Origin: Gammaproteobacteria bacterium
Lineage (GTDB): Bacteria > Pseudomonadota > Gammaproteobacteria > JACKNK01
Length of the DNA: 64,000 bases
Direction: 5' to 3'
Assembly (NCBI GenBank): GCA_024234955.1
Contig: JACKNK010000001.1
Coordinates: 212,835 to 276,834, forward strand
Below, one piece after another: positions 1-64,000 of the stretch. The notes under the pieces were generated by a model. The model did not search any database and had not been told where the DNA came from. It was given only the letters and a program-made list of their open reading frames with translations. Both the position numbers and the translations under genes were made by a program. Within the stretch, counting starts at the first letter, position 1. The number at the start of each line of letters is the position of its first letter.

Positions 1-1652
1 AATCCTCGAAGCGTCGACGTCGTTCTTTCTCCTTGAACCTCCACCGTCCAGACATTCATCTCGTCTGGTGTCTTCTTGTGCCAGCCCTTGCGCTGGAATC
101 GCCTCTGCAGGTGCTTCCATTCAATGGCGTTCGCTGCCGCGTATTCTTTGAAGATCTGCGGGCTGACGAGCAGCAATCCCTCTGACAAGCCGTGGACCAG
201 GGCATCCTTGCGGTTGCATGCCATCGATCCCGAAGCGAGGCCATCGCGCAGCCAGGTCATGAATTGATCCTCGATCTCCTTGTTGGCGGATGGTTCGCTG
301 GTTGCGTCCTCGAGGACATCGTTCTGGGGCGTTGCGACCGTTGGTGTGGGGGAAGGATCGGCGAGTCGTGGCATGGGAATCTCCGCATCGCGCTTGTCCT
401 TGACGGGCGCTGGCCCCGGGGCTGGATCCGCTGCAAGAGACGGCGATGCGGTCTGAGCATCGCCGTCTCTTGCAGCGGCGACCGCTGGTGTGACCTCCTC
501 GGTTTGGGTATGAGGCGTCACCGTTCCGGCGATGCTCGCAGGGCGTTCCTCGGGGTTTGGCCATAACCGGTCCAGATGGAAGGCCAGGACGCGCATTTCC
601 TGCTCCCAGCCGTCCTGCAGAGCGATTTGGACCGTGTGTATGGCGCGACCGTCTTCTGTGGTCGTGATCGCGCCGATCGCCTGCAGCTCGTCCATGAGCC
701 GGTTGTTGTCCGTTGGGATGCCGCGGACTCCGAGATTGCTGAGGTAGTCGCGTGCGGCATCGAGGACTTTCTTCGACACCAGCCAGGCGGTATTGCCGGT
801 GATCCAACCGGCGGCGCCACGTTGGTTGAGTGGTAGCTTGTTGTCTCGATGTAGATGCGCGATCGCGCCGAGCACCTGGTCGGCGACTGTTTTGACGTCA
901 CCGGCAACGGCGGGGCGTTTGCCGCCGGTGAGATCGCGAGCGGTCGAATAGCTGTCACCTTGCTTCACCAGTTGGGTGATGGCGTTCTCGCCACCGCTCA
1001 GGGCGCTGATCCAGTGCTCGAAGAGCTCGGGGGTTTCACTCAACCAGGCAAGGCCTTGATCCGGAATTATCCGGGTGGCCACAAGTAGCGAGGCGCTGGC
1101 ATGGAGCTTGTAGCGGCGCTGTGCGTCAAATCGAACGCGATAGAACGTGGTGCCTGTTTCAGCTAGGTTGCTGATCCAGGGGTTCCAGTCGTTGATGACC
1201 ATGCCTTTGTGGTCGACGAGTTCGACCCGCTGATCAGTGATGGGTTTGGCGATGTCGTGGAAGAGGGCGGCCGTCGCGATCGCGTAGCGTTCCTTGGCAG
1301 CCTTGATCTCGGTTTCCTCGACGATGGCCGGGATGATGGCCATGGGGGCGCGCGCTGCTCTTAGTGCGTAGACGGCCACTTCCAGGCTGTGACGCAGCAG
1401 TCCGCCAGCGTCTGCATGGTGGTGGCTTTGTGAGGCAGGGAGTTCTTGTACGAATGAGGCGTAGCGCAGCAGCAGCGTGTGCAGCAGGCGATCGGAGTGG
1501 TGGTGCGGCAACCCGACCTGGACGTTGAGTTCGTCGACCAGGTCATGGTGGCGGGCGAGGAGTGTGCCGGCGTCAGTGACTGCCAGGCAGCCAGGCGGCG
1601 GTGAGACAGTTTGCCGTTGGTTTCGGTGTGGCTTTCGCCAGCGTTGGAGCAT
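1..1652 (-). CDS. traI: MobH-family ICE relaxase TraI (PFGI-1/pKLC102 class), partial because the C-terminus runs off the window start. The start codon is at ~1652, or alternatively ~1766.
   Basis: My own minus-strand translation is open from 1809 down to position 1. It contains the motifs ASQSHHHADAGGLLRHSLEVA and LFHDIAKP, the HD-hydrolase signature of MobH relaxases such as SXT/pKLC102 TraI. It is absent from the ORF track, which only lists complete ORFs. Confidence 0.75.
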   Translation of the reverse strand, partial: MLQRWRKPHRNQRQTVSPPPGCLAVTDAGTLLARHHDLVDELNVQVGLPHHHSDRLLHTLLLRYASFVQELPASQSHHHADAGGLLRHSLEVAVYALRAARAPMAIIPAIVEETEIKAAKERYAIATAALFHDIAKPITDQRVELVDHKGMVINDWNPWISNLAETGTTFYRVRFDAQRRYKLHASASLLVATRIIPDQGLAWLSETPELFEHWISALSGGENAITQLVKQGDSYSTARDLTGGKRPAVAGDVKTVADQVLGAIAHLHRDNKLPLNQRGAAGWITGNTAWLVSKKVLDAARDYLSNLGVRGIPTDNNRLMDELQAIGAITTTEDGRAIHTVQIALQDGWEQEMRVLAFHLDRLWPNPEERPASIAGTVTPHTQTEEVTPAVAAARDGDAQTASPSLAADPAPGPAPVKDKRDAEIPMPRLADPSPTPTVATPQNDVLEDATSEPSANKEIEDQFMTWLRDGLASGSMACNRKDALVHGLSEGLLLVSPQIFKEYAAANAIEWKHLQRRFQRKGWHKKTPDEMNVWTVEVQGERTTSTLRG

Positions 1653-1946
1653 TGCCGGACCTTTTGCCCCGCAGGGGCTGACCCTTTGTGTTGGCCCTTT
1701 CCCGCCCGGGTTGCGCAGCGGCCCGGGCGGGCCCTCTGGGGGTAGGGCCTTTGCCCGTACCGCCATTCCCTTGAGGTTATCCCTTTGGCCCTTTGAGGCA
1801 GTCTGTATCTAGGTGATGTGGTATCCGCAATTATTCTGTTGAGTTCTGCACACGCCTTGGGCGCGAGCTGACTCCTACGGGCGTATTACAGCCGGCTCTA
1901 ACGTTTGAACTAAGCCGCGACGCCAAGCGTCTGCTTGAATCAATTT

Positions 1947-2546
1947 TTAGGCGACATGCGATACCTGATTGAGAAATGTACGCATAGCTTTTCGGTAACG
2001 AAAGAGCATTGAAAAACCGACAGTCAACTCGTCACCAGCCTGCGGCAAGGGCTCAATGAATGATCTGACTATCTTGATTGATTTGTCGTTCCACACACCT
2101 TGTCCGTGTGTAAGTACGTTTCGTACTGCTACGAGTTCAAAGCAGCCATTTGCTGCCCAGTGATAGCGTTGATCCAACCCTTTCTTGAGCTTCTCGACTT
2201 TTGACTGAGGAAAATTTCCCGCTGTTTCACCCCGTGCGGAAAGCGCTTCATTCATCATTTCATCAAGGATCACAACGAGATCTTGCACCAGCATCTTAAT
2301 TACTTGTCGAGATGTGTCTTCGAAGTGCATTGAAGGATCACGCCTGAAGGTAAGCACCTTCTTCCCCTCGGGGTGCGCTAGAAGAACGGAGTTGTAAGAG
2401 CAGTCTGGTGTCACCCAGGTATGCGCGTCGCGAGCGCGCTGATCCAGACTGGTCAAATCTCCAAACTGTTGTTCCCTCGAGATATGTAGCGAGTGAATCA
2501 GAGTGTAAAGAGTGCTGGTCCAGACGTTGACTCTCTCCCAGTCCAC
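1947..2546 (-). CDS. Hypothetical protein in a low-GC island, with a possible HEPN-like Rx4H motif (RNVLTH).
   Basis: 199-aa ORF in a ~48% GC patch. It points the same way as the next two genes. It contains the RNVLTH motif. Confidence 0.45.
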   Translation of the reverse strand: MDWERVNVWTSTLYTLIHSLHISREQQFGDLTSLDQRARDAHTWVTPDCSYNSVLLAHPEGKKVLTFRRDPSMHFEDTSRQVIKMLVQDLVVILDEMMNEALSARGETAGNFPQSKVEKLKKGLDQRYHWAANGCFELVAVRNVLTHGQGVWNDKSIKIVRSFIEPLPQAGDELTVGFSMLFRYRKAMRTFLNQVSHVA

Positions 2547-2607
2547 TTGGATTTCCTCCTATCAAACATCCTTTTGGATGTTTTCGTGGTAACGGGGGAG
2601 AGCCCCA

Positions 2608-3078
2608 TTACGCACAAACTGGCTCAGATTTTAACTTTTCTTCGACGCGAATTCGGTGGCGATTAGAAAGGATGGCTTTTTGTTGTTCTATATCGAGATA
2701 CCTATAACTCTGTGGTGCTACGAACCCCGACATTGCAATGCGCAGGTGTTCTAGTCTTATCGGCTCGATAGATTCGTAATGCGAAAGTTGAACGGCAAAT
2801 CCTGCATCTTGATCTTGGAAGTAGTGGTCGAAGCGATCACGGGAAAGTCCTACTTTTGCCCTATGACGCGCCCACAACTCCGTTGGCTTATCTACGTCGA
2901 TACTCGCAACGCGAACCCTGCCTAGAATCGCCCCGACAGGCAGGGTTACATACAAATAAATCCATGTTCCTTCAGGTGCATCAGGAAAACGGCGGCGCAG
3001 TTCCACGGTCTTTGATCCGCCGGCGATCTTCTCAGCAAACTCTGGTGCGACAGATAACAAAATTGCACGACCGTTCAT
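2608..3078 (-). CDS. ASCH-domain (PUA-like) protein.
   Basis: 156 aa. The N-terminus ILLSVAPEFAEKIAGGSKTVELRRR resembles ASCH/PUA-like beta-barrel proteins. It overlaps the upstream gene by 4 nt, which suggests an operon. Confidence 0.5.
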   Translation of the reverse strand: MNGRAILLSVAPEFAEKIAGGSKTVELRRRFPDAPEGTWIYLYVTLPVGAILGRVRVASIDVDKPTELWARHRAKVGLSRDRFDHYFQDQDAGFAVQLSHYESIEPIRLEHLRIAMSGFVAPQSYRYLDIEQQKAILSNRHRIRVEEKLKSEPVCA

Positions 3079-5162
3079 GCCAACATCCTCATGCCCTCTT
3101 GGTAGACCTCTGTAAACAGCCCCTCTGGCACACGCAAGGGTCCTGGCACACGATTTTTTGTGCCCATGTGGTCAAGGATTAAGTTTTCTAGCCGTTTCCA
3201 TGGCAACGGACAGACCAGTAGTTCTGTTTTCGCAAAGTGATACGCCTTCAGTTTCGCGGAAGGATCTCCTCCTGCGGCGTCCAAAATATTCTGCCATGTG
3301 TACGCACCGAGACGATGGAATTTTCTCGACAAGCGGGTCGCCTCGTCCGTCTCGGTTCCCAGGCAGAGTGAGACTGCACGGACCTCGCTGACAGGGCTGC
3401 TCACGTACCAGAGGATTCGGCTTCCCTCGGGGATCACAACGTTCGACCGAGAGTAGTAGACGTTTTCTAACGCCAGTGCAGGGTGTTCCGGGACATCAAA
3501 AAAGTCGTTTTCCGCGAGATCACGATCGAACAGCGCGGTTGCCCAGTATTTCTGGATTGGAACGATGTAGGTCGATATGCCAGCTCCAAGGACCTTGAGG
3601 GGCCAGAACATCGCCTCAAGTTCGCGAGGTTCGAGGGCGGCCAGTGTCGACACATCTGGGAAGTGGTCGTTTATAAGGTCAATCGCGCCCGTTACATCAA
3701 CCATCTCTCGTAGGGTCTGGAACACAAGAATTCCATCACGCGAATACTGAAACCCCAGTTCCAGAAGAGCTTCCTGAATATCGCCAGAACCGGGGTCATC
3801 GATCATTACGGAGGTGAGCCCCTGCCTATTCGCAATCTCAATCACATCTGCTAGGGCACGCCGCAAGAGCGTACCGGTCAACGGGCCACTGAGAGTGCGG
3901 AGAAAGCGAAGGCGTAGCGAACTGGGTGGCGACTGATCGACGGCCAGGGCTACTCGCGGATGCTCTCCGCGCACGCCGATTAACTGGACTGTGCATCTGC
4001 TGCACGACGAGAGGGTGGTTCGTATCATCCTCAGCCAAGTCGCTTTGGTTTCTCCAGAAGAGAATCGCTGAAAGGGCAGAAGGTCATGTTCCGTGACGAT
4101 CGACCGTCGCTCAACGCGTGTACCGTTGAGACGAACCGGCGCGTATGTTTGTCCGAGAAAATTCCCTTGTAAACGAGCCACCATGTCGCAAGGACGAAGT
4201 ACGGTTAACCCTGTTACCGTCAGAATGTCGTCCGCATGATCGAGAAGAACTTCATCGCGGGTCGCGAAATATTTGGCACCGTCCAGGGATGCATGGGCGA
4301 GTTGGCGACGGTCGGAAAAGTCAGAGTGGGTAACCGGCGTAGGCATTACGTCACCGATCTCGTCCAGCATCTCGTCTAGCTTGTCAGGATGTCCCGCGAG
4401 TTCTTCGAATCGATGAAAGTATGACAACGCCCGTTGCCGCTTTGCGGGGTCCGGTTGGCGTGAGACTTCATTACGAAGTTCACGGGTTACACAAATTTCG
4501 ACATCATCAAGCCAATCACTTAGTAACCCTCCACTCTCCTCATAGTGTGGGGCGGCAGGATCCATGATGTCGAAAAAGACATTGGCATCGATCGCAATTA
4601 GGCGGGACGGTGCTCCAGGCGCGTCCCGGATAGCTCGCAACAGCGGTGCATCATCTCGATTGACTCGGCGCCACTCAAAAAGTGGCATTGAGTCCGCACC
4701 TCGACCGACTATCTCGTTATCCAAGGCGAACCCGTGTTTCGGCCATAACTGATTTGCAGCCTCGTAGTCTTTGCGGCAACGCAAACGAATCGCGTTGGCG
4801 TCCTTGCTTAGATGAATCAGGTGCCGCAAGAGATTTTCGGAGCAATCAGAACCGCGGTGCTCCTCCGCAACACACAGGTGCACCAAGACGACCTCGCCCC
4901 TGGAGCGTCTCCAAGCTGCGTACCCTAGTAGCTCCTCGTTCCGCGTATGGGCAAGAACACAGCCGGCATGTACGAATTCGTCTAACGCGCCACGCGGAAG
5001 AAAGCCGAGTGTGTTGGAGTTTTTACGGTACAAATCCCACACTTTATCCACCAGGATTGAACCAGGTGGTACCAGGGAAAGCATGCTTTCGGTCATCCCT
5101 GCGAATCCTTTCCTTTCGTATGTGCCAATTAGTACGTAGTCATTCGCTTGGTGGACGAGCAC
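3075..5162 (-). CDS. Multidomain protein: N-terminal GNAT acetyltransferase, a PIN nuclease domain, a second GNAT-like region, and a C-terminal domain of unknown (possibly PUA/EVE-like) fold.
   Basis: 695 aa. The GNAT motif is LVHLCVAEEHRGSDCSENLLRHL. The PIN motif is LIAIDANVFFDIMD. A second acetyltransferase-like stretch reads LTSVMIDDPGSGDIQEALLELGF. GC is low. Confidence 0.55.
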   Translation of the reverse strand: MLVHQANDYVLIGTYERKGFAGMTESMLSLVPPGSILVDKVWDLYRKNSNTLGFLPRGALDEFVHAGCVLAHTRNEELLGYAAWRRSRGEVVLVHLCVAEEHRGSDCSENLLRHLIHLSKDANAIRLRCRKDYEAANQLWPKHGFALDNEIVGRGADSMPLFEWRRVNRDDAPLLRAIRDAPGAPSRLIAIDANVFFDIMDPAAPHYEESGGLLSDWLDDVEICVTRELRNEVSRQPDPAKRQRALSYFHRFEELAGHPDKLDEMLDEIGDVMPTPVTHSDFSDRRQLAHASLDGAKYFATRDEVLLDHADDILTVTGLTVLRPCDMVARLQGNFLGQTYAPVRLNGTRVERRSIVTEHDLLPFQRFSSGETKATWLRMIRTTLSSCSRCTVQLIGVRGEHPRVALAVDQSPPSSLRLRFLRTLSGPLTGTLLRRALADVIEIANRQGLTSVMIDDPGSGDIQEALLELGFQYSRDGILVFQTLREMVDVTGAIDLINDHFPDVSTLAALEPRELEAMFWPLKVLGAGISTYIVPIQKYWATALFDRDLAENDFFDVPEHPALALENVYYSRSNVVIPEGSRILWYVSSPVSEVRAVSLCLGTETDEATRLSRKFHRLGAYTWQNILDAAGGDPSAKLKAYHFAKTELLVCPLPWKRLENLILDHMGTKNRVPGPLRVPEGLFTEVYQEGMRMLA

Positions 5163-5445
5163 TAGAATTCAGCGATCGTTCGGGTGATCACGGCGAAGTG
5201 GCGCTGCCTTGAGCGTTGGAGCACGCTTCGTCCCCGGCTATTTGTAGGGCGTTGCGAGGTTCTCTGACCACATCGTCGTCTGATGAGCGAGTGAGTATGA
5301 TCACGATTCGTTGCTTCCGGACAAAGGTAGCGCAAAGTGATCCGATATATCAGCTGACGCTGTTGTTTTCAGAAAATGCTTAGAGTTACTGGTTGGATCA
5401 GTTCTCGCAGCGTTGTTCTTTTGAGTGCGGACTTTTAACAGAATG

Positions 5446-5541
5446 CCCATTTTGTTCAATGTCGGGTGTCGCCGGGTACGGTACGACGGGTTCTCGCGAG
5501 GTCCCGTGACTGACGTGCCAAACTCCGTTTTGTTCAAAGTC
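5446..5541. repeat. Two copies of a ~16-bp direct repeat, ttttgttcaa(t/a)gtcg, 78 bp apart, just upstream of the fimB-like gene.
   Basis: Seen at ~5446-5463 and ~5524-5541, in the divergent intergenic region between the GNAT-PIN gene and the fimB-like gene. Confidence 0.5.
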
Positions 5542-5549
5542 GCGGAGAG

Positions 5550-6134
5550 ATGGTGGTGGAAGAGGGTGTTCAGCTGGTTGTCGATGGCCATGACCGGCAG
5601 GGCCGGGACTTTCTGACCCCATCGGAGATCACGCAGCTGCTCGATGCCGCCAAGAAAGGTCGGCATGGCGTTCGTGACCATGCCTTGCTGCTGACGATGT
5701 ATCGGCATGGATATCGGGTCTCGGAACTCTGTGAGGCGACGCTCAACGACTTGAGTCTTGGCGAGGCGCACATCTGGGTACGGCGAAAGAAGGGATCGAT
5801 GTCGACTCAGCAGCCGATCGAAGGCGACGAACTGCGTGCCTTGCGTCGTTACCTGCGGACAAGGTCATTGAATCAACGATGGCTGTTCCTGTCGGAGCGG
5901 GACGGGCCCTTAACGCGGAATGCGGTGTACTACCTGGTCACGCGTGCCGGCGAAAAGGCTGGACTGCCCTTCACCGTGCATCCGCATATGCTGAGGCACT
6001 CGTGCGGGTACTACCTGGCCAACAAGGGTTACGACTTGAGATTGATCCAGGACTACTTGGGGCACCGAAATCCTACGCATACAGCCAGATATACTCGAAC
6101 CGCATCCGCGCGATTTCATGGACTTTGGTCGTAG
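5550..6134 (+). CDS. FimB/FimE-family tyrosine recombinase, a short site-specific invertase-type recombinase.
   Basis: 194 aa. It is very similar to E. coli FimB throughout, for example HPHMLRHSCGYYLANKGYDLRLIQDYLGHRNPTHTARYT, with the catalytic R..HxxR..Y residues. Confidence 0.85.
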   Translation: MVVEEGVQLVVDGHDRQGRDFLTPSEITQLLDAAKKGRHGVRDHALLLTMYRHGYRVSELCEATLNDLSLGEAHIWVRRKKGSMSTQQPIEGDELRALRRYLRTRSLNQRWLFLSERDGPLTRNAVYYLVTRAGEKAGLPFTVHPHMLRHSCGYYLANKGYDLRLIQDYLGHRNPTHTARYTRTASARFHGLWS

Positions 6135-6179
6135 CCGTGCGAGTGCGTTTTTTAGCAAGCATGAACAAGGAGGCTCTGT

Positions 6180-6491
6180 ATGGATATCGATCCGTTTGCG
6201 CAACTCGTCGGTGGCTATGACAATTTGCTTTATTTCGGGCTGGGTGTGCTCGTATTGGGAGCAATGCTTCGTTGGGTACGTCTCCGTACAGACGTTTACC
6301 TCAACACACCGACGTATCGGAATTACGTTGCGAGACACCCTGAGGCCGCGACCGGAGACGGTGTCAAATGTATTCACTGTGGGAGCGCAAACATCCGGAA
6401 TAGGGGGTATCAGGGCGAACAGGATCGTTCCAGGCTGCATGTCTGCGAGAGCTGCGGCCGGACGCTATACCGGACGACATCGAGTTTTTAG
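6180..6491 (+). CDS. Small protein with an N-terminal transmembrane segment and a C-terminal CxxC...CxxC zinc ribbon.
   Basis: 103 aa. A strong aaggagg Shine-Dalgarno lies 7 nt upstream of the ATG. The cysteine pairs are CIHCGS and CESCGR. Confidence 0.45.
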   Translation: MDIDPFAQLVGGYDNLLYFGLGVLVLGAMLRWVRLRTDVYLNTPTYRNYVARHPEAATGDGVKCIHCGSANIRNRGYQGEQDRSRLHVCESCGRTLYRTTSSF

Positions 6492-6501
6492 GTGGGGGCA
6501 G

Positions 6502-7416
6502 CTAAACGCGCGGCAGCTGCCGAATGACCTGCCGCTGCAACTCCTCGTTGCTGTGTACGTATTCCAGGGTGGACCGGTAGTCGTTGTGTCCCATCAGTTC
6601 CTGCAGGGTGCGTAGATCCGTTTTTGGCGCAAGCATGGTACCGAAGGTGTGTCGCAGCTTGTGCGCGCTGATCGGGATGCTCAGATGGTCGGAGAGGCGG
6701 CGAAAAAAACCGCTGATTTGCTCCGGCGTCAGTTCATCCCCTTTGAAGCGTGTCGTGAACCGGGTCACGTTGAAAAGCTGTTCATCCTGGTCATCGATGC
6801 AAACCTGTATCTCTGACCGGTTCAGCAGGCGCACGAGATGGGGCAGTAAGAGATCCGAGATCGCAATGTCGCGGGCCTCTCCGTTCTTCGAGAACTCGGC
6901 CCGGAGGTGGATGGCGCCAGCGCGAAGGTCGACGTCACCAACACGGATGCCGGCGAGTTGGCGCCGGCGGATTCCGGTGAAGAACAGCGTTCGTATCGCT
7001 GTCGCCCAAAACCAGCCTGGCTCCAAGGCGCAGTCTGGCCCCTCCAGGTAGTCAATCGCAGATTGCACGGTCTCCAGCTGAAGAGACTTCGGCAGCTTCT
7101 TGGGTGGACGTAGCGTTACCCGATCGAAGGGGTTGCTCTCGATGCCTGATTCCACGACATCTTTGCGCAGGAACTCCCACAGGGCCCGCATATGCACGGC
7201 GTAGTTGTTCCAGCTCCGGATCGCTGCTCGGCTCAGTACCTGCTCACGCCAGAGAAGCACGCCTTGCCGGGTCAAGGAGGCCACGTTCCCCACAGGATGG
7301 CCCAGGGCCTCCAAATCTCGCTCGGCGAGAGCAATGACTGTCTGGTAGTGACGCATCGTCGCCGCGCTGGGTAACCGCTCCAGGCGGTAGGCGTTCAGTG
7401 CATCCCACAGTGTCAT
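6502..7416 (-). CDS. Tyrosine site-specific integrase/recombinase of the phage-integrase family, XerC/XerD-like.
   Basis: 304 aa. The C-terminal catalytic region AHKLRHTFGTML...LMGHNDYRSTLEYVH carries the R-H-R-Y signature. Confidence 0.85.
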   Translation of the reverse strand: MTLWDALNAYRLERLPSAATMRHYQTVIALAERDLEALGHPVGNVASLTRQGVLLWREQVLSRAAIRSWNNYAVHMRALWEFLRKDVVESGIESNPFDRVTLRPPKKLPKSLQLETVQSAIDYLEGPDCALEPGWFWATAIRTLFFTGIRRRQLAGIRVGDVDLRAGAIHLRAEFSKNGEARDIAISDLLLPHLVRLLNRSEIQVCIDDQDEQLFNVTRFTTRFKGDELTPEQISGFFRRLSDHLSIPISAHKLRHTFGTMLAPKTDLRTLQELMGHNDYRSTLEYVHSNEELQRQVIRQLPRV

Positions 7417-7505
7417 TTCGCTCCCTCATCCATTGCATTGCGCTTCTCCCTGCACGTGGGAACGACGGCGCGGCTTCCATAATTCCGGAATCTTTCAGAC
7501 CGACG

Positions 7506-8054
7506 TCAATCGATGCGGGTCACAGATTCCTGGAAGTTCCACATCAACCATTCGAGCCCGAACGCCCAGGCGATTCGACCCATGATCTTGATGCAGGGGA
7601 CCGCGCTACGATTCCTGAAGTCGTAGAGATACGTCGCCGAAACGTCGATCGCATCGGCCAGTTTCGTGATCGAGTCGACCGCTTCACCATCTGGAGTCAG
7701 GACGTTGATTGGCGGGTTTTTCTTAATGCCAATAAGAAGATCGATCTGACGATCTACCAATGCGGACATGCCCATCACGAGCCCGTTGGGCAGGTCTCGA
7801 AGAAGTGGGGCGGTGAGGTCGAAGAAACGTCGAAGATCGGTCGGGTTGCTGGGGTCGAGCGTGAATGCGGCGGCGCGGGCCTGTTGGTACAGACCCCGGT
7901 AAATACGGTCGAGATCCGGGCGGAATTCGACGACGGGGACGGATCGATTGGCGGGTTGTGCCATGACAGCTCCTTCTTGGTACTGATGATTTCCGTAAAA
8001 GTGGAAATATTTTTTCAGCGGCATGACGAAGCGGTCAACACACGCTTTCGTCAT
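7506..8054 (-). CDS. XRE-family helix-turn-helix DNA-binding protein. The start may instead be the internal Met at ~7964.
   Basis: The C-terminus has an HTH, ITKLADAIDVSATYLYDFRNRSAVPCIKIMGRIAWAFG. Confidence 0.45.
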   Translation of the reverse strand: MTKACVDRFVMPLKKYFHFYGNHQYQEGAVMAQPANRSVPVVEFRPDLDRIYRGLYQQARAAAFTLDPSNPTDLRRFFDLTAPLLRDLPNGLVMGMSALVDRQIDLLIGIKKNPPINVLTPDGEAVDSITKLADAIDVSATYLYDFRNRSAVPCIKIMGRIAWAFGLEWLMWNFQESVTRID

Positions 8055-8067
8055 GCCACTGGACGCT

Positions 8068-8808
8068 TCAGTACCGGAAATAGAGCAACCGGCTGAACCG
8101 TGGCCAGACGCTCACTCCAAGGCGCTCATTCCAATCTTCAGGCAAACGCAACGTGCCGAAAATCGCGTCCCAGAACGTGATAGTTGCGTAGTTGAACCGG
8201 TGCAGGCCTCGCTGGTGATGCACCAGGTGTTGTTCCGGTATCTGGACCACGTAGCCCAGCGGGCGCAGCCAGCGGGGCGTGTTTACGTTTGCGTGGTGGA
8301 ACGATTCGAGCGTGCCCTCGATGACGAGAACGGACCAGATAATCGTGGCATCGAGGCCCAGTCCAAGCCTGGCGACAATGACGATCACTGCTGAATTGGC
8401 AAAGATTTCGATGGGGTGGCGCCAGAACGCCACCCGCGTTTCCATGTGCGCGGCCGCGTGATGGGCGAAGTGCAGGTAGTGCCAAAGCGGGTGGAATCGG
8501 TGCTTGGCGCGGTGCCACCAGTAGGCCGCGAAGCTGTATACGGCGTACCCGATCAGGAGTTGCTGCCAGTCGCTGAGTCCATCCAGGGGATGCCATATGA
8601 GTGGCAGTCCGGACCAGGCGGAGAGATAACTTGCCGTCCATGCGGCTGCGTAGAGTTGGACGGCTGCCCACCACCAATTCCATCCCGGTGCGTCCGGGTA
8701 GTGACGGGCGGGTTTGACGCGCTCCATGATGAAGAACGAAGTGAAGACGACGGCCTGCATGGCCATGATTTGGGTTTCCATTGCTCCCTCCTGTATTTCC
8801 GTTTGCAA
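8068..8808 (-). CDS. Fatty acid hydroxylase / sterol desaturase-family membrane protein.
   Basis: It has His-box motifs (HRAKHRFHPLWH, HFAHH, HHANV...HLVHH) and several hydrophobic segments. Confidence 0.7.
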   Translation of the reverse strand: MQTEIQEGAMETQIMAMQAVVFTSFFIMERVKPARHYPDAPGWNWWWAAVQLYAAAWTASYLSAWSGLPLIWHPLDGLSDWQQLLIGYAVYSFAAYWWHRAKHRFHPLWHYLHFAHHAAAHMETRVAFWRHPIEIFANSAVIVIVARLGLGLDATIIWSVLVIEGTLESFHHANVNTPRWLRPLGYVVQIPEQHLVHHQRGLHRFNYATITFWDAIFGTLRLPEDWNERLGVSVWPRFSRLLYFRY

Positions 8809-8855
8809 GGAGGAGCGGATGCTACGACTTCAGTTCACGCGGACAGGAAACAGTC

Positions 8856-9509
8856 ATGTGCGGTCGATACAACTTGGTGACCGATGCTCAGGCGCTCGTC
8901 GACTTCTTCGACGTGGCCATGGCGATCGACCCGGTCTTTGTGCCCCGATACAACATCGCGCCGACGCAGTTCGTACCGATCGTTCGTGACCAGGGGCGGG
9001 GCAGGGATCTGCTGAATGCCCGCTGGGGCCTCGTGCCGCATTGGTCGCGGGAAGGTGAGACCAAGTATTCGACGATCAACGCACGCGCGGAGACAGTTGC
9101 CGAGAAGCCCACGTACCGGGCTTCGTTCAGGCACCGTCGCTGCCTGGTGCCGGCGACCGGGTTTTACGAATGGAAGGCTGGCGACAATGGTAAGCAGCCA
9201 TACCAAATCACACTCGCCGGCGGCGGACTGCTTGCGTTCGCCGGGTTATGGGATCGATGGATTGGCCAGGAGGGTGAGCTATTCAGCTTCTCGATCGTGG
9301 TTACCGCGGCCGATGCTTCCATGCAGGGGTTGCACGAACGTATGCCCGTGATGCTGGAGCCGAAGGACTACAGCACCTGGCTGACCGGGAGCGGGGACGT
9401 GGTGAGTTCGTTGCTGCGGCCGCACGGTCAGAACCTGGAGCTTCGTCCGGTGAGCCGGTACGTCAACAGTCCTGCCCACGATGATCCGAGGTGTCTCGAC
9501 CCTGTCTAG
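8856..9509 (+). CDS. yedK: SOS-response-associated peptidase (SRAP, YedK/HMCES family). The start is taken at MCGRY. The listed ORF begins 75 nt further upstream.
   Basis: It has the MCGRY N-terminus and the conserved SRAP core (NARWGLVPHW, ARAET, FYEWK). The catalytic Cys2 requires a start at MCGRY. Confidence 0.85.
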   Translation: MCGRYNLVTDAQALVDFFDVAMAIDPVFVPRYNIAPTQFVPIVRDQGRGRDLLNARWGLVPHWSREGETKYSTINARAETVAEKPTYRASFRHRRCLVPATGFYEWKAGDNGKQPYQITLAGGGLLAFAGLWDRWIGQEGELFSFSIVVTAADASMQGLHERMPVMLEPKDYSTWLTGSGDVVSSLLRPHGQNLELRPVSRYVNSPAHDDPRCLDPV

Positions 9510-10801
9510 TTAGCCGGTGACATGGTCACCGGCACAGACGGTGTTGGCAGCGTGTCCGCCTTCATTTCCTGGCCACTTCGGAGAACGGTCGCAAGCGTCG
9601 CCGACCAGAGCTTCTGACGTGCTTCGCGTTCATACATGAGGCGGTCGACCTCATCCTCGATGCGGTCGACGGCTTCGAGCACGCTGGTTCTTGCCGGCGC
9701 CTGCGCGGCCACCTCCGGGACATCGGCTGCGGTCAAAAGCATCCGCCGGATCAGCAGCGCCTGGTCGACCACACGAGACAGGGCAATGTCGGAGGCGATG
9801 CGGTCCACCAGCCAGTCGCGCATCGGATGGCGTCGGATCGCGTTGAGCAGATCGGGTGTGACAGAAACCGCTTCCGATGAGAGCGACGCAAGCGTTTCCG
9901 GGTCATACGTGTTGCTCGCCAGCGCGGTCGTCAGTGCGTCACGTGTGCGCTCCAGTTCGGGTTGCACCTTGGGCAGCAGCCCGACACCTGGTGTCGACTC
10001 CGGTCGCGCACCATCGGTCGTCTGTATGGCCTGATCGCCGAGCGCGGAGACAGCCCAGAGAGCCGCCTGATCCGGCGAAGGCCAGGCCGTGGAAATTCGA
10101 GACCTGGTCGATCGAGGTAACGCGCTGGTGTCGGCAGCTTGCCGCTCGTGGAGCGTGTTGTATCCCGCGCGAACGGCATCCCGAATCGGACGGATCGGGG
10201 GCTGTCCCTCGCCGCCGGCACGACCGCCCAGCCAGTCAACGCCACGCTTGCCGCCATCCCGGTCGACCGTTCTTTTCGCCTGGCTGGCGGAACTTCCCTG
10301 GCTGGCTTGTTCCCGCCAGGCCTCAACCTGCGAGATACGAACCCAATCATCGAGGATGTCGCCGCCTTCGCGGCCGAGCTGTTCGAGCTGCTCGCACGAG
10401 CGGATCGCCACTCGTACCTGTTCCTCCGCTCGGGCCGTGTATCCCTGCATCATCTGGCAGGCCAGCGAGTTCGCCCTGCAGATGATGTAACCGGGGATGC
10501 CGGCGATGCTCGCGGCAATGTCATCCCGGACCTGGACCAGTTCGTCGCGCAGATTGTCGAGCGTGTGCCGCACGGAGGCCTTCGGATCGAACTTGCCACA
10601 GCCGTAGCCGAGCCCTCCGGAACCACCACCGCCCAGCGTGATGTTTCGCGTAGAACCGGAACCCGAAGTCGAAACCGGATTGGCTCCAATCTCGTAGTAC
10701 AGAGCGCTCTGCGCGGGGGAACGCAGTACCGGTGGTGACGAGGCGTCGACCACAGTACCAATAAGACAAATCGGCAGCGCCGCGAGCCAGGTCGACTTCA
10801 T
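9506..10801 (-). CDS. ICE T4SS protein of the PFL_4711 family (TIGR03755-like). It is exported. The start is taken at MKSTW.
   Basis: Its position downstream of the TraU-like gene fits. It has a signal peptide and a Gly-rich GGGGSGGLGYGCG segment. It overlaps the upstream gene by 4 nt. Confidence 0.45.
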   Translation of the reverse strand: MKSTWLAALPICLIGTVVDASSPPVLRSPAQSALYYEIGANPVSTSGSGSTRNITLGGGGSGGLGYGCGKFDPKASVRHTLDNLRDELVQVRDDIAASIAGIPGYIICRANSLACQMMQGYTARAEEQVRVAIRSCEQLEQLGREGGDILDDWVRISQVEAWREQASQGSSASQAKRTVDRDGGKRGVDWLGGRAGGEGQPPIRPIRDAVRAGYNTLHERQAADTSALPRSTRSRISTAWPSPDQAALWAVSALGDQAIQTTDGARPESTPGVGLLPKVQPELERTRDALTTALASNTYDPETLASLSSEAVSVTPDLLNAIRRHPMRDWLVDRIASDIALSRVVDQALLIRRMLLTAADVPEVAAQAPARTSVLEAVDRIEDEVDRLMYEREARQKLWSATLATVLRSGQEMKADTLPTPSVPVTMSPAN

Positions 10802-11910
10802 TGGAGGCATATCTCCGGGGTGGGGACACTGGTCAGGAAGATGCCGGGACCAGGGATGCAGCATTGATAGGGTCGCCAGTACAGCCAGGCGTACCGGCCA
10901 TCGTCGGATTGGTAGCTCGGGTCGCTCCAATCAGAGGGATCGCCAAACGGCCCGCATCTGCCGCTGTCCACGGGCGAGATCATCTGCCATTGGTCGGTGT
11001 CCTCGTCGGAGCCGGGTAGCCACTGAACCGATCGCTGCTCCGCACATTGCCAAACGTTGTCGGCGACTTCGTCCCAGCTGCCGCCGGTCGCTTCGCAATC
11101 GTCTCGGGTTTGCGCGAATCGATCGCCCCAGACCATTTCCTGGGGACCGTCCCAGCCGTAGGGGGTGTAGATGTGGGGCTGTCCTGTTCGGGTCGTTACG
11201 TCCATCGCGCGCTGGGCCGCCACGGCGCCGGCGCGTGCGTCGTCCGCCTGGTGCATGAACCCGGAACGGGGGTACACGCTGGACCAGCTTCGAATAACGT
11301 CCGGCCCGATCTCCCGCAATCCGGGTGTAACGGCTTCAAGCGATAGCGAGTCAGGAAGACCGGAACGCCAGGCAAGGGCGTCAAGCTCGGACACGAAATA
11401 GGGGAAGAACGGCTCCGCCTTGCTCCGGCAAAGGAAGCGGTTGTTTCGCGTCGCGGCGTACGCGATCGGGTTGCCGATCACGGAGGCCTCCTTGAACCGC
11501 ATTTGCGATGGCCCGTTCAGCCCTTCGGAGTCCTCGAGGTAACCGCCGCCGCCGGCGTCGACGCCAAGCAGGGCGTTGGTGATGGCGTTCAAGCCGGCAT
11601 CGGAGGCCTGGCCCAGGGTCGCCCGCAGTTCATCCCACGGGGTCTCTCCAGGTTGTTCATAGACCGTCGCGACCAGGTCAGGCAGGTTGTGGCGGATCTG
11701 CGGCGTCGTTTGAATCGAGCAGGAAGGAGGGAAGGGCGTGCAGACCAACCAGAAACAGATTCCGACCACGCACCAATTCAAGCAATCGACGTTGGCGCTC
11801 CGCTCTGCCAGGTCGAGCGTGTTGAAGGTGCCCGCGAACGAAGGTGTGCCGGCAATGGAGAGCACCAGCACCAACGCGCGTGTTTGCCTCCCTCGACGAC
11901 GTGCATTCAT
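10798..11910 (-). CDS. TraU-like T4SS protein of the PFL_4710 family.
   Basis: 370 aa with a signal peptide and many conserved Cys and Trp residues. Its position after the PFL_4709-like gene fits. Confidence 0.55.
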   Translation of the reverse strand: MNARRRGRQTRALVLVLSIAGTPSFAGTFNTLDLAERSANVDCLNWCVVGICFWLVCTPFPPSCSIQTTPQIRHNLPDLVATVYEQPGETPWDELRATLGQASDAGLNAITNALLGVDAGGGGYLEDSEGLNGPSQMRFKEASVIGNPIAYAATRNNRFLCRSKAEPFFPYFVSELDALAWRSGLPDSLSLEAVTPGLREIGPDVIRSWSSVYPRSGFMHQADDARAGAVAAQRAMDVTTRTGQPHIYTPYGWDGPQEMVWGDRFAQTRDDCEATGGSWDEVADNVWQCAEQRSVQWLPGSDEDTDQWQMISPVDSGRCGPFGDPSDWSDPSYQSDDGRYAWLYWRPYQCCIPGPGIFLTSVPTPEICLQ

Positions 11911-12350
11911 CGACGTTGCAGCCAGGTCTGGATCGCACGACCGGGATCGAGCGTTCCGTAAACGACGTGGTTCGCATCGCCATCGATGACGACAGCGGGT
12001 AAGCGGGTCAACCGGTACTGGCTGGCCAGCAATCGGCCCTGCCAGGCCTGGCCGATCTGGGTCGACCAGTCCGGTTGCTCCTGCAGGCGTCGAAATACCT
12101 CCTGCTGGGCCTGATCCGATTGAGTGGGCAAACCCTCGCTCATCGCCTGCTGCAGACGTGTGACCGCGTCGAGTGCATGCACATGCACCGCGATACCGCG
12201 CTGTTCCAGCGCCACCTGGTTCTGCAACGAGGTAGGCCGTTCAACGAACACATCTATCCGTGACGGACCCGCAATGGCCAACGCGGGAAGCACCCATGCG
12301 AACAGCACCGCAGCTCGGGCCCAGAGTGAATGTTTTGGCATCGAGGTCAC
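11907..12350 (-). CDS. ICE T4SS periplasmic protein of the PFL_4709 family (TIGR03757-like).
   Basis: 147 aa with a signal peptide. Its position between traC and the traU-like gene fits. Confidence 0.45.
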   Translation of the reverse strand: MTSMPKHSLWARAAVLFAWVLPALAIAGPSRIDVFVERPTSLQNQVALEQRGIAVHVHALDAVTRLQQAMSEGLPTQSDQAQQEVFRRLQEQPDWSTQIGQAWQGRLLASQYRLTRLPAVVIDGDANHVVYGTLDPGRAIQTWLQRR

Positions 12351-12592
12351 GCCTGATTCTCGGCGTGTGCCCCTGCTTCCTTGGCGCGGCGGATCTCCAA
12401 ACGATCGACCTTGGTGTGCCTGGGCGCGACCACCCGCAGGTCAGTTGCGCTCCCCCGATCGCCTCGCGAACGAACCACGGTGATGTACACCGCCTCGTCA
12501 CCCTGGCCGATCACCAGGGTCTGTGTCGGCTTGCGACCGAGCGTGAGCACGGAGTGGGTCGGCGGTATGTCGATATCGGTCTCGTGGGTCAC
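12347..12592 (-). CDS. Divergent CsrA-like small RNA-binding protein embedded in the T4SS operon.
   Basis: 81 aa. LTLGRKPTQTLVIGQGDEAVYITVV...LRVVAPRHTKVDRLEI aligns with CsrA ([22 protein letters not shown]...VRIGVNAPKEVSVHREEI). Confidence 0.5.
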   Translation of the reverse strand: MTHETDIDIPPTHSVLTLGRKPTQTLVIGQGDEAVYITVVRSRGDRGSATDLRVVAPRHTKVDRLEIRRAKEAGAHAENQA

Positions 12593-12601
12593 GGGCTGTC
12601 C

Positions 12602-15301
12602 TCAGGCTGCGTGTTGGGTCATCGCCTCGGCGATGCGGATGGCGGCATCGAGTTCACTGATGCCGTGTTCCTGCTGGAGGGCCGCGCGAGCGGCTTTCTC
12701 ATGCTTCTCGGTCTGCGCCAACGCTAAGGCCAGTGCTGGCGGCACAACCCGGAAAAGGCCGGAAACGGCGCGGGCGATTACGACGCCCTCGGTGTAGAGA
12801 CCAGGCTCCTTACGTGTGGAGAGGAGCAGCGCGGTCTGTTCCTCGGTGAGATCCTTGAACTTGCGGATCTGCTCGACGTCGTCGCGCTCCGTGTTCAGGC
12901 AGATCCACCACTCGGGCAGGTTCAGCAGTTCCTTGGTGCTTTCCGGGAACTGACGCATGTTCTGCGTCGCGATCCACAACCAGGCCCCGAACGTGCGCCA
13001 CATAGCGCCCATGCCGGTCAGATAGGGCGCCAGCAGCGCGTTCTTCAGCAGGACATGCGCCTCGTCGACCAGGGTCACCGTCTGGCGAGGATCGAATTGA
13101 TTCGCCTCGACACGGTCGTGGATGCGGTTCATCAGGCCCACCATGGCCACCGCCAGCTTGTCCTCGTAGCCCTTGCGGGCCAACGCGCCCAGCTCGACGA
13201 TGGTGACGTCGACGTCCGGCCAGGCTTCGCCGGGACGGTTGAATAATTCGCCGGCGAAACCCTCGCAGTACAGGCGCATCGCAGTAGCCATCTCGGTAGC
13301 GCGAGCACGTTGGGCATCGTTCTCTCCTAGCTGGCTCAAGGCCACCGCGACATGCTCGGTCAGCACCTCATCGCGTTGCGAGGATCGTGCGGCCGCGAGG
13401 ATGGCTTCCTGGATGAGTGCGCGATCTGCGCGGCTCATCCTGGCTTCTTCCGCCGCTTCGCCACCGGTGATCATCAAGCGAGCAACCAGCTCCATCTGGC
13501 CCAGCGCATCGCCCCCATCCTCGTCGCTCGCTTGATCGGCGGCTTCTCGAAGCCGCTTGGCCTGGGCGAACGGAGGCAGTGAGATTTTCGAATCCGGGGT
13601 GATCGAGACGTGGTTCACCGTGCAGCCGTGACGTTCGAACCACGCAGCGAGCAGTCCAAACGTGGGCAGCGCGGTGATGATGAACAGGCGAGGGCGATGC
13701 ACTGCCATGGCCTGCATCAGCATGTAGTTCAGCGTCGCCGTCTTGCCGGCGCCGGTCGGTCCAAAGAGGAACAGGTGGCCGTTCTTTCTTCGATCCGCGG
13801 AATTGAGAATGTCCAACGTGAACGGCTCGCCGACGCGATTCCAGAACACCGAACCCGGATTGCCGGATCCGGTGGCGCGTCCCCAGACGGGCAGCAGCGC
13901 CGCCAGGTGCGTATCCCAGGTGAGACGCGCGGCCTTGCCATGGCGCGCGTCATGTTTCCAGTCCCAGCAGCCCGGTAGGGCGCGGGCGGCGTAATCGAGT
14001 GACAACGGGTTGTCATCGAGGGGCATTGTCGAGAAGCCTGCCGCCGCGACGGCGGACTCCGCCGACACCGTCCGGGCATCGAGGTCGTCGACATCGCGAC
14101 CGTGGATGTACAGCCCAACCTGAGTGGCGAGCATGTGGTGGCCCCGGGCCATCCAGGTCTGAGCATCGCCGTACTGCTGGCCGGTAAGACGCGCTTCGGC
14201 GGTTTCCCCGAACGCCTGTTCGGCCACCTTGGCCATGTCATCCCGCACCTGATCTTGTGGCAGGAACGCGATCGAGAAATTCAGGATGCTGCCGTTGGGC
14301 AGTCGATCGAACGGAGCCGCGCGGCCGGCTTCCGTAGAGCGGGTCCAGTGGCCGATCCTCGGCGGGTGGAAGGACGGTTCCAGCGGCAGGTAGCGCCAGG
14401 CGCGGTTTCCCCAGGTCCAGGTGCCTGTCTCCGAATCGGACTGGATTGGTCCTCGGCCAAGGCAGAGTTCGGCCAGATCGAAGTGGGCTGGCAGATTGCC
14501 GCTCGCTTCCGCCTCATGCGGGTACGGCGTCTCATCAAGGAAGGTGTAGGCCTCGGCACCGTTGAACCAGGGATACAGCCAATCCCGAAGTTCTCCGCCA
14601 TCCATACGTTGTGTGGCGATACCGGCTTCCGATAGCGACTCGCAGATCCGCACCGAGGCCTGTTCGAGATCGCTCGCGGATGCCGCGCCCGAACGTTTGG
14701 AACCGGGTGCGCGATAGAGCACGGCGCGTAAGCGGCGAAAGCGCGCAGCCCAGGGCAGCCGCGTAGCCGGGTCTTCGAAATAGCCGTCGCCAGCGGACAG
14801 CCGCTCGACGTGCTTGGCGAACAGCGACAACCAGGCGGCGGCCACGCCAGTGTCCGCAGAGCCGTTGTGGGCCTCTACGTACTGCCGAACGTCATGGATC
14901 AACGCCCGTGCCGGCACGTCTTCCAGATAGACCTGCAAGGTCCAAGGTGGGGCACGCTCTGGCAGGGTCTGCAGCGCCGCCTTGATGCGATCGACGACCC
15001 GAGCCAGAGCTTCTTCCTCCCGGGCCTCGGTATCGAACTGGCGCAGTTCCAGGCATAGAAAACGACGTGAGGAATCCGTTCCAACCAATTGATGAGTATC
15101 AGGATCTATCCAGCGCCACGGGATCCGAGCGGCGAAGGAAGGGGTGTTGGACGTCACACCGAATGTGCCGGGGCCATGTTTACGGAGCGGGGGCGCCGGG
15201 CCAAAGAGCGGATACAGGCCGAGCAGCTTGCCGAGGCGATACGCCAGCGTTGAGGGAACGGCACCATAGCGGGCCGTTGCGTGCTCAATGGGATCGGTCA
15301 A
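12602..15301 (-). CDS. traC: Conjugative transfer ATPase TraC (VirB4-like, PFL_4706 family).
   Basis: 899 aa with a Walker A motif, LFLFGPTGAGKTATLNYM. Size and neighbours fit TIGR03744. Confidence 0.9.
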   Translation of the reverse strand: MTDPIEHATARYGAVPSTLAYRLGKLLGLYPLFGPAPPLRKHGPGTFGVTSNTPSFAARIPWRWIDPDTHQLVGTDSSRRFLCLELRQFDTEAREEEALARVVDRIKAALQTLPERAPPWTLQVYLEDVPARALIHDVRQYVEAHNGSADTGVAAAWLSLFAKHVERLSAGDGYFEDPATRLPWAARFRRLRAVLYRAPGSKRSGAASASDLEQASVRICESLSEAGIATQRMDGGELRDWLYPWFNGAEAYTFLDETPYPHEAEASGNLPAHFDLAELCLGRGPIQSDSETGTWTWGNRAWRYLPLEPSFHPPRIGHWTRSTEAGRAAPFDRLPNGSILNFSIAFLPQDQVRDDMAKVAEQAFGETAEARLTGQQYGDAQTWMARGHHMLATQVGLYIHGRDVDDLDARTVSAESAVAAAGFSTMPLDDNPLSLDYAARALPGCWDWKHDARHGKAARLTWDTHLAALLPVWGRATGSGNPGSVFWNRVGEPFTLDILNSADRRKNGHLFLFGPTGAGKTATLNYMLMQAMAVHRPRLFIITALPTFGLLAAWFERHGCTVNHVSITPDSKISLPPFAQAKRLREAADQASDEDGGDALGQMELVARLMITGGEAAEEARMSRADRALIQEAILAAARSSQRDEVLTEHVAVALSQLGENDAQRARATEMATAMRLYCEGFAGELFNRPGEAWPDVDVTIVELGALARKGYEDKLAVAMVGLMNRIHDRVEANQFDPRQTVTLVDEAHVLLKNALLAPYLTGMGAMWRTFGAWLWIATQNMRQFPESTKELLNLPEWWICLNTERDDVEQIRKFKDLTEEQTALLLSTRKEPGLYTEGVVIARAVSGLFRVVPPALALALAQTEKHEKAARAALQQEHGISELDAAIRIAEAMTQHAA

Positions 15302-15663
15302 CGGACTTCTCCCGGCCGGGCCCAGACCGTGCTGTCGTACATCTTCCAGCAGGTGTCATACGGCGGAACCGGCTGTGCTCCGGCGAAGTGCGCGAACACA
15401 TGGGTGCACAGCGTCGGGTTGGGCAGTGCCTTGAAGTACCAGCCTTGGCGTGTCGACGCCGCTTGAGAACGGGCCGAGGCGTCGGTGATCCCGGCTTGAA
15501 CAGGGCGACTCGGTTCGGGTGACTGTTCCGGGTTCGCGCCTCCCACCGTCGCTTGATAGATCTCGCGCATCGTCGGTCCTTCGCTCAGCACCTCTGGCGG
15601 TTGGGTGGCACACCCGCTCAACAGCAAAACGACGGGGATCAGACGTTTAATCCAGATGCGCAT
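15298..15663 (-). CDS. Conjugative transfer region lipoprotein (TIGR03751-like).
   Basis: Its start MRIWIKRLIPVVLLLSGCATQ carries a lipobox. It overlaps traC by 4 nt. Confidence 0.6.
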   Translation of the reverse strand: MRIWIKRLIPVVLLLSGCATQPPEVLSEGPTMREIYQATVGGANPEQSPEPSRPVQAGITDASARSQAASTRQGWYFKALPNPTLCTHVFAHFAGAQPVPPYDTCWKMYDSTVWARPGEVR

Positions 15664-17065
15664 GGCCACGCTCACGGTCATTGCCGTAGAACAGCTTTCG
15701 ACCGGCCCCTCGGTCGATCAGCAGGGTTTGCTCGATGTGAACTGCCGTCCACTGGCCCGCTGGCACGTAGACCGCGTCCCATTGGTCGGATTGGTGCTCC
15801 GCGAGGTATCGGCTTACCTCACCAAACGCGGCGCTACCAAACTGCCCGGACAGGAAGTCGAAGCTGTCTCCGGTGACCGTCGACGTCGTTGTCCCGGTAG
15901 CCCCCGATTGGGTCTTGGTCGTCTGGGCGTCCGCGAGGCCACCAGCCACCGCCGCAAGCCCCTGCGCGCCGGCGGCGAGGGTGAGGTTCTGCGTCGCGTT
16001 GGAGATGTATTCGCCCGGCAGGCAGGGATTGCCGTAGGCATCGGAGAGATAGCCGAGCGAGCCCGTGGAGACGCCGCTCGAAGCGAGTCCCGTCGACGTG
16101 ACCCGGTTGTCGCCACCGAAGGTCACGATCTCCCCATCCGTGAACACGAACAGTCCGCCGGTGATGAAGCCCCGGACACAGGAAAACGTCGAATCACCAA
16201 CCGCCTTGCCGGAAAACACCATGCCGGACAGGCCGGGAATCATCAGGCCATTGGCGGCGAGATTCTCAGGTCCGACGATCAACTTGAACGACATCGGATC
16301 GGCCACCTGGTCGCGCTTGGGAACGCGCCCGACAAGGGCCGTGTAGGTGGTCGCTCCAAGTAACGTCGAGTACGCCGGGATGGTCGCGTAGGGGACGCCT
16401 TCCGGTTCGCCGATCGCGCCGACGTATTGCACCTGGTCGGTTTGATTGGCGTGATAGGACGCCGTGGGCGCCGAGATTTGCTGACTTTGATAGCGCCGAT
16501 ACCGGCCATTTTCGTAGGACGTGTCCGGCACGGATGCAGCGACCGCCGAAGTGTCTGCCGATGCAGTCTGACCGCCAATCGGCATCAGATCCTGCAACTG
16601 CCTGGGCAGTGGAGGAGGCGTGAGCACTTCCGGTGGACGATCCGAGCTCTCGGAACGCTGTAACTGATTCAGCACACGGGCCGCCAGGGCGTCGACGTCG
16701 ATGGGGGCCGGCTTACTTCCGGAAACCACCCCCAGCTTGCCTTCGAGTTGCTGAATCCGCTGCTGCTGGCGCTGATCGCGTTGCTGCAACTCGGCCATCT
16801 CGCGACGAACGTTGTCCAGGGAATCCTGGAACCCCGTGATCTGTCCGGTCAGAGTCATCAGCGTGGTGACGGTCGAGTCCTTGTCCGGGGATTCGCCAGC
16901 GGAACCCGCGCCGGCGGAGCCGGTTTCCTGCTCTGCTGCTTCTCCAACTGACTGTCCGTCTGAGGCGGGTGCGCCGGACTTCCACATCAGCACGCCGACG
17001 ACCAGTACCGCCATCAATATGGAGGCGATCAGAATGAGCGGGTTACGGCCTTTGTTCTCGCTCAT
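15647..17065 (-). CDS. ICE T4SS protein of the PFL_4705 family (TIGR03752-like, VirB10-like). The start is taken at MSENKG.
   Basis: It has an N-terminal transmembrane segment and a coiled-coil/Gln-rich segment. Its position fits. Confidence 0.55.
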   Translation of the reverse strand: MSENKGRNPLILIASILMAVLVVGVLMWKSGAPASDGQSVGEAAEQETGSAGAGSAGESPDKDSTVTTLMTLTGQITGFQDSLDNVRREMAELQQRDQRQQQRIQQLEGKLGVVSGSKPAPIDVDALAARVLNQLQRSESSDRPPEVLTPPPLPRQLQDLMPIGGQTASADTSAVAASVPDTSYENGRYRRYQSQQISAPTASYHANQTDQVQYVGAIGEPEGVPYATIPAYSTLLGATTYTALVGRVPKRDQVADPMSFKLIVGPENLAANGLMIPGLSGMVFSGKAVGDSTFSCVRGFITGGLFVFTDGEIVTFGGDNRVTSTGLASSGVSTGSLGYLSDAYGNPCLPGEYISNATQNLTLAAGAQGLAAVAGGLADAQTTKTQSGATGTTTSTVTGDSFDFLSGQFGSAAFGEVSRYLAEHQSDQWDAVYVPAGQWTAVHIEQTLLIDRGAGRKLFYGNDRERGHAHLD

Positions 17066-17856
17066 GGCTGCGCGACTCCAAACGCGGCGAGGGCCTTCTG
17101 CCAGGGAAGCACGGACACCAGGTAGAGGGTGCTCTGATCGGACTCGGAGCCTGCCGGCCCCAACCAGCCGTGCTGAATCGTCGCGTAGGCCCAATCACCC
17201 CGTAATGCCTCGTGGTCCCAGGTCACCGCATCGCCGGTGAGATTGCGCACCGCAACCGCCGTCAGATGCCAACGCCTCGTTTGCCACGCCGCGATCGGGG
17301 TGGCCTCGATGCCCGCGCCATACACGAGCTCACGCGTCGGGTCGCTCGCGACGTGGGTGCGCAGTCCTCCGAACGGAACCGGGCCGACTACCCGTTTCGG
17401 CGCGTAGATCCACTGTGCCGCCCAGCGGGTCAGGGCGATGGGTTCTGGAACGCCCTCGATGCCAGCGGGTCCGGTAGCAGCTTCGGCCTCGTGAACGATG
17501 ACGACGGGTTCAATCGCAGCTTTCGCAGCAGCGGTCAGGTAGACCACCACGGGTTGTCGGGTTGTACCCCAGCCTAGGATGACGCGGGTTCGGGGGAACA
17601 GGGTCAACGCCTTGAAGAACACCGCATCACCGACGACGTCGGTGAGCAGCTCCGCGTCGGTGAGGCTGTTTGGAACATCGACCCAAAAGGAGTCGCCTTC
17701 GCCGAGGTCGGTTGGCGCCGGCAACCGGATCATCCGCTCCGCGTCGACCGGCAGATTCAGATCGATCGGCACGCCTTGGTAGGTAAGGGTGTCCGCTGCG
17801 ACATCCACCGCCAGCAACAGGCCCGTCACGAACAAATGAAAGGCGCGTGGCATCAC
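17062..17856 (-). CDS. ICE T4SS protein of the PFL_4704 family (TIGR03749-like).
   Basis: 264 aa with a signal peptide. It is part of the operon, with 4-nt overlaps on both sides. Confidence 0.5.
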   Translation of the reverse strand: MMPRAFHLFVTGLLLAVDVAADTLTYQGVPIDLNLPVDAERMIRLPAPTDLGEGDSFWVDVPNSLTDAELLTDVVGDAVFFKALTLFPRTRVILGWGTTRQPVVVYLTAAAKAAIEPVVIVHEAEAATGPAGIEGVPEPIALTRWAAQWIYAPKRVVGPVPFGGLRTHVASDPTRELVYGAGIEATPIAAWQTRRWHLTAVAVRNLTGDAVTWDHEALRGDWAYATIQHGWLGPAGSESDQSTLYLVSVLPWQKALAAFGVAQP

Positions 17857-18539
17857 GAATCACCACCAGGGCGCACTTCACGCGCCTCGCCGTCCAGACA
17901 ATCGATGGCCAGCGCCCAGGGATTGGCGTCGCGGTCGACGTCATAGGCCACGACACGCAGCGGGTATCGAACCACCAGGTTCTTCACCTCGGTTCGGCCC
18001 ACGTTCTCGACGATCTGCATGTTGAGATGGATTCGCCAGACACCGTGACCGAGTATCTCCACCAGGTCGTCCCGGTAATGCCATCCAGGAGGGGGAGACG
18101 CGACACGTCGACGTCCCTGCAGCTCACCCTTTCGCTGGCGTTCCACCTGGTCCTTCTCCAGCCATGCGTGGCATTGCGGGGTCAGGAATGCGCTCAGCTC
18201 GAAGATGCGCGCCGAGTAGTCCTTTTCACCGTCATCCCAGCGGTTCAGGTACTGCCACAAGTATGCGCTGGTGGAGAAGACGTTCTGCGGGGAGTGCTCG
18301 CCGGGCCGGACAGTCGCTCCGTAACGCAGGTCCGGCGGAATGTCGATCAACAGGCGCTGCTGAGCGGACATCCATCCCACAACGGCCAGAACCAGAAGCA
18401 GAGCCATGAGCGCCATGATGCGAAACTGGATGCGAATCCACGCGCGTAGGTTGTCGCTCTCGGCCTCGAACGGCAGCAACCGGGCGATGCGATCGATCAC
18501 GGGATCACGAGGCATGGCGGACCCCATCCCAACAGCCAT
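17853..18539 (-). CDS. ICE T4SS protein of the PFL_4703 family (TIGR03746-like).
   Basis: 228 aa with one transmembrane segment. Its position fits. Confidence 0.45.
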   Translation of the reverse strand: MAVGMGSAMPRDPVIDRIARLLPFEAESDNLRAWIRIQFRIMALMALLLVLAVVGWMSAQQRLLIDIPPDLRYGATVRPGEHSPQNVFSTSAYLWQYLNRWDDGEKDYSARIFELSAFLTPQCHAWLEKDQVERQRKGELQGRRRVASPPPGWHYRDDLVEILGHGVWRIHLNMQIVENVGRTEVKNLVVRYPLRVVAYDVDRDANPWALAIDCLDGEAREVRPGGDS

Positions 18540-18858
18540 CCCGATGAATGAATCCGGGGTCGGTACCGATCCATCGGGACAGCGTCAGCCGCGCCACTTG
18601 AACGTGGTAACCAAGCGGCCGGTTTCGCTTCGCGCGAGCGAGCAGCTTGGCGCCGAGCGTCAGCGTTGTGCCGATCGAGATGATCGGTGCGCCCAGAAAG
18701 ACCGGCCACGCGCCGGTGAATACCGTTATGACGAAACCGATCAGCACGCCGGCACCGCCGCTGATCATGAGCAGTAACTGGATTTCGTCGCGCGTGCAGC
18801 CCATGAACACCGGGGGTGCCCGATCGAGCGCGTATGGAATGAAATCCGGCCCCTTCAT
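18505..18858 (-). CDS. Conjugative transfer region membrane protein (TIGR03750-like).
   Basis: 117 aa with two hydrophobic helices. Confidence 0.4.
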   Translation of the reverse strand: MKGPDFIPYALDRAPPVFMGCTRDEIQLLLMISGGAGVLIGFVITVFTGAWPVFLGAPIISIGTTLTLGAKLLARAKRNRPLGYHVQVARLTLSRWIGTDPGFIHRDGCWDGVRHAS

Positions 18859-18867
18859 CAGTGAGGC

Positions 18868-19221
18868 TCAGATGACGATGTTCACGACCCAATAGGTCGC
18901 GACGAAGTACAGCAGGAACCCCACGATGACGATGACCAGGCCACCGACGAACGCGCTTCCCAGGAATCGGTCGGCCTCGATCTTGTTGTTCTGCCAGTCG
19001 GCGAAGGCCTTCACGATCTTCGAGGCGACGATCACGAACACGTAAACCCCGATCGCTATCACGGCGATGCCCAGCGCCAGCTTCATGTAGGCAACGAAGA
19101 CGGACAGGATGTCGGTTTCCGTGGCGCCGCTCGGCACCGTCGGTTTCGGAATGGCGGCATGGCCGATCTGGCCAAAGAGGGCGAGCCACATGGAAACGGC
19201 GAGGCGGGTGATTCGGGACAT
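18868..19221 (-). CDS. ICE membrane protein of the PFL_4702 family (TIGR03745-like, pilin-like). The start is taken at MSRITRL.
   Basis: 117 aa with a signal peptide and two transmembrane segments. The listed ORF extends further but overlaps the upstream genes out of context. Confidence 0.5.
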   Translation of the reverse strand: MSRITRLAVSMWLALFGQIGHAAIPKPTVPSGATETDILSVFVAYMKLALGIAVIAIGVYVFVIVASKIVKAFADWQNNKIEADRFLGSAFVGGLVIVIVGFLLYFVATYWVVNIVI

Positions 19222-19232
19222 TTCGGACTCCT

Positions 19233-19466
19233 TCAGACTGAGTAGACGATCGCGGATGCGGTGAAGAGCAGGAACAAGGCGCGCAGAAACGCGCCTTTGA
19301 ATTCGATGGGTTCGAGGCGCTGGTCGGCGAACAGCGCGTAAAGCCCCTTGATGGTCGATGCGACCCAGACCCCTACGACCGTCAACAGAAGGGCGGAGAT
19401 GGCATTGCCGAGCGTGGAAACGGGTACGCCGGCGACGGCCTCGAAGGCGGCGACGGGATCGCTCAT
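19233..19466 (-). CDS. ICE protein of the PFL_4701 family (TIGR03758-like), a small membrane protein.
   Basis: 77 aa and hydrophobic. Its position fits. Confidence 0.45.
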   Translation of the reverse strand: MSDPVAAFEAVAGVPVSTLGNAISALLLTVVGVWVASTIKGLYALFADQRLEPIEFKGAFLRALFLLFTASAIVYSV

Positions 19467-19786
19467 CGGTAGACGCCACGCAAAGGCGGGATTGCCCGGA
19501 TGCGGTTGCGCGGCACGAGCAGAAATTCCTCGATGCCGAGCCGAATGGTCCGCAGGTCATGCCGGAGTGCCGGGTAGTCCAGCTGGCTGACCGCGCCTTC
19601 ATCGGCTCGATTCGAGGCGTCGACGATCAGGTGATCGATGGCCTCCAGTTCGTGCAGGACACGGGCGAGAACTTCATCTTCCGTTTCCGCATGGACCGTC
19701 TGGTCAGTCGGTGAAGCGAGGGTGGCTGTCGAGCCGAAACCAACGGCACCAAGGACCAGCAGGTGAAGAAAGACTTTCATGGGCAT
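19463..19786 (-). CDS. Small exported ICE protein (RAQPRD-family-like).
   Basis: 107 aa with a signal peptide, MPMKVFLHLLVLGAVGFGSTATLA. Confidence 0.4.
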   Translation of the reverse strand: MPMKVFLHLLVLGAVGFGSTATLASPTDQTVHAETEDEVLARVLHELEAIDHLIVDASNRADEGAVSQLDYPALRHDLRTIRLGIEEFLLVPRNRIRAIPPLRGVYR

Positions 19787-19787
19787 C

Positions 19788-20474
19788 TCAGAGGTGCTGT
19801 TTGAAGGTCGCGGTCGTACCCCAGATCGCCAGCGCGAAGATCAGAACGAAAGGCATCACGATGAAGTTCGGATGCACGCTGACGGGCAGGGAGAGATAGA
19901 TCGCGATGGGCAGAACCAGCATCGGGTTCACCCAGCGTTTGACGTGGTGGTAAACGAAGGCCTTCTCGTTGGCGCCACCCCAACGGCGCAACTGCCGAGC
20001 CACCAGGCCGTCGACGAAGGCGACCAGCGCGAAGACCGCGAAAGCGGGCAGCGAGAGCACCATCACGGAAAGGCGTGCCGCGAAGATCTGCACCACCACG
20101 ATCGCGGCGACCAGGTAGGCGCTGATACCTTGAGTGGGCACTTCGGACACGGCGCCGTGATCGACGCCGTTCCAGTAGAACAATCCGCGGTGCAGCGAGC
20201 CGGCGATCGCTTTCGCCAGTCCGGCCGGATCGCCCACGGCATCCTGAAAGTCGCGATGCAGCCAACCGAGCTCGGTCGCAAGCATGCTCACGCTATGGGT
20301 CGCTCCCGGCTCGTCCCACCACTCGAAGGCGATCCCAAGGAGCTCAGTCAGGATGCTGAGCAGTAACGACGCCACCAAGGTGAGAATCAGAACGGTAGGA
20401 AGGCGTATCACGCCGCCGATCAAGCTAACGATCAAACCGGGGCGTTTGGCTGTTTGCGGACGTGCCGTGCTCAT
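19788..20474 (-). CDS. ICE integral membrane protein of the PFL_4697 family (TIGR03747-like). The start is taken at MSTARP.
   Basis: It has several transmembrane segments. It lies immediately downstream of traD with a 4-nt overlap. Confidence 0.5.
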   Translation of the reverse strand: MSTARPQTAKRPGLIVSLIGGVIRLPTVLILTLVASLLLSILTELLGIAFEWWDEPGATHSVSMLATELGWLHRDFQDAVGDPAGLAKAIAGSLHRGLFYWNGVDHGAVSEVPTQGISAYLVAAIVVVQIFAARLSVMVLSLPAFAVFALVAFVDGLVARQLRRWGGANEKAFVYHHVKRWVNPMLVLPIAIYLSLPVSVHPNFIVMPFVLIFALAIWGTTATFKQHL

Positions 20475-22552
20475 GCTGCCACCGCCCATGGCGCTTCACG
20501 CCGCCAAGGATCGTCGTACCAATCCTCGCCCGTGCGATATCGCGCCTTCATGTCTCGCGTAACGGCCTGGAAGTTGTCCGGCAGATCGGCGTCGGATTCG
20601 ACCAGCGGGAAGCGGAGCTTGGTCAGCTTGCCGCCCTCGAGGAGCGCGAAGGCCTGGCCCTTGGGAAGCTGAGTGAGGTCGTAGGCCGCGACCGCCGCCA
20701 CATCCTCCTGACCGACCTGGCCCATCACGCCGGAGGTGAAGTCCACGCCGGTTTCCGGGCTCGGATTGTCCTGGGCGGTCGTTCGCGTGGTGAGTTTGTC
20801 GACTTCGACCTCGGGCACCAGGTTGGTCAGGAACTCGGCGGTCTCCTGTGTCTTCACGCGCAGCATGATCAGCGTGTTGAAGTTGCCGACGATCTGACCG
20901 GCTTTGGCTTGGTCACCGATGCCGGCGAGGATGTCATCCGCCGTCTGGGTGTAGGCAACGATCTCGAAGCCGGCGCCACCGGCCTTGTTGACCATCGGGA
21001 TGAACTGATCCCCGACGAGCTCGTTGAACTCATCACCATGGATGCGTACCCGCATCCGGGTCGCCGGCAGACCGATATCCGGCAGGCCGTGGTCCAGGCC
21101 ATGCTTGTAGAAGTCGCCGGCGACCGAGGTCAGATCGGCGAACATCGAGGCGCCCACTGCGCCACCGACGACGGCATCGGAAAGGCAGTCGAGGCCGATG
21201 TAGACCGTGGCGCCCTGGCGTATCGCGGTCTTCCAATCCAGCAGCGGGCGATCGTCTCCGATGTCCTCGTAGTTCGGAGAGATGAGCTCGCCGATCCGGC
21301 CCGTGGTCAGCTTTTCCAGCAACGGCCCAAGGCTCGACACAATCTTGTCGAAGTAGGTGCGGTCGTAGCGCACCGCCGTGATCAGGCCATCGAGTACCGG
21401 GTCGTAGATCTCCTGCCGCTGGATGTACATCAGCAGGGCCACGGTGCCGTTGGCGCGCCCCTGCAACTCGCGGGGCTTGCCTTTGCCGTCCTGCAACGCT
21501 CGCTCGATGGTTACGACCGACGCTTCCCAGCCATCGGTTCCATGCTCCACCAGATACGACCGTGCGTATCGCACGAACAGCGGTTCGATGTTGGAGATGT
21601 GCCGGCGGATCAGCTGATAGGTGGGGCGCTCGGCGAGCGCGACCAGGGCCTGCGCGATGATGTTGACGAAGCGCCAGCCGAATTCCTTGAACGCGGCCGC
21701 GTTGCCGGCGCTCGGCATCGGGTCGGTCAGGCGGGTGGCCACCTCGGTGATTCGCTGGAAGTGGCCGATCGCGTTGTAACGGCAGGAGACGTCCGGATAA
21801 CCCAGATGGAAGAAGTACACCGGACGACCGGCGCGAAGGCCTTCGTAGATGGTCGTCGTGGCGAGGTCCGCATCGCCTTTCGGATCCATGACGATTGTGC
21901 AGCCGCCGGCGCGGATATCCTGGGTGACCAGGAGCTTCGCGAGCTGGCTCTTGCCGACGCGGGTGGTGCCCAGCACGAGGACGTGACCGACCCGTTCCGA
22001 CATCGGCAGATAGATGTCGGACTCATCGAGCAGACCGACGCCGTGGAGTTCCGGTTTGCCGCCGATAGGCGGATAAGGCCGAACCGGGTTCCAGGGCACG
22101 TCGCGGGAGACCAACCAGGCCACCAGGGCAAGAGCAGGCCCCTTGCCACGCCAGGCGATCTCCACCCTTCGTGCCCACTGCCAGAAGGCGCCAGGTGCCA
22201 GATAAAGGCGTGCGTCACGGCGAGCATCGCGCAGGCGCTGGGTATGCAGCCGATCCCAGGCGAAGCCGCGACCGAGATACAGGTAGCGATCGTTCACCGG
22301 CACTGTTGCGCTCGGCATCGTGAAGCGCGGCATACGCAACAGGCCGCGCTGGTATCGAATGACGGTCATGCCGTCGCGAAATCGCCAGATGGCCAACACC
22401 AGAAGTAGGCCGGCACTCGCCCAAGCGACAGAGGGTGTCAGCAGCAGGACATCCGGTGCCCACAACATGAGTACGGCGGCAGACACACTGGTCACCGCGC
22501 TAAGCAGTTCCTCGGGCGGACGTAGCAAGGCCTCGATGCGATAGGTCTTCAC
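20471..22552 (-). CDS. traD: Conjugative coupling protein TraD (VirD4-like, SXT/TOL subfamily).
   Basis: 693 aa with N-terminal transmembrane segments and a Walker A motif, VLVLGTTRVGKSQLAKLL. Confidence 0.9.
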   Translation of the reverse strand: MKTYRIEALLRPPEELLSAVTSVSAAVLMLWAPDVLLLTPSVAWASAGLLLVLAIWRFRDGMTVIRYQRGLLRMPRFTMPSATVPVNDRYLYLGRGFAWDRLHTQRLRDARRDARLYLAPGAFWQWARRVEIAWRGKGPALALVAWLVSRDVPWNPVRPYPPIGGKPELHGVGLLDESDIYLPMSERVGHVLVLGTTRVGKSQLAKLLVTQDIRAGGCTIVMDPKGDADLATTTIYEGLRAGRPVYFFHLGYPDVSCRYNAIGHFQRITEVATRLTDPMPSAGNAAAFKEFGWRFVNIIAQALVALAERPTYQLIRRHISNIEPLFVRYARSYLVEHGTDGWEASVVTIERALQDGKGKPRELQGRANGTVALLMYIQRQEIYDPVLDGLITAVRYDRTYFDKIVSSLGPLLEKLTTGRIGELISPNYEDIGDDRPLLDWKTAIRQGATVYIGLDCLSDAVVGGAVGASMFADLTSVAGDFYKHGLDHGLPDIGLPATRMRVRIHGDEFNELVGDQFIPMVNKAGGAGFEIVAYTQTADDILAGIGDQAKAGQIVGNFNTLIMLRVKTQETAEFLTNLVPEVEVDKLTTRTTAQDNPSPETGVDFTSGVMGQVGQEDVAAVAAYDLTQLPKGQAFALLEGGKLTKLRFPLVESDADLPDNFQAVTRDMKARYRTGEDWYDDPWRREAPWAVAA

Positions 22553-23085
22553 GAGCGGGCATCCCGAACGAGGCGGCGTAAGGTTTCGGCGACCCGCTCC
22601 CGGTACCGACGCTGACGATCAGCTTTGCCACTGTGATAGCGCCCGACGCCCGACCAGATGTCGTTCTCCGCGCGAACCGCGTTAGCGAGCACCCAGGCGC
22701 CGACCCGCACGTTGTGGGTGGGGTCGAGCGCCAGCCAAGCACTACCAAGCCGGTCCCGATGCCATAGCCAGGACACCTGCATGGGACCGATATCGACGTT
22801 GTCTTCACCCGATTTGAGGAATGACCGCAGCGCCAGCCAGGCCGCTTGCCGACTTGGGTAGTAGTGGCCCGTTCCAGCGACGTTCAAAGTCCAGGGCCAG
22901 GGTCGGAGGCCTTCAGCGGTCTGGCGCCCGGACTCCACCAAAGCGATCGCGTAGAGCAGGGCGGGCGCGACACGAAACTCGTCGCCGGCGTGAACGAACG
23001 CGGACGCAGAATCACTCCCGGCAGCAGGGCTCTGCATCCATGCCACCAACAGGACTGCCGCCCAGAGGCGGTGCTTAATCGCCAT
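22549..23085 (-). CDS. Lytic transglycosylase (SLT domain). The start is taken at MAIKHRLW.
   Basis: It has a signal peptide and the SLT motif LLYAIALVESG. Confidence 0.75.
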   Translation of the reverse strand: MAIKHRLWAAVLLVAWMQSPAAGSDSASAFVHAGDEFRVAPALLYAIALVESGRQTAEGLRPWPWTLNVAGTGHYYPSRQAAWLALRSFLKSGEDNVDIGPMQVSWLWHRDRLGSAWLALDPTHNVRVGAWVLANAVRAENDIWSGVGRYHSGKADRQRRYRERVAETLRRLVRDARS

Positions 23086-23389
23086 GAGCAAGCCGTTGGC
23101 TGGCATAGATCGCCAGCGTGGAGAGCAACGGATCAGTGTCGAAGTGCGCGGCGATACGCGCGACACCGTGTTTCCGTCGTTCATCGTCAGGCTTATCGAG
23201 CAGCGCCAAAGCCGCTTCGAATCCGATATCCATCCGAGGCTCCGCCGTACTGAGCACCAAGTGCTCAAAGACATCCCAAAACGCCTCCGAATCGGAGGCG
23301 ACACCTTGGACTCCAAGTGTCTGGCAAGCCAATGTGACCCACGGCTGAAACGCGGCGTGTGCCGGCGCCGGGTTTCCTCGCTTATTCAT
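23075..23389 (-). CDS. ICE protein of the PFL_4695 family (TIGR03765-like).
   Basis: About 100 aa. Its position between the PFL_4693-like gene and the transglycosylase fits. Confidence 0.4.
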   Translation of the reverse strand: MNKRGNPAPAHAAFQPWVTLACQTLGVQGVASDSEAFWDVFEHLVLSTAEPRMDIGFEAALALLDKPDDERRKHGVARIAAHFDTDPLLSTLAIYASQRLAHGD

Positions 23390-24071
23390 GTTCCGGGGCA
23401 CCGCTCAATGGATCGAGCCGAATCCAGGAGCCCCCAAGATTTCCGTACAGTCCAGGAAGATGACCGGAACGATCGTGTTGCAGGACGATCTGCCGTGACT
23501 GAACCAGCGACAGCGGAATCTGTTGCGTCGCGGCCCATTCCCGGTAGGCCTGGTCGTCGGATGCACCGCTCAAGAAGACTTCGAGCGGCGTGCCTATCCG
23601 TTTGGCCGACCCGAGAACAAGGCGAAAGGCCGCATCGTCGATGCCGAGGCGACCGTACCAGCGCCACCCCGACGCCTGGACGGCGGTTCCTTCATGGGTG
23701 ATCGCGTCGCCGTACATCGCCGAGAACGCATCGCCATACGCTCGTTCGAAGGCCAGTTCCTGTTCCAGCCGCTGGTGCTCGATCCGCGCGAGAATCTTCG
23801 CGTAGCGGGTGCGCTCAGCGTCGTCGCGTGCATGGATGCCCAACGCCGTGACGGGATCGAGGCCAGGCGACCAGGTGCCACGTGGCCCAGCCATGATTTC
23901 TTCGTAACGAACCCAATCTTCCGAAGTCAGGTTCCACTGTTCTGCCTGGACCTGGACGTCGACGGTTCGGGTATCGATGGGTGTGGTGCCCTCGATGGCA
24001 GGAGTGGCGCCAGCGGTAAACGGCAGAACCAGCAGCGCGGTCAGAACGAAGAAGAGCCGCGTTCCTGCCAA
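23382..24071 (-). CDS. Exported ICE protein of the PFL_4693 family (TIGR03759-like). A TTG or GTG start is inferred at ~24071-24086.
   Basis: After the inferred start there is a signal peptide, LAGTRLFFVLTALLVLPFTAGA. The long listed ORF 23382-24737 overlaps the upstream OmpA-like gene and is rejected for that part. Confidence 0.45.
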   Translation of the reverse strand: MAGTRLFFVLTALLVLPFTAGATPAIEGTTPIDTRTVDVQVQAEQWNLTSEDWVRYEEIMAGPRGTWSPGLDPVTALGIHARDDAERTRYAKILARIEHQRLEQELAFERAYGDAFSAMYGDAITHEGTAVQASGWRWYGRLGIDDAAFRLVLGSAKRIGTPLEVFLSGASDDQAYREWAATQQIPLSLVQSRQIVLQHDRSGHLPGLYGNLGGSWIRLDPLSGAPEHE

Positions 24072-24628
24072 ACGGTGATCGACACCGCACGCTGGTTTTT
24101 GGTCGTCTTGTGCGGAAGCCAAGTGATGCGGCTTGGCGGAGTTCCCAATCGTGTTAACGCCTGTTCGACGGCTCGCGCCCGCTGCAGGGCGATCCTTTCG
24201 TTCAGTTCGCGAGATCCGCTGGCATCCGTCATCGCTTGCAGGAAGATGCGACTCGCTTTCCTGATCCCCTCGAATTGCCCATTGATGCTTGCGGAGGCCT
24301 CCGGCGAGAGGTCGGACGACCCGGAAGCAAAGCCCACCTCGAACCGCAACGGTCTTGGGACATTGATGGACACCGTCTGCCGCCATCTCAGTTGATCGGG
24401 CACCAGCTCCTCCGGGACCGCTGCTTCGCTCCTCGCACAACGATAAAACCGACGTTCGCCCCATGGGATCGTGAGATCCGTGAGAATTCGAGCGCAACGC
24501 AAAGTCTGTGTTGCCAGCGCCTTCGGCGTGTCGATGATTCGCGGCGAGACCGCGTCCGGTGTGGGACGCTCGAACGAGGCGCACCCGGCCATGGTGACTG
24601 CGAAGCAGCAAACAAAGAGGAATCGCAT
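24041..24628 (-). CDS. OmpA/MotB-domain lipoprotein.
   Basis: It has a lipobox (TMAGCAS) and a C-terminal OmpA-like peptidoglycan-binding motif (FASGSSDL...QRARAV). Confidence 0.55.
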   Translation of the reverse strand: MRFLFVCCFAVTMAGCASFERPTPDAVSPRIIDTPKALATQTLRCARILTDLTIPWGERRFYRCARSEAAVPEELVPDQLRWRQTVSINVPRPLRFEVGFASGSSDLSPEASASINGQFEGIRKASRIFLQAMTDASGSRELNERIALQRARAVEQALTRLGTPPSRITWLPHKTTKNQRAVSITVWQERGSSSF

Positions 24629-24631
24629 TGA

Positions 24632-25360
24632 TCATTGATCGGTCGAAGTGGGGGTGAGTGAAAGTTCGCGATGGGGATCGCGTAGCGAAACGACAGTGAC
24701 GCGTTGCTGGTCGACGTCGATATCGCTGATCTTCCACTCACCAATCTGGTCCCCGACCGAAAAGGCACCGACCTGAAACCCAGCCATTTTTTCGCCACCC
24801 CACGTTCGTACCCATTGGGGGCGCTCCGGAGATGGCTGTTGCTGCCGCACCTTCGCAGCTGAACGCTGTGCGGAAAGTGCGTCACGAACCTGACGGACTT
24901 CCTCGTGAAGCAGGGCCAGGCTGCTTTCTATTCCACTGACTCGTTCACCGAGATCGACTTGGGCCTGTCGAGTCCGCTGAACGTCCTCCGCCAGAGAGAC
25001 TGTTTCATCGCGGATCGAGGAAATGCTTAGCCGATGGGCTGTATCCAACTGTTCAACCGACCGAGCGACCAGATCAATGTTCGCTTGAAGAGTGCTCGGC
25101 AAGTCATTGTTTGTAGGCGCAACCGTGTCACTTGGAACGACGGGGTTCGCAGCTATCGGCGTGTTTTCCGAAGCGGGAATCGCTGCTGCGGGAGCAGTGT
25201 TTGGCGGTGCGGTGATGGCATCGATCAGCGCGGTCTGGGTCCCAGAGACTCCCGGGCCTTCCATGGGAGCTGCGCGCCAAATGACGATGACCACAAGAGC
25301 GGCAGCGACAATGACCCCGACCGTCGTCAACGCCCAACGACGTGGCAGCCTCATAGCCAC
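24632..25360 (-). CDS. Membrane-anchored coiled-coil protein, possibly a PilM-like pilus-cluster protein.
   Basis: It has an N-terminal transmembrane segment, a Pro/Ala-rich linker and a coiled coil. It is the last gene of the pil cluster. Confidence 0.35.
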   Translation of the reverse strand: MAMRLPRRWALTTVGVIVAAALVVIVIWRAAPMEGPGVSGTQTALIDAITAPPNTAPAAAIPASENTPIAANPVVPSDTVAPTNNDLPSTLQANIDLVARSVEQLDTAHRLSISSIRDETVSLAEDVQRTRQAQVDLGERVSGIESSLALLHEEVRQVRDALSAQRSAAKVRQQQPSPERPQWVRTWGGEKMAGFQVGAFSVGDQIGEWKISDIDVDQQRVTVVSLRDPHRELSLTPTSTDQ

Positions 25361-26341
25361 TGACTCAAAAGCTCGGTGGCGACCCCGTCACGCATCAATT
25401 GCCGTGCGCATTCGTGGAGCATCGGTCGCCGTTGCCGAGTCTGGTGATAGCCCAACTGATTGATTGCCTCCGCGCCTCGCGAGAGGACGGCGCGGCACTC
25501 ATCATCGATGGCCAGCGATTCCCAGACCGGAAGCGCTCCGGCAGGCGTTCGAACAAGATGCTGCGCAACGACGCCCTGAAGGGCGCCGGGCAGCATTTCA
25601 TCCCCTTGGTCGTCCAGGCGATCCCACATCCGCTCAATCGCCTGGCGGACCGAGTCTGCATGGATGGTGGCCAACACGCGATGGCCACTCAACCCGGCGT
25701 CGATCGCGGCCGCAGCGGCTTCGGGTTCCCTGATCTCGCCAATGACGATCGTTTTGGGAAACTGCCGTAAGGCGTTACGCACACCCTCGGCGAAGGAATC
25801 GACATGTGTGCCGACTTCCCTCTGATGGATCAACGGATCCCCGTGATCGTACTCGATCGGGTGTTCGATGGTGATGGTTTTGCCCAAACAGCCCCGTGCA
25901 AGCTGTGACCGAATCACCGCCGCCATCGTCGAGGACTTGCCGGCACCGGTTGGACCGGCGAAGAGAACGAGGCCGGTACCGGAGCAAAGCGAGAGCAGCT
26001 GATCCTCTTCGAAGCCAAGGCTTTGAAGCTCCGGCATGGTGGTCGGTAGAGCACGTAAAGAAGCCGATCGTCCGTGGTGATGGCCATAGACACACGCACG
26101 CCAGCGCTGATCACCCAGATCTACGGTGAAGTCCTGATCTCCTGAATTGCTCTGCTCAGACGGCATCAGGCGTTGATACCAGTCCCGGTAAACGGACCCT
26201 TCCGGTGCTGAATATCGAATAGCCGTGACAGTGCCCTCTGCGGTCGTGACGACGGCCACGTCCCTATTGAGGTCGATGTCGGTGATGGTGTTCAGCTTGG
26301 AGCTCCGCCCATTACCGGACGCATCTGGCGAAGCTGCCATC
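25351..26341 (-). CDS. PilT/PilU-type (retraction-like) type IV pilus ATPase. The start is taken at MAASPDAS.
   Basis: It has a Walker A motif (LVLFAGPTGAGKSST) and the conserved GEIRE and His-box region. Confidence 0.75.
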
Positions 26342-26884
26342 CCACGCCTGATTGGTGAAGCCGGGCGGGCATCCCCAGGCTGGTTGGAAATAGTTCTGAC
26401 CGGCCCCGTAGTACGTCCAGGACGCCGCCTGGTCCGCACGGTTCTGCGCATTGATGGCACGAGACCGCCCATCGTTGGCCGTGCTCTGGGCGTTGATCGC
26501 ACGACTCCGGCCATCCACACCGATTGAGTACGCGCTATCAGCGCGATTCTGCGCATTGATGGCGCGATTCCGCCCATCCTGTGCGTATGCCCATGCGTTC
26601 TGCACCGTGCTATGGCCACCAATCATCTGGTTGATGGTGTTGACCTGGCCGCTGGTGAACCCAGCCGGCGTGAACTGCCGAGCAGCGTTTGCCGTCGCAG
26701 ACCGTTCGGCGACACCGCCGTTCTGGCCTACGCCGCGTCTCTGCGCGGCGCATTCCCGAAGGGTCAGGTTCTGCTCGAAACACGCCTCCCAGCCGGGCTG
26801 TTCGGCCAACAACCCATCGGACGCTGCGAAGCTGGGGGAACCGATACTGAGCAGAAGCAAGGCAAGCAGAAGTTGTCGATTCAT
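26312..26884 (-). CDS. Secreted protein carrying three tandem ~14-aa repeats, DGR(N/S)RAINAQ(N/S)(R/T)A(D/N).
   Basis: It has a signal peptide, MNRQLLLALLLLSIGSPSFAAS, and the three repeats are visible in the translation. The listed ORF begins at a TTG. Confidence 0.5.
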   Translation of the reverse strand: MNRQLLLALLLLSIGSPSFAASDGLLAEQPGWEACFEQNLTLRECAAQRRGVGQNGGVAERSATANAARQFTPAGFTSGQVNTINQMIGGHSTVQNAWAYAQDGRNRAINAQNRADSAYSIGVDGRSRAINAQSTANDGRSRAINAQNRADQAASWTYYGAGQNYFQPAWGCPPGFTNQAWDGSFARCVR

Positions 26885-26903
26885 GGCGACTCTCCAGTCG
26901 TGG

Positions 26904-27761
26904 TTAGGAACATTTCGCAATCACCGTCATGCGCACGTAGGTACTGTTGACGGCCTCAACCCCGCCGGCGCCGGTCATGACCGGATCAAACTGCCATTGG
27001 GTACCGAGATCGGTCACCGTCACGTCCATGCCGTAGATCGCGCCGGCGGACGGTAGGGAAGCGCGGCGGAAACCCGCCCAGACGGACGCAGAGGTACCGC
27101 TGGGGCAATCGGGTTTCGTGACCACCTCGCCAGGGGTCACCTCGGTCGCGAAGGTCACCGCCTCGGCGAGTGACTGGCCGGTCTGAGTCACCACGTCCTC
27201 CGGATTCACGATCGAGTTGCCGCCCATATCGAGATTCGCGGTCATCTCGCCTGTTGACCCATCACGTGCCAGGAAAGCGTCCAGCGCCGGAATCGCGGCG
27301 GGAAACGGCCAGGCGCCCGACACGGTCGAGCCTGACGTCGACGAAGCGGGCAGGGTGTTGGCGATTACGGACGCACTGGTGGAGTCGCCGGCATCGACCG
27401 AGACCGTGAACGTCCCGCTATTTCCCGTGGTGCAACTCGTCGAGTACGAGGCCCCAGTGGGGGACGCGGAGATGAAGCTGGTGATGTATCCGTCGGCATC
27501 CAGCGTGGCCACCGCGCCAGCGCAGCTGTTTCCTTCGTCAGGCCACGCACCGGCGTTGTCCAGGGTGTAGGACTGAGCGGCCTGGGCGATGTATCGCATC
27601 TGTTCGGCGGTCACGCTCTGAATCTGGCGATCGATTTCGGCAACCTCAGACAGAGCGTTAGCACCGTACCAACCGCCTAGTAGTACGGACGCAACCATCA
27701 TGGAGGCCATCAACTCCAGCAACGTGAAACCGCGCTGTTTACGACTGATGGAGATCACCAT
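26904..27761 (-). CDS. pilV: PilV-like minor pilin/adhesin with a prepilin N-terminus.
   Basis: It has the prepilin motif QRGFTLLELMASMM and a Ser/Thr-rich C-terminal domain. Confidence 0.65.
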   Translation of the reverse strand: MVISISRKQRGFTLLELMASMMVASVLLGGWYGANALSEVAEIDRQIQSVTAEQMRYIAQAAQSYTLDNAGAWPDEGNSCAGAVATLDADGYITSFISASPTGASYSTSCTTGNSGTFTVSVDAGDSTSASVIANTLPASSTSGSTVSGAWPFPAAIPALDAFLARDGSTGEMTANLDMGGNSIVNPEDVVTQTGQSLAEAVTFATEVTPGEVVTKPDCPSGTSASVWAGFRRASLPSAGAIYGMDVTVTDLGTQWQFDPVMTGAGGVEAVNSTYVRMTVIAKCS

Positions 27762-28234
27762 CGCGGGGATTCTTCGTAGAGCTGTCGAGAGTCGACCACA
27801 GAGCCAAGGTACGACCGTGAACCGTGAAACGATGAACTGGCGGTTAGCGTGGTCTGGCCATTCGTCGATGCACTCGAAACCAGAACACCACCCCTGCCGG
27901 TGAGGCTCGGAACGGTCAGCTCAATCGGGATCACGGCGCGCGCGTGACGAAATCGATTCCTCACCGCAATTTCGTAATTCCCACCCCAAGGATCGGTTGC
28001 GAAATCGGTAATCCCGATGACGCTGGGCGCGTTCCAACCGGCAAGAGGGCCGGCGCTGAGCCAATAGTCGTCCGCCGCGCTGACCAGATAGCTCAACGCG
28101 GCGACGGTCGATCGCACCTTGGCGCTCTCTTCACGGGCCTGCCAGCTCGAGCCGATAGATATCAGCGAGACGATGGCGCCCAAGACAAGGGCCAACTCCA
28201 CCAAGGTAAACCCGCGTTGGCGAAGTTCGGTCAT
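27755..28234 (-). CDS. Type IV (minor) pilin with a prepilin-type N-terminal cleavage/methylation domain.
   Basis: It has the motif RGFTLVELALVLGAIVSL. Confidence 0.65.
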   Translation of the reverse strand: MTELRQRGFTLVELALVLGAIVSLISIGSSWQAREESAKVRSTVAALSYLVSAADDYWLSAGPLAGWNAPSVIGITDFATDPWGGNYEIAVRNRFRHARAVIPIELTVPSLTGRGGVLVSSASTNGQTTLTASSSFHGSRSYLGSVVDSRQLYEESPRW

Positions 28235-29397
28235 CTTCCGGCACCCGACATCGGTAGGAGGTAACCGAAAGCGAGGAGCATCACCATGCCCAGTGACGAG
28301 ACCATCCCGGCGCCATATAGGCCCATGGCGAGCCGAGCGGACCGCACACGATCTTCCTCGTTGAGCGCCCGAACCAGTGTCCGCAAAAGCCGTTCACGGC
28401 TATCCGGTGTCGCGGACTCGAAACCTTGGATCGATTGCACGAGGGTGCGCGACCACCAGAATGTGGTTTTTTCGATGGCGGCGGATAGTGAATACCCGCG
28501 CCGCATCTCTGCCGTCAGGGGAGCCGCCGCCGCTCCCAGCGTGCGGCGAACAATCGGCATCATCTGTTCAGGCTTCACACCGGCCGCGTACAGGGGGCGC
28601 AGGACGGTGAGGAGATTCGCGCTTCGCTTCGGTCGACGCAGCGATTGAATCGGTGAAACCAGTCGCGCCCAGGTCGGGTGATCCGACCAGGCGTCAGCGC
28701 GAAGCCAGAGCACCACGATTACCGCAAGAAGGACGATCAGAACGACCCGCAAAAGATCGTCGCCACCATCTCGGAGCCAGATCAGGATCTTCGTCGCCGA
28801 ACTGGGCTCCAACACGCCCAGAGCGTGCTGTATCCGAAGCACCTGATCGATACGTTTACCGATCATGTCTGGGGTCTGGAGCAGACCGACGATCGCGCCC
28901 ACGAGCAGCACCATGGCCATGACCAGATGCCCCATGTTCGATTTCTTCTGATCCGCAGCCAGCGACAGATAGTCGGCGGCTTCCTCCAACATCTCTGAGA
29001 GACGACCGGAGGCTTCCCCGGCCTTCACCATCGGGGAGATGACGGGGTCGAAACCCAATGCCTCGATCAACCCTGACAGCGGTTGATTGGTCGACCAACC
29101 GCAGCTGTCGAACTGCCTTCTAAGGGAACTGTGAGCACGAATCAGCTCGGGTACCCGGGCGAACCCACCACTGCTGGTTACCAACGCCGCCAACTGCGTG
29201 AGCACCAGCCCCTGAACACGCAAATTCGGGCGTGCCTCATTCGCCATCCGCCACCAGTCGGGTGTCGCCCGCAGGATTTTCTCCGGGCGCTCCCCGCTGA
29301 GTGCGCGGGCCTGCTCAGCACTATCAGCCCGCACACTCAGTCTTTTGGTGGCTCCCGTGCGGGTCGCCACCAAAACACGCCAATACCGAACGTTCAC
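28231..29397 (-). CDS. pilR: PilR, a GspF-family inner-membrane platform protein.
   Basis: 388 aa. It has the tandem T2SS-F-like domain architecture and lies between the pilQ-like and pilin genes. Confidence 0.75.
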   Translation of the reverse strand: MNVRYWRVLVATRTGATKRLSVRADSAEQARALSGERPEKILRATPDWWRMANEARPNLRVQGLVLTQLAALVTSSGGFARVPELIRAHSSLRRQFDSCGWSTNQPLSGLIEALGFDPVISPMVKAGEASGRLSEMLEEAADYLSLAADQKKSNMGHLVMAMVLLVGAIVGLLQTPDMIGKRIDQVLRIQHALGVLEPSSATKILIWLRDGGDDLLRVVLIVLLAVIVVLWLRADAWSDHPTWARLVSPIQSLRRPKRSANLLTVLRPLYAAGVKPEQMMPIVRRTLGAAAAPLTAEMRRGYSLSAAIEKTTFWWSRTLVQSIQGFESATPDSRERLLRTLVRALNEEDRVRSARLAMGLYGAGMVSSLGMVMLLAFGYLLPMSGAGR

Positions 29398-29416
29398 GCC
29401 TGGAACCCGACTAGCG

Positions 29417-29872
29417 TTACAACGTGTAGGTCACCGACAACGTGTCGGTCGTGGCGTTGTAGGACGCCGCGCTGACCGGCGATGTGGTGAACATGTCCGT
29501 CAGGAACAGCACCAATTTGGGGCCGTCGACGTCAGCGTCATCCGCGCTCGTCAGGGGATAGGCGATCGTCACCGTCCGCGCACCGGTGGCACTCACGGAC
29601 CACGTATCGCCCCAGGCGGTGTCGGTCGAATCACTCAACCCGGCCGCCGTCACTCCAGAAAGGGTCTTGGCGGCCGCCCAGTAGGCCGAGACTCCCTGGG
29701 GAATCCGGTTGCCGAGCTGGGTCTGGGCGACCGTGTTCTCGGACTGATTGATGACACCGATGCCCGCACCGACGATGCCTCCAATGATGATTGCGAGGCC
29801 GATCGCCACCAGCGTCATCTCGACGATGGTGTAGCCGGACTGGCGCTTGGACAGACGGATTTGACGTTTCAT
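29417..29872 (-). CDS. pilS: PilS major type IVb prepilin. The start is taken at MKRQIRL.
   Basis: It has a long leader with the processing site KRQSG|YTIVEMTLVAIGLAII. Confidence 0.65.
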   Translation of the reverse strand: MKRQIRLSKRQSGYTIVEMTLVAIGLAIIIGGIVGAGIGVINQSENTVAQTQLGNRIPQGVSAYWAAAKTLSGVTAAGLSDSTDTAWGDTWSVSATGARTVTIAYPLTSADDADVDGPKLVLFLTDMFTTSPVSAASYNATTDTLSVTYTL

Positions 29873-29912
29873 TTGTCGTTTCACGGGTGTACTCCTTCTG
29901 GGAAAGATGAGG

Positions 29913-31601
29913 TCAAGCAAGGCGGCTCTCGCGGCCTTCGGTAAATGTCCGCCCATAGGCGGAATAGGGGCCGAGCACGTTCGCGACTTCATCCAAAGCC
30001 GTGTGCCCGTGACGGCAGAGCTCGAAGCCGTTGATCCAGAGATCCGATGCACCTTTCTCCCGGCGCGCCTGCGCGATCACACGCAGCGATTTGTCGGCCT
30101 GAATGGCTTCAACGGTGGCTTGGTTGATGACGGCAAGTTCAGAGACGAGAAGTCGCCCCTTGTAGCCAGCGCCACACTTGTCGCAGCCGTCACCAGCGAT
30201 CCGAAACCCGTCGCTCGCGGACGGACGCCGATACAGATTCCCGTACTCGAACATCGCCTCGCGATCGGCGTTGAGATCGAACGGCGTCGAGCACGAGGGA
30301 CAGACGCGGCGGAGCAGGCGTTGCGCGTAGGCGCCAAGCAGGTGCGTCATGATCAGATGCCGGCTCACCCCGAGATCCAGAAGCCGGTCGATCGTCTCCA
30401 GCGCCGTATTCGTATGGAGCGTGGCCAATACCAGATGGCCGGTCAGCGCCAGGCGCATCGCATGTTCGGCGGTAACGGCGTCGCGGATTTCACCGATCAG
30501 AATCACGTCGGGGTTGGTGCGCATCAGGGAGCGCAGTCCTGCCTCCCATCCGAGGCCCGCGGCTTCATTGATCTCGGTCTGGGTGATCCCCGGAATGAAC
30601 TGCTCAACGGGATCTTCGAGTGTCTGGATGTGACGACCGGGAAAGGTCTCCTGAATCCATCGCAACAGGGCATACAGCGTGGTTGTCTTGCCGGAGCCCG
30701 TCGGCCCCGTGATCAGCAACAACCCGTGGCGGCGGGAAGCCAGACGTTTCAGCGACACCAGGTCGTTCGGCGGCAAACCGATCGCATCGAGGTTTTGTGC
30801 CGGCGCACCGGCGCCAAGAAGCCGCGCGAACAGCGCGGGCCATAGCTGCCCGAAGATCGATACCGGACGCATGGCGAGGCGTACCTCGATGCGACGTCCG
30901 TTGACGATCGAGAGGGAGCCGTCCACCGCGCGCTGATAGTGGCCAGGGTGGCAACCTGCCATCCGCATCAAGGTGTTGGCGACCAGGAGAAACGGTGGGC
31001 GGCCGTCGTCTGGAACCAGGGGATATTCAAGCGCCAGGGTTCGCTGCCCGTCGACGGTTGCATACAGCCGGGCGACGTGCTCGTTATGGGGTTCAAACGA
31101 AAGGTCGGTATGTCCCTTACTGGCCGCATTCTTCAGCCATTCGGTGACCATTTCCTCGGTCTGTGCCTTCGCAGCCTCTTCGTCCTCGACCATCGGGCGG
31201 ACGGTGGAAATCAGCCCCAATGCACGGAACGCCTTCGCGTGCGTGCCAAGAACTGCATCGGGGTTGGCCCACCTCGGATCAAAAGGATCCTCAACGAACA
31301 GCACGCCATCCGCCGAAAACGACCAGCCGGCGTCTTTTGTGACAGGCACCCCATGGACGTTCGGATCGTAGATCGACCAACCCAGGACGTTTGCCAACAC
31401 ACCCGTGACCAGCTCCGGGTTGGTGCTGTCCTGCAGGAGCCGGTCGTGCATGTCGCCGACGGACGGACAGGGGGTGGAGGCTTCGGTACGCGGCAGTGCC
31501 CCGGCCTGAATCAGTGCCTCCAGGGTCTGTTTCCAGATGTCCTGCAGATGGGCGCTGGGCGGTACCGAAGTCGAAGATCGAACCCGGCTCATTGCGGCCA
31601 C
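29913..31601 (-). CDS. pilQ: PilQ, a GspE/PilB-family secretion ATPase.
   Basis: It has a Walker A motif (LLITGPTGSGKTTTLYALL) and a C-terminal tetracysteine motif (CPSC...CDKCG). Confidence 0.9.
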   Translation of the reverse strand: MAAMSRVRSSTSVPPSAHLQDIWKQTLEALIQAGALPRTEASTPCPSVGDMHDRLLQDSTNPELVTGVLANVLGWSIYDPNVHGVPVTKDAGWSFSADGVLFVEDPFDPRWANPDAVLGTHAKAFRALGLISTVRPMVEDEEAAKAQTEEMVTEWLKNAASKGHTDLSFEPHNEHVARLYATVDGQRTLALEYPLVPDDGRPPFLLVANTLMRMAGCHPGHYQRAVDGSLSIVNGRRIEVRLAMRPVSIFGQLWPALFARLLGAGAPAQNLDAIGLPPNDLVSLKRLASRRHGLLLITGPTGSGKTTTLYALLRWIQETFPGRHIQTLEDPVEQFIPGITQTEINEAAGLGWEAGLRSLMRTNPDVILIGEIRDAVTAEHAMRLALTGHLVLATLHTNTALETIDRLLDLGVSRHLIMTHLLGAYAQRLLRRVCPSCSTPFDLNADREAMFEYGNLYRRPSASDGFRIAGDGCDKCGAGYKGRLLVSELAVINQATVEAIQADKSLRVIAQARREKGASDLWINGFELCRHGHTALDEVANVLGPYSAYGRTFTEGRESRLA

Positions 31602-32266
31602 CCCGGCAACACCGGTGGCAGGTAGGGCAATGCGTTACCCGTTTGCGGAGTAGCCGGCGCGCGAGGCCCTGCTGGTGACGGGTTGTCGCCCCAGCGAAGA
31701 ACCAGCCGACGGGTTTCTCCGTCTGGCCCCGCCAGGTCGCTACCGCGCAATGAGATGGACTTGACGACCCATCCCGACGGCAAGGCCTCGCCAGCACGTG
31801 CCTCGATGATGTCGCCAAGGTCATCGAATTGAGCGCGCTCCCCGATGACGCCAACCAAACGTGGGAGCGACAAGGCCGTCACGGTTGGAGTCGGCGCCGC
31901 ATAGGCCATCGGTGATACGGAAGGAGCCGGTGCGTCCACGGCTTGTACCGAACTCGCCGGCGTAGGCGTCGCAGGGGTAGCGGCGTCGACGTCGACCTCT
32001 GACTCATCCATTGGTGGCAACGTCGGCGTTGTGACTTCCAAACCGCAAGGTACGCCCAGATCGGAACAGCGACGCAAAGCGGTCGCGGCACGGGCCTGCA
32101 ACTCCAGCAACCGCGCTGCATACTCGGCGGCTTTCAAGGAATCGTTGCGTTCAGTCTCCGCGAGCGCAGCGGACTGAATCTGTTCCTCAAGTCGTTCGCG
32201 TATCGGATCCTCGGCCCATGAGTGGGCACTCAGCACCAGCAGTGGAATCAAAACCAGGCGCTTCAT
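31589..32266 (-). CDS. Exported Pro/Ala-rich protein of the pil cluster.
   Basis: It has a signal peptide, MKRLVLIPLLVLSAHSWA. Confidence 0.4.
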   Translation of the reverse strand: MKRLVLIPLLVLSAHSWAEDPIRERLEEQIQSAALAETERNDSLKAAEYAARLLELQARAATALRRCSDLGVPCGLEVTTPTLPPMDESEVDVDAATPATPTPASSVQAVDAPAPSVSPMAYAAPTPTVTALSLPRLVGVIGERAQFDDLGDIIEARAGEALPSGWVVKSISLRGSDLAGPDGETRRLVLRWGDNPSPAGPRAPATPQTGNALPYLPPVLPGWPQ

Positions 32267-32568
32267 GGGATGGACATCTCCCGCTGGGAATGGATCGAGG
32301 AGCGCCAGCGCGAAAGTACCTTCGAGCGCTGCAACGAATCACGCGAACCAAGCACGGATGCGGTCGTCAACACGATGAGGCCCAGCAGCGAAAGCAGATC
32401 CCGAATGGCGTCCTGATCCAGGAGACGGACAAGCGCAGCGGTACGGACCAGATCCGCCCAATCCATCCATGCCCAACCGACCAGCAGTAAAACGACGCTG
32501 GTCGCGACGAGGTGCAGTGCATCGAGAAGGGTGTCGCCGGCCAGAGCGAGGGAAGCGTGCAGGTTCAT
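32263..32568 (-). CDS. Small membrane protein of the pil cluster.
   Basis: 101 aa and hydrophobic. It is translationally coupled (4-nt overlaps) to both neighbours. Confidence 0.4.
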   Translation of the reverse strand: MNLHASLALAGDTLLDALHLVATSVVLLLVGWAWMDWADLVRTAALVRLLDQDAIRDLLSLLGLIVLTTASVLGSRDSLQRSKVLSRWRSSIHSQREMSIP

Positions 32569-33056
32569 TTCGTTCCCTCCGGTGCCGAGCCGAACACACC
32601 GATCAGCGCCGTCGCCTCGTCACCTTTGACGTGCATCGCCAGCGGGCGATAGCGGTCCCACATCGGTTCGATGGCGAGCAGGGTTGCCGTGACATCCCCC
32701 GTCTTGCCGAGTAGCGCGCCTTTCCAGGCCGGCGCGGTGCCGCCCGACCAGAACGGCTCGAACTCTGTCTCAGTCGCCGCAACGACCCTCGTGGCATGAC
32801 GATCGGCGAGTAGCCGCAGCTCGTTCCAAGCCTGATACGCGGGCCGCAACGGCGCCTGCGCCTGCAACGTGGCAGCCTGTGCCATCAGTCGATCCCGCTG
32901 CTGATGCGCGGCGGCAAGGGCAGAACGAGCGGCGATAGCCTGGGTGTGCCAGGTGCTGGACCAGGCGACGAGCCCAATGACCAGCAGCGGGACGGAGACC
33001 AGCCAGGTGCGAGATTCCGTGATCTCGATGAGGCGTTGCGTCGTAACCCGGTTCAT
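32565..33056 (-). CDS. pilP: PilP-like protein.
   Basis: It has an N-terminal transmembrane segment. Its position after the pilO-like gene fits. Confidence 0.5.
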   Translation of the reverse strand: MNRVTTQRLIEITESRTWLVSVPLLVIGLVAWSSTWHTQAIAARSALAAAHQQRDRLMAQAATLQAQAPLRPAYQAWNELRLLADRHATRVVAATETEFEPFWSGGTAPAWKGALLGKTGDVTATLLAIEPMWDRYRPLAMHVKGDEATALIGVFGSAPEGTK

Positions 33057-33955
33057 GGCGACGCACTCCAGCTGAGCTGGGTAGCGCCGTCGACGCTCGG
33101 CAAGGCGTGATCCGCATAGCGGAGCACCAGGGGAAGATACGACCCGACATCCTGAGGACGAAGAGTCATGACGGCAGCTCCCTGTGCGGCCGCCAATCGC
33201 TGAGCCGTGATCGTCAGAGAGACGATCTGGCCATCCGCGAGGTAGGCCAGTCCCCGGATGACGCGCACGTTGTGCGCGATGCGGTCCTTTTCGCCGGGTG
33301 CGTAGTCCGGAATACGGGACCCCAACAACCGATCCCGTTCGGCCTCGTACTGACTGATCTCGATCTGAACGGCAGACAAGTCATCGCGTGCCGTGGCCGC
33401 ACCCCAGGTGTCGGAGAGCCAGGTAGCCACCAGGCCGACGGTCAGGACAGCGGCAGGCAGAGCGTGCCGGACGATGATCCGGTGCCAGCGACGTCGCAGC
33501 GCGACAACGGCTTCTTCGGGTAGCAGGACGGGTGTGGGGGGAAAGACGATATCGACCGGTTCGAGCACCATCGCGGTCTCGATCGAGACACGATCCAGGC
33601 CCACTGACCTGCCGGCGTTAAGACGACCGCTGCGCCAAGTGCCGGCGGCGACCGCGACGTAGTAGCCGTCTTGCCGGACGAAATCGGTCCACACGATCCA
33701 GGTGCCATCTTCAACGGCACGGATCAGACCGCTATGAAATACGGTTTGCCACAGGCCGAATACGGGCACGTCGGGCGCCTCCGCGCGTGCTTCGGCCACC
33801 TGGTCTTCCGACACCCAAGACAGCGGCGCATTCAGGGCCTGCGTCAGGGTCAGACCATCATCACCGACCTCGTCGGAAACGACATCAGCCAGCAGAAATC
33901 CCGGCTGGCCGTCGATGTGGATCGGCTGATTCAGCAGCCAGTTCGAGCCGCTCAT
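33053..33955 (-). CDS. pilO: PilO-like protein.
   Basis: 300 aa. Its position after the pilN-like gene fits. Confidence 0.5.
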   Translation of the reverse strand: MSGSNWLLNQPIHIDGQPGFLLADVVSDEVGDDGLTLTQALNAPLSWVSEDQVAEARAEAPDVPVFGLWQTVFHSGLIRAVEDGTWIVWTDFVRQDGYYVAVAAGTWRSGRLNAGRSVGLDRVSIETAMVLEPVDIVFPPTPVLLPEEAVVALRRRWHRIIVRHALPAAVLTVGLVATWLSDTWGAATARDDLSAVQIEISQYEAERDRLLGSRIPDYAPGEKDRIAHNVRVIRGLAYLADGQIVSLTITAQRLAAAQGAAVMTLRPQDVGSYLPLVLRYADHALPSVDGATQLSWSASP

Positions 33956-35529
33956 GTCGCCAATTCCGTGGGCGTGATGATGAACAGCAACTCACGATGA
34001 CTCTGTTCATCGAGTGACGATCCGAGAACCCGGTTGAGCGGATTGTCTGGTGCCAAGGGCAGCTGCTTGAGAGCACGGGCAACGCGATCGGAGGTCACGC
34101 CGCCGACGTAAACAGGCCGACCGGAGCGGGAGATGACCTGGGTAGCGGTCAGCGCGGGACCGACCACCGGACTCTGGAAGGTCTGCGATCCGCTGGTCAG
34201 GGTGTCGAAGCGGGTAACGCTCGACAGTTCCGGTGCGAGGTCGATCAGGATGCGGTCGTTGCGGGTGGTGCGGGCCGATACCAGGAACTTCGTGCCGACA
34301 CTCAATCGACCCAACGTCGCGGTCTCGGTCACATTGCCGTTCAGATCGGCCAGCGCCTCGATGTCCGCGACATAGGAAAATTCTTCACCCACGTTGATGT
34401 AGGCACTGCCGCCGTTCAGCAGCGTGATGCTGCCGCGCGTGATGTCGTAGCTGCGCGCGTTTTTCGCGAGCAGTTCAGTGAGGATATTCAGGGTCCATTT
34501 GGTCCCGGAAACCAACGACCCGGTGACGGCCCAGGTTCCGGAGTCCGCGATCGCGGAGCGTGCGCTGGAATTCAGCGTCACGCTGGAACGGCCATCATTG
34601 AACACGGCAGACCAGTCGAGCCCTTGGGCGACCGAGTTCGACCAGGTCACGTCCACGACGATCAGCGACAGATGGATCTGGCGGAGTCCTCGATCCGCGA
34701 GGTCGGAGAGATAGCGATCCAGTTCGCGGATACGTTGCGGTGGACCACCAGCGGTAATCGTTCCAAGCCGGCGATCCGCAGCCAGCCACGTGCGCGGAGC
34801 GAAATCCGAGGGCGTGTTGGATTCCGAGCTGGCTTGCGCAGGCGCAGCCGGGAAGGCGGGCGGGAATGTCTCACCGGTCGCATCTGCAACGGTCGATGCC
34901 CCAGCGCCACTGTCAGTCTCGGAAACGCCAAGGATGCGTTGCGAGTTCTGAACCGCGACTTGAAACGCATCGTCGGCATTGCTCAGCTCCAGCTTGGTCG
35001 ATCGACCACCTGAGCTTTCGCTCGACGACTCCGATGAACCATCGCTTGCCGACGAAGACGACTCATTGCTCGACGAGATGCTCGCGGACGATGTGTTGGC
35101 CGTGGCGATCGCGGACAGATCCCAGGTCTTAACCGACGTCGACGCGATCCGGATGGTTCGCCCATCCAGCGTGACGTCGTAGCCGGTGATGCCGGCGATG
35201 TAACGAAGGAAGTCGGAGACGGGCAGCTGACCGGCCACAATCGAGATGGGTTTGCGCAGATCGACGCCCGCATCCATCGGCAGGATGGCGTGTCGCGGCA
35301 GCGCGTCCGACAGCGCATCCGCCAATGCGGCGTGCGGTAGGTTCAGTGATACGCGTGCCTCACTGGTTTTGCGCTCGGGCGTGACCACGCGGAGGAAGGT
35401 CTTCGGCGCACTCGGGGTGACCTGTACCTGCGGGATGCTTGCAACGGACTCCGCCGGATCCAGCGGTTCGAGGGTCGTGCAACCAGCCAGTGCAACCGGC
35501 ATCACAGAAATGACGGCCCAGCGGATCAT
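33952..35529 (-). CDS. pilN: PilN secretin-family lipoprotein (type IVb).
   Basis: It has a lipobox (LAGCTT) and a secretin C-terminal domain (ELLFIITPTEL). Confidence 0.75.
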   Translation of the reverse strand: MIRWAVISVMPVALAGCTTLEPLDPAESVASIPQVQVTPSAPKTFLRVVTPERKTSEARVSLNLPHAALADALSDALPRHAILPMDAGVDLRKPISIVAGQLPVSDFLRYIAGITGYDVTLDGRTIRIASTSVKTWDLSAIATANTSSASISSSNESSSSASDGSSESSSESSGGRSTKLELSNADDAFQVAVQNSQRILGVSETDSGAGASTVADATGETFPPAFPAAPAQASSESNTPSDFAPRTWLAADRRLGTITAGGPPQRIRELDRYLSDLADRGLRQIHLSLIVVDVTWSNSVAQGLDWSAVFNDGRSSVTLNSSARSAIADSGTWAVTGSLVSGTKWTLNILTELLAKNARSYDITRGSITLLNGGSAYINVGEEFSYVADIEALADLNGNVTETATLGRLSVGTKFLVSARTTRNDRILIDLAPELSSVTRFDTLTSGSQTFQSPVVGPALTATQVISRSGRPVYVGGVTSDRVARALKQLPLAPDNPLNRVLGSSLDEQSHRELLFIITPTELAT

Positions 35530-36365
35530 GATTGCTCGTCCGTCACGACCAGAATCGGGGGAACCCGATCCGCGTAGGGATAGATGGTCAGGCCGAAACG
35601 CTCCGCGATCTGCTCGAGGACGTTCTCCACCAGGGTGTTCTCACCTGTCAGATCGACCGTCGACTCCGCACGGGTCGGATCCAGCAAGAACAGATCGACG
35701 CGCCAGCCCGGCAGAATCGCTTCCAAGGCGATTTGCAGCGGGAGGCCACGGAAATCTGGGGAAACCAGATCGGAGAGTTGCGCGTTACGAGGTAAAGGCG
35801 GGGGTGCGCTTTCGGAAAAAGACTGCGCACCGGTAGCGGCATCCGACACGGAATCCGGCATCGCTGCCGGAGAAGCTGGGGAAAGGGGCGCGGCTACCGG
35901 TGCGTCAGCAAAGACCTCCGGAGCGGAGGGGGGAGGATTGCCAGAAGCGACGGGGTTGAAGCGGAACTCGGGGCGTAACTCAAAACTCACCCAGCGATGC
36001 ACCGGGTCAAACACAGGGCGCCATGCGTCGCCGGCGAGCGTGGCCAGCGCCTGGTCCAGTCGGATCGGCCCCAGGCGGCGATGAATCGCCGGCAACGGGA
36101 GATCCATCAGGATGGGAAGTGCGGGATCGGCGCCGGCGTCGGAAAGGACGTAGCCGGACGGCTCCAGGAGCGACCGAATCGCATCACCCACCGTCTGCAC
36201 ACCCGTGTTGAAGCGCGTTTCCGTGACGACGCTGAGAATGTCCCGCTGGGAAGCATTCGGAACGGGCGCAGTCACCGTGTAGCGCCCGGACGCGGCCAGC
36301 GCGGCGGACGAACAGGCCACTAAAGTGACAAACACGACGACAACAGGAGAGCGGATCATGGGCAC
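35526..36365 (-). CDS. pilL: PilL-like lipoprotein (TIGR03748-like).
   Basis: It has a lipobox. It is the first gene of the pil operon. Confidence 0.6.
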   Translation of the reverse strand: MPMIRSPVVVVFVTLVACSSAALAASGRYTVTAPVPNASQRDILSVVTETRFNTGVQTVGDAIRSLLEPSGYVLSDAGADPALPILMDLPLPAIHRRLGPIRLDQALATLAGDAWRPVFDPVHRWVSFELRPEFRFNPVASGNPPPSAPEVFADAPVAAPLSPASPAAMPDSVSDAATGAQSFSESAPPPLPRNAQLSDLVSPDFRGLPLQIALEAILPGWRVDLFLLDPTRAESTVDLTGENTLVENVLEQIAERFGLTIYPYADRVPPILVVTDEQS

Positions 36366-36643
36366 ATGATCCGGACAGGCAGCGCGAAGCCTCGATAAAT
36401 GCCGGCAACGCGGGTGGCGGAATTGTTAAAAAGGGAAGGGCGCGGCGGGACGTAGACGCGTGAAGTGTCCCGCCGCGGCTGACAAGTGACGACCCTGGGA
36501 GAGAGATATCAGGCGTGCCGTAACACCTTCTGCTCTGGCTCCGGTTCGAAATCAGGGTGTGCGAACCGATACACGTGGCACGGGCGGAACCGCACAAAGG
36601 GACTCGCTATTTCCCGACAGCGAGTGGCCGGTGTCGTAAGCAG

Positions 36644-36721
36644 GCGAGACGCCTGCCCGAAATTCACCAAGCAGCCAGGGGCGACAACAACGCTTGCGCG
36701 CGCTTCGGGCAGGCGTCTCGC
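36644..36721. repeat. Perfect 18-bp inverted repeat, gcgagacgcctgcccgaa / ttcgggcaggcgtctcgc, with a 42-bp spacer, in the non-coding leader upstream of pilL.
   Basis: Both arms were read directly from the sequence. Confidence 0.7.
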
Positions 36722-37105
36722 AATCCCGGTGCGAGCCACTGCCACATGTAGGGCCGACCAACGAAGGTCGGCGAGGTGGAGTTATCGGCCCGGCCACCAC
36801 CGGGGATTACGTCAAGCCATCGGCTCCCACGCCAGGGATCAAAAAAGGGAAACGATGGACATGGAGAGTCTCACGGCGAACCGCGCGCAACGTCTCGGAC
36901 TCTGAAGCGTTGCTTACCGGCGAACCGGCGGGATCCCACAATTACCCGTGTGGGACGGGGTGAACCTAGATGGTCTGAATAGTTCCGTTCAGTCAGGCAC
37001 TCCTAGCAAATGAGTGCTGCATATTCGAATCACTATAAAACTAAAACACATATCAAAACTTTTGAGTCACAACATTTTGGTATGTCAACCGTGTTTTATA
37101 ACAAA

Positions 37106-37136
37106 AAAACGCACCAGAATGGTGCGTTTCGATGTT
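37106..37136 (-). terminator. Rho-independent terminator on the minus strand: stem acgcacc/ggtgcgt followed by a T7 run.
   Basis: On the minus strand the sequence reads aaacgcaccattctggtgcgttttttt. Confidence 0.65.
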
Positions 37137-37157
37137 TTCTAACTCTGAAAATCTTGC

Positions 37158-37379
37158 CTAGTCATAAAATCTAGTAATTAGGCTTTTTTTTAATGCCGAT
37201 AATCGCAAACCAACTAAGGCTGTTATCAATGCAGCCAAAGCATTCATAGTTCCGCCAAAGGCGTTAATGATGTTTGCTAGATCGTCGAACGGCATAGTGG
37301 CACTAGGAGTTAGGCCGATAATGGACTTCACGCTATCACTGGAAGGGGCAGGGCGCAATATGCGCCCTGCCAATCCCAT
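37158..37379 (-). CDS. Small hydrophobic ORF in an AT-rich islet. The true start may be the internal MPFDDL at ~37295.
   Basis: The surrounding 36960-37400 stretch is ~35% GC. A strong terminator follows the ORF. A GC hairpin lies at 37347-37369. Confidence 0.3.
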   Translation of the reverse strand: MGLAGRILRPAPSSDSVKSIIGLTPSATMPFDDLANIINAFGGTMNALAALITALVGLRLSALKKSLITRFYD

Positions 37380-39602
37380 TTACGCCACCAACTGCTTGGC
37401 GAGTGCCACCTCGATCGAGTCGCCTTCCGGATTCAAGGCCTCCAGCCCTGTCTCCGGAATGTCCCCCGATGTGCTCTGCGATACCGCGATCTTCTGAGCC
37501 ATCAGCGCTAGGCACGCCTCCTGTGCCGTCCCGGCATAGCCCATGAAGATCACCCGAACAGGTTCCGTCTGTCCGATACGCCAGCTGCGCCGTGCCGCCT
37601 GCTGAACCGTGTACACGTTGTAACCGGTCTGCAGGAACACCACGGTCGGAAACTGGAGCAGGTCCAGGCCCGTCTTCACGAGCTCCGGATTACAGATCAG
37701 GACATCAATGCCCCGGTCCACCTGTTCCAGAATCCAGTCCTCGCGCTTCTCGGTCGAAACCGATGACTTGAGAACCGCTGCCGTCAGGCCCGCCTCGCTG
37801 AGCTGTCGCTTCAGCCGGGTGGTGGTATCTCGGGTACCGGTGTACGTCGTGTACACCAACACCCGCCGCCCGTTGGCTTTCTCCTCGCGGCACAGATCGA
37901 TCAACGCTTCTTCCTTGGGCGTCGGTGTCGCGTCGTCGAAGAGGGCCGGAGCCTTCGCCAAGATCTGCCGCGTGTGCGGATGCTTGACGACTTCCTCTCG
38001 GAAGCAGGTGTCCGGCCAGGCCAACAGCGCGTTCAGGACCACACCCATTAGGCTGTGGTCGCCGGCGCGCAGCGCGTCGTTGAGGTGTGCCTTCAGCGTC
38101 ACGGCGAGCGACGAATAGACGGTCTCCTGGGCCGGCGTCATGTCGAGTTGCTCAAGCTCCTCGTCATACGCCGGCAGGACATCGCCGCCGATCTCCTTCA
38201 GCTTCAGGAACACGGTGATCGGCAGGACCATCCGGACGATGCCGGCGGGTCCGAAGCCCGGTGCCTTCTGCGTGCGCACCGTGATCTTCTTGCCGCGTGA
38301 CGTCTTGTGATCGCCGTTGTTGACCTCGGTGTAGATGTCCTTCAGCACACCATGGGTGCGCATGAAAGCCATCTGAGCCGGTCCCAGGCTGCCCCGATCG
38401 TTGGCACGGAACCCTTCCGCGATCATGCGGCCGGGGTCCATACGCCAGAGCAGGTAGAACAGGTCATCCGCGTAGCCACCCATCAGGGTGCCCGTCAGCA
38501 TCAGAACCTTGCTCGCCTGAGACGCGACGACGCCGAAGGCCTCGCCCTGGGCGGATTGGTTCTTGTACTCGTGACCTTCGTCCACGATGCACAAGCCAAA
38601 CACTCCGCGCAGGTGCCGTTTGATGAACTCGCTGGCCTGGAAGCCACCCTGTCCGAACGAGATTTCCGTTCGGGCCAGGGCGCGCTCCATGCGCAGGGCT
38701 CGCCGGTCGTTGAAGACCAGGTCGCCGTCCTCGTCCATCAGGTTCAGGAAGCCGTAGACGTTGTCCTCCAACATCGTGGCCAGCATGTCTTCGCCAAAGG
38801 CATCGAGCAGCTGACCCGCCGTCTTCGGACCCACGGTCGGTAACGAACACATGGCCTCCTTGACCATGTCGGCACGGGACTTCGAGGCGCCGTCCTGGCG
38901 CTTCAAGGTCCACAACGGTTCATGGCAGGACTGGCATTGCAGCCGTCGATCAGTGGGCACGAACTCCAGCGTCATCGGGTCGTTGTTGTCCAGCTTCTGC
39001 GGCGCACCGCAGCTCGGACAGCACACAACCGGATTCCGCCACCGGGTACCGCCAACGACGCGAGTCGTTACCGGTGCCGGTCGCCAATGGAAGCCGAGCC
39101 GCATCCGGACCCGCCCGAGCACGTAGAAGGTCGGACGGTCGCACGAGGCACCCGCACGCACTTCCGCGCGCAGCCGCAACAGCTTCGCCAGGGTGTCCGG
39201 TCCATTTAGAACCTCCACCCGGGCGCCCGGAACGGTTTCGAGGATCTCGCGCCGCCACTTGTAGACCAGGTGGGGCGGAGAGAGCACCAAGGTGCGGCGA
39301 TAGCCCTCGGCGTGCATCACTGCCGCCGTACAGATGGCCATCATCGTCTTGCCGGTACCCATCTCGGCGTTGATCACGGCGGCACGCTGGTTTTCGTCGA
39401 CCAGGAGCCTTGTTACCGCCTGAACCCGATCCCGCTGAGGCGGGAACGGCTGACGGGAGAGCGCATCGAGGACGCGATCCCGGTCAGGGGCGGTGTGGCC
39501 GTCGAAGATCGGCGGCATTTCCCGGCGCACGGCCTCCAGGAGCCCGGAGCCGAACTCGTTGACGAAGACCTGCAGGGGAATGGGTTGAGCTTGAGTAGTC
39601 AT
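37380..39602 (-). CDS. SNF2-family DNA helicase.
   Basis: 740 aa with a Walker A motif (AEMGTGKTMM), a DEGH box (IVDEGHEYKN) and a Cys cluster. Confidence 0.85.
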   Translation of the reverse strand: MTTQAQPIPLQVFVNEFGSGLLEAVRREMPPIFDGHTAPDRDRVLDALSRQPFPPQRDRVQAVTRLLVDENQRAAVINAEMGTGKTMMAICTAAVMHAEGYRRTLVLSPPHLVYKWRREILETVPGARVEVLNGPDTLAKLLRLRAEVRAGASCDRPTFYVLGRVRMRLGFHWRPAPVTTRVVGGTRWRNPVVCCPSCGAPQKLDNNDPMTLEFVPTDRRLQCQSCHEPLWTLKRQDGASKSRADMVKEAMCSLPTVGPKTAGQLLDAFGEDMLATMLEDNVYGFLNLMDEDGDLVFNDRRALRMERALARTEISFGQGGFQASEFIKRHLRGVFGLCIVDEGHEYKNQSAQGEAFGVVASQASKVLMLTGTLMGGYADDLFYLLWRMDPGRMIAEGFRANDRGSLGPAQMAFMRTHGVLKDIYTEVNNGDHKTSRGKKITVRTQKAPGFGPAGIVRMVLPITVFLKLKEIGGDVLPAYDEELEQLDMTPAQETVYSSLAVTLKAHLNDALRAGDHSLMGVVLNALLAWPDTCFREEVVKHPHTRQILAKAPALFDDATPTPKEEALIDLCREEKANGRRVLVYTTYTGTRDTTTRLKRQLSEAGLTAAVLKSSVSTEKREDWILEQVDRGIDVLICNPELVKTGLDLLQFPTVVFLQTGYNVYTVQQAARRSWRIGQTEPVRVIFMGYAGTAQEACLALMAQKIAVSQSTSGDIPETGLEALNPEGDSIEVALAKQLVA

Positions 39603-39690
39603 GTCATGTCCTCATGGGAAGAGGGCAGACCGACCCCTCACGGGGCCGGAATGCCCCGTGGGGTTAAGTAGAAAGTGCTGAGTCAGAGAC

Positions 39691-40791
39691 TCACTTGATG
39701 GTCAGAACGTCACCGTAGGTTTGGCTACCCGGCGTGACATCGATGGCGCGAATGACCGGCACGAACTTGTCGGTACGGATTCGCGTTTCACGGACATTGC
39801 CCTTGCTGTCGGTCTCGTTGACCACCAGCTCGTCTTTGTCCTTGAAGGTCGCCCCTTTGACGATGAAGACCTTGCCGGTCTCCGATCGCACCGTGCCGGC
39901 AATCTCACCGGCCGCGAGGGCCAGAGCGAGGTGCCATTGGGATAGGGGCATCAGTGGACGCCGGCGAGGACGGCCCGAGGTCGCGAAGTGCGTCTCGAAC
40001 TGGCCCCACAGGCCCGTGGTGGGCTTCAGGACGTCGGCAAGCTGCGCCTGGTCCATACGGGAGGTGAAGAACCGCACGTCGCCCTCCGGGGCGGTGGGTA
40101 CGGCGTAGGTGATCGGCAGCTCCTCATCGAGCGCCGGCAGCTCCTGGACGTCGCCCTCACGGGCAGCGAGCAGTTGCTTGACGATCGCCGACTTGCCGGA
40201 CCCGGAAGCCCGGCGCCGGACACCCATCACCACCAGCTGGCGATAGGTGCGATCCACGGCACGGAACACCGTGACATCCTCGAAGTGAGAGCCGATCCAG
40301 CCGGACAGCTCCGCATCGAGGACGTTGCTCGGTACGAGCAGGACCATGACCCCGCCGAACTGAAGGAGGGGATTGGTCTTCTCGTAGAACACCTTCTCCA
40401 GGCGTTTACCCCTGGAGTTGGGGCCGCTGGTGAGCATGGCCTTGTCGGCCACGCCATCGCCGTAGGGAGGGTTCAGCCAGAGCAGGCCGAACTTCCGTTT
40501 GTCGATCGAGCAATCCGCCAGGTCGGCGTGGATGGCCACGTCGAGCATCTTCTTCGCGTGCCAGGCACGTTCCGAGTCGTACTCGACCGCCATTGCGGTG
40601 GTGAGATCGGCGCCGAGTCGATGCTTGCACTCGGCCAGGGCGACGCCCTCGCCGGCACACGGATCGAGGATCCGCATCGGCCCGTCACTGGGTTGAAGGA
40701 AACGAAGCACCCGCTCAAGGGTGGCTTCGTCGGTGGGGTAGTAACCGTTCTTGGCGAAGTTGCGCGCGATACGGGGAAACATCAGAGCCAT
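39691..40791 (-). CDS. Orphan N6-adenine DNA methyltransferase-like protein (class I SAM MTase with an NPPY motif).
   Basis: It has the motif LLWLNPPYGDG. Confidence 0.65.
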   Translation of the reverse strand: MALMFPRIARNFAKNGYYPTDEATLERVLRFLQPSDGPMRILDPCAGEGVALAECKHRLGADLTTAMAVEYDSERAWHAKKMLDVAIHADLADCSIDKRKFGLLWLNPPYGDGVADKAMLTSGPNSRGKRLEKVFYEKTNPLLQFGGVMVLLVPSNVLDAELSGWIGSHFEDVTVFRAVDRTYRQLVVMGVRRRASGSGKSAIVKQLLAAREGDVQELPALDEELPITYAVPTAPEGDVRFFTSRMDQAQLADVLKPTTGLWGQFETHFATSGRPRRRPLMPLSQWHLALALAAGEIAGTVRSETGKVFIVKGATFKDKDELVVNETDSKGNVRETRIRTDKFVPVIRAIDVTPGSQTYGDVLTIK

Positions 40792-40802
40792 ATCGCACCC
40801 CC

Positions 40803-41390
40803 TTACGCCGCAATCGGCAGTTGGAAGTCACGGATCATTCCGCCGACCAGGTCGTCGACCTCGTCGTCGGGCAGGTGCAGCCAGGTGCCATGAACACCGA
40901 TACCGCGACGCGATTCGATCCAGCCCCGTTCCTCGAAGACCGGCAGGATGTGATCCCGCCAGTCATCGAGCAGCGGTATCGCGGCCAGCTCGCGAACGGT
41001 CGCCCAGATGCGGTCGGACAGACTTACGTCTTCCGATCGACTCAGAACCACCGCCTTGCGGTTGCCGAGATCCGGTTTGAGCACCTTCTGATCGAAGATG
41101 AACAGGTGAACCAGCTCACCGAACAAGGTGCCCGGCACGCGGCCGTTCAGCTTGTCGAGCCGGCGAGCATCGCCGACCAACGCCTCGAAGGAATGCTCCC
41201 CCTCGAAATGCAGCGAGTCGATGCTGTCCTGTTCGTTGGGACCGAGTGTCATGCGGCCCAGGAGCTCCTGGATGCCGGTGTCCCGACCCCAGATGGACGC
41301 CATGGTGAGATACCCCTTGCTGTCGACCAGAACGGCGTCGGCGAAGAGGCTGTGGACTTCGCTGATGCGAAGGATGGATTGAGGTTGCAT
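40803..41390 (-). CDS. Conserved ICE hypothetical protein.
   Basis: The start is taken at MQPQSILRI. It is part of a co-directional backbone gene block. Confidence 0.4.
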   Translation of the reverse strand: MQPQSILRISEVHSLFADAVLVDSKGYLTMASIWGRDTGIQELLGRMTLGPNEQDSIDSLHFEGEHSFEALVGDARRLDKLNGRVPGTLFGELVHLFIFDQKVLKPDLGNRKAVVLSRSEDVSLSDRIWATVRELAAIPLLDDWRDHILPVFEERGWIESRRGIGVHGTWLHLPDDEVDDLVGGMIRDFQLPIAA

Positions 41391-41470
41391 GAGGTGTACT
41401 CCGTAAAAAAACGCGGGGCACACCCCTTGCGGGACGTGCCCCGCGAGGGTGGTGATGAAAAGCCGGTTGG

Positions 41471-42085
41471 TCAGGCCGCTTTGCGGTATTCCCACTGCTG
41501 TTCGGTGAAGTTGAAGCGGTAGCCGAGTTCCTTGAGACGGCTGGTCTGATGACGGAATCGCTGCCGGTCGATGGTCGGGTCGAGCCGGATGACATCGGCC
41601 AGGGCCTCGACGTCTGGGTAGATCGTGGCGCCGAAGAGTGATTCGTCGTCGGATTGCGTTTGCCCACCGACCGGTTCGCTGTCCGGCTTATGGGGTTTGG
41701 TGGTGGTCTCCGAAGATTCGGATTTCGCTTTGGCTTTGGCTTCGATCGACGTGACCTCAGCCTTGGCAACGGACGCCTGCGGCGGTTCCTCGATGGGATC
41801 CATTTCCACGGGCGGTTCGTCGACGACATCCTCGTCCTTGGTGTTGATCACCATGAACGCGAGGAATGCCCGCATTTCGACGACCAGGCGGCCATCCGTG
41901 AAGTAGGAACGCGGAGCAACCTCGGTAATACCAAAGTCGCCTTCGTACTCACCGGCGTCGTACTGATCCAGCTCGGGATCCTTGACGACGAATTTGCCGA
42001 TGGAAGTGGACAGAGTGCCGACGGCGAACTCGCCGTTACGGCCATTGATGCGCCGCACGCGCAAAGAGCCTTCAGTCTTGAACAT
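41471..42085 (-). CDS. DUF3275-like ICE protein with an acidic, Lys/Ala/Glu-rich C-terminus.
   Basis: The start is taken at MFKTEGSL. The composition is typical of this family. Confidence 0.4.
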   Translation of the reverse strand: MFKTEGSLRVRRINGRNGEFAVGTLSTSIGKFVVKDPELDQYDAGEYEGDFGITEVAPRSYFTDGRLVVEMRAFLAFMVINTKDEDVVDEPPVEMDPIEEPPQASVAKAEVTSIEAKAKAKSESSETTTKPHKPDSEPVGGQTQSDDESLFGATIYPDVEALADVIRLDPTIDRQRFRHQTSRLKELGYRFNFTEQQWEYRKAA

Positions 42086-42116
42086 GATCAGTCTCCTGAT
42101 GGGTGGTTGATTAGCG

Positions 42117-42572
42117 TTAGAGCAGGCCGCGTTCCGCGAACGAAACGGGTTCGTCCGCACCGACGACCAGGTGGTCGAGAGTGCGGACATCGACGAGGGA
42201 CAGCGCCTCTTTGAGACGCCGGGTGATGGCCATATCCGCACCGCTGGGTTCAGCGACGCCGGACGGGTGGTTATGCAAAAAGATGACGGCGGCCGCGTTC
42301 AGTTCGAGAGCGCGGCACACGACAACGCGGGGATGGACGGAGGCACCGTCGATGGTGCCGGTGAACAGTTCCTCGAAGGCAATCAGGCGCTGCCGAACGT
42401 CGAGGAAGTAACAGGCAAAGACCTCGAACGGACGTTCGGAGAGTGCCAGCCTGGCGTGGGCTTTTACCGATTCAGGCGAACTGAATTCGGCGGCGTCACA
42501 ACGAGATGCCATGCGCCGTTCGAGGATTGAGATCGCACGGGCAATGACGAGGGTTTCGGAATCGAATTTCAT
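42117..42572 (-). CDS. radC: RadC-family JAB/MPN-domain protein.
   Basis: It has the HNHPSG JAMM motif, and [15 protein letters not shown] is typical of RadC. Confidence 0.85.
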
Positions 42573-42897
42573 GAGGCGTGTCTCCAGAAGTAGGGGAGAC
42601 AGCGCCCCAATCCGGGGACGTGTCCCCGTTGGGATGAAGCAAGAGCCCCCTGACCGAAGTCAGCGCACCGTGAAGGGCTCGAAGCGGTGCAGAAGTCGCG
42701 GAGACCGCGACGAAAACCTTGCCTGGTCACCCTCAGCGAGGATGACCAGGCAAGGCCCCGGTCAACCGGGGCAATGCTGAGTCAGCGTTTGTTGCGATGG
42801 TGTTCCTGGCGGTATGCAACGAAGCCCAGCAGGGCCACGAAAACCGCGATGAACGTGACCGCGACGGTCACAGGGTGAGTGATGAACTCGATCATGG

Positions 42898-43092
42898 TCA
42901 TGGCCGTTGATCCTCCTTATGCACAGAGGATAGCCCGGACAACCAGACGACCGCACCGATGAACATCGAGTACAGCGCGGTGGGTGTCGGAGCCTCATCC
43001 AGGATCAAACCGATCAAACCGGCCAACAACAGACCGATCCCCAGATTGCGGAGATCCGCCTTGAAGGCCGTGGTGTCGATGGTGAACGTCAT
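42898..43092 (-). CDS. Small membrane protein.
   Basis: 64 aa with two hydrophobic helices. Confidence 0.3.
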   Translation of the reverse strand: MTFTIDTTAFKADLRNLGIGLLLAGLIGLILDEAPTPTALYSMFIGAVVWLSGLSSVHKEDQRP

Positions 43093-43168
43093 AGGGTTCT
43101 CCTTGGAACAGGAGAAACGACCCCAGGGGATGGTTTCCCCTGGTGGGTGGTTGAATTGGTGTGACGTA

Positions 43169-43486
43169 TCAGTCGCGGGCGCGGCGAGGCTTTTCCAAGC
43201 CCCAATCCTTGATCATCTGTTCCCAGATCTGTCCGCCGTTCTTGAAGTACCGATGCACTTCCTGAACCGGCGAATGATCGAGACGCAGGACGTTGATGAC
43301 GTGCTCGAGCAAATCGGTGTCGAGCAGGCGGAGGTCGGTCAGATCGACCTTGAATCGGTAGCCGTTGTAGCAACTGGCCAACACGGTCGCGATGACACGT
43401 GCCTGACCGGTGTCGCTCTGCGTGGCGATGCGAAGCAATTTCTCCAACGACGCAACTTGGTCGGTTCGAGTGGATTCGTTCATCGT
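43169..43486 (-). CDS. Conserved small ICE hypothetical protein.
   Basis: The start is taken at MNESTRTDQ. The longer listed ORF has an implausible N-terminus. Confidence 0.4.
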   Translation of the reverse strand, partial: TMNESTRTDQVASLEKLLRIATQSDTGQARVIATVLASCYNGYRFKVDLTDLRLLDTDLLEHVINVLRLDHSPVQEVHRYFKNGGQIWEQMIKDWGLEKPRRARD

Positions 43487-43677
43487 GAGTGTCCTCCAAG
43501 TGAGCGAGGAACACACCCCGCAGGGAGATATTCCCCGCGATGGGTAAGACGCCCCGGGAAAACCCCGGGGCGTGTGATCAGACGAGTCCGAAGAGCAGAC
43601 CCAGAACCGCCAGCGCCAGGCCGCCGGAAGGGCGACCTGATGCCGAACGGTTGCGGTCCTGGTGATCGGCAAGCGGC

Positions 43678-44367
43678 TTACGCGGCTTGACGGATCCAGG
43701 CGCCGAGTTCGCGATCCCAACGGAAGCCGTGGTCACGCAGAAATCGACGCTTGTCGTCGAACTTCGGATCGGCCTTGTCGAGCTTTTCCACGTCTTCCAG
43801 CGACCGGTCGAACGGGGAATCCGCACCAGCGGAATCACCTTCGTCGGCAGCGGTTTCGGTCCGAGTCGGCTCGGCGGAGGCCTTCGCGTCGTCATCGGAA
43901 TCCGTCTCGGTATCGGTGTCACCGTCATCGGTGGAATTCACCTCGCCGTAGACGAGTTCGTCGTTTACAAAAAGCCACATCACCTCGAACAGACGCCCCT
44001 TGATCACCAGCTTCGGCTTGTCAGCCTCTTTGCCGGGGATCGCATACGGGTACGAATCGCCGATCTTGAAGCCGAGCTTCACTCTCGGGCGATCTTTCGC
44101 GTCGTAATCGAAGTTGTACTTCGCCATCAGCCCCTTGATCAGATCGATCAGCTCCGGGGTCACGACCTTGCAGTCGTAGGCGGTGGAGTTGTAGCGGACA
44201 TGGCCGGACTTGGGATCCTGCTTGGCCTTGCCGCGTTGGGCGGAGATGGAGACCCACAGGGTGGAGTCGCCTTCTTCGGGGGTGAACCAGCGCGGGTAAT
44301 TGAGATAACCCTTACCGGTGGTGACCAGGTTGGCAAAGGTGCCTTCGTTGTTGAGATCAGTGCTCAT
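43678..44367 (-). CDS. DUF3577-like ICE protein. The start is taken at MSTDLNNEG.
   Basis: It has an acidic D/E/T-rich C-terminal tail and lies in a conserved position next to csrA. Confidence 0.45.
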   Translation of the reverse strand: MSTDLNNEGTFANLVTTGKGYLNYPRWFTPEEGDSTLWVSISAQRGKAKQDPKSGHVRYNSTAYDCKVVTPELIDLIKGLMAKYNFDYDAKDRPRVKLGFKIGDSYPYAIPGKEADKPKLVIKGRLFEVMWLFVNDELVYGEVNSTDDGDTDTETDSDDDAKASAEPTRTETAADEGDSAGADSPFDRSLEDVEKLDKADPKFDDKRRFLRDHGFRWDRELGAWIRQAA

Positions 44368-44583
44368 TGGGGTTTCCTCCAGAGGAAATGAAACCGAGAG
44401 ACACACCGATCTCCCATCCGGGAAGGCGTGTTCCCGGTGGGATTGACGTTGAGAAGTGGGACTCATCGATCGCTGGGAGCGGTCGATCGCGACGTTACGG
44501 AGTCCGAGGCGTCGCTTTAGTCGGCCTACCGAAGCAGGCACGAAACTGATTCGGACCCTAGATCAGGTCCGAAGAACAGGCAG

Positions 44584-44628
44584 AAAAAAGCCGGCGCAGC
44601 CTGTCAGGCATTTTCGCGCCGGCGATCA
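44584..44628 (-). terminator. Rho-independent terminator downstream of csrA: stem gccggcgc/gcgccggc followed by a T6 run on the minus strand.
   Basis: Read from the sequence. Confidence 0.5.
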
Positions 44629-44655
44629 GAAACCCACGGAGGGGCGATGAGGTGC

Positions 44656-44856
44656 TCAAGCGGCGTTGGACTCCCCATCACCGGCACCGGCCTGCTCACT
44701 CTTGATGCGCTCGTAGATCTCCTCACGGTGCACCGCGACGTCGCGAGGGGCGTCGATACCAATGCGCACCTGATTGCCCACCACTGCCAACACGGTGACC
44801 GAAACGTCGTCACCGATCATCAGTGTTTCACCAACGCGACGCGTAAGGATCAGCAC
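44656..44856 (-). CDS. csrA: CsrA/RsmA-family carbon storage regulator, the ICE-borne copy.
   Basis: [51 protein letters not shown] is near-identical to the CsrA consensus. Confidence 0.9.
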
Positions 44857-45143
44857 GGCTTGACCTCCTTCACGCGCTCTTTGAGCGCCTGACCCGGCTT
44901 GAAGCCGATGGAAGTGCGCGCCGGCGCCGTCTGCATCTCGCCGGTTCGCGGATTGCGTACCTGCCGCGCATCACGGGCTCGGAGCTGGAACGTGCCGAAG
45001 TCACGGATCTGCACACTGTGACCCTGCGCGAGTGCGTCGCTGATCGCCTCGATGACGGCATCGACCGCGTCACCGGCAGCCTTGTTGGACATGCTCAAGT
45101 TGTCGGCGACGGCTTCCACCAGGTCGCGCTTAATCTTACTCAT
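44850..45143 (-). CDS. HU/IHF-family DNA-binding protein.
   Basis: It has the motif [22 protein letters not shown]...GFKPG. Confidence 0.85.
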
Positions 45144-45516
45144 CGGTCTTCTCCTTCAGAAAGGTCACATCCTTCACCGCGATGGTGTCGAGTGCAACGT
45201 GCGACACGTTCATCGCCATGCCACGCTGTTCATTCTGACCTTCATCCTTCCAGGCGTCCTGCCGAAGTGAACCGATGACGATCACGGGCTGGCCTTTGCG
45301 AAGCAGGGCGGTCAGACGATCAGCGAAGTCCGGGTTCCTGGTCCACCGCGTGCAACCGAGCCAGAAGCCGCCCTGGTCCTTGTACCCACCGCTGCCATCC
45401 GGCACGCGGTTCTCGACGAACACGCGGAAATTGATCGCGTAGCGTTCGCCCTCGGGAGTGGAAGCAGTACGGCGCACCGCGTCCGCACCGAGGTTTCCAT
45501 TCTGGGTGATCTCCAT
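45136..45516 (-). CDS. ssb: Single-stranded DNA-binding protein. The start is taken at MEITQNGNL.
   Basis: It has the OB-fold SSB pattern (NLGADAVRR...RYAINFRVFVENR...GFWLGCTRW). Confidence 0.8.
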   Translation of the reverse strand: MEITQNGNLGADAVRRTASTPEGERYAINFRVFVENRVPDGSGGYKDQGGFWLGCTRWTRNPDFADRLTALLRKGQPVIVIGSLRQDAWKDEGQNEQRGMAMNVSHVALDTIAVKDVTFLKEKTDE

Positions 45517-45628
45517 AAACGTCTCTCCAATGAGCCGAACCAAGGTTCAGCGGTTGATTCACATCGGCGACTGCCGACGCTGGAGGACGCTAACACCGGC
45601 GGTTACGACACCCGCCGTAAACGCTGAT

Positions 45629-46057
45629 TCAGAACGGCACGTCATTTCCCACTGATTCACGGAGCCGTGTGACGTGTCCGCGCTGATCCAGCCACTTGGA
45701 CACACGCTGCAGTTCGTACAGGGCCACCGCCAGCTGGTGATTCAAATCCTGCCGTCGTACCTCGAACTCCACCCATACCGGCCACGCAAGTTCCGGCAGT
45801 TGCTGCCGGACCGCCTGGCCGTCGGTGTCCCACAGCTCGAAGCGAGGATTGTTGCCGCCGGATAGCCGCCACCGCATGGCGGTCAATGAGCCATCCGGAT
45901 TCATGGCCAGGTAAGCCGGTCGACGGCCACGAGGAAATTGCCGATTGAACTCGTCAATCATCGAATGGGCTTCCAGGTTGAGTGCCTCAACCCGCTGAGC
46001 CAACTCCTGGCGCAGTTTCCGTTGCGCTGCCACCGTGTACGAATGACTCACAGCCAC
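45629..46057 (-). CDS. Conserved ICE hypothetical protein.
   Basis: 142 aa. Its promoter region carries repeats (see the next entry). Confidence 0.4.
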   Translation of the reverse strand: MAVSHSYTVAAQRKLRQELAQRVEALNLEAHSMIDEFNRQFPRGRRPAYLAMNPDGSLTAMRWRLSGGNNPRFELWDTDGQAVRQQLPELAWPVWVEFEVRRQDLNHQLAVALYELQRVSKWLDQRGHVTRLRESVGNDVPF

Positions 46058-46243
46058 CCTTCCCTTAAAAGGCCCTTTCAGGAACCGTCACCCAAAGCCT
46101 GCCAAGGACCGTCAGTAAACGGAAGGGCAGGGACCGTCAGTGAGAATGCGGCACGGCTGCTGGTAGGACGGCATAAAAGTGTGGGTCATGATCGCCCGAT
46201 TACACGGCTCTTACCGGCGCCATATTTCAGTCCTGAGCGGGAG

Positions 46244-46268
46244 CGAAAGCTTTAAACCACTGGTTTAA
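46244..46268. promoter_or_regulatory. Perfect 23-bp palindrome, gctttaaacca-c-tggtttaaagc, an operator-like site. Three gRaccgtca motifs lie upstream at ~46100-46170.
   Basis: Read from the sequence, in the intergenic region upstream of the 142-aa gene. Confidence 0.5.
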
Positions 46269-46317
46269 AGCGTTTGGCACGATCTTTGAGACACGGCGAG
46301 CGGATCACCCGTGCCGA

Positions 46318-47130
46318 CTACTGAGCCACCTCCTCATCCGCCGGCTCATCCACCTCGCCGTCGACCTTGAAGTCCATGTCGGAATTCGTCTCGGTGTCCC
46401 GCTCATGTTGAGCCATGGCCATGCCACGGTTAAACACCGGCAGCCGTGGAGGAGCGAAGGGCGCAACGACGGTGCCGGTCAGAATCTCGGATGGAATCTC
46501 GCCATACTTCTCCACTGCCTCACGCGCTCGCTTGGTGTTGTGCTCGAAGTCCGCGTGGGACACACCGGTGAATCGATAGCCCTGCGTCAAGATGAACGCA
46601 TGCCGCACTGCCGAGCTCGCCTCGCCGATCAGGCGATGCGCGCGTTCACGTTCCAGGAAGCCGATATGGGCCAGCGTGCGTACCGTGCGCACATAAGTGT
46701 CGAGATCCTGCAACAGATAGGCGCAACGGAACCCATACGGGTTGTTGAAGCGCAGCGTGATGGTCGCTGGGCGTCTCGTGATACCGGGCTCCGCAGTGAC
46801 ACCCGGCCGCGATGCCATCAGCTTGCGACCGCCTTCAAGCAATTTGGACAGGTACTCGGCTTTCTCGGTCAGGGACTCATGAACCCGTACCAGCATCCAG
46901 TCGGCATACGGATCGCCATCGCGATAGCCGGCAAGGATGTTACGCAGCGCGGCGCCCGCCTGGCGTAGGCCGATGATCCCGTGCTTGCCGGTGTCGTCAT
47001 CGCGCCGGCGACCGTCGACCAACATGAACGCGGTGCGGGTATGCACCACCATCGTGGTCTCGGATACCAGTCCACCGGGCGGATTGTCTGAATGCGGGGC
47101 AACGCCCGCCGTTGCTTGAGGCTCGGTCAT
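46318..47130 (-). CDS. ICE protein, PFL_4669-family-like (TIGR03761/DUF1845-like).
   Basis: 270 aa with an acidic C-terminus. It lies in a conserved backbone position next to the putative origin region. Confidence 0.4.
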   Translation of the reverse strand: MTEPQATAGVAPHSDNPPGGLVSETTMVVHTRTAFMLVDGRRRDDDTGKHGIIGLRQAGAALRNILAGYRDGDPYADWMLVRVHESLTEKAEYLSKLLEGGRKLMASRPGVTAEPGITRRPATITLRFNNPYGFRCAYLLQDLDTYVRTVRTLAHIGFLERERAHRLIGEASSAVRHAFILTQGYRFTGVSHADFEHNTKRAREAVEKYGEIPSEILTGTVVAPFAPPRLPVFNRGMAMAQHERDTETNSDMDFKVDGEVDEPADEEVAQ

Positions 47131-47459
47131 GGCTCAGCTCTTGGTGTGGATGTAGAGCCGGGAACGTACCGATGCGATCAGGAGACACGCGTAAAAGCCC
47201 GTAGTACGGGCTACGCGATTAATTCAAACGAATGCAGGACGGGAGCGTTAGGCGCGCTTGGAGCGCGCCCTGGTGGCGACAAGGATGTCGCCCCTACCTG
47301 GACTCAGCACAGGGATGCGTGCGTGACCAGATCGGAACGGGGTTCGGTCACGGCGCCGAGGTCCGATGCAGCCCGAACCTGACACCCTTCAAAACCATAC
47401 GGCCTGTTGGTTCACGATGACCTGGCAGGAAACACGCCAACGGTACTTATCAGTTGGGA

Positions 47460-47980
47460 AACGGATGCTGTCCAGGGACGGACTCCGAGTAGAAGCGACA
47501 GGATGTCGCGTTCAGGCCGCGTAGCGGGGCGGAACCAAGGAAGGTGAAGGGTAGGCGCGTCCTTGTTTGAAGTCGCGGACTGGGGCGGCTTGAGACAAAT
47601 CCCCATCGAGGTCACCAATGGGAAACTGCTGTCCATGGATGGACGCCTTTCATGCACGGCAGGAAGCCGTGCTTAGGCCGCGAAGCGGGGCGCAGCCAGG
47701 ACGGCGGAGGGTAGGCGCGCGAAGCGCGGTCGAAATTCGCGGTTTTTCCACACGTGAACCGCTTCCAAAAACTACAGGCTTTATATAAAGGTCTGAATAG
47801 GGAGCTACAGGTAGGTACAGGCGGTTCGCTGGAGGCCGCATCTACATTGCCTTTCGGGCCTGTCAGCGGGAGTGATTCTGCGTCAGGGCGGGAGTGATTC
47901 TGCGTAGGACCGGGAGTGATTCTGCGTAGGACCGGGAGTGATTCTGCGTAGGGCCGGGAGCGATTCTGCGCGTACTTCCA
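47460..47980. repeat. Iteron-like repeat region. It has two degenerate ~160-bp direct repeats (47467-47627 and 47628-~47790), an AT-rich core (ttatataaagg) and a DnaA-box-like ttttccaca. Five tandem 22-bp repeats, ccgggagtgattctgcgtagga, span 47867-47976. It is a candidate origin of replication.
   Basis: Repeats were read directly from the sequence. The region is a ~940-bp non-coding gap. Confidence 0.6.
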
Positions 47981-48071
47981 CAGGGTATGCACAGCATATC
48001 CCCAACTACTGAACAAATAGACGCCACCGGCTGCGCCCCGTCGACAGACTGGGTGAGCCGGTTGGCTGAAA

Positions 48072-48851
48072 TTAGAGAAGGCTGGCTTGAGCGCCGAGCT
48101 TTGGCATGTCGTCCCATGTGCGGCCACTCAACAGCCGTCCATTCTTGGACTTGGCTCGCCGCTTACCGTCAGCACCCCAACCACCCCATTGCTTGAAGAA
48201 GAAAAGCACGTGGTCACGGTCGCACTGCCGCTGCACGTTCAAAGCCCATTCCTCATGCATAGGGCGAGCTTTCGGGCCTGATTCACCGCCGACAATCACC
48301 CAATCGATGCCGTTCAGATCGAGCCGGCCGAGATCCTCAAGCAGAGGTTCGACGGACAAGAAGCGGATTGCGGCGTCAACGGTACGAAGGGCATCAATAC
48401 GCGGCAATCCGTGTTTGCGGTTCTCCACGCTGACACCCAGCCAGACGTTCACTGGCGCTTTCCGTGTCGAGAAGTATTCCGCCATCCGCTCTGCGCGTTT
48501 GGTCAGGATCTGATAGGTGTGCTGCGGCGTTTCAGTGATTACCTTGAACACTTGGTCAAGGAATGAGTCTGGGACGTCCTCGTGGAACAGGTCGCTCATC
48601 GAGTTGACGAAGTAAACGGTCGCTTTTTTTCGCTGCCTCGGCTCGTCTAGCCGTTTTGCCAACAGCGTCAGGTTGAAGCCGTTCCCATATCCAGGCGCGC
48701 CCATGGCTTGCAGCCGTCTAGCCATCACTTCGGCGTAACAGTGCTTACAACCAGGAGAAACCTTGGTACAGCCGGTAGTCGGGTTCCAAGTCCTCTCAGT
48801 CCATTCGATTTTTGACTCGGTCCCCATGGGACATCCTCCAGAAGGCCGCAC
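48072..48851 (-). CDS. DUF5131 / phage Gp37-Gp68-family three-Cys-motif protein.
   Basis: It has the N-terminal motif KIEWTERTWNPTTGCTKVSPGCKHCYA (C-x6-C-x2-C). GC is low. Confidence 0.7.
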   Translation of the reverse strand: MRPSGGCPMGTESKIEWTERTWNPTTGCTKVSPGCKHCYAEVMARRLQAMGAPGYGNGFNLTLLAKRLDEPRQRKKATVYFVNSMSDLFHEDVPDSFLDQVFKVITETPQHTYQILTKRAERMAEYFSTRKAPVNVWLGVSVENRKHGLPRIDALRTVDAAIRFLSVEPLLEDLGRLDLNGIDWVIVGGESGPKARPMHEEWALNVQRQCDRDHVLFFFKQWGGWGADGKRRAKSKNGRLLSGRTWDDMPKLGAQASLL

Positions 48852-49111
48852 AACGACTGTACGAATAATCAGTATTATAGTGCTCCTTCACGACCGAAGG
48901 AGCTCATTCACATGCAGATATTGCGGCTGCTCAACCTCAGCCGAAGCAAAACCATGTCTCAAGGTCGCCGCTCTTATAGCCGATCGTAGCTGGCTAACGA
49001 CAGTGCGTACGTTCCACGACTGGTGTTCGCGCAGGGGGCAAGCCTGCACGGTCACGCATACACTTGGCTTTTTTCAGTACGCCGGAACGAGGAGCCGGAA
49101 GGAAACCAAGG

Positions 49112-50269
49112 ATGAAATTACCAGAGCGATACCACCGCCATGAACAGGCCTATGTGAAGCACGAGTTGCTATCCGGCTACCTGGAAGTGCTTCTAATGAT
49201 TATCGGCCAATGGGCGAAGGAAATCGTCTACATCGATTGTTTCGCCGGCCCTTGGTGTGACGATTCCGATGACATCGAGGGAACCTCCATCGCTCGGTCG
49301 ATCGCAATCATGCAGAAGGCTCGAGACAGCCTCGCGTCGGCTGGTAAGTACGTCACCATGCGTGCTTTGTACATTGAGCGTGATGACGATGCCTACACGC
49401 GGTTGCAAAATTACTTGGCAACCAAACGAACGGCTGTTGAAACTCAGTGCCTGAAAGGCGATTTTGTCGAACTCAGAGACCAGATCCTTCAGTGGGCCGG
49501 ATCTCGTGCCTTTGCCTTCTTCTTCGTCGACCCCAAAGGCTATCGCGATGTGGCGCTACCGCATCTACGACCGCTTCTGGAACGACCGCAGAGCGAGTTT
49601 TTGATCAACTTCATGTACTCGTTCGTCAACATGGCCAACTCCGACAAGAACAGGCAAGCATTTTCGAAATACCTTCTGGAGCTGTTCGGAGAAATCCCGG
49701 TGGTTGATGGTCTGTCACCAGTCGAACGCGAGGACCGATTGCTGTCCTTGTACACGGATCGGGTGAAGGATGGTGTGGGTCCAGACGCCAGGGCGACCGC
49801 AGTAAAGGTCTTAGACCCAACCAAGGACCGGACGAAGTATCACCTCGTGTATCTCACGCGCAATCCGCTTGGCATCATCAAGTTCATGGAACAGTCCGAG
49901 CGATGCGCAATCGTCCAGGAGCGTGTGCGCCTCGACGCCAAACTGAGAGCAAAAGAAGAACGTACCGGAACAGGTGATTTATTTGCGGATGACGACGGAG
50001 ACGATTCCGTCTCAACAATGGCTGCAACCGACTTCCAGCAACCGCTCCGAGAACATTGGCTTGGGTGGGTCAGTACGGTTCCCAAAGCGTTCACGAAAGA
50101 AGATTTCGCCTCCATGATCGAGACCACTGGTGCATATCCAAGTCAGATTCAAATGGCATTGGGATCCCTGATCAGTGAAGGTCGAATACAGAATCTCGAT
50201 TCACGCGGTAAGCGAAGAAAGAATTTCGTTCATTTCTCCAAGAACGAACGGCTTGTTCTGTTCCAGTAG
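49112..50269 (+). CDS. tcmP: Three-Cys-motif partner protein TcmP-like. The start is taken at MKLPERYH.
   Basis: It has the motifs HEQAYVKHELLSGYLEVLLMIIG...IDCFAGPW. An SD (aagga) precedes the internal ATG. It is divergent from the DUF5131 gene. Confidence 0.6.
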   Translation: MKLPERYHRHEQAYVKHELLSGYLEVLLMIIGQWAKEIVYIDCFAGPWCDDSDDIEGTSIARSIAIMQKARDSLASAGKYVTMRALYIERDDDAYTRLQNYLATKRTAVETQCLKGDFVELRDQILQWAGSRAFAFFFVDPKGYRDVALPHLRPLLERPQSEFLINFMYSFVNMANSDKNRQAFSKYLLELFGEIPVVDGLSPVEREDRLLSLYTDRVKDGVGPDARATAVKVLDPTKDRTKYHLVYLTRNPLGIIKFMEQSERCAIVQERVRLDAKLRAKEERTGTGDLFADDDGDDSVSTMAATDFQQPLREHWLGWVSTVPKAFTKEDFASMIETTGAYPSQIQMALGSLISEGRIQNLDSRGKRRKNFVHFSKNERLVLFQ

Positions 50270-50401
50270 ACATTAGATGAACCATGTAACATATTGAGTA
50301 CAAAAGAAAATACACAATTGTCTTCTTGACTTTGACTTGGTTGCGGGACTACGGTGATATCAGGAGCCCACCAATAGGGCTTATGGCAGGAGACGACAAT
50401 C

Positions 50402-50638
50402 ATGGATTGGCAGACGATTTTGGTGGATTGGGTGTTGCAAGGCGCGATCGTTATCGGCGTCGTGCGTTTCGTCGTGCTGCCGCTCTATCGCAACGGAGTT
50501 TTTGATCGTATCGGCAATGCGCTACGCAACGCGGATACGAGTGTACCGATCACGGGACACGATGACGGCACTTACGACAGCCTCTCCTTTGAAAAATTTG
50601 ATCGTCTACCTGGTCCAGGAACGATTAGAGAGGATTGA
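50402..50638 (+). CDS. Small membrane protein.
   Basis: 78 aa. An AT-rich promoter region lies upstream and a bidirectional terminator downstream. Confidence 0.4.
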   Translation: MDWQTILVDWVLQGAIVIGVVRFVVLPLYRNGVFDRIGNALRNADTSVPITGHDDGTYDSLSFEKFDRLPGPGTIRED

Positions 50639-50654
50639 GTCCTTGTCCACGCCG

Positions 50655-50692
50655 CTGATCTAATGACTGAGGCCCCTAATAGGGGCCTCAGT
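50655..50692. terminator. Bidirectional rho-independent terminator: perfect hairpin gactgaggcccct-aat-aggggcctcagtc with a T run, between convergent genes.
   Basis: Read from the sequence. Confidence 0.7.
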
Positions 50693-50701
50693 CATTTTGG
50701 C

Positions 50702-52219
50702 CTATGACCCAATGAGCGACGTTCCCTTGCTGCCGGCTTGCTCAGCCAATTGTTGGCCTCCTCGCTCAGTTAGTCGGTTTAGCGCGTCCGTCGTCCTGTG
50801 GCCGGCGATAGCCATCATGTAGCTCCATGCCAGCGGAAAAACGATGTAGAGCGATAGCGTGACCAGGTTGAGCATCATCATCTGGTTGTTCGCTACGTTG
50901 CCGATCCAGTCGTCGACGCTCCATTCATCGTTGAGGCGAGCGATCATTTCGTTGTCGATCCAGTCGGCCAACCGCCACAGAACAGTCCACATACTGATCG
51001 TGAAGTAGGCGAATGAGTAGTTCACAACCGCTTCCCATCCATACCCGGAGAACAGCAAGCCAAAGGGCATCGTCCACACAAGGATGAATAGCAGGAATGC
51101 TTGAATCATCGGGAAAGCAACGATTACTGCGTCCATGGTGAACTCCATGATGGCGTTCATGATCCAGGTTCCGATTACGGTGATTGCACGTTTCCCGGCG
51201 GATGTAAGTAGATCCCAGAGCCCGTCGGTCGCCTTTTCTTGATTAAGGTCCGGTCGTGTTGCAACAGCTCCCGTGTTGTCCAGCAGTGCTCGAACCACAC
51301 TGTCCTCGGCGGCTTCACGGTCAACCAAGGACTGCAACGAGACGCCAAGGCCCCCGAGGATCCCGAGATTGACGCCTTGAGCGTTGGCCTGGGTTAGCAG
51401 CTTCTGCTTCAACCCATGACTGTTGTCGGACCACCATTCGTCACATCGAGGTCGACCGTAATCTGCTGTCACCTGGCCGTTATCGTCGTACCAACTGAAC
51501 GACCAATCACGACGTTCCGTCGTCGCCTGCATACCAGCGCCACATACATTCGGGTTGCTGCATGGCTTGTAGTAGCCGGACGTCTCCAGGAGGACGTGAG
51601 ACCCCATCCAATCGACGTCTTCACCCCATTGGTCGATTGCATCAATGGCTTCGTACTCCGGCCAGGCGCGTCGATCGGCAGGCGCGGCCGCAGGCTTCTC
51701 CTGTTGATACTTGGCCAGCGCCGGCAGATAGCACTGCGAGTAGAACTCGTTGACCTCGGCGCGCAACGCCTGGTCGCGGATATTGATTCCGGAAAGGTTG
51801 TGCAGCACGGCGCGTAAGTCGTCTCCCTCCGGCATCAATGCTTGGCCGGCCGCGACGAAGGCCTCGGAGGTCTTCACGATCAATGCCCACCACATCGGTA
51901 CCTGGACGTGGGTCGGTATATCCCGATTCGAGTTCGACGGGATCGCCTGTCCACTGTTCAAGGTGATCAGTGGCGCCAGGCAGAACAGGATGACGACGAT
52001 CGAGCGGTAGAAGTCGATCTCGATCTGCTGCAACGCCAGCATCGCGCCTGGCTTTATCGGTGAGCTGGCCTTATGGCCTTCCACCCATCCCGAAATGATG
52101 AACACCACGAACGGCAGTAGGTATAGACCGGTTGCGCTGAACAGGTGCCACCAGCCGTTGAATCCATGCCACCCAAAGAGGGCGGTGTAGGCATCAAGGG
52201 CGGAGAGGGATTCGAGCAT
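50702..52219 (-). CDS. TraG N-terminal-domain-like integral membrane conjugation protein.
   Basis: 505 aa with several transmembrane segments at both ends and a large periplasmic loop. Confidence 0.5.
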   Translation of the reverse strand: MLESLSALDAYTALFGWHGFNGWWHLFSATGLYLLPFVVFIISGWVEGHKASSPIKPGAMLALQQIEIDFYRSIVVILFCLAPLITLNSGQAIPSNSNRDIPTHVQVPMWWALIVKTSEAFVAAGQALMPEGDDLRAVLHNLSGINIRDQALRAEVNEFYSQCYLPALAKYQQEKPAAAPADRRAWPEYEAIDAIDQWGEDVDWMGSHVLLETSGYYKPCSNPNVCGAGMQATTERRDWSFSWYDDNGQVTADYGRPRCDEWWSDNSHGLKQKLLTQANAQGVNLGILGGLGVSLQSLVDREAAEDSVVRALLDNTGAVATRPDLNQEKATDGLWDLLTSAGKRAITVIGTWIMNAIMEFTMDAVIVAFPMIQAFLLFILVWTMPFGLLFSGYGWEAVVNYSFAYFTISMWTVLWRLADWIDNEMIARLNDEWSVDDWIGNVANNQMMMLNLVTLSLYIVFPLAWSYMMAIAGHRTTDALNRLTERGGQQLAEQAGSKGTSLIGS

Positions 52220-52331
52220 GGTGTCCTGACTGCGCGATGGAGTAGGACGGCCACGTTACCTTCAGTGTCATCGACCGCGACGGAAAGCCAGCGTCGCGGG
52301 TTGGAGAGATTCGAAGTCTGTTTGGCCTCAG

Positions 52332-52619
52332 CTACTCCAAACGTTGCTCGGCAGTTTTGTACGCCTGTTCGCCCTCGCGTTTACCGATCGCGACCACGAA
52401 CACGACGACGCGCTGCTCTTGTACCTGGTAGACCAACCGATAGCCCAACTGCTTCAATTTGATCTTGTAGCAATCCGGCAGCCCGCGCAGCCGGTTGGCC
52501 TCGATGCGCGGTGCGTCGAGGACGTGCGCGAGCTTTGTTTTGAATTGACGCTGGATGGTTTCGTCGAGCTTCCGCCACTCCTTCAGTGCGCGGCGGTCGA
52601 ATTCCAGTTCAAAGCTCAT
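52332..52619 (-). CDS. relE: RelE/StbE-family type II toxin.
   Basis: It has the motifs IKLKQLGYRLVYQVQEQRVVVFVVAIGKRE. Confidence 0.85.
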   Translation of the reverse strand: MSFELEFDRRALKEWRKLDETIQRQFKTKLAHVLDAPRIEANRLRGLPDCYKIKLKQLGYRLVYQVQEQRVVVFVVAIGKREGEQAYKTAEQRLE

Positions 52620-52848
52620 CGAGCGTTACACGCACGGCGTCCGGGTTCGCCAATCGCTCCTTGACGATCGCGACCAGCTCCGCGTCTTCCTCGGTCAACA
52701 GAACTTGCTTGAACGGCAATTTTCCTTGCTCGGCGACGTATTCCAAGGTTTGGCGTAGGAGATCGGACGGCGTCACGCCGAGCTTCTCCAGCGCGGCGTA
52801 AGAACGTGCTTTCAAGTCATCGTCCACGCGGATGTTGATCGTGCCCAT
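52609..52848 (-). CDS. relB: RelB/DinJ-family antitoxin.
   Basis: MGTINIRVDDDLKARSYAALEKLGVTPSDLLRQ forms an RHH fold. It lies upstream of the toxin gene and overlaps it. Confidence 0.8.
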   Translation of the reverse strand: MGTINIRVDDDLKARSYAALEKLGVTPSDLLRQTLEYVAEQGKLPFKQVLLTEEDAELVAIVKERLANPDAVRVTLDEL

Positions 52849-52921
52849 GTTTGGCGCCCTTGTCGTTACATTCGTAAAGACACTATGGGCTGTCCCACGT
52901 GATCATGCAACCGGCGTGAGC

Positions 52922-53878
52922 TCACGCTTCGTCGCACAAATCCCCGAGCACGTCGCGCGCCACCGCCACCAAATCCGGACGGCGTTTGGCCCGATCTGCC
53001 GGCAATCCGATCAGGTTCTGAAAATAGGCCGGATCGAAGGCGATGACTTTCTCAAACAGGACCGGCGCTTTTTCCAGACCGAGCCCCGTGTCGCTGAAGA
53101 CCCTCATTTTCATAGTTTCGATCAGTCCCTGGTCAGCATCCATCGCCTGTGTATGGTGAATAAAGCAGACGCTCAATTGGAAGAAACGCGTGTGCCCATC
53201 GGCATGAACGCGATTGACGATATGGCCGCGGGCATCGATGTTCGCGTCGGGCACCCCGGCCAGAATCGCCTTGCCGAGATCGGAATCCGCGTCGACGCGC
53301 TGATTGAACAGTGACTGGGCATTGCTCATGTAGGCGAAGATCCATGGCACGTTCGTCAACGTTGCGCCGGTATACAGATAGCCCTGCCAGTAACGATAAG
53401 TCGTCAGCATCTTGCGTAGATGTTGGCGGGAGAAACGAACTCCTGTGTCCTTCTCCAGCAGGTAAACGACACGATCGAACTGCTCGATCAACGTCGTCAG
53501 GATTTTCCGCGCGACACCGTCGAGCCGGGCGCGTCGCGACGCGGGATGATGCGGACGTGGCTGGTAGTAAGGGCAGCAACACGCACGGCGTTCGACATCG
53601 AGATCAGCAAGACCCGGAACCGAGTGGTTCGCATGCCGGGCGTAGGGCCGCGTCACGCCTTTCGGCAACTTGTAGAGGCCGATGATCTGGATCGGGTTGT
53701 CGCAGCCAGGGCAAACGGCGTAGGGGGATTGCTCCTGGGGCGAACCCGATTCGGTTTCCGGATACCAGGGCGGGTTCTTGTGCGTACCCGCCTCGAACTC
53801 TTCCTTCGAGATGGTCTGGAACCCGATATCGCTTTGATGCAGCTTGTAAACGTCCATGTCGTTGCGTGTCCCGCTCAT
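52922..53878 (-). CDS. Cys-rich hypothetical protein (CPGC and CCC motifs).
   Basis: 318 aa. It has no family I recognise. Confidence 0.4.
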   Translation of the reverse strand: MSGTRNDMDVYKLHQSDIGFQTISKEEFEAGTHKNPPWYPETESGSPQEQSPYAVCPGCDNPIQIIGLYKLPKGVTRPYARHANHSVPGLADLDVERRACCCPYYQPRPHHPASRRARLDGVARKILTTLIEQFDRVVYLLEKDTGVRFSRQHLRKMLTTYRYWQGYLYTGATLTNVPWIFAYMSNAQSLFNQRVDADSDLGKAILAGVPDANIDARGHIVNRVHADGHTRFFQLSVCFIHHTQAMDADQGLIETMKMRVFSDTGLGLEKAPVLFEKVIAFDPAYFQNLIGLPADRAKRRPDLVAVARDVLGDLCDEA

Positions 53879-54165
53879 CGTTTCGGTGATGCGACCTTAT
53901 AGCGCCGCACGACATCGAGCCACCAGGGAGACGGGAGGACCGGGACAGCGCCTTCCTCCTGTGCCAAGGCCAAACATTGCAGGATTGTCGACATACCCAC
54001 GGAGAACGTGTGATGGCGATCGCGCAAGGCGAACACCATCTCATCCAGGCACTCCGGACACGGTGGCATCGCGGGCGAACCGGTAAGCCGCGCCTCGTTG
54101 TCCAAGACCTGGGCGTGATCGATGATTTCTTCGGTCTGCTTGTCGCCTGTCGGTGCTCGGTTCAT
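53875..54165 (-). CDS. Hypothetical protein.
   Basis: 96 aa. It overlaps the next gene by 4 nt. Confidence 0.3.
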   Translation of the reverse strand: MNRAPTGDKQTEEIIDHAQVLDNEARLTGSPAMPPCPECLDEMVFALRDRHHTFSVGMSTILQCLALAQEEGAVPVLPSPWWLDVVRRYKVASPKR

Positions 54166-54190
54166 GTGTCATCTCCAGTTCTGGGGTTCA

Positions 54191-54433
54191 TCAATCCGCC
54201 TCGCGCAGATACTCCGGCAAGCCCTTCCGGGCACCGATCGTGCGGATCTTTTCGCGGGCATGTTTCTCCATGTAGTAAATCGCCTGGTGCGAGCATCCGC
54301 AGACGTCGGCAATGTCCCGACAGCTGAGCGTCTGTCCCGGCCTGGCGACCGCGCACAGCACACTCAGCCCCAGGTCGATATCCCGGTGTTTCTCGGGCGA
54401 TGTGGTCGGGTTGCGGCGTAACCGGGTATTCAT
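54191..54433 (-). CDS. Small HTH DNA-binding protein.
   Basis: It has the HTH LSCRDIADVCGCSHQAIYYMEKHAREKI. It overlaps the topB stop. Confidence 0.4.
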   Translation of the reverse strand: MNTRLRRNPTTSPEKHRDIDLGLSVLCAVARPGQTLSCRDIADVCGCSHQAIYYMEKHAREKIRTIGARKGLPEYLREAD

Positions 54434-56604
54434 GCCTTAACCCACTCGAAGTGCTTGCACTCCGGGAACCTGCTGCATCCGAGAAAGGGTGAACCCGGAC
54501 TGTTGCCGCCTTTCGTGGAACGCAGCACCAGCTTGCCGTTACCGCAACTTGGGCATGTCTCACCGGCGCGCCCGGGCGTCGGCGCATCACCACCGCTCGC
54601 GGCGCCAGGCGCCGCGCTGCGCTTCCCAGGCTTGCCCTTCAGATCAGGCAACGTGGTCTTGCAATCCGGATAGTCGGTGCAACCCCAGAAGAACCCCTTA
54701 CTGCTTTTACGCCGCTGCATCGGCTTGCCGCACTCCGGACAGGCGTGTTGCGCCGCCGCCGGCGCGGCCGCGATCGCCACCGCGCCAGCCTGACCGACAA
54801 GCGCCTGCAGTGTCCGCAGCTGCTGATCCATGAACTGATCCAACGTCATCTCGCCACGCTCGATCTGAGCCAGCATTTCCTCCCAGATCGCCGTCGTCGC
54901 CGGGTCGCTGACCGGCGACGGCACCGCGTCAACCAGTGTTCTGCCGTTCGGTGTCGACTTCAGGGCTTTCTTGGCCTTTACCAGCAAGCCGCGTTGCACC
55001 AGATTCGCGATGATCGAAGCGCGTGTCGCCTCGGTGCCGATACCGGACGAATCCCGTAGCCGCTTCTGCAGATCCGGATCATCAACAAACCGCGCTGCGT
55101 TCTTCATGGCAGCGATGAGCGTGCCTTCCGTGAATGGCGCCGGTGGCCGGGTCAGTTTCCGCTCGATCTCCGCATGACCGGGTAATGCCTCGTCGCCGGC
55201 CTGAACCGGCGGCAAGGTCTGCACCTCGCCGGCGACGTCGTCATCGTCGCCCAGCACCACGCGCCACCCAGTGACACGCGGGACACGGCCGGTGACACCG
55301 AAGAACGAAGCGGCGCACTCGATGCGGACCACCGTCTCATCGAACTCGTAATCCGGGTAGAACTGCGCCAGGTAGCGCCGACGAATCATGTCATAGACCG
55401 CCGCTTCATCGGCGGACAGCTTCCCCATATCCACGGTCGCCGCGGTCGGGATGATCGCGTGGTGGGCAGTGACCTTCTTGTCATTCCAGGCCCGTGACCG
55501 GTGCCCGGCGTCCGCGTCGTCGACCAGGTCGACGAGCGCCGCGTCGGACCGCGCCATCGCGGCGAGCACATCCGGTGCATCGCCGAGCTGACTCTCCGGC
55601 AAGTAGGAACAGTCCGAGCGTGGGTAGGTCGTCGCCTTGTGCGTCTCGTACAAGGCCTGCGCGATGCTCAGCACCTGGTCTGCGCCGAGCCCCAGCTTCG
55701 CGTTGCAATACTGCTGCAAGTCGGACAGTGAAAACGGCAAGGGCGGCGGCGTGCGCTTTCGGGAAGTGTCCGCCTGGAAAATCTCGCCGACGGGGCGTGG
55801 CGTCGCCGACAGGGCGGCGACTACTGCCTGGGCCGCCGCTTCGTTGACGCAGCGGTCTTCATCGTCGGTCACCGCCTCTGGAGCGATCCAGCGCGCGGTC
55901 AGCGGTCCGCGCGGCGTGGAGAACTGCACGGCCAGCACCCAATACGGCGCCGGCGTGAAATCCTCGATGGCACGGTCGCGCTCGACGACCAGGCGCAGGG
56001 TAGGGGTCTGAACCCGCCCGACCGGGAAAAGTGCGTCGTGGCCAGCACGCCGCGCGAGCAGGGTGTACAGCCGTGTCAGGTTCATGCCGATCAACCAATC
56101 GGCACGAGCGCGACCAAGGGCAGCTTGATACAGCGATTCCGTCGCAGACCCTGGGCGAATGCTCGCCAAAGCGTTCTTGATGGACGCAGAGTCCAGTGCC
56201 GTCAGCCACAGGCGCGTGACGGGCCCGTGCCAGCGGCATTGATCCAGGAGCTCCCGAGCGATCATCTCACCCTCGCGGTCGGCGTCGGTTGCAATCACGA
56301 CCGACGAAGCCTTGCCGAGCAGCGTCTTGATTACCTTGAACTGACCGCGACCACGTGAGGTCACGCCTAGCTTCCAATCATCAGGAGCGATCGGGAGATC
56401 TCCCAGCTCCCATCGCTTGTATCGCTCGTCGTAGGCGTCGGGCGTCTGCATCTCCAGCAAGTGCCCGAGCGCCCAGGTCACCATCTGGTCGCCGCCATCG
56501 ATGTAGCCATCTCCCCGTCGCGTGAAACCCAGCACCTGGGCGAGGTCTCGTGCTTGGGACGGCTTTTCGCAGATGTAGATGCGTGTCATGAGAGTTCTTC
56601 CCAC
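54430..56604 (-). CDS. topB: DNA topoisomerase III (TopB-like) with C-terminal zinc ribbons.
   Basis: It has a TOPRIM N-terminus (MTRIYICEKPSQARDLAQVLG...DADREGE), the catalytic Tyr region, and C-terminal CPECGK/CPSCGNG motifs. Confidence 0.9.
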   Translation of the reverse strand: MGRTLMTRIYICEKPSQARDLAQVLGFTRRGDGYIDGGDQMVTWALGHLLEMQTPDAYDERYKRWELGDLPIAPDDWKLGVTSRGRGQFKVIKTLLGKASSVVIATDADREGEMIARELLDQCRWHGPVTRLWLTALDSASIKNALASIRPGSATESLYQAALGRARADWLIGMNLTRLYTLLARRAGHDALFPVGRVQTPTLRLVVERDRAIEDFTPAPYWVLAVQFSTPRGPLTARWIAPEAVTDDEDRCVNEAAAQAVVAALSATPRPVGEIFQADTSRKRTPPPLPFSLSDLQQYCNAKLGLGADQVLSIAQALYETHKATTYPRSDCSYLPESQLGDAPDVLAAMARSDAALVDLVDDADAGHRSRAWNDKKVTAHHAIIPTAATVDMGKLSADEAAVYDMIRRRYLAQFYPDYEFDETVVRIECAASFFGVTGRVPRVTGWRVVLGDDDDVAGEVQTLPPVQAGDEALPGHAEIERKLTRPPAPFTEGTLIAAMKNAARFVDDPDLQKRLRDSSGIGTEATRASIIANLVQRGLLVKAKKALKSTPNGRTLVDAVPSPVSDPATTAIWEEMLAQIERGEMTLDQFMDQQLRTLQALVGQAGAVAIAAAPAAAQHACPECGKPMQRRKSSKGFFWGCTDYPDCKTTLPDLKGKPGKRSAAPGAASGGDAPTPGRAGETCPSCGNGKLVLRSTKGGNSPGSPFLGCSRFPECKHFEWVKA

Positions 56605-56825
56605 GGATCAATTCCAATGGCAGATCTGAAGGTCTGCCGTAGGCGATCAGGCGCACTCCGGTCGCCGGACAGCGCCATGTAGACGAGAGAGCGAGCGCAG
56701 TTGGCGCGCTCTGCGATGTCCTTGATTTCCACCGATTCGAGACGTGCCAGTAGCTGGACTGACAACGTGAGTGGGACACCGTGTTTTGTGAGATCTCGGA
56801 AGATTGCCTCGTTCCGCGTAGACAC
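56586..56825 (-). CDS. Small HTH DNA-binding regulator.
   Basis: 79 aa with the HTH KDIAERANCARSLVYMALSG. Confidence 0.4.
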   Translation of the reverse strand: MSTRNEAIFRDLTKHGVPLTLSVQLLARLESVEIKDIAERANCARSLVYMALSGDRSAPDRLRQTFRSAIGIDPWEELS

Positions 56826-56855
56826 AGTTCACCTACTTGTCTTAGTTTGTCGGCC

Positions 56856-57115
56856 AATGACCATGGGGTGGGGGCACGGTCCTCGTGTTCGTTTCCGCAA
56901 AGCTCGCCATCGAGCAACGGTAACGTTCAAGCGAACGATGGCCCCTTTGGTGGTGGCCACTCCGAGAGTGGCTCACTACCCGTCGGCCCACGCACCGGTG
57001 CCGACTTACCGGAGCGACCCCTCTGAGCACCCTTGGCCGGGGTGTACAGAGCGTTGCCACGACGTTTCGTGGTGCTTGAGCGGCGACGTCGCCGTGCCCC
57101 CACCCCATGGTCATT
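56856..57115. repeat. Perfect 24-bp inverted repeats, aatgaccatggggtgggggcacgg / ccgtgcccccaccccatggtcatt, flanking a ~212-bp non-coding segment. Its structure is MITE-like.
   Basis: The arms at 56856-56879 and 57092-57115 were read directly. The right arm overlaps the stop of the RepA-like gene. Confidence 0.7.
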
Positions 57116-58052
57116 TCTTTGTTTTGTTCTTTACGTTCACCGGCCTTACATGCGTCCGTGACGGATAGAGCCGTAGGTATTCTGCGTCGTGGTCGACACG
57201 CGCTTGGGGAAACACCTGAAGGACGTGCTTGAGGTTTGGGATGAAGCCCTTGTTCCTGAAGTCACGTAAGCCCTGAGTGGTGTCGGGATAGCCGGCCCCG
57301 AACTGCTTTTGCAGGTAGATCCAGGGGATCGGCGTTGGTCGCCGTAAGTACGAGAACCGATGTGTGAGCCAGCAGTAGATGTCCATGGCCATCGAGGAGC
57401 CACGCAGCGCGTGCATGGCTTGAAGGCTGATCGGAATTGGTGCGGCGGTTACTTCCTCGAAGAAGTTCTCAGAGAGCTTTACGGAGGACTGACCTAAGCC
57501 AAGCTGGTTGGGGTTGTCCGGATCCCACCAAAGGCTGACGTCATCGGTGATGTCGCATTTGCGCTGTGAGAAGGCCTTCCCATCGTCGTAGATGATCCGG
57601 ATCGATGCCGTGAACAATTTGATCGACTGGTCACGCACGACTCGAATCGTGCCGCGTTGGCCCCCCGTCATGTGATCGATGCCGATGTTGGCCAGGTAAT
57701 CACCGAACGTGGCGCCGAGGCCGATCCATCGCTCCTTGGTTTCGACCGCGCGCGTCGTCAACCAAGCGAGGATCAGTCGCGGCTTTGGCCCGTAGGGCAG
57801 GCCGTATCGCGGATCGGAGCTCACCACGACTCGTAGATGGCCATTCGCACGTTCGTGGGAGTAGGCACGGGTGCGTGCGTGGGGCAGGGTCGCACGGGCC
57901 AGTGTCTGAGCCATGTATCCGACCGCGCCGGCGGCGCGGGCTTCTTCGGTCTCCTGTCCCAACGCCTCCTCATACAGCAGATCGAGCGAGGCTTGCTGGC
58001 TCGCCTGCTCGGTCGCGGACAGATCGTTATCCAAGGCGTGACGTGAACTCAT
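57111..58052 (-). CDS. Conserved ICE protein, possibly a replication-initiator-like (RepA/RPA-family) protein.
   Basis: 313 aa. It is located between parB-like and topB, as in related ICEs. The family assignment comes from memory of the element layout, not from a motif. Confidence 0.35.
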   Translation of the reverse strand: MSSRHALDNDLSATEQASQQASLDLLYEEALGQETEEARAAGAVGYMAQTLARATLPHARTRAYSHERANGHLRVVVSSDPRYGLPYGPKPRLILAWLTTRAVETKERWIGLGATFGDYLANIGIDHMTGGQRGTIRVVRDQSIKLFTASIRIIYDDGKAFSQRKCDITDDVSLWWDPDNPNQLGLGQSSVKLSENFFEEVTAAPIPISLQAMHALRGSSMAMDIYCWLTHRFSYLRRPTPIPWIYLQKQFGAGYPDTTQGLRDFRNKGFIPNLKHVLQVFPQARVDHDAEYLRLYPSRTHVRPVNVKNKTKK

Positions 58053-58610
58053 GCGGCGTTCTCCTTGGCGTCGTGGAAGATCGCCCGGAGTGAGATGCCG
58101 GTGAGTCTGGCTACTGCCAGATAGCCGTGCGCCAGACGGGTTTTGTCCTCGTCATCGCGTCGGATTCCACGAGTCTGTTCCAGGTTGTCCCACGCATCCT
58201 CTACCAACGCTTCGTCAACGGCGCCGAGGTGCGGAGGGCGACCGACCAAGGGGGGGAGGGCCAGGCGGTTTCGCCGCCGCTGGTATTGGTGCTCGCTCCA
58301 ACCAAACAGAAATTCCATCAATGAGCGAGGCGCTTCGGCCTTGAGCAGCGCGTCCTCGATGGAGCGGCCGCGTTTCGCATCCCGCGCTCGACGCACCAGA
58401 TCCTGGAGGCTTTGGACGTTCAATACGTTAACGACGACCGCGCGTGCAGAAAGGATCGTTTCGGGGTCGAGTCCTTCCGCGATATCGAGCCGCATGGCTT
58501 CATCGATGCCGAGATCTCGCAGCGTTGTCACGCTGCCGTTGTTCACCAGACCCTGGAGGTAATCCAACACGGCTTTCGCCAGCAGCCCCTCATTCGTGAT
58601 CGCGTTCATC
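58049..58610 (-). CDS. Conserved ICE hypothetical protein. The start is taken at MNAITNEG.
   Basis: About 187 aa. It sits in the operon with parB-like. Confidence 0.35.
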
Positions 58611-60330
58611 GCGCGCCCCTCCCTTCCCAAAGCGGTATCCCGAGCGAGGTCATCGCGCGATAGGTCGCGATCAAGTCGTCGACCAAATCCGCGTCTCGAT
58701 GCCCGCTTTGGGTTGCCAGGGACAACAGTCCCGGCGCGAAAGCGGGGCCATGGAGCATCTGCGCGTGATCCTGGGCGATTCGGAACACCACCTCCGGTCG
58801 ATCGCTGTCCGCGATCGCAGGTGTGATTGCCCGTTCAGCCCATGCCGGAGGGAGTGCATGACGAACGGTGTCCGGGTCCGCGTGAAACTGCTCGGACAGG
58901 CTCGCAAGGAACCACCAGGCGGCATGACCCTCCGGCTTGATCGATGATGCTCCGACACCGAGGGAGGTCACGAAGTCGATGACGTATCCCAGCCCGGTGG
59001 CATGCACTGTCGGTTCCACCAAGGCGCCAAGGCCATGACGCGTCGCCAGCTGTTTTGCCAGCGTGTACATCCGGGCGCGGTGATTCTTCACCTCATTGGG
59101 CGTCGGGCGTGCTGCGGAATCGTGTCGCGGCGCTGCTGATTGCGCTTCGTCCGGTGTCACTCGGTGCGCCGGCGGAAATGTAGTGCCCGTATCCCTGGAA
59201 AGTTGAAACGATCCACTACCGCTGCCGTGACTGGCGCCACCGCTGGAGAGCGGCTCATCGTCTCCCCATACGTTCCCTGGTTCGAAATCACCATCCTCCA
59301 ATTCATCCGGATGGGACGGGTCGCCGGTTAGATCGAATGGTGGTTCGTCTTCGGTTGGTGTTGATCTTTCGGGGCGTTCTGCCGACCTGGGCTTCGAGGG
59401 CTTCTTCGCCTGGGAACGCGCGACAGCGTCGCGATAGGTGTCGCCTTCCGGGCGGGCGGCGCCGGGATCGCCGAGATACGAACCGATTTCGCAGCCGGCC
59501 ATCATTACGGTGATTTCCGCAAATTGACTGGCGTTCTCGTCCAGCCGCCGGCGTAGCTTGTTCAGGTCGAAATCCGGGCCATCGAGCGCACCGAGGATTT
59601 GCAGAAACGCTTCGTGACCGGTTTCAGGTGCTCCGCATTCGCGCCAGGCCCACCACGACATCCAGGCCTCGTAGTGGGACTTGATCTCAATGACAGTCGG
59701 TCGTCCCAAGCCGAAGCTGAAGGCCTCCGGGAGTGATTCCCCGATCACTTCAACGGCGAATTGCATCGCACCGAGATGCTGTTGGTGAGCCCGGTAGCCC
59801 TTGTCCGCGAGCAACTCGACCAGACGCTTCTGCGTTAGCGATTCGCCGAGCTCTTCCTCAAGCGCGCGTTTGGCGTTGTGAATACCAAGTGCCCGTTCAA
59901 AGAATTTCAGATCGGTGCGCTGGTCGTTCTCGGCGAGGTGCTGGGCGTAGAGCCACGCCTCGCCCTGGTAGGGGATAAAGGTGACCGGGACAGTCTTGAA
60001 GCGCGGTACCGCCGGATATTCGACCGCGAGCTCGTTGAGAATCCCCAGCCGGGTGTTGCCGCCCTCGGAAACGACGTAATGCTCTTCACCCGGCCGACGT
60101 GTGACCGGGATGCGATCACGGAGTCTGGTTTTGAGGATGGAGTCCTTGATTTCGTCCCACTTCGAGTTCTTCGTGATTCGGGGATTGCCCTCGAATCGCC
60201 GGATCCGATCGAGCGGCAATTCCATGTCGGTGATTTCCACCGGGTCTTGCGACGCTATCGTCCCGTTGTTGCCGAAGTGGGTTGCTCCCAATGCTTCTTT
60301 CGCCAGTTCGCTTGCAACCTTCTTAGCCAT
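58606..60330 (-). CDS. ParB-like nuclease-domain protein. The start is at MAKKVASE. The listed ORF start overlaps parA by 337 nt.
   Basis: It has the ParB N-terminal region ELPLDRIRRFEGNPR...VVSEGGNTRLGILNEL. The ATG lies 2 nt after the parA stop. Confidence 0.7.
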   Translation of the reverse strand: MAKKVASELAKEALGATHFGNNGTIASQDPVEITDMELPLDRIRRFEGNPRITKNSKWDEIKDSILKTRLRDRIPVTRRPGEEHYVVSEGGNTRLGILNELAVEYPAVPRFKTVPVTFIPYQGEAWLYAQHLAENDQRTDLKFFERALGIHNAKRALEEELGESLTQKRLVELLADKGYRAHQQHLGAMQFAVEVIGESLPEAFSFGLGRPTVIEIKSHYEAWMSWWAWRECGAPETGHEAFLQILGALDGPDFDLNKLRRRLDENASQFAEITVMMAGCEIGSYLGDPGAARPEGDTYRDAVARSQAKKPSKPRSAERPERSTPTEDEPPFDLTGDPSHPDELEDGDFEPGNVWGDDEPLSSGGASHGSGSGSFQLSRDTGTTFPPAHRVTPDEAQSAAPRHDSAARPTPNEVKNHRARMYTLAKQLATRHGLGALVEPTVHATGLGYVIDFVTSLGVGASSIKPEGHAAWWFLASLSEQFHADPDTVRHALPPAWAERAITPAIADSDRPEVVFRIAQDHAQMLHGPAFAPGLLSLATQSGHRDADLVDDLIATYRAMTSLGIPLWEGRGAR

Positions 60331-61171
60331 GACGCGTCTCCTCGTCAGTGGCCATGACAATCTCGCGATCACGCAGGTGCTCGAAGAGCTCGTCGACGAG
60401 TGCTCGCATGGTCTCGGCAGCACTTGGCGTCGGCCCGCGACGTACCGGTTCCACCAGGTGGACGGGTAGGGCGCGGGTAGCGGCGTTTGCGTACGCAACG
60501 GTGTGTGGAATCTGAGTGTTGAGAATGCGGACTCGGCCTTGCGACCGGGTGAAAGCAGCTTCTCGAAGCGCGGCCACGAAGGCTGCGGAGTCGGCGGTTC
60601 GCTCAACACCATTGACCAGCCCGTACAAGGTGCCGATCGACCCATCGCGGAAGACGCCATCGATGTCTTCGACGGCCTCGATCATGCCTCGCGCAAATTC
60701 TTGCGCCGCAAGGCGACTCGGCATGATGGGGCTCAGTACGAAATCACCGGCGAGCAGGGCCGCGTGGAGAAGCGGGCTTCTGGTTCCCGGCGAGTCGATG
60801 AGAACGACGTCGTAGCCGGAAAGCGCCCGTACCGCGCGCCGGAGCCGGATACGCCCATCCGGCGTCGACTCCATCCAGCGTTGAAGTTCGCCCTGGCGGT
60901 CGTTGGACACCACCAAGTCGAGATTCGGGAAACTGGTCCTGGAGATGACCCCATCCCAGGCTTCCGTTGGATCCCGCCTGGTCACCAGTTCCACCAGGCC
61001 TGCTTCCGCCGGTTCGTCGATCTTGAAGTACGACGACAAACCCGGCTGGATGTCTCCGTCGATTAACAACACTCGTTCACCGAGTGCCGCTAACATGCCC
61101 CCCAAGTTGGCGGTTGTTGTGGTCTTTCCGGTACCGCCTTTACTGCTGCAAACCGCTACGATGATCGTCAT
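60323..61171 (-). CDS. soj: ParA/Soj-family partition ATPase, the first ICE gene next to the att repeat.
   Basis: It has a deviant Walker A motif, VCSSKGGTGKTTTTANLG. Confidence 0.9.
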   Translation of the reverse strand: MTIIVAVCSSKGGTGKTTTTANLGGMLAALGERVLLIDGDIQPGLSSYFKIDEPAEAGLVELVTRRDPTEAWDGVISRTSFPNLDLVVSNDRQGELQRWMESTPDGRIRLRRAVRALSGYDVVLIDSPGTRSPLLHAALLAGDFVLSPIMPSRLAAQEFARGMIEAVEDIDGVFRDGSIGTLYGLVNGVERTADSAAFVAALREAAFTRSQGRVRILNTQIPHTVAYANAATRALPVHLVEPVRRGPTPSAAETMRALVDELFEHLRDREIVMATDEETRHG

Positions 61172-61242
61172 CGTCCTTCCTCCGAATCAGGTCCATGTTC
61201 CTGAATACGTTGAGAAAAAACCGATAGACGCCAATTGAATGG

Positions 61243-61284
<42 letters not shown>

Positions 61285-61477
61285 CACAATCTGGTCCGAT
61301 TACCCTGATCCAATTGGCCAGAATAAAGACCGGAGGTTGCTTCTCCGTTGCGAAGCTCGAAGGTGTTACGCCTCCTCGGGCTTTTTTTATGTCGCGTAAC
61401 TTCCGGATTTCGTCACACGGCCCTAAGCTCTGGGGATTTCGTAAGCTGACGCGTGCGTCTCGCTTTAGCGGTATCCC

Positions 61478-61520
61478 CACAAAAAAACGCCCATGTCGGG
61501 TGACACGGGCGCTTTCGTTA
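61478..61520 (-). terminator. Rho-independent terminator of apbC: stem cgcccgtg/catgggcg followed by a T7 run on the minus strand.
   Basis: Read from the sequence. Confidence 0.55.
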
Positions 61521-61541
61521 TCAAAGGAAAGTAGGCGTCGA

Positions 61542-62633
61542 TCAGTTGTTCTGAATGACGATCTTCGGGAACTTGGCGGCGTAGTTCTTGGATTTGCGAG
61601 AGAGTTTCGCAGAGGCGCGACGGGCGATGTCCTTGTACACCTCGGCGATGCGACCGTTCGGGTCGGCAACGACCGTCGGCTTGCCTGCATCGGTGCCTTC
61701 ACGGATCGAGGAATCGAGGGGAATGGAGCCGAGGAAGTCGACGTTGTACTGGTCTGCCATGCGCTGACCACCACCCTCGCCAAAGATGTGCTCTTCGTGC
61801 CCACACTTGGAACAGATATGTGTGGACATGTTTTCGACGATGCCGAGCACCGGCACCTCGACTTTCTCGAACATCTTCAGGCCCTTCCGGGCATCCAGCA
61901 GGGCGATGTCCTGCGGGGTGGTGACGATGACCGCACCCGAGACCGGCACCTTCTGCGCCAGGGTCAGCTGGGTGTCGCCGGTGCCCGGCGGCAGGTCGAT
62001 GATCAGGTAGTCGAGGGCGTCCCAGTTGGTGTCGTTAAGGAGCTGCTCCAAGGCCTGGGTGACCATCGGGCCACGCCAGATCATCGGGGTTTCCTCGTCG
62101 ATCAGGAAGCCGATGGACATGGCCTGGATGTGGTAGCTGTTCATCGGCTCCAGCTTCTTGCCGTCCTTGGAGTCCGGACGACCTTCGACACCCAGCATGC
62201 GCGGCTGCGAGGGGCCGTAGATGTCGGCGTCGAGGATGCCGACGCGGGCACCTTCGGCGGACAGCGCGAGGGCCAGGTTGACGGAGACCGTGGACTTGCC
62301 GACGCCGCCCTTGCCAGAGGCAACGGCGATGATGTTCTTGACGTTGTCGATCGGGTTCAGGGCCTTCTGCACCGAATGGGCGACAACCTTGAAATCGACG
62401 CTTACGTCAGCGCTGCTGATGCCGTCTGCCGCCTCGAGAACCCCCTTGAGCTTGGTCGCCAGGGTGTCGACATAGCCCTTGGCCGGAAAGCCCAGGGTGA
62501 TCTGCACCGCAACCTTGTCGCCGCTCACGTCGATGCCTTTGACGCACTTGCTGGATACCAGGTCCTTATCAAGATACGGGTCGATGTAGCCCTTGAGGAT
62601 TTCCTCGACCTGGGCTTGGTTGATCTCAGACAT
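61542..62633 (-). CDS. apbC: Iron-sulfur cluster carrier protein ApbC/Mrp (chromosomal). The start is taken at MSEINQAQ.
   Basis: It has a Walker A motif (ASGKGGVGKSTVSVNLA), a CSKCGH motif and an N-terminal DUF59-like region. Confidence 0.9.
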   Translation of the reverse strand: MSEINQAQVEEILKGYIDPYLDKDLVSSKCVKGIDVSGDKVAVQITLGFPAKGYVDTLATKLKGVLEAADGISSADVSVDFKVVAHSVQKALNPIDNVKNIIAVASGKGGVGKSTVSVNLALALSAEGARVGILDADIYGPSQPRMLGVEGRPDSKDGKKLEPMNSYHIQAMSIGFLIDEETPMIWRGPMVTQALEQLLNDTNWDALDYLIIDLPPGTGDTQLTLAQKVPVSGAVIVTTPQDIALLDARKGLKMFEKVEVPVLGIVENMSTHICSKCGHEEHIFGEGGGQRMADQYNVDFLGSIPLDSSIREGTDAGKPTVVADPNGRIAEVYKDIARRASAKLSRKSKNYAAKFPKIVIQNN

Positions 62634-62791
62634 GCGATGTTCTCCTGATGGCGCCATAGCGACGGCGACAAACGTTGAAAAAGGTGTTCGAACGGGCGAT
62701 AGGGCGCGGATTCTACACAAAGGCCGGTCGCCAACCGCTATTTCCCCCGGAGCCAGGAGGCTTTAGCGCCCATATGGGAACAAGGGAATGG

Positions 62792-63307
62792 TTACCAGCC
62801 CATGAATGTCGCGATGGTGCGTGCCTGCTGTGCGGCTTGCACCGCAGCCCGCCCGTCGAAGAGCAGGACAATGGAGGCGCTTTTGTCGATTTCAAGGGCG
62901 GCCTCGATCCAGCGGCGGAGTTCCGCAGGGTGTGGCGCTTCTTCGGTAATAACGGAGGCGACGACCAATCCGCTGCCGGCACTGTGCCCGGTGCGCGCAA
63001 AGAGGCTTAGACGCGGTATTTCATCCCAGATCAGGGGCACGACATCGTCAACGGTCAATGCCTCTGGAAGTGCGTCCGGATCGTCGTCGATCAGCGTCTG
63101 CAGCCCGGCTTCCAGGGCTTCGACCCACGCTTCGATGTGTTCATCGCCGGTGTCTGCCAGGTGCCGGGCGGCAGTGAGCACGCAGCGAACTTCGTTGCCA
63201 AGATAGATCGGTCGCCATGCGTCCGGGAGGTCCGAGGGGTAGAAATCGTCCTGCCAAGCCGCGTCGGCATGAACGTGGAGGGCGATCCAGAGGGTTCTTT
63301 CAGACAT
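62792..63307 (-). CDS. Hypothetical protein (chromosomal).
   Basis: 171-aa ORF with plausible codon usage. Confidence 0.35.
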   Translation of the reverse strand: MSERTLWIALHVHADAAWQDDFYPSDLPDAWRPIYLGNEVRCVLTAARHLADTGDEHIEAWVEALEAGLQTLIDDDPDALPEALTVDDVVPLIWDEIPRLSLFARTGHSAGSGLVVASVITEEAPHPAELRRWIEAALEIDKSASIVLLFDGRAAVQAAQQARTIATFMGW

Positions 63308-63382
63308 TATCGGTATGTGCGGGTAAGTGCCGGCGGATGATTGCTAGAATGCGCGCCCACTTTCTCCGGAGTCCAGCCAACC

Positions 63383-64000
63383 ATGCTTTATGCCAGTCTC
63401 GCCATACTCACCGGTTTTGCCGTACTGGTGTGGGGTGCAGACCGTTTCGTGACCGGGGCCGCCGCGACGGCGCGCAATCTGGGCGTATCGCCTTTGGTAG
63501 TCGGTCTGACGGTCGTGGGCTTCGGCACCTCGGCTCCGGAAATGCTGGTCGGTTCGGTGGCGGCTTGGCTGGGCAGCCCGGAAATTGCGATTGGTAATGC
63601 GCTGGGCTCGAATATCGCGAATATTGCGCTGATTCTCGGTGCAACGGCCGTGATGGTTCCGTTGTCTGTGCATTCCAATATCCTGCGCCGCGAGTTTCCC
63701 TTGTTGATGTTGGCGACCTTGATCGCCGCCGCAGTGGTCATGGATGGCGATCTCACCCGCGTCGATGCACTCGTGTTACTGACCATGTTGGCCGGGCTGC
63801 TTTACTGGATCGTGCGCGTCGCATTGGAAGAGCGTCATGGTGGAAAGGGGGATCCGATCGACGATGAGTTTGACGCCGAGATTCCCGCCGATATGGGGCA
63901 GGGCGCGGCGACCTTCTGGCTGATCGTCGGATTGGCGGCGCTGTTGGCAAGTTCCCGTCTGCTGGTCTGGGGCGCCACCGAAATTGCGGTGGCATTCGGG
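63383..64000 (+). CDS. yrbG: CaCA-family cation/calcium:proton antiporter (YrbG-like), partial because it runs off the window end.
   Basis: My own translation MLYASLAILTGFAVLVWGADRFV...GTSAPEM..GNALGSNIANI shows the alpha-repeat motifs. It is not in the ORF track because no stop falls inside the window. Confidence 0.7.
   Translation, partial: MLYASLAILTGFAVLVWGADRFVTGAAATARNLGVSPLVVGLTVVGFGTSAPEMLVGSVAAWLGSPEIAIGNALGSNIANIALILGATAVMVPLSVHSNILRREFPLLMLATLIAAAVVMDGDLTRVDALVLLTMLAGLLYWIVRVALEERHGGKGDPIDDEFDAEIPADMGQGAATFWLIVGLAALLASSRLLVWGATEIAVAFG

Follow-up and report, generated by a model that had tools for sequence, protein, structure and literature searches.

A chromosomal-type csrA gene, probably captured, in the ssb-HU module of a PFGI-1-class ICE

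One lineage of PFGI-1-class ICE has probably captured a functional csrA gene of the chromosomal type and built it into its DNA-processing module, from which the gene product would re-tune the CsrA pool of the host; we hold this explanation with moderate confidence. The gene lies in a window of 64,000 nucleotides, the whole stretch of DNA that was analysed:

44656..44856, minus strand: csrA coding sequence, placed by the open reading frame list, by Pfam and NCBIfam scores and by a gapless match to solved chains

The window is almost wholly a PFGI-1-class (ICEclc/PAPI-1/SPI-7-like) ICE. Class membership was tested with the models TIGR03744, 03746, 03748, 03749, 03752, 03754-56, 03759, 03761 and 03764, most of which score above their cut-offs; TIGR03749, at 137.0 bits, is marginally under its cut-off of 138.8. 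The markers over curated cut-offs include TraD (TIGR03754), a PFL_4706-type TraC ATPase, PilL2, TIGR03746/52/55/56/59, the PFL_4669/AcaB-family protein (TIGR03761) and a PFGI-1 ParB, together with a type IV pilus cluster and TopB. These markers surround csrA, which bears out the original prediction that the gene is carried by an ICE. A XerC-like recombinase is encoded at 6502..7416, and neither a tRNA nor an att repeat was found within the 64-kb window.

The element was recovered more than once. The exact CsrA, HU and AcaB proteins, singletons at 90% identity clustering, occur in two NCBI 'Gammaproteobacteria bacterium' MAG records and in several independent metagenome assemblies; of the contigs recorded for the CsrA protein, the longest measures 975,765 bp. 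In four independent assemblies csrA is present with its flanks: three contigs are 100% identical to the window, and the fourth (20 kb) shows one 22-nt indel. Megablast of the csrA neighbourhood against plasmids returned no match.

The csrA reading frame occupies exactly 44656..44856 on the minus strand, runs from a GTG start to a TGA stop and encodes 66 residues. It is the only CsrA-like reading frame in the 64-kb window (n=1), and its composition (GC 0.61, GC3 0.70) resembles that of the adjoining ICE genes. The protein scores 91.1 bits with the Pfam CsrA model (PF02599; cut-off 27), 111.5 bits with PRK01712 (cut-off 73) and 96.5 bits with TIGR00202 (cut-off 70.1), the last two being the NCBIfam CsrA equivalog models, to which curated whole-protein cut-offs were applied. 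Judged from its sequence, csrA is an intact gene of the CsrA/RsmA family; the coordinates and the family scores confirm that a canonical CsrA/RsmA stands on the ICE.

The CsrA fold consists of five strands and a C-terminal helix. Residues 1-56 of the ICE protein align without gaps to the solved CsrA/RsmA chains 7yr6, 1vpz, 1y00 and 2bti (E ~1e-24), which come from P. aeruginosa, E. coli and Yersinia, with 80-83% identity. Strand β1 (MLILTRR) and the segment from β5 to the start of the helix (VAVHREEIY) are unaltered; we take these residues to be the RNA-binding ones in the family, from the E. coli CsrA alanine scan and RsmE. L2, L4, R6, R7, V40, V42, R44 and I47 are all kept, and the same eight positions are identical in 119 of the 119 nearest homologues, save V40, which is I in 22. 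The protein departs from its relatives at A24 and V26, where all 119 nearest homologues have G and K (G24A, K26V), and in a distinct C-terminal tail, acidic and rich in glycine. The description 'near-consensus' thus holds for the overall identity and for the RNA-binding segments, but not for positions 24 and 26, where invariant residues are broken.

The two substitutions would alter the turn after β3, and their strict conservation elsewhere raises the idea of an impaired or neo-functionalised protein, for example a dominant-negative partner of host CsrA. We consider this very improbable, as both RNA-binding segments are fully kept, the reading frame is intact and working family members vary at these positions, with Ser in RsmE and with Ala and Glu in CsrA of B. 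subtilis. As for a role of K26, the only remark met in the literature concerns a contact with CesT and is uninformative.

The surroundings of csrA are organised as a compact module, with the following features:

46318..47130, minus strand: acaB, a PFL_4669-family regulator (Pfam AcaB 184.9 bits; TIGR03761 177.3 bits)
45629..46057, minus strand: conserved hypothetical gene (142 aa), which precedes ssb
45136..45516, minus strand: ssb (126 aa from the ATG at 45516; Pfam SSB 36.4 bits)
44850..45143, minus strand: gene of an HU-family DNA-binding protein (97 aa; Pfam Bac_DNA_binding 99.1 bits)
44864..44870, minus strand: Shine-Dalgarno sequence AAGGAGG of csrA, inside the 3' end of the HU gene and 8 nt upstream of the GTG, read from the sequence
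44584..44623, minus strand: intrinsic terminator of the operon, a hairpin (44590..44623) followed by U6 (44584..44589), from RNA folding
43678..44367, minus strand: DUF3577 / STY4534-family gene (Pfam DUF3577 55.4 bits), directly downstream of the csrA terminator

Within this module csrA closes an operon of three overlapping cistrons, ssb-HU-csrA. The start of ssb agrees with the gene call in locus L001, and its product reaches 69.7 bits with NCBIfam PRK08182, slightly below the curated cut-off of 70. The ssb stop codon overlaps the HU start (ATGA), and the GTG of csrA lies 7 nt within the 3' end of the HU gene, so that the two reading frames overlap; the HU gene is predicted from this arrangement to be translationally coupled to csrA. 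The terminator hairpin, GC-rich and of 13 pairs, begins 33 nt past the csrA stop codon and is present in both the MFE and the centroid structures; a terminator scan also caught part of it. The original description of csrA as following ssb and an HU/IHF gene, with a terminator of its own, is therefore right in ssb, HU and the hairpin-U6 terminator, while the label 'IHF' had to be dropped: the neighbour matches Bac_DNA_binding/HU, and its scores with the IHF-alpha (84 bits) and IHF-beta (79 bits) models are under the curated cut-offs of 111 and 115. A tRNA-Pro called by ARAGORN on the plus strand at 44441..44523, a possible capture scar, was discarded as a false positive for want of Rfam tRNA support. 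Between csrA and the DUF3577 gene, Rfam gave only a spurious match (E = 4.5) to a eukaryotic lncRNA model.

The closest relatives of the ICE protein are chromosomal. They share 82-92% identity with it and belong mostly to Chromatiaceae and unclassified Gammaproteobacteria. Five of the closest CsrA proteins were looked up and all five are chromosomal, encoded after an aspartokinase gene or among other chromosomal genes, with no ICE genes nearby; the longer flanks of these relatives read (recX-)alaS-ask-csrA. Among the 80 metagenome loci nearest in sequence, 39 carry aspartokinase immediately upstream of csrA; SSB, HU and DUF3577 are absent from the vicinity of csrA in all 80, and none is ICE-borne. 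Compared with chromosomal gammaproteobacterial CsrA/RsmA (E. coli 1Y00, P. aeruginosa RsmA 1VPZ/7YR6 and the Chromatiaceae proteins), the ICE copy belongs to the same length class and is 80-92% identical over the 55-residue core, but it stands after ssb and HU instead of in a recX-alaS-ask-csrA-tRNA-Ser locus, and A24/V26 and the acidic, glycine-rich tail are unique to it. No chromosomal flank (csrA leader, tRNA-Ser) is left at the ICE csrA.

At the nucleotide level, csrA is at most 78% identical to any sampled relative, the host's own csrA not being among those sampled. Against these relatives dN is ~0.1 and dS is ~1 or more, or not computable, with synonymous sites at or near saturation. The low dN set against the high dS indicates purifying selection on csrA, as estimated from these alignments; the selection so measured may be largely older than the capture. 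Taken together, the gene appears to be of chromosomal type, captured by this ICE lineage and then remodelled into the operon. Since nucleotide identity does not exceed 78% and dS is nearly saturated, we are dealing with an old capture, or with a donor far from anything sampled, and not with a recent duplicate of a known gene.

To place the gene among related elements, we collected 80 ICE loci from 185,579 species-representative genomes with an AcaB alignment; one of 66 sequences proved too diverse for the search, and a 13-sequence version worked. The AcaB proteins of these loci are 31-40% identical to that of the window, and their hosts are mostly Chromatiales, Ectothiorhodospiraceae, Methylococcales and unclassified Gammaproteobacteria. 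A module order recurs among them: AcaB - hypothetical - SSB - (HU) - (TopB) ... DUF3577 - RadC/DUF3275. A homologue of the 142-aa hypothetical protein is encoded in 31 of these loci (L010-L089), mostly between AcaB and SSB. HU follows SSB in five, where the next gene is TopB directly (three loci), TopB past small reading frames (one) or other reading frames (one).

A canonical csrA is found in the module of none of these 80 PFGI-1-class loci. Two of them have divergent or decayed CsrA-like reading frames there: in L045, a divergent one (Pfam 38.9 bits, 36% identity) lies between the hypothetical gene and TopB; in L018, one of 65.4 bits, with the HREE motif lost, is found just upstream of DUF3577 and near transposase-like remnants. 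The csrA of the window thus appears to be a one-off acquisition by this element and not a conserved feature of its relatives, and, being absent from 80/80 related ICEs, it should be dispensable for the basic ICE life cycle. The original prediction had opposed to itself the case of a recent pseudo-duplicate of the chromosomal gene with no ICE-specific conservation. Half of that case is what we find, in that ICE-specific conservation is lacking (0/80 ICEs); the other half is not, the gene being intact, joined to its operon by an overlap and too distant in nucleotide sequence to be a recent or pseudo-duplicate of any gene sampled.

In L086, a related ICE occupies the tRNA-Ser(GCT) gene that comes immediately after ask and csrA on the chromosome, so elements of the PFGI-1-class family can adjoin a chromosomal csrA. 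Such a neighbourhood suggests how csrA could have been caught by chance, through recombination or imprecise excision beside the csrA-tRNA-Ser site, and be carried since as a harmless passenger with no role for the element. The absence of csrA from all 80 related ICEs and the chromosomal type of its sequence agree with this account, and the L018 reading frame, without HREE and near its transposase-like remnants, indicates that such captures can rot. The gene of the window, however, is intact and has lost all its chromosomal flanks (csrA leader and tRNA-Ser alike); the 7-nt HU overlap and the internal Shine-Dalgarno sequence weld it to the operon, and its low dN goes with a nucleotide identity to sampled relatives of 78% or less. 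A neutral passenger is for these reasons a possible but rather unlikely explanation, and we return to a captured regulator that acts on the host CsrA pool.

Under this preferred explanation, csrA would stem from the chromosome of a gammaproteobacterium, probably a Chromatiales-like host, and the gene would have become part of the DNA-processing module of the ICE as the last cistron of ssb-HU-csrA. It would be co-expressed with ssb and HU whenever transfer, replication or establishment calls for the module. Its product would form the usual dimer, and possibly heterodimers with host CsrA; the dimer would bind A(N)GGA motifs and, by enlarging or slightly re-tuning the host CsrA pool, shift how host mRNAs are translated. 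Within the ICE, two leaders would be the most plausible direct targets:

61172..61215, minus strand: parA leader, candidate CsrA target from its GGA count and fold
44368..44470, minus strand: DUF3577 leader, with 5 GGA and a strongly structured fold (z = -3.24) in which the Shine-Dalgarno sequence is paired

The parA leader contains 5 GGA in 90 nt. It can form the hairpin UCAGG[AACAUGGA]CCUGA, which exposes ANGGA in its loop 9 nt before the Shine-Dalgarno sequence GGAGGAAGGA. These features make the leaders of parA and DUF3577 the strongest candidates for CsrA targets, with parA first in the window. A look for GGA-rich leaders at pilL and traI had been proposed, and its outcome is largely negative: the pilL2 leader has no GGA other than the Shine-Dalgarno one, and the traI relaxase was not located in the 64-kb window. 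Most transfer-gene leaders are at background, with ~1.8 GGA per 100 nt, and few CA(N)GGANG matches cover the point where a real gene is predicted to begin.

Legionella elements and Pseudomonas plasmids have already provided examples of CsrA on mobile DNA; the present case is set apart by the ICE class, the host group and the canonical type of the protein. Legionella has a diverse cluster of ICE-associated CsrA paralogues beside type IVA secretion genes, 28-58% identical among themselves and reportedly inherited together with the T4SS in every known Legionella ICE (PMC4471563). The gene of the window shares with this CsrT/LvrC class its position on an ICE near conjugation genes, and for that class a regulation of ICE or host traits has been proposed (PMC4471563, PMC7366521). 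The Legionella proteins are divergent, whereas the present one is canonical, with 82-92% identity to chromosomal CsrAs. The element here is moreover a PFGI-1, MPF-G type ICE, and co-inheritance with the lineage fails, as the gene is missing from 80/80 related ICEs.

Rsm homologues are borne by plasmids, phages and conjugative elements of Pseudomonas (PMC7366521), and RsmQ of pQBR103 reprogrammes its host (PMC9928087). RsmQ is, like the protein studied here, a mobile-element copy of CsrA/RsmA; it has a host-like RNA specificity and can join the host Rsm network. A tblastn search of PLSDB gives 273 records with CsrA homologues, including megabase-sized ones that resemble chromosomes. Unlike the plasmid copies, to which its identity is mostly 60-80%, the present gene sits in an apparently integrated ICE, and its product is nearest to CsrA of the Chromatiales chromosomal type.

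A mobile element that carries a copy of a global regulator can rewire its host; RsmQ has been shown to do so, and the same has been proposed for the ICE paralogues of Legionella. The present gene adds to these cases the PFGI-1/ICEclc-like ICE class and a host among the uncultured relatives of sulfur oxidisers. The ICE csrA opens no new mechanism; as a canonical CsrA in an ssb-HU module, it is a clean test case for whether a dose of host-like CsrA at ICE activation benefits the element.

Upstream of acaB lies a 940-nt non-coding stretch that is unusually rich in CsrA-type motifs. On its plus strand, the 470 nt at 47235..47704 hold nine CA(N)GGANG sites, a count not reached in any of 200 Markov randomisations; elsewhere in the window, on whichever strand, a 560-nt stretch has three at best. 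In 1.4 Mb of other loci, a density of at least 5 such sites per 400 nt is attained only by copies of this same ICE. GGA occurs in the interval 22 times on the plus strand and 7 times on the minus strand; by the same measure E. coli CsrB has 22 GGA and 10 sites. Most of the array sites lie, by inspection, in hairpin loops; a scan with stems of at least 4 bp finds 8 GGA-loop hairpins, 6 of them among the nine sites. The array contains two tandem units of ~160 nt, whose stems differ by compensatory changes between the copies. The region and its surroundings comprise the following features:

47452..47580 and 47616..47752: GC-rich hairpin units, in the same order as in plasmid oriV
47744..47752: DnaA-box-like TTTTCCACA, read from the sequence
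47779..47791: AT-rich stretch, read from the sequence
47867..47976: five 22-bp direct repeats, from repeat analysis
57111..58052: RepA homologue (E 6e-38 to P. aeruginosa plasmid RepA)

The core unit of the array is made of an A(N)GGA-loop hairpin, an AGGCCGC...GCGGGGCG hairpin and a second GGA-loop hairpin, followed by GGAGGGTAGGCG. A sensitive blastn search, with six records examined, found this core conserved at 84-91% over 47-63 nt in non-coding plasmid DNA next to a rep gene; the plasmids are pMBUI6 and others from P. hydrolytica, P. mendocina, P. aeruginosa, Halomonas and Sedimenticola. In the plasmids read base by base (L177 and L179; P. hydrolytica and Sedimenticola), an AT-rich stretch and iterons come after the core element. 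A DnaA box lies just downstream of the element in P. aeruginosa, pMBUI6 and Sedimenticola, and four of the six records show one nearby. A csrA gene is absent from both plasmids with the core element that were read completely.

The window contains all the features of a replicon (direct repeats, AT-rich stretch, DnaA box and Rep homologue), and the region upstream of acaB is best read, on its layout, as a putative plasmid-type (iteron) oriV of the ICE. It resembles the iteron oriV and RepA replicons of pMBUI6 and of the Pseudomonas and Sedimenticola plasmids in having the GC-rich hairpin element, DnaA box, AT-rich stretch and 22-bp repeats in order. It differs from them in that the RepA gene is 9 kb from the iterons, the replicon belongs to an apparently integrated element and the GC-rich element is repeated in tandem, with 2-3 copies against one in the Pseudomonas and Sedimenticola plasmids and pMBUI6.

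The number and type of the CA(N)GGANG sites, mostly in loops, match E. coli CsrB, and a sponge RNA of the CsrB/RsmX/Y/Z kind was accordingly considered. The array differs from such RNAs in its plasmid oriV architecture and in the lack of an Rfam match, a promoter and a GacA box. In the searches themselves, an Rfam scan of the window was empty at gathering thresholds, as was a scan around acaB at E <= 10; no promoter-like site was found for a plus-strand transcript of the array; GacA-box matches were at chance level, with none near the array; and nothing convincing turned up in the 80 related ICE loci (best E = 0.085) with a covariance model of both tandem units (R1). The U-run of an apparent plus-strand terminator turned out to be the DnaA-box-like TTTTCCACA, so no independent sign of a plus-strand transcript is left. 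We read the region as an oriV and reject a CsrB/RsmZ-like sponge RNA as its main reading because the core is an element of replication regions that adjoins rep genes in plasmids, including plasmids without csrA.

A narrower proposal is that CsrA works with this array, 2.4 kb away, either as a sponge RNA of the ICE or through RNA or single-stranded DNA hairpins of the origin that control replication. The density of sites, equalled neither by the randomisations nor outside copies of this ICE, the strand bias of GGA, the counts near those of E. coli CsrB, the position of the sites mostly in loops and the compensatory changes in the stems all speak for it, as does the binding of RsmQ to single-stranded DNA GGA hairpins in vitro (PMC9928087). 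Yet the homology of the core to an element beside plasmid rep genes, in two fully read plasmids devoid of csrA, the GGA loops that are mostly missing from the Halomonas copies, and the missing promoter, GacA box and Rfam match, with a U-run that is DnaA-box-like, make such a partnership very improbable. Similarly speculative, and with a slim chance of being right, is the wider notion that the A(N)GGA-loop hairpins of such origins are sites for CsrA, of the host or of the ICE, in RNA or in unwound or transferred single-stranded DNA, which would tie replication or establishment to the Csr state; the ICE, having amplified the sites to the number seen in CsrB and acquired a CsrA of its own, would then hold a self-contained circuit. 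The oriV-like module with its GGA-loop hairpins is, in itself, the more unusual by-product of the analysis.

This ICE (integrative and conjugative element) has, within and outside its oriV-like module, the following features, numbered by window position:

47452..47976 (+): oriV-like module of plasmid type, upstream of acaB, with related hairpins at 47253..47325
47744..47752: DnaA-box-like TTTTCCACA in the module
47779..47791: AT-rich stretch in the module
47867..47976: five direct repeats of 22 bp, GGGAGTGATTCTGCGTAGGNCC, in the module
57111..58052 (-): RepA-homologous ORF of 313 aa
46080..46271 (-): intergenic spacer between acaB and the next gene, with a perfect palindrome and repeated boxes
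44368..44470 (-): leader of DUF3577 (STY4534 family), unusually structured (z = -3.24)
61172..61215 (-): parA leader, with ANGGA in a hairpin loop and a GGA-rich Shine-Dalgarno sequence

Within the oriV-like module, two GC-rich hairpin units of about 160 nt each stand in tandem. A non-coding homologue of the core unit adjoins the rep gene in plasmids of Pseudomonas, Sedimenticola and Halomonas and in plasmid pMBUI6; in those plasmids where it was read, the element also adjoins iterons. A 20-kb contig from another assembly, carrying a copy of the same ICE, differs from the window by no more than a single 22-nt indel near the direct repeats. The indel is as long as one iteron unit and reflects either a variable number of iterons or a difference between the assemblies. 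The RepA-homologous ORF is related to the RepA proteins encoded by pMBUI6 and by conjugative plasmids from P. aeruginosa, with 31-44% identity to plasmid RepAs and E-values down to 6e-38; NCBIfam gave no match for it. Taken together, the predicted RepA-like product and the oriV-like region suggest that the ICE carries a plasmid-type replicon of its own.

The hairpins are also rich in CsrA-consensus-like sites. Nine CA(N)GGANG motifs, mostly within hairpin loops, occur in 47235..47704 (+), a count equal to that of CsrB, the CsrA-binding sponge RNA of E. coli. Their density is far above that of the rest of the window and of 1.4 Mb of other loci. In the plasmid homologues of the hairpin element, the stems co-vary around conserved A(N)GGA loops.

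A candidate CsrA target is the parA leader, whose loop ANGGA sits 9 nt 5' of the GGA-rich Shine-Dalgarno sequence (GGAGGAAGGA), the arrangement typical of mRNAs that CsrA represses. In the DUF3577 leader, an upstream UUUCCUC pairs with the Shine-Dalgarno sequence GGAGGAAA, directly 5' of which lies a terminator-like hairpin; both features suggest attenuation or translational control. The acaB spacer contains the perfect palindrome GCTTTAAACCAGTGGTTTAAAGC (46249..46271, -) and two exact CTGACGGTCC boxes spaced 25 nt apart (46106..46115 and 46131..46140), along with a third, looser copy, and may serve the hyp142-ssb-HU-csrA genes as operator or promoter. Between csrA and DUF3577, ARAGORN called an 83-nt tRNA-Pro(GGG) at 44441..44523 (+), which is probably a false positive, because Rfam, searched up to E <= 10, gave no tRNA at that position.

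CsrA-like ORFs occur in the module between acaB and DUF3577, where csrA lies here, of two related ICEs. One (L045, 10214..10414) is divergent, at 36% identity, with an N-terminal extension, and directly precedes TopB; the other (L018, 12964..13131) is decayed, lacks the HREE motif and lies directly before DUF3577, close to transposase-like remnants. In a Haliea MAG, a further related ICE (L086, 60..3082) is inserted in tRNA-Ser(GCT), which its integrase adjoins, directly 3' of a chromosomal aspartokinase-csrA pair. Integration of this type beside csrA is a possible route by which members of this PFGI-1-class family could capture the gene.

Two intervals that lie beyond the oriV-like region and before TraG_N hold genes resembling cargo:

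48072..50269 and 52332..52848: cargo-like genes

Among them are a gene (-) resembling DUF5131/radical-SAM 'mobile pair protein A' and a RelB/ParE toxin-antitoxin pair. A TcmP-family gene (+) is also present, with GGAAGGAAACCAAGGAUG ahead of its start. GC content falls to 0.54-0.55 at 48-52 kb. Another low-GC stretch (2001..6000; 0.52-0.55), possibly an accessory segment of the ICE or part of its boundary, holds a 695-aa ORF whose sole match, to an acetyltransferase, is weak; just past it lies a XerC-like tyrosine recombinase (6502..7416).

Follow-up and report, generated by a model that had tools for sequence, protein, structure and literature searches.

An origin-like cassette in a non-coding gap of an integrative conjugative element

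The locus under study lies within an integrative conjugative element (ICE) contained in a 64-kb stretch of DNA, which we analyzed as a whole and refer to as the window. In this element, a gap of ~940 bp (941 bp) separates the gene for an AcaB/PFL_4669-family regulator from a DUF5131 gene that is ~70% identical to genes of Pseudomonas megaplasmids (Table 1). A first-pass annotation had described the gap as a long non-coding region between these two genes, and the ORF map, Pfam and an independent assembly of the same element, in which no genes were called inside the gap, agree on this point. ORFs overlapping the gap were without Pfam match. A 171-aa ORF on the minus strand (47612-48127) was rejected as a gene, as it lacks a family match, is uncalled in the source annotation and consists mostly of repeat sequence. 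A scan of the gap for sigma-70-like promoters found none. A perfect 11-n-11 palindrome is located at 46249-46271, separate from the 22-bp array described below.

Table 1. Features of the origin-like cassette and of associated genes (window coordinates).
Feature	Coordinates	Strand	Evidence or remark
Non-coding gap, whole origin-like cassette	47131..48071	.	ORF map and Pfam of flanking genes
AcaB/PFL_4669 (TIGR03761) family regulator gene	46318..47130	-	PF08900, E 2e-54
DUF5131 gene, other flank of gap	48072..48851	-	
Two more perfect GGA-loop hairpins, GGCGCGC-TTGGA-GCGCGCC and GGCGACA-AGGA-TGTCGCC	47251..47292	+	
Hairpin element copy 1	47481..47563	+	covariance model R1, 64.3 bits; 161 bp upstream of copy 2
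Hairpin element copy 2	47642..47723	+	blastn match to plasmid origins; covariance model R1, 66.8 bits, E 1e-16
Terminator-like hairpin CGCGGTCGAAATTCGCG, then T5	47725..47748	+	between element copy 2 and DnaA box
DnaA-box-like TTTTCCACA	47744..47752	+	20 nt past hairpin element
AT-rich segment, candidate unwinding region	47753..47825	.	GC minimum
Five direct 22-bp iterons, consensus ccGGGAGTGATTCTGCGTAGga, non-palindromic	47865..47974	+	
CCACAGG motif directly past last iteron	47978..47984	+	
Lone extra iteron copy, exact 18-19 nt, CCGGGAGTGATTCTGCGTC	23003..23021	-	inside SLT-domain gene adjoining coupling-protein gene
csrA, ICE-borne	44656..44856	-	PF02599, E 4e-26; gene call in L113
repA, RepA_C-family initiator, presumed iteron-binding protein	57111..58052	-	PF04796, E 1.8e-30
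Genes upstream of repA, same strand	58049..61171	-	
DUF2857	58049-58630	-	
ParB-like ICE_PFGI_1_parB	58606-60660	-	longest ORF
ParA	60323-61171	-	

The five tandem 22-bp repeats reported in the first-pass annotation were recovered by TRF (47865-47970, period 22, 4.8 copies, 92% matches), by a repeat finder (copies spaced 22 bp, with starts at 47867, 47889, 47911 and 47933) and by inspection (units starting at 47865, 47887, 47909, 47931 and 47953), with only 0.01 matches to the 22-bp unit expected in shuffled sequence. Units 1-4 share an identical 15-nt core, GGGAGTGATTCTGCG; units 3 and 4 do not differ at any position, and degeneracy is seen in unit 5, GCCGGGAGCGATTCTGCGCGTA. The 22-mer is devoid of dyad symmetry. 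The array is well preserved, and the independent assembly differs from the window solely by one whole 22-bp unit. For the lone extra copy of the iteron, the chance expectation of an exact 18-mer is ~2e-6 per 128 kb.

The DnaA-box-like sequence noted previously is present, TTTTCCACA being one mismatch away from TTATCCACA. In the adjoining AT-rich segment, ttatataaagg (47781-47791) is accompanied by CTACAGG 7-mers at 47772-47778 and 47805-47811 and by TACAGG at 47816-47821. The AT-rich core is real though modest, with a GC content of 0.49 in 47750-47849, compared to ~0.60 around it, and 65% A+T in the best 40-nt window, while many plasmid instances (see below) reach 75-85%.

Two degenerate ~160-bp direct repeats had also been claimed, and indeed, blocks recur at a spacing of 160-161 (repeat families D2, D4, D6 and D11), and a global alignment of 47440-47600 with 47601-47761 yields 62% identity, 7.6 sd above shuffles, with the best-kept cores at 47481-47563 and 47642-47723. 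Far from being filler, the repeats represent a conserved structured element, present here in two copies, that is found alongside origins of this kind.

The cassette recurs beside plasmid rep genes

When a 1-kb blastn query covering the gap was run against a plasmid collection that included pKLC102, only two matches were obtained, to plasmids of P. hydrolytica and P. mendocina, in which a non-coding stretch upstream of rep is 84% identical to window positions 47658-47717. In these plasmids, the element is followed by AT-rich repeats, eight iterons and rep. No Rep_3 gene like that of the first plasmid match was found in the window. An ordered cassette of hairpin element, DnaA box, AT-rich region with CTACAGG 7-mers and iterons was found beside rep genes in plasmids of Pseudomonas and Xanthomonas as well as in ~80 metagenome contigs; the ICE marker genes looked for at 80 metagenome loci revealed none that was ICE-like. 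The element adjoins rep in plasmids with Rep_3, RepA_C or RPA initiators, and overall its link to origins, in a single orientation, extends to at least five Rep families. It is also present in pMBUI6, the rep gene of which lies outside the stretch analyzed. Within 2.5 kb of repA in IncW pIE321, IncN, PromA-like, Variovorax and Ralstonia RepA_C replicons, the element is absent.

The arrangement is strictly polar. Of the distinct instances outside the window, 77 have 450 nt or more of downstream sequence; three or more copies of an 11-mer occur downstream of the element in 67/77 cases, compared to 1/78 upstream, and a DnaA box lies within 160 nt downstream in 45/77, compared to 2/78 upstream. 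The element keeps the same orientation and position relative to DnaA box, AT-rich region and iterons across Rep families and with rep in either direction.

Individual parts of the cassette also share sequence with the window. Plasmid origins bear TTATCCACA or TTGTCCACA at the position and in the orientation of TTTTCCACA, and the TTTTCCACA variant itself occurs in three other loci (L053, L068 and L006). Three 7-mers of the type CTACAGG/ATATAGG/CTATAGG are found at the matching place in the RepA_C-linked origins L006, L010, L012, L037, L060 and L084 as well as in pMBUI6 (L004), and CCACAGG follows the iterons in L006, L010, L012 and L050. The window iteron matches the iteron of the RepA_C-linked contig L050, CCGGGAGTTGTTCTGCGAA, at 16/19 bases, and an iteron core, GGGAGT-NN-TTC, is common to the RepA_C-linked origins of L005, L037 and L050 and is seen in pMBUI6.

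A RepA_C-family initiator is encoded in the ICE backbone

The ICE encodes a RepA_C-family protein that is 39% identical to the RepA of Xanthomonas pMSCT15kb (E 3e-64) and 30-42% identical to the Reps encoded beside element-bearing origins. The gene is full length, and a dN/dS of 0.067 relative to a 94%-identical homologue indicates purifying selection. The earlier suggestion that it could serve as the initiator of the ICE is thus supported by the RepA_C match, by 39-42% identity to plasmid RepAs and by this selection. A parA-parB-DUF2857-repA cluster ends with repA; one other contig (L013) shows the same order, ParA-ParB-DUF2857-RepA_C, and a short contig (L014) carries ParB (partial)-DUF2857-RepA_C. 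A RepA_C gene follows ParB and DUF2857 in 3/3 ICE-type contigs. The distance between repA and the origin cassette is 9 kb and includes cargo-like genes. The window RepA has no NF040582 match and shows no BLAST similarity to the STY4528-family protein of pKLC102 (E 0.17).

A close relative of this ICE with enough sequence to compare the origin was not found. For the 94% RepA relative, the 3.7-kb contig does not reach the origin, and the contig of a 55% relative ends 1.2 kb past rep. Scanning genome contigs for related ICEs via the AcaB-like protein produced one remote locus, and a search of 5.8 billion proteins with the same protein returned only itself and a 36% relative.

The hairpin element is a conserved, covarying structure

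Copy 2 of the element contains three hairpins, A (CACGGC-AGGAA-GCCGTG), B (CCGC-GAA-GCGG) and C (GCC-AGGAC-GGC), and a tail, GGAGGGTAGGCG; hairpin A of copy 1 is GCGACA-GGA-TGTCGC. GGA occurs in the hairpin-A loop in 80/83 distinct instances, with hairpin A lying outside the search pattern. The stems have a covariation score of 0.432, compared to 0.04-0.06 for slid controls, with 89% of cells paired; G-U pairs make up 1.0% and A-C 1.8% of cells. For either strand, folding is stronger than in shuffled sequence (z -2.3 and -2.9). The GGA signal is confined to one strand, as the gap holds 5/16 of all perfect GGA-loop hairpins on the plus strand of the window, compared to 0/17 on the minus strand, and plus-strand motif counts are 25 for GGA versus 7 for TCC. 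A run of at least four T residues follows the element in 29/83 instances (35%), compared to 8/81 in a control window.

The element matched no Rfam 15 family, either at gathering score or at E up to 10, and was not found in viral contigs. A full-text literature search on its sequence strings, on oriV with ssi and on oriV with CsrA RNA retrieved nothing relevant, and the GGA-loop hairpin element is apparently undescribed. A promoter signal conserved at a fixed distance upstream was not detected among 81 instances. The element is duplicated in an ICE that carries its own csrA.

The gap is probably the vegetative origin of an iteron-controlled replicon

Taken together, the features of the gap are those of RepA_C-class theta origins: non-palindromic direct repeats in the 17-22 bp range, a DnaA box beside an AT-rich segment and away from the iterons, CTACAGG-type 7-mers, a RepA_C gene on the element (9 kb off) and iterons related to those of homologous Reps. 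We therefore suggest that the gap is probably the oriV of a RepA_C-type, iteron-controlled theta replicon on an ICE of the PFGI-1/pKLC102/ICEclc family. The layout had previously prompted the suggestion of a theta-type iteron origin, and the order of parts and the partly shared sequence with plasmid origins argue for it.

By analogy with homologous replicons, the ICE RepA would bind the five 22-bp iterons and host DnaA would bind the box at 47744-47752. RepA and DnaA would then open the AT-rich CTACAGG segment between them, onto which host helicase and replisome would be loaded. On the DnaA-box side, the two tandem copies of the multi-hairpin element may form an accessory module that is independent of the Rep family. 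In ICEclc, the ParB-like and DUF2857 proteins (BisD and BisC) act as master activators of transfer competence. With repA at the end of the parA/parB-like/DUF2857/repA cluster, production of RepA would be restricted to cells in which the ICE has been activated, and replication would take place on the circular form after excision, as demonstrated for SGI1.

This interpretation is weakened by the 9 kb between rep and origin, which are adjacent in every plasmid and in SGI1, by the weak AT-rich stretch and the mismatch in the DnaA box, and by the replication of ICEclc via oriT1 and relaxase. The locus might be a dead relic, a plasmid origin captured along with cargo (the DUF5131 and TcmP genes) and now silent, in an ICE that replicates by relaxase from oriT. 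The cargo-like genes in the intervening 9 kb, the megaplasmid affinity of the DUF5131 gene and the reliance of ICEclc on oriT1 and TraI would all fit such a history. We nevertheless regard it as rather unlikely, because the iteron core is identical in four units, all cassette parts are intact and ordered, repA is under strong purifying selection and, in three elements, lies within the ICE backbone cluster, and the iterons belong to the class of RepA_C origins, matching the ICE's own Rep.

Quite improbable, in our judgment, is that the 22-bp repeats constitute a partition or loading array for a ParB-like (BisD-like) protein or an operator array for the AcaB/BisR-like gene. In favor of such a role, the ICE encodes a PFGI-1-type ParB-like protein, the repeats lie upstream of a regulator gene, and BisD of ICEclc is loaded at specific bisS sites within this regulatory region (PMC12409273). 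However, palindromes are typical of bisS and parS sites, while the 22-mer has no dyad, and a separate perfect palindrome exists at 46249-46271. Furthermore, 735-845 bp separate the repeats from the regulator start codon, and a similar array follows the same element and DnaA box beside plasmid rep genes. We give hardly any credence to the gap being the oriT of the ICE, an alternative raised in the first-pass annotation: oriT regions are likewise repeat-rich and non-coding, but the homologous cassette occurs in plasmids typed as non-mobilizable and always beside rep genes, no relaxase gene adjoins the gap, and the hairpins covary freely except for their GGA loops, unlike the inverted repeat of a nic site.

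Possible modes of action of the hairpin element

A host factor most likely mediates the action of the hairpin element, which could either become single-stranded DNA upon origin opening and serve as a signal for priming or loading, or take the form of a short RNA. We tentatively propose, leaning slightly to doubt, that the element (three to five covarying GGA-loop hairpins and the tail GGAGGGTAGGCG) is a previously undescribed accessory module of theta origins that depends on a host factor and is common to plasmids of five or more unrelated initiator families. It would be either a new single-strand priming/loading signal or an RNA bound by CsrA/RsmA, through which the Csr/Rsm system would be connected to origin firing.

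As DNA, the hairpins would form in single strands when the origin unwinds past the DnaA box and would serve, in an orientation-dependent manner, as a signal for priming or helicase loading, as do ssi or the G-site of plasmid R1. Known ssi, the R1 G-site and the sso of rolling-circle plasmids are conserved-loop hairpins located by an origin and functional in a single orientation, and known single-strand origins display conserved loops on covarying stems. The element resembles them in its covarying hairpins, conserved loops and fixed orientation to the origin, a likeness of design. The fixed placement across Rep families, the strong covariation with almost no wobble pairs, the folding of both strands and the lack of a conserved promoter all favor a role as DNA, for which we see something close to an even chance. 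However, none of the motifs by which primase or PriA is known to recognize DNA was identified in the element; its absence from IncW, IncN, PromA-like and Ralstonia RepA_C origins indicates that it is dispensable for the origin class; and the GGA-loop asymmetry has no known DNA-level reader. To our knowledge, GGA loops are not a described feature of ssi.

Alternatively, the plus strand of ~47250-47750 could give rise to a CsrB/RsmZ-like RNA, the GGA loops of which bind CsrA/RsmA, from the host or from the ICE (44656-44856), and origin activity or ICE physiology would thereby be linked to the Csr/Rsm system. The loop sequence is A(U)GGA(U)G, and GCGACAGGATGTCGC contains ACAGGAUGU, which we take to be the CsrA SELEX consensus. 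Further consistent with an RNA are the near-invariant GGA of hairpin A, the restriction of the GGA signal to the plus strand, the terminator-like hairpin with T5 past copy 2 together with the T-runs enriched past the element, and the presence of csrA on the ICE and, in one metagenome contig (L030), 1.5 kb from the element. Like CsrB, RsmY and RsmZ, the element comprises several short hairpins with GGA in the loop plus single-stranded GGA, approximately one GGA per 25 nt. Unlike these RNAs, it matches no Rfam model, even at E 10, has no GacA-type promoter and almost no G-U pairs, which are no more frequent than A-C, and it occupies a fixed place in origins. The gap has no sigma-70-like site, nor do the element instances share a promoter at a fixed distance. 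Moreover, a trans-acting RNA would not account for the element being tied to DnaA box and iterons with strict polarity in at least five Rep families, and csrA was present in the analyzed DNA around the element at 1/80 metagenome loci and in none of the annotated plasmid stretches examined. We thus consider an RNA possible but lean against it.

In many environmental gammaproteobacterial plasmids, irrespective of Rep family, the structured element lies on the DnaA-box side of the origin, and it can be used as a practical marker for finding origins in metagenomes. If it is indeed a priming signal or CsrA target, it would represent a new host-dependent layer of plasmid origin function.

Comparison with known replicons

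ICEclc is the member of the same ICE family that has been studied most thoroughly, and extra copies of the excised element in activated cells would be the presumed purpose in both cases. However, replication of excised ICEclc depends on oriT1 and the relaxase (TraI), not on Rep and iterons (10.1101/451864); this transient replication starts at oriT and requires the relaxase, with no involvement of Rep, iterons or a DnaA box.

In the same family, the putative oriV of PFGI-1/pKLC102 has been placed 'immediately upstream of PFL_4669' (PMC2647930). The window gap is syntenic with this site, again ~1 kb of non-coding DNA upstream of an AcaB/PFL_4669-family gene, so that the likeness to a pKLC102-type oriV drawn by the first-pass annotation holds for position. 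It does not extend to the repeats (57-, 46- and 23-bp palindromic) or to the initiator, which are unrelated. pKLC102 has 15-16 copies of a 57-bp repeat, forming a palindrome-containing array with a period of 57, and PFGI-1 has 23-bp palindromes and 46-bp repeats, while the window has 22-bp units devoid of a dyad; judging by the plasmid blastn search with the gap, the repeats appear to be unrelated in sequence. The element model scored the pKLC102 array at E 0.1-0.4 only. The pKLC102/PFGI-1 sites are associated with an STY4528-family protein or no Rep, whereas the window has RepA_C and no STY4528-family protein. As repeats and initiator are unrelated, we conclude that the same site is occupied by a replicon of a different type. 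The pKLC102 and PFGI-1 repeats are part of a postulated oriV and have never been shown to be origins; the contrast with the window suggests that these palindromic arrays may be something else, and we infer that they may be ParB/BisD loading sites. For twenty years, the 'oriV upstream of PFL_4669' of the PFGI-1/pKLC102/ICEclc family has been a sequence-based guess with no recognizable initiator assigned. The textbook Rep-iteron-DnaA layout in the window, along with a matching RepA_C gene in the backbone cluster, renders plasmid-type replication in this family directly testable.

Among known systems, close counterparts are RepA_C plasmid origins of Xanthomonas and Pseudomonas (pMSCT15kb, pXcaw58 and the 54-kb P. 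aeruginosa plasmid NZ_CP068679) and pMBUI6. Their parts are ordered as in the window, they share sequence with it in the hairpin element, the CTACAGG 7-mers and CCACAGG, and the RepA_C plasmid Reps are homologous to the window RepA (30-42% identity). The GGGAGT-NN-TTC core is found in the window, the P. aeruginosa plasmid, pMBUI6 and the RepA_C-linked metagenome contigs L037 and L050. While the plasmid origins abut the 3' end of repA, the two are 9 kb apart in the window, where the origin resides in an integrated element, upstream of the PFL_4669-family gene.

In SGI1, a RepA_C rep and an iteron oriV are needed for replication of the excised island, with rep under AcaCD control; this oriV contains four 17-bp iterons, a DnaA box and an AT-rich region with three 8-bp repeats (PMC7433901). 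SGI1 differs in being a mobilizable island, whereas the window element is an ICE of the self-transmissible PFGI-1 type. In SGI1, oriV lies directly downstream of rep and the 17-bp iterons are of another sequence class, RKGGGGGHRATTATGCG; origin function is proven there, whereas it is putative in the window. SGI1 replicates after excision and places rep under control of the transfer activator. With a RepA_C initiator (S003) and an iteron origin on a chromosomally integrated mobile element, as in the window, the SGI1 rep/oriV is the nearest proven precedent.

An origin-like cassette in the gap

All sequence features that the first-pass annotation had named in the gap, on which it based a candidate replication origin of the ICE, are present. 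The five 22-bp direct repeats form an iteron array: four units share one and the same 15-nt core, and the fifth has degenerated. The two degenerate direct repeats of about 160 bp correspond to blocks at a spacing of 160–161, with 62% identity overall (7.6 standard deviations above shuffles). A DnaA-box-like site is present, and the AT-rich core is a real yet modest dip in GC content (see Table). An Rfam search of the gap returned no family, even at an E-value of 10, and an independent assembly of the same ICE has zero gene calls in the gap. This assembly, built from short reads (L113, 2050–3030), is identical to window 47100–48100 across the gap save for one absent 22-bp unit (four versus five iterons), a difference that is either genuine variation in copy number or the result of the assembler collapsing the repeat.

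Table. Coordinates of the features discussed (window positions) and hairpins of the conserved element
Feature	Position (strand)	Description
Gap	47131–48071	Bounded by AcaB/PFL_4669 (TIGR03761) gene 46318–47130 (-) and DUF5131 gene 48072–48851 (-)
Core of second 160-bp repeat	47658–47717	60 bp matched in PLSDB
DnaA box	47744–47752	TTTTCCACA, 1 mismatch to consensus
AT-rich core	47750–47849	GC 0.49
7-mers	47772, 47805, 47816	
Iterons	47865–47974	Five 22-bp repeats (TRF: period 22, 4.8 copies, 92% matches)
CCACAGG motif	47978	
Hairpin A		Variable stem, loop A(T)GGA(T)G
Hairpin B		GGCCGCC-GAA-GGCGGGGC, with length variants
Hairpin C		AGCCA-(T)GGA-TGGCG
repA	57111–58052 (-)	RepA_C protein (E 1.8e-30)
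Exact 18–19-nt iteron copy	23003–23021 (-)	In SLT-domain gene 22549–23085
11-nt exact iteron-core copy	59729–59743 (+)	GGGAGTGATTC, in ParB-like gene
DUF5131/TcmP cargo pair	48072–50269	
Perfect 11-n-11 palindrome	46249–46271	GCTTTAAACCA-C-TGGTTTAAAGC, unique in the window
csrA	44656–44856 (-)	PF02599, E 4e-26
HU-family gene	44850–45143 (-)	
tRNA-Pro(GGG) call	44441–44523 (+)	83 nt, ARAGORN

A conserved hairpin element within the 160-bp repeats

In a sensitive blastn search of the gap against PLSDB, the only match was between the core segment of the second 160-bp repeat and non-coding DNA of two Pseudomonas plasmids. In both plasmids this sequence is situated upstream of a Rep_3 gene, with AT-rich 13-mers and eight 21–22-bp iterons coming after it. 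With the plasmid copy as query, the element was also detected in further Pseudomonas, Xanthomonas, Sedimenticola, Thioflavicoccus and Pseudolysobacter plasmids. It is non-coding in every plasmid instance and, wherever the retrieved plasmid stretch reached the rep gene, lies 260–1100 bp from it; the families represented among these genes are Rep_3, RepA_C (PF04796) and RPA. The aligned instances comprise three hairpins (A–C; see Table) and, after them, the conserved tail sequence G(G/A)AGGG(T/C)AGGCG.

A covariance model, R1, was built from the element instances. Metagenome contigs were scanned with a strict pattern fixing only non-stem positions and the outer hairpin-B pairs, which matched 98 stretches, 80 of them retrieved; in viral contigs, the same pattern gave zero instances of the element. 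In 84 distinct sequences aligned to R1, an alignment that favors the structure because it was fitted to the model, paired cells amount to 89% compared with 67% after shuffling, and the covariation score is 0.432, with slid-partner controls at 0.04–0.06. Two-sided changes occur in three of four hairpin-C pairs and in all eight pairs of hairpin A (one pair, for example, being GC in 39, CG in 28 and UA in 10 cases); hairpin A, however, lies wholly outside the search pattern and also folds in 12 of 12 sequences taken singly. Its loop contains GGA in 80 of 83 distinct sequences (about 26% expected). G-U pairs are rare, occupying 14 of 1392 cells, and are not commoner than A-C (25 cells). The hairpin element appears to be undescribed in Rfam 15 and the searchable literature.

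One-sided association of the hairpin element with theta origins

We counted flanking features for 77 distinct instances outside the window that had 450 nt or more of downstream sequence, using 78 for the upstream comparison. At least three copies of an 11-mer were present downstream in 67/77 and upstream in 1/78 instances, a DnaA box with no more than one mismatch within 160 nt in 45/77 and 2/78, and a 40-nt stretch with an A+T content of 70% or higher in 52/77 and 25/78, respectively. The strand of the rep gene varies, but the parts always come in the order hairpin element, DnaA box, AT-rich region, iterons. Several instances, including pMBUI6 (L004) and the RepA_C-linked stretch L050, carry two copies of the element, like the window. 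The element was not found within 2.5 kb of repA in IncW, IncN, PromA-like, Variovorax or Ralstonia RepA_C replicons, and we therefore regard it as an optional accessory outside the minimal origin.

Beyond Rep_3, RepA_C and RPA proteins, the element also adjoins genes for a TrfA-like initiator and for proteins of about 350 residues that form an unnamed family. This family, which lacks a Pfam hit, occupies the rep position downstream of the element and iterons in five retrieved stretches (L028, L058, L059, L085 and L092), shares the motifs LSLFQ.F..NT.DER, TYRQFNY and QLARWLH, and is likely an uncatalogued initiator family.

The element is also found on very long contigs (L081, 967,574 bp, at 2150–2500; L074, 418,507 bp), and the cassette may therefore be carried by additional integrated elements or by megareplicons. 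Three iterons, two DnaA boxes and a short ORF, which we suspect to be a truncated rep, come after the element in L081; in L074 only two repeat copies follow, with no DnaA box and no rep hit.

Relationship of the window cassette to RepA_C origins

The gene singled out as RepA-like in the first-pass annotation indeed encodes a RepA_C protein, and a search of the window for a Rep_3 gene found none. The protein is 39% identical to RepA of Xanthomonas pMSCT15kb over 271 residues (E 3e-64) and 30–42% identical to Reps adjoining element-bearing origins, and it has more than 1000 relatives among plasmid Reps, including those of IncW. Comparison of repA with a 94%-identical homologue from another sample gave a pS of 0.43 and a dN/dS of 0.067, indicating purifying selection. 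The gene is the last in a cluster encoding ParA, a ParB-like protein (TIGR03764), DUF2857 and RepA, an order that recurs in the ICE-type contig L013; a shorter third contig (L014) has partial ParB, DUF2857 and RepA_C.

Set side by side, RepA_C-linked origins display a common order that begins with the element tail TAGGCG, a 15–35 nt spacer and a + strand DnaA box, continues with an AT-rich segment bearing three CTACAGG/ATATAGG/CTATAGG 7-mers and a 50–90 nt spacer, and ends with three to five iterons and a CCACAGG or DnaA-like motif. Every one of these parts is found in the window. The window iteron, CCGGGAGTGATTCTGCGTA, matches the iteron of L050, CCGGGAGTTGTTCTGCGAA, at 16 of 19 positions, and the iteron core GGGAGT-NN-TTC is common to the window, L005, L037 and pMBUI6. 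Homology of architecture, iteron and initiator thus backs the earlier reading as a replication origin and, at the sequence level, supports classification of the cassette as a RepA_C-type origin.

Origin and rep are 9 kb apart, separated by topB, a TraG_N gene and the DUF5131/TcmP pair. This cargo pair consists of a DUF5131 (phage Gp37/Gp68) gene, with about 70% DNA identity to Pseudomonas megaplasmid genes, and a divergent gene for a TcmP "three-Cys-motif partner" (TIGR04474).

An exact iteron copy resides in the signal-peptide-coding part of an SLT-domain gene that adjoins a type IV coupling protein gene. About 2e-6 such exact matches are expected; the copy cannot be due to chance and might represent a handcuffing partner or a regulatory site. 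The shorter core copy upstream of repA may be a weak extra site or a chance occurrence.

Hairpin units as RNA or single-stranded DNA

The hairpin units could act as CsrA/RsmA-binding RNA, which we consider possible but rather doubtful, or as single-stranded DNA, to which we give a little less than an even chance. The GGA loops fit the CsrA/RsmA binding motif (SELEX consensus), which we counted in favor of RNA. Moreover, the signal is confined to the + strand: the gap holds 5/16 of the window's perfect GGA-loop hairpins versus 0/17 on the other strand, and there are 25 GGA against 7 TCC trinucleotides. Copy 2 of the element is followed by a terminator-like hairpin with T5, the csrA gene of the ICE lies 2.3 kb from the GGA-loop hairpins, and one metagenome locus likewise has the element and csrA together. 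In favor of single-stranded DNA, the units keep one orientation with respect to the DnaA box and unwinding region, whichever of the unrelated Rep families is involved and whichever way rep points. We counted on the same side that there are hardly any wobble pairs, that no promoter is conserved and that each strand folds better than shuffles. Taking these observations together, we rank single-stranded DNA somewhat above RNA.

The csrA and HU-family genes of the ICE are situated directly downstream of ssb, and CsrA homologues are encoded on 291 PLSDB plasmids. The nearby tRNA call, inside a DUF3577 ORF, has no Rfam tRNA match at gathering score and is therefore probably a false positive.

Comparison with related ICEs and SGI1

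The comparison with pKLC102 proposed in the first-pass annotation stands with respect to position and fails for repeats and initiator. At the same position, pKLC102 (L003) has 15 copies of a 57-bp repeat (6716–7581), between the gene after DUF2857 and a PFL_4669-family gene, and this region is its postulated oriV (PMC7685784). [quoted passage not shown] As it occupies the same place upstream of a PFL_4669-family gene, the window cassette is positionally equivalent to both. However, the pKLC102 and PFGI-1 repeats have no sequence kinship with the window iterons and contain palindromes, which the window 22-mer lacks, and the gene in the rep position of pKLC102 encodes an STY4528-family protein without similarity to the window RepA.

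A 9-n-9 palindrome, GTGGTGCCA-C-TGGCACCAC, recurs in every 57-bp unit of pKLC102; at the corresponding site, PFGI-1 carries perfect palindromes of 23 bp. In ICEclc, this regulatory region contains palindromic bisS sites onto which the ParB-like protein BisD is loaded (PMC12409273). The pKLC102 and PFGI-1 arrays are therefore perhaps loading sites rather than origins, and by this analogy may resemble ParB/BisD loading arrays more than Rep iterons. Lying just past the 3' end of the AcaB/BisR-like gene, the perfect palindrome in the window equals the ICEclc bisS sites in geometry and is therefore a candidate for such a loading site. Replication of excised ICEclc depends on oriT1 and the relaxase (10.1101/451864).

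SGI1 is the closest proven precedent for the window cassette. Replication of the excised island requires both its RepA_C rep and the adjacent origin, in which four 17-bp iterons accompany a DnaA box and an AT-rich region containing three 8-bp repeats; expression of rep is switched on by AcaCD, the activator of transfer (PMC7433901). By analogy with SGI1, we suggest that RepA of the ICE would be produced along with the BisD/BisC-like proteins upon activation of the integrative element, and that it would fire the origin on the excised circle. The putative RepA_C iteron replicon is of the kind found in SGI1 and many plasmids; what is new is its location at the "oriV" locus of a PFGI-1-type ICE, split from rep.

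What the first reader, a model, noticed from the sequence alone, without database searches (positions are those of the whole stretch)
48072..50269. Divergent DUF5131 (Gp37/Gp68 three-Cys) and TcmP-partner pair in a low-GC patch of the ICE
A C-x6-C-x2-C protein of the phage Gp37/Gp68 family is paired head-to-head with a TcmP-like protein. The pair sits in a ~50% GC insertion next to the putative origin. This two-gene module recurs on mobile elements and in phages. To my knowledge it has no assigned biochemical function. Its placement among ICE cargo suggests a role in nucleic-acid modification or defence.
Basis: partly seen in the sequence, partly recalled or inferred. Interest (0 to 1): 0.65.

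Follow-up and report, generated by a model that had tools for sequence, protein, structure and literature searches.

The report
SOS-controlled radical-SAM/methyltransferase-like gene pair
A mobile element carries a catalogued but never-characterised two-gene module: a radical-SAM enzyme resembling a DNA-repair lyase, and a methyltransferase-shaped DNA-binding partner. It appears to be switched on by DNA damage, so its function can now be tested directly.

Summary
A 251-aa DUF5131 protein (Cx6Cx2C) and a 385-aa TcmP protein lie head-to-head at 48072-50269, inside a genuine PFGI-1/pKLC102-type ICE. The region is 54% GC against 61% for the window, not ~50%.

TcmP passes TIGR04474. The DUF5131 protein passes Pfam PF07505 but fails TIGR04471 (94 bits against a cutoff of 355).

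The pair is already catalogued as PADLOC candidate PDC-M30/M41, which is explicitly untested. I found no functional study and no solved structure.

- DUF5131 models as a radical-SAM fold closest to spore photoproduct lyase and viperin.
- TcmP models as an RlmJ-like class I methyltransferase fold with a C-terminal winged helix.
- The genes are linked in 76 of 80 loci, and 31 of 39 co-directional pairs are translationally coupled.
- The module is tied to the SOS response. LexA-like repressor genes adjoin it in about a quarter of loci. Exact LexA boxes precede DUF5131 in four loci. The window has a conserved one-mismatch box abutting a perfect -10.

Best reading (confidence 0.4): a DNA-damage-inducible, DNA-directed radical-SAM system. 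Anti-phage defence remains a strong rival.

It is a new member of a known but uncharacterised kind, of moderate interest.

The parts
48072..48827 (-). DUF5131 (phage Gp37/Gp68 family) CDS, 251 aa. A compact radical-SAM-fold protein with invariant C20-x6-C27-x2-C30 and C202.
48019..48038 (-). Terminator-like hairpin plus T-rich tail, just downstream of the DUF5131 stop codon.
   Evidence: Consensus scan only. The number of such sites in the region is not above the shuffle expectation.
48828..49111 (.). 284-bp divergent promoter spacer between the two genes.
   Evidence: Read directly from the sequence. Only its two ends are conserved in sister loci.
48857..48872 (-). SOS (LexA) box-like palindrome. 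It reads CTGATTATTCGTACAG on the DUF5131 strand, one mismatch from CTGT-N8-ACAG, and lies 29 nt upstream of the DUF5131 ATG.
   Evidence: It is the only such site in the spacer, against about 0.07 expected. It is conserved in L097 and L098/L102 while the surrounding spacer has diverged. An exact box occupies the same position in sister locus L103.
48874..48879 (-). Perfect -10 hexamer TATAAT for the DUF5131 gene, one base upstream of the SOS-like box.
   Evidence: Invariant block CTATAAT in three sister spacers. DNA homology to L098 stops exactly at 48881.
49112..50269 (+). TcmP (three-Cys-motif partner protein) CDS, 385 aa. It comprises an N-terminal class I SAM-methyltransferase fold of RlmJ/DUF519 type (about residues 1-285), a disordered linker and a C-terminal GMT-type winged helix.
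50402..50638 (+). 78-aa ORF with a hydrophobic N-terminus, in the lowest-GC part of the patch. It may be part of the cargo.
   Evidence: No family hit. 39% identical to the ORF at the same position in sister ICE L097. Segment GC 49.5%.
50662..50696 (.). Perfect 17-bp inverted repeat, like a bidirectional terminator, separating the cargo patch from the TraG_N gene.
   Evidence: Repeat finder I1.

Best explanation
The locus encodes a two-protein, nucleic-acid-directed radical-SAM module carried as acquired cargo by a PFGI-1/pKLC102-type ICE.

Components:
- DUF5131 is the catalytic radical-SAM subunit. It has a Cx6Cx2C cluster loop and a fold closest to spore photoproduct lyase.
- TcmP is an RlmJ-like SAM-methyltransferase-fold protein with a C-terminal winged helix.

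Inferred mechanism: TcmP binds DNA and presents (flips) a target base or lesion. DUF5131 then uses a 5'-deoxyadenosyl radical to alter or reverse it.

Inferred regulation: DUF5131 is transcribed from a promoter whose -10 box abuts a LexA-type operator, so the system is induced by DNA damage.

Most likely role: DNA-damage-inducible DNA processing, meaning lesion reversal or base modification. This would be analogous to the SOS-regulated SPL-like gene splB and to the umuDC/rumAB-type cargo of other ICEs (the umuDC/rumAB comparison is from general knowledge). A constitutive restriction-like defence is less likely.

Shown: family membership, predicted folds, gene linkage, translational coupling in relatives, and SOS boxes and LexA-like genes in relatives.

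Inferred: complex formation, DNA as the substrate, the chemistry, LexA binding at the window's site, and the physiological role.
For: Folds:
- RadicalSAM.org lists DUF5131 as Megacluster-5-2, next to SPL at 5-3.
- TcmP has invariant residues in the same order as RlmJ's functional residues: Y7, K16-H17, D42-x-F44-x-G46, E89, G116-D-F118 and D140-P-x-G-W/Y.
- A GMT-type winged helix is present in 30 of 32 relatives.

Coupling:
- The genes are linked in 76 of 80 loci.
- 31 of 39 co-directional pairs share an ATGA stop/start overlap.
- Identities co-vary across loci (r=0.63). DUF5131 has a median identity of 71% and TcmP 54%.

SOS link:
- LexA-like S24 repressor genes flank the module. They account for 19 of the 127 nearest neighbours and occur in 22 of 80 loci.
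- Three exceed the LexA equivalog cutoff.
- They carry their own palindromic operators.
- Thiodiazotropha has a tight LexA->TcmP->DUF5131 operon.
- Exact CTGT-N8-ACAG boxes lie upstream of DUF5131 in L046, L050, L066 and L103. Only 14 exact sites occur in 1.06 Mb. About 0.25 would be expected in the DUF5131-upstream regions, and 3 are observed there.
- The window's one-mismatch box plus TATAAT is the only conserved block in an otherwise diverged spacer.

Precedent: SPL-like splB is LexA-regulated in many phyla.
Against: - No experiment exists for any member of either family.
- The window's box has one core mismatch (CTGA) and LexA binding is untested.
- TcmP is about 235 bp from the box and may not be LexA-controlled.
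- The module is embedded in or next to restriction-modification, BREX-like and helicase genes often enough to have been picked up as a PADLOC candidate.
- In Gordonia phage Easley it lies in the lysogeny module, where prophage defence genes usually sit (the placement rule is from general knowledge).
- DNA-damage-responsive regulators also control bona fide defence systems (general knowledge), so SOS control does not exclude defence.
- The RlmJ relationship is structural only. hhalign and Pfam find no sequence link.
- The closest solved methyltransferases act on RNA, not DNA.
- The DUF5131 model is only moderately confident (pLDDT 77.7), and its conserved C-terminal 35 residues are unmodelled.
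Confidence: 0.4

Rival explanations
1. The pair is an anti-phage defence system (PADLOC candidate PDC-M30). TcmP senses or marks nucleic acid. DUF5131 acts as the effector, for example by producing a toxic or chain-terminating nucleotide as viperin does, or by damaging invading DNA. Expression is raised when infection causes DNA damage.
For: - Both proteins hit the PDC-M30 models.
- PDC candidates were defined by embedding within BREX, DISARM and type I restriction-modification loci.
- Neighbours include Type III methyltransferase/ResIII, MmeI-like, SNF2 and YhcG nuclease genes.
- Sister locus L098 is followed by an Eco57I-like methyltransferase and a XamI endonuclease.
- L104 lies near a type I S subunit and an M78 peptidase.
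- Phage Easley carries the pair between the integrase and the immunity repressor.
- A TcmP gene lies next to Hna in S. meliloti.
- The slot downstream of TraG_N in distant MPF_G elements holds AbiE or a restriction-modification system.
- Viperin is the second-best structural match.
Against: - The PDC list is explicitly untested.
- DUF5131 is 70-75% identical across phyla, and TcmP about 54%. In my experience that is unusually conserved for arms-race genes.
- Most nearest neighbours are unrelated or housekeeping genes.
- The window's head-to-head layout does not match the co-directional PDC-M30 cassette.
- Solo DUF5131 is common in phage early and replication regions, which is odd for a host-defence effector.
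Confidence: 0.3
2. The pair is an anti-restriction or self-marking DNA hypermodification module for mobile elements. It modifies the ICE or phage DNA when the element is induced, which in many elements is coupled to the SOS response. The DNA then escapes restriction in the next host.
For: - TcmP has an amino-methyltransferase-like pocket and a winged helix.
- The module is carried by ICEs, by prophages and beside integrases.
- Solo DUF5131 lies within about 2 kb of DNA methyltransferases in 3 of 6 sampled phage contexts.
- SOS-type control would time expression to element induction.
- The pair sits in an ICE region that also holds SSB, HU and RadC.
Against: - Many loci are chromosomal with no visible mobile-element genes next to them.
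- TcmP is almost absent from sequenced phages and from the viral structure library.
- No modification has been detected.
- Motif IV is DPxG[WY] rather than DPPY, so methyl transfer is unproven.
Confidence: 0.15
3. The pair is an RNA-modifying system. TcmP and DUF5131 modify an rRNA or tRNA nucleotide, as RlmJ, Trm1 and the radical-SAM enzymes RlmN and Cfr do, and so change translation under stress.
Against: - The SOS link and the restriction-modification and mobile-element contexts point to DNA.
- The best radical-SAM match is a DNA lyase.
- The RlmJ active site is itself described as DNA-m6A-methyltransferase-like.
- The C-terminal domain is a winged helix, which is typical of DNA binding (general knowledge).
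Confidence: 0.1

Closest known systems
PADLOC phage-defence candidates PDC-M30 / PDC-M41 (Payne et al., bioRxiv 10.1101/2024.01.29.577857)
   Same: Same two protein families. DUF5131 hits PDC-M30B and PDC-M41B at about 380 bits. TcmP hits PDC-M30A at E=9e-12.
   Different: The candidates are co-directional cassettes written A>>B, whereas the window's genes are head-to-head. The candidates are untested, so this is a label and not a function.
TIGR04474 TcmP with Pfam PF07505 DUF5131 (phage Gp37/Gp68), the 'three-Cys-motif' partner pair
   Same: Both HMMs are passed and the genes are adjacent. The Cx6Cx2C motif is present.
   Different: None in membership. The orientation is atypical: 0 of 80 genome loci are head-to-head. 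The layout is nevertheless conserved within the window's own subclade.
Spore photoproduct lyase / SplB (COG1533), an SOS-regulated radical-SAM DNA repair enzyme
   Different: Only 15% identity. The motif is Cx6Cx2C rather than Cx3Cx2C. DUF5131 is much smaller (251 aa against 340). It requires, or at least co-occurs with, a methyltransferase-fold partner that SPL lacks. No lyase activity has been shown.
RlmJ / DUF519 family (23S rRNA m6A2030 methyltransferase)
   Different: No detectable sequence homology. Motif IV is DPxG[WY] rather than DPPY. An invariant Cys sits in motif I. TcmP has an extra C-terminal winged helix. The substrate is unknown.
TIGR04471/TIGR04470 'radical SAM mobile pair'
   Same: The DUF5131 protein has a sub-threshold match to pair protein A, at 93.9 bits. 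This indicates a related radical-SAM clade, and its family name marks it as a mobile pair.
   Different: The score is far below the 355-bit cutoff. The partner here is a methyltransferase-fold protein, whereas by the family names the partner there would be a 'mobile pair protein B', which I recall as a second radical-SAM enzyme.
lexA-imuA-imuB-dnaE2 and umuDC/rumAB SOS cassettes
   Same: The architecture of a LexA-like gene leading a small accessory operon (the lexA-imuA-imuB-dnaE2 arrangement is described). umuDC/rumAB-type cassettes are also sporadically distributed and carried by mobile elements (general knowledge).
   Different: The enzymes are entirely different. No polymerase is involved.

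Membership tests
Pfam PF07505 DUF5131 / phage Gp37/Gp68 | HMM score above the gathering threshold over the full length | tested here: met
   367.9 bits against 28.9, covering profile positions 1-243 of 243.
Pfam PF07505 DUF5131 / phage Gp37/Gp68 | N-terminal three-Cys motif (Cx6Cx2C) | tested here: met
   C20, C27 and C30 are invariant in 32 sequences including the window's.
Radical SAM superfamily | Partial TIM-barrel radical-SAM fold | tested here: met
Radical SAM superfamily | [4Fe-4S] cluster binding and reductive SAM cleavage | not testable with these tools
   Needs anaerobic biochemistry.
NCBIfam TIGR04474 TcmP | HMM score above the curated cutoff | tested here: met
   110.9 bits against 53.
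NCBIfam TIGR04474 TcmP | Adjacent to a PF07505 three-Cys-motif gene | tested here: met
   Head-to-head across a 284-bp spacer. The genes are linked in 76 of 80 related loci.
NCBIfam TIGR04471 rSAM_mob_pairA | HMM score above the equivalog cutoff | tested here: not met
   93.9 bits against 355.
PADLOC PDC-M30 | Both component HMMs matched | tested here: met
   PDC-M30B 381.9 bits. PDC-M30A 42.7 bits, E=9.1e-12.
PADLOC PDC-M30 | Co-directional cassette (FAM_02577>>FAM_00989) | tested here: not met
   The window's genes are divergent. The cassette definition is given.
PADLOC PDC-M30 | Anti-phage activity | not testable with these tools
   The source paper states that the 145 PDC systems are untested.
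RlmJ/DUF519 N6-adenine methyltransferases | Structural similarity of the methyltransferase domain | tested here: met
RlmJ/DUF519 N6-adenine methyltransferases | Sequence-profile membership | tested here: not met
   hhalign probability 0.1. None of 32 family members gives a Pfam hit to the RlmJ family, even at E<=5.
RlmJ/DUF519 N6-adenine methyltransferases | Catalytic motif IV DPPY and motif X K-H | tested here: inconclusive
   TcmP has invariant D140-P141-x-G143-(W/Y)144 and K16-H17. RlmJ has D164PPY and K18-H19. The correspondence was judged by eye from motif order and predicted strands, not by superposition.
Spore photoproduct lyase / SplB | Cx3Cx2C cluster motif and SPL family membership | tested here: not met
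   The motif is Cx6Cx2C. Identity to 4fhc is 15%. A profile search of the PDB finds no sequence match.
SOS (LexA) regulon | LexA operator in the promoter | tested here: inconclusive
   Window: a one-mismatch box at 48857-48872 abutting TATAAT, conserved in three sister spacers. Relatives: exact boxes in L046, L050, L066 and L103.
SOS (LexA) regulon | LexA binding and damage-induced transcription | not testable with these tools
   Needs EMSA and RT-qPCR.
PFGI-1/pKLC102/ICEclc-type ICE (context) | Family-specific conjugation markers above cutoff | tested here: met
   traC_PFL_4706 852 bits, conj_TOL_TraD 830 bits, TIGR03752, TIGR03759 and ICE_PFGI_1_parB.

The most novel reading that the evidence does not exclude
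TcmP and DUF5131 form a previously unrecognised, SOS-inducible, oxygen-independent DNA-repair or DNA-editing pathway spread by mobile elements. An RlmJ-like methyltransferase-fold protein flips a damaged or alkylated base out of DNA. It hands that base to a compact SPL-like radical-SAM enzyme, which reverses or rewrites the lesion by 5'-deoxyadenosyl radical chemistry. This would be a split, guided counterpart of spore photoproduct lyase or AlkB.
Probability: 0.25. Interest if true: 0.8.

Novelty: new member of a known kind. Interest (0 to 1): 0.5.

Why it matters
DUF5131 is a very widespread radical-SAM subgroup with no known reaction. My homologue search hit its 8,000-candidate ceiling, and the family occurs in 181 phage records. 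Its dedicated partner family, TcmP, has about 3,300 representative clusters.

This locus and its relatives now give concrete, testable handles:
- a predicted RlmJ-like base-flipping partner with a DNA-binding domain;
- translational coupling, which implies a complex;
- repeated, independent recruitment to SOS control.

If the pair repairs or modifies DNA under damage, it would add a new radical-SAM chemistry to the SOS response. It would also explain why ICEs and phages carry it. If it is a defence system instead, it would be an unusually conserved, damage-induced one.

Either outcome would correct current annotations, which range from 'hypothetical' through 'phage protein' to 'RNA methyltransferase'.

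Tried and rejected
- Sequence link between TcmP and RlmJ: hhalign against E. coli RlmJ found nothing. A weak-hit Pfam scan of 32 family members returned only GMT-wHTH. The relationship rests on predicted structure and motif order.
- Solved structures by sequence: none for either family.
- Sister ICEs lacking the pair, to define an empty site. Exact-protein look-ups returned only the same element. The metagenome scan with AcaB returned one short, distant contig. Plasmid relatives of TraG_N are only about 27% identical. Insertion boundaries were inferred instead from DNA homology with L098 and L097.
- Near-identical DNA in plasmids: only a 36-bp match.
- A canonical SOS box upstream of the LexA-like genes: absent. 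Those regulators have other palindromic operators.
- One exact SOS box, at L038 position 4128, lies inside a coding region and was discounted.
- Rfam across 46900-50900: no hit.
- RNA folding of the paired ~95-nt repeats: not significant, z about -1.5.
- The afdb50 fold library was unavailable.
- The viral fold library gave only generic methyltransferases with TM <= 0.35.
- Fusion (Rosetta-stone) proteins: none among the top 150 TcmP representatives.
- I considered reading the invariant GGESG of DUF5131 as the canonical radical-SAM GGE motif. I rejected this because it follows a late strand (residues 176-179) rather than beta-2.
- Literature searches for DUF5131, TcmP, Gp37Gp68, the TIGR and PF accessions and GMT-wHTH returned only annotations, with no functional work.
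Full report
**1. The observation**

Two intact ORFs occupy the stated interval: 48072..48851 on the minus strand and 49064..50269 on the plus strand.

The likely true starts are the ATG at 48827 (MGTESKIEW, 251 aa) and the ATG at 49112 (MKLPERY, 385 aa). These are the gene calls made on the same element in an independent ENA assembly.

The genes are head-to-head across a 284-bp spacer. The minus-strand protein carries G-C-TKVSPG-C-KH-C, that is Cx6Cx2C.

Family assignments:
- Pfam assigns the minus-strand protein to PF07505 DUF5131 (E=2.9e-110, full length).
- NCBIfam assigns the plus-strand protein to TIGR04474 TcmP (110.9 bits, cutoff 53).

Composition and context:
- The pair is 54.1% GC against a window mean of 60.8% (z=-2.1). 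GC3 is 61-66% against 72-80% for ICE backbone genes. It is compositionally foreign, but not ~50%.
- The window is a genuine PFGI-1/pKLC102-type ICE. traC_PFL_4706, TraD, TIGR03752, TIGR03759 and ICE_PFGI_1_parB are all above their cutoffs.
- Neighbouring genes are DUF3577, CsrA, HU, SSB and AcaB on one side, and TraG_N, RelB/ParE and topoisomerase III on the other.
- The 'putative origin' is five tandem 22-bp repeats at 47867-47976. Its function was not tested.

**2. What is already known**

PADLOC has models for exactly this pair, as PDC-M30 (A and B) and PDC-M41.

The source paper derives 145 'phage defence candidates' from genes embedded in BREX, DISARM and type I restriction-modification loci. 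It states that they are untested. PDC-M30 and PDC-M41 are co-directional cassettes that share one DUF5131 family.

Full-text searches for DUF5131, TcmP, Gp37Gp68, the accession numbers and GMT-wHTH found only annotations, plus the listing of DUF5131 as a radical-SAM subgroup next to spore photoproduct lyase. Neither family has a solved structure detectable by sequence.

The pair is therefore catalogued but uncharacterised.

**3. Anatomy of the proteins**

*DUF5131*
- It is extremely conserved. The best 120 homologues are 70-100% identical.
- A 32-sequence alignment has 76% mean column identity, with invariant C20, C27, C30 and C202.
- Its AlphaFold model (pLDDT 77.7) is a partial barrel.
- The conserved, basic C-terminal 35 residues are not modelled. 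I infer that this tail becomes ordered on a partner or on nucleic acid.

*TcmP*
- It models confidently (pLDDT 88.4) as a seven-stranded class I SAM-methyltransferase fold with an inserted helical region, a disordered linker and a C-terminal winged helix.
- There is no sequence-level link to RlmJ.
- TcmP's invariant residues nevertheless fall in the same order as RlmJ's experimentally important ones:

| RlmJ residue(s) | TcmP invariant counterpart |
|---|---|
| Y4 | Y7 |
| K18-H19 | K16-H17 |
| D40/H42 | D42-C-F44-x-G46 |
| E118 | E89, at the end of strand 2 |
| D143-G-F145 | G116-D-F118 |
| D164-P-P-Y | D140-P-x-G-(W/Y) |

- This correspondence was judged by eye, not by superposition.
- The GMT-type winged helix is found in 30 of 32 relatives. 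It is sub-threshold (21 bits) in the window protein.

**4. Linkage and architecture**

A genome scan with the TcmP profile returned 80 loci.
- DUF5131 lies within 4.4 kb in 76 of them. The other four loci run out of contig.
- The main layout is TcmP followed immediately by DUF5131. In 31 of 39 such loci the stop and start overlap as ATGA, which indicates translational coupling.
- Other layouts add a second TcmP paralogue, a LexA-like gene or an MmeI-like gene.
- None of the 80 loci is head-to-head like the window.
- That layout is nevertheless conserved in the window's own subclade: L097 (TcmP 91% identical, same slot next to TraG_N in a sister ICE), and L098/L102 (86% and 79%).
- DNA homology with L098 covers only the two coding regions and a short promoter block, and the flanks are unrelated. 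The mobile unit is therefore the two genes.
- Across 741 locus pairs, DUF5131 has a median identity of 71% and TcmP 54%, with r=0.63. This fits co-inheritance with a more constrained catalytic subunit.
- The TcmP family has 3,281 representative clusters at E<=1e-3, and there are no fusions among the top 150.

**5. Context**

Among the 127 nearest flanking proteins:
- The only strongly recurrent family is Peptidase_S24 (19).
- Type III methyltransferase (6), ResIII (6), SNF2 helicases (5) and MmeI-like proteins (3) follow.
- The remainder are singletons, many of them housekeeping genes.

Other contexts:
- L098 is followed by an Eco57I-like methyltransferase and a XamI endonuclease.
- L104 and L105 sit by an integrase, a type I S subunit and an M78 peptidase.
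- In distant MPF_G elements, the slot downstream of TraG_N holds AbiE or a type II restriction-modification system.
- DUF5131 is in 181 phage records, but TcmP is in only 5 records, from three Gordonia phages.
- In phage Easley the pair lies between the integrase and the immunity repressor, and its TcmP carries the GMT winged helix.
- Solo phage DUF5131 proteins are longer and sit in early or replication regions. A DNA methyltransferase lies within about 2 kb in three of six sampled contexts.

**6. The SOS link**

This is the main new result.

*LexA-like neighbours*
- The S24 neighbours are LexA/UmuD-type repressors. Three exceed the LexA equivalog cutoff.
- They carry their own palindromic operators at their start codons: TGATTTCG-TCA-CGAAATCA in a Burkholderiales group, and GAAC-N4-GTTC in L058 and L059.
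- Thiodiazotropha has a tight LexA->TcmP->DUF5131 operon.

*Canonical boxes in loci without such a gene*
- Exact boxes precede DUF5131 in several loci:
  - L046: CTGTATATTTATACAG
  - L050: CTGTATATAAATACAG
  - L066: TACTGTATATACATACAGTA
  - L103: TACTGTTTGCTTATACAGTA. This DUF5131 is 77% identical to the window's.
- L064 has the CTGA...ACAG variant.
- Only 14 exact CTGT-N8-ACAG sites occur in 1.06 Mb of loci.
- From that density, about 0.25 would be expected in the roughly 19 kb upstream of DUF5131 genes. Three are observed there, giving a Poisson P of about 0.002. This figure is my inference from the numbers.
- CTGT-N8-ACAG is the accepted SOS box of most Betaproteobacteria.

*The window itself*
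- The DUF5131 strand reads CTATAAT-A-CTGATTATTCGTACAG at 48857-48880. That is a perfect -10 hexamer abutting a one-mismatch SOS box, 29 nt upstream of the ATG.
- It is the only such site in the spacer, against about 0.07 expected.
- The block is conserved in L097 and L098/L102 while the middle of the spacer has diverged beyond alignment. Homology to L098 stops exactly at 48881.
- LexA binding at this site is not shown.

*Precedent*
- The SPL-like radical-SAM gene splB is LexA-regulated in Actinobacteria, in Alpha-, Beta- and Gammaproteobacteria and in Verrucomicrobia.

**7. Interpretation**

Firmly supported:
- The module pairs a radical-SAM enzyme with an RlmJ-like methyltransferase-fold protein carrying a winged helix.
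- The two are co-inherited and usually co-translated.
- The module has been recruited repeatedly to DNA-damage-responsive control.

Inferred:
- The two proteins form a complex that acts on DNA.
- TcmP provides binding and base presentation.
- DUF5131 provides radical chemistry.

Weighing the physiological role:
- I rate a DNA-damage-induced DNA-processing role (lesion reversal or modification) as most likely, at 0.4. The grounds are the SPL-like fold, the splB precedent, the very high conservation and the LexA-led cassette architecture.
- Anti-phage defence is next, at 0.3, on the grounds of restriction-modification and BREX embedding, the prophage lysogeny-module placement and viperin-like similarity.
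- Anti-restriction hypermodification at element induction follows, at 0.15.
- RNA modification is last, at 0.1.

None of these roles can be settled without experiments.

**8. Verdict**

Its interpretation is partly supported.

The module is already a named partner pair and an untested PADLOC candidate, so this locus is a new member of a known, uncharacterised kind.

The added value lies in the structural assignments, the evidence for coupling and the SOS connection. Together they turn an annotation curiosity into a set of direct experiments.

Noticed in passing
window 47867-47976: Five tandem 22-bp repeats (consensus CGGGAGTGATTCTGCGTAGGAC, 77-100% identity), 96 bp beyond the DUF5131 stop codon and about 740 bp from the AcaB gene. 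They look like iterons. The ICE encodes a RepA_C protein at 57111-58052, but whether the repeats are an origin, a partition site or activator-binding sites is unknown.
   Followed up: partly
window 47466-47560 and 47627-47720: Two copies of a ~95-nt unit, 160 nt apart and 76-86% identical, in the non-coding stretch between AcaB and the 22-bp repeats. Each contains a short GC-rich hairpin whose stem differs between the copies (CGACAGGATGTCG against ACGGCAGGAAGCCGT). A similar hairpin lies near 47276-47293. There is no Rfam match, and the folding z-score is only about -1.5.
   Followed up: partly
window 50402-50638: A 78-aa ORF with a hydrophobic N-terminus in the lowest-GC segment (49.5%), between TcmP and TraG_N. 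It has no family hit but is 39% identical to the ORF at the same position in sister ICE L097.
   Followed up: partly
window 52922-53878: A 318-aa protein with Cys-rich stretches (CPGC, CCCPYY) and no Pfam hit, between the RelB/ParE pair and topoisomerase III. It is also called as a gene in the independent assembly L081.
   Followed up: no
window 52332-52848: A RelB antitoxin / ParE-family toxin pair immediately upstream of TraG_N. It is probably an ICE maintenance module.
   Followed up: no
L084 4001-5002 (Mycobacterium phage prophiGD53-3 gene 21) and L083 3992-4747 (Gordonia phage Easley gene 38): Public annotations are misleading. prophiGD53-3 gp21 is labelled 'RNA methyltransferase' but is a DUF5131 protein (E=8e-101). 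Easley gp38 is labelled 'hypothetical' but matches the window's DUF5131 protein at 50% identity (E=1e-72). Easley gp39, labelled 'methyltransferase', is a TcmP with the GMT winged helix.
   Followed up: yes
L019, L022, L024, L037, L039, L045, L047, L048 and L069, just upstream of the LexA-like gene (about locus position 5270-5300): A conserved palindrome, TGATTTCG-TCA-CGAAATCA, overlaps the start codon of the module-associated LexA-like gene in a Burkholderiales group. It is a candidate non-canonical operator for a dedicated LexA paralogue. L038 and L042 have TGTACG-TT-CGTACA. L058 and L059 have GAAC-N4-GTTC.
   Followed up: partly
L019, L020, L028, L033, L046, L050, L064, L066, L076 and others: Many loci carry a second, longer TcmP paralogue (about 425-465 aa, also with GMT-wHTH) between or beside TcmP and DUF5131. 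L046, L050 and L064 also have a small DUF6471 protein just upstream of the SOS box. The window has only one TcmP.
   Followed up: partly
L090 (P. veronii plasmid CP039632) and L091 (Stutzerimonas plasmid CP076684), downstream of TraG_N: In these distant MPF_G conjugative elements, the slot after the TraG_N gene holds an AbiEi/AbiEii pair or an N6-methylase plus BsuBI/PstI endonuclease. The window's pair sits in a comparable position, which suggests a cargo hotspot.
   Followed up: partly
window 2001-5000 and 37001-38000: Other low-GC stretches (0.49-0.55) elsewhere in the window suggest further acquired cargo. The first overlaps a 695-aa ORF with only a weak acetyltransferase-like match. The second overlaps the 3' part of the SNF2-type helicase gene.
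   Followed up: no
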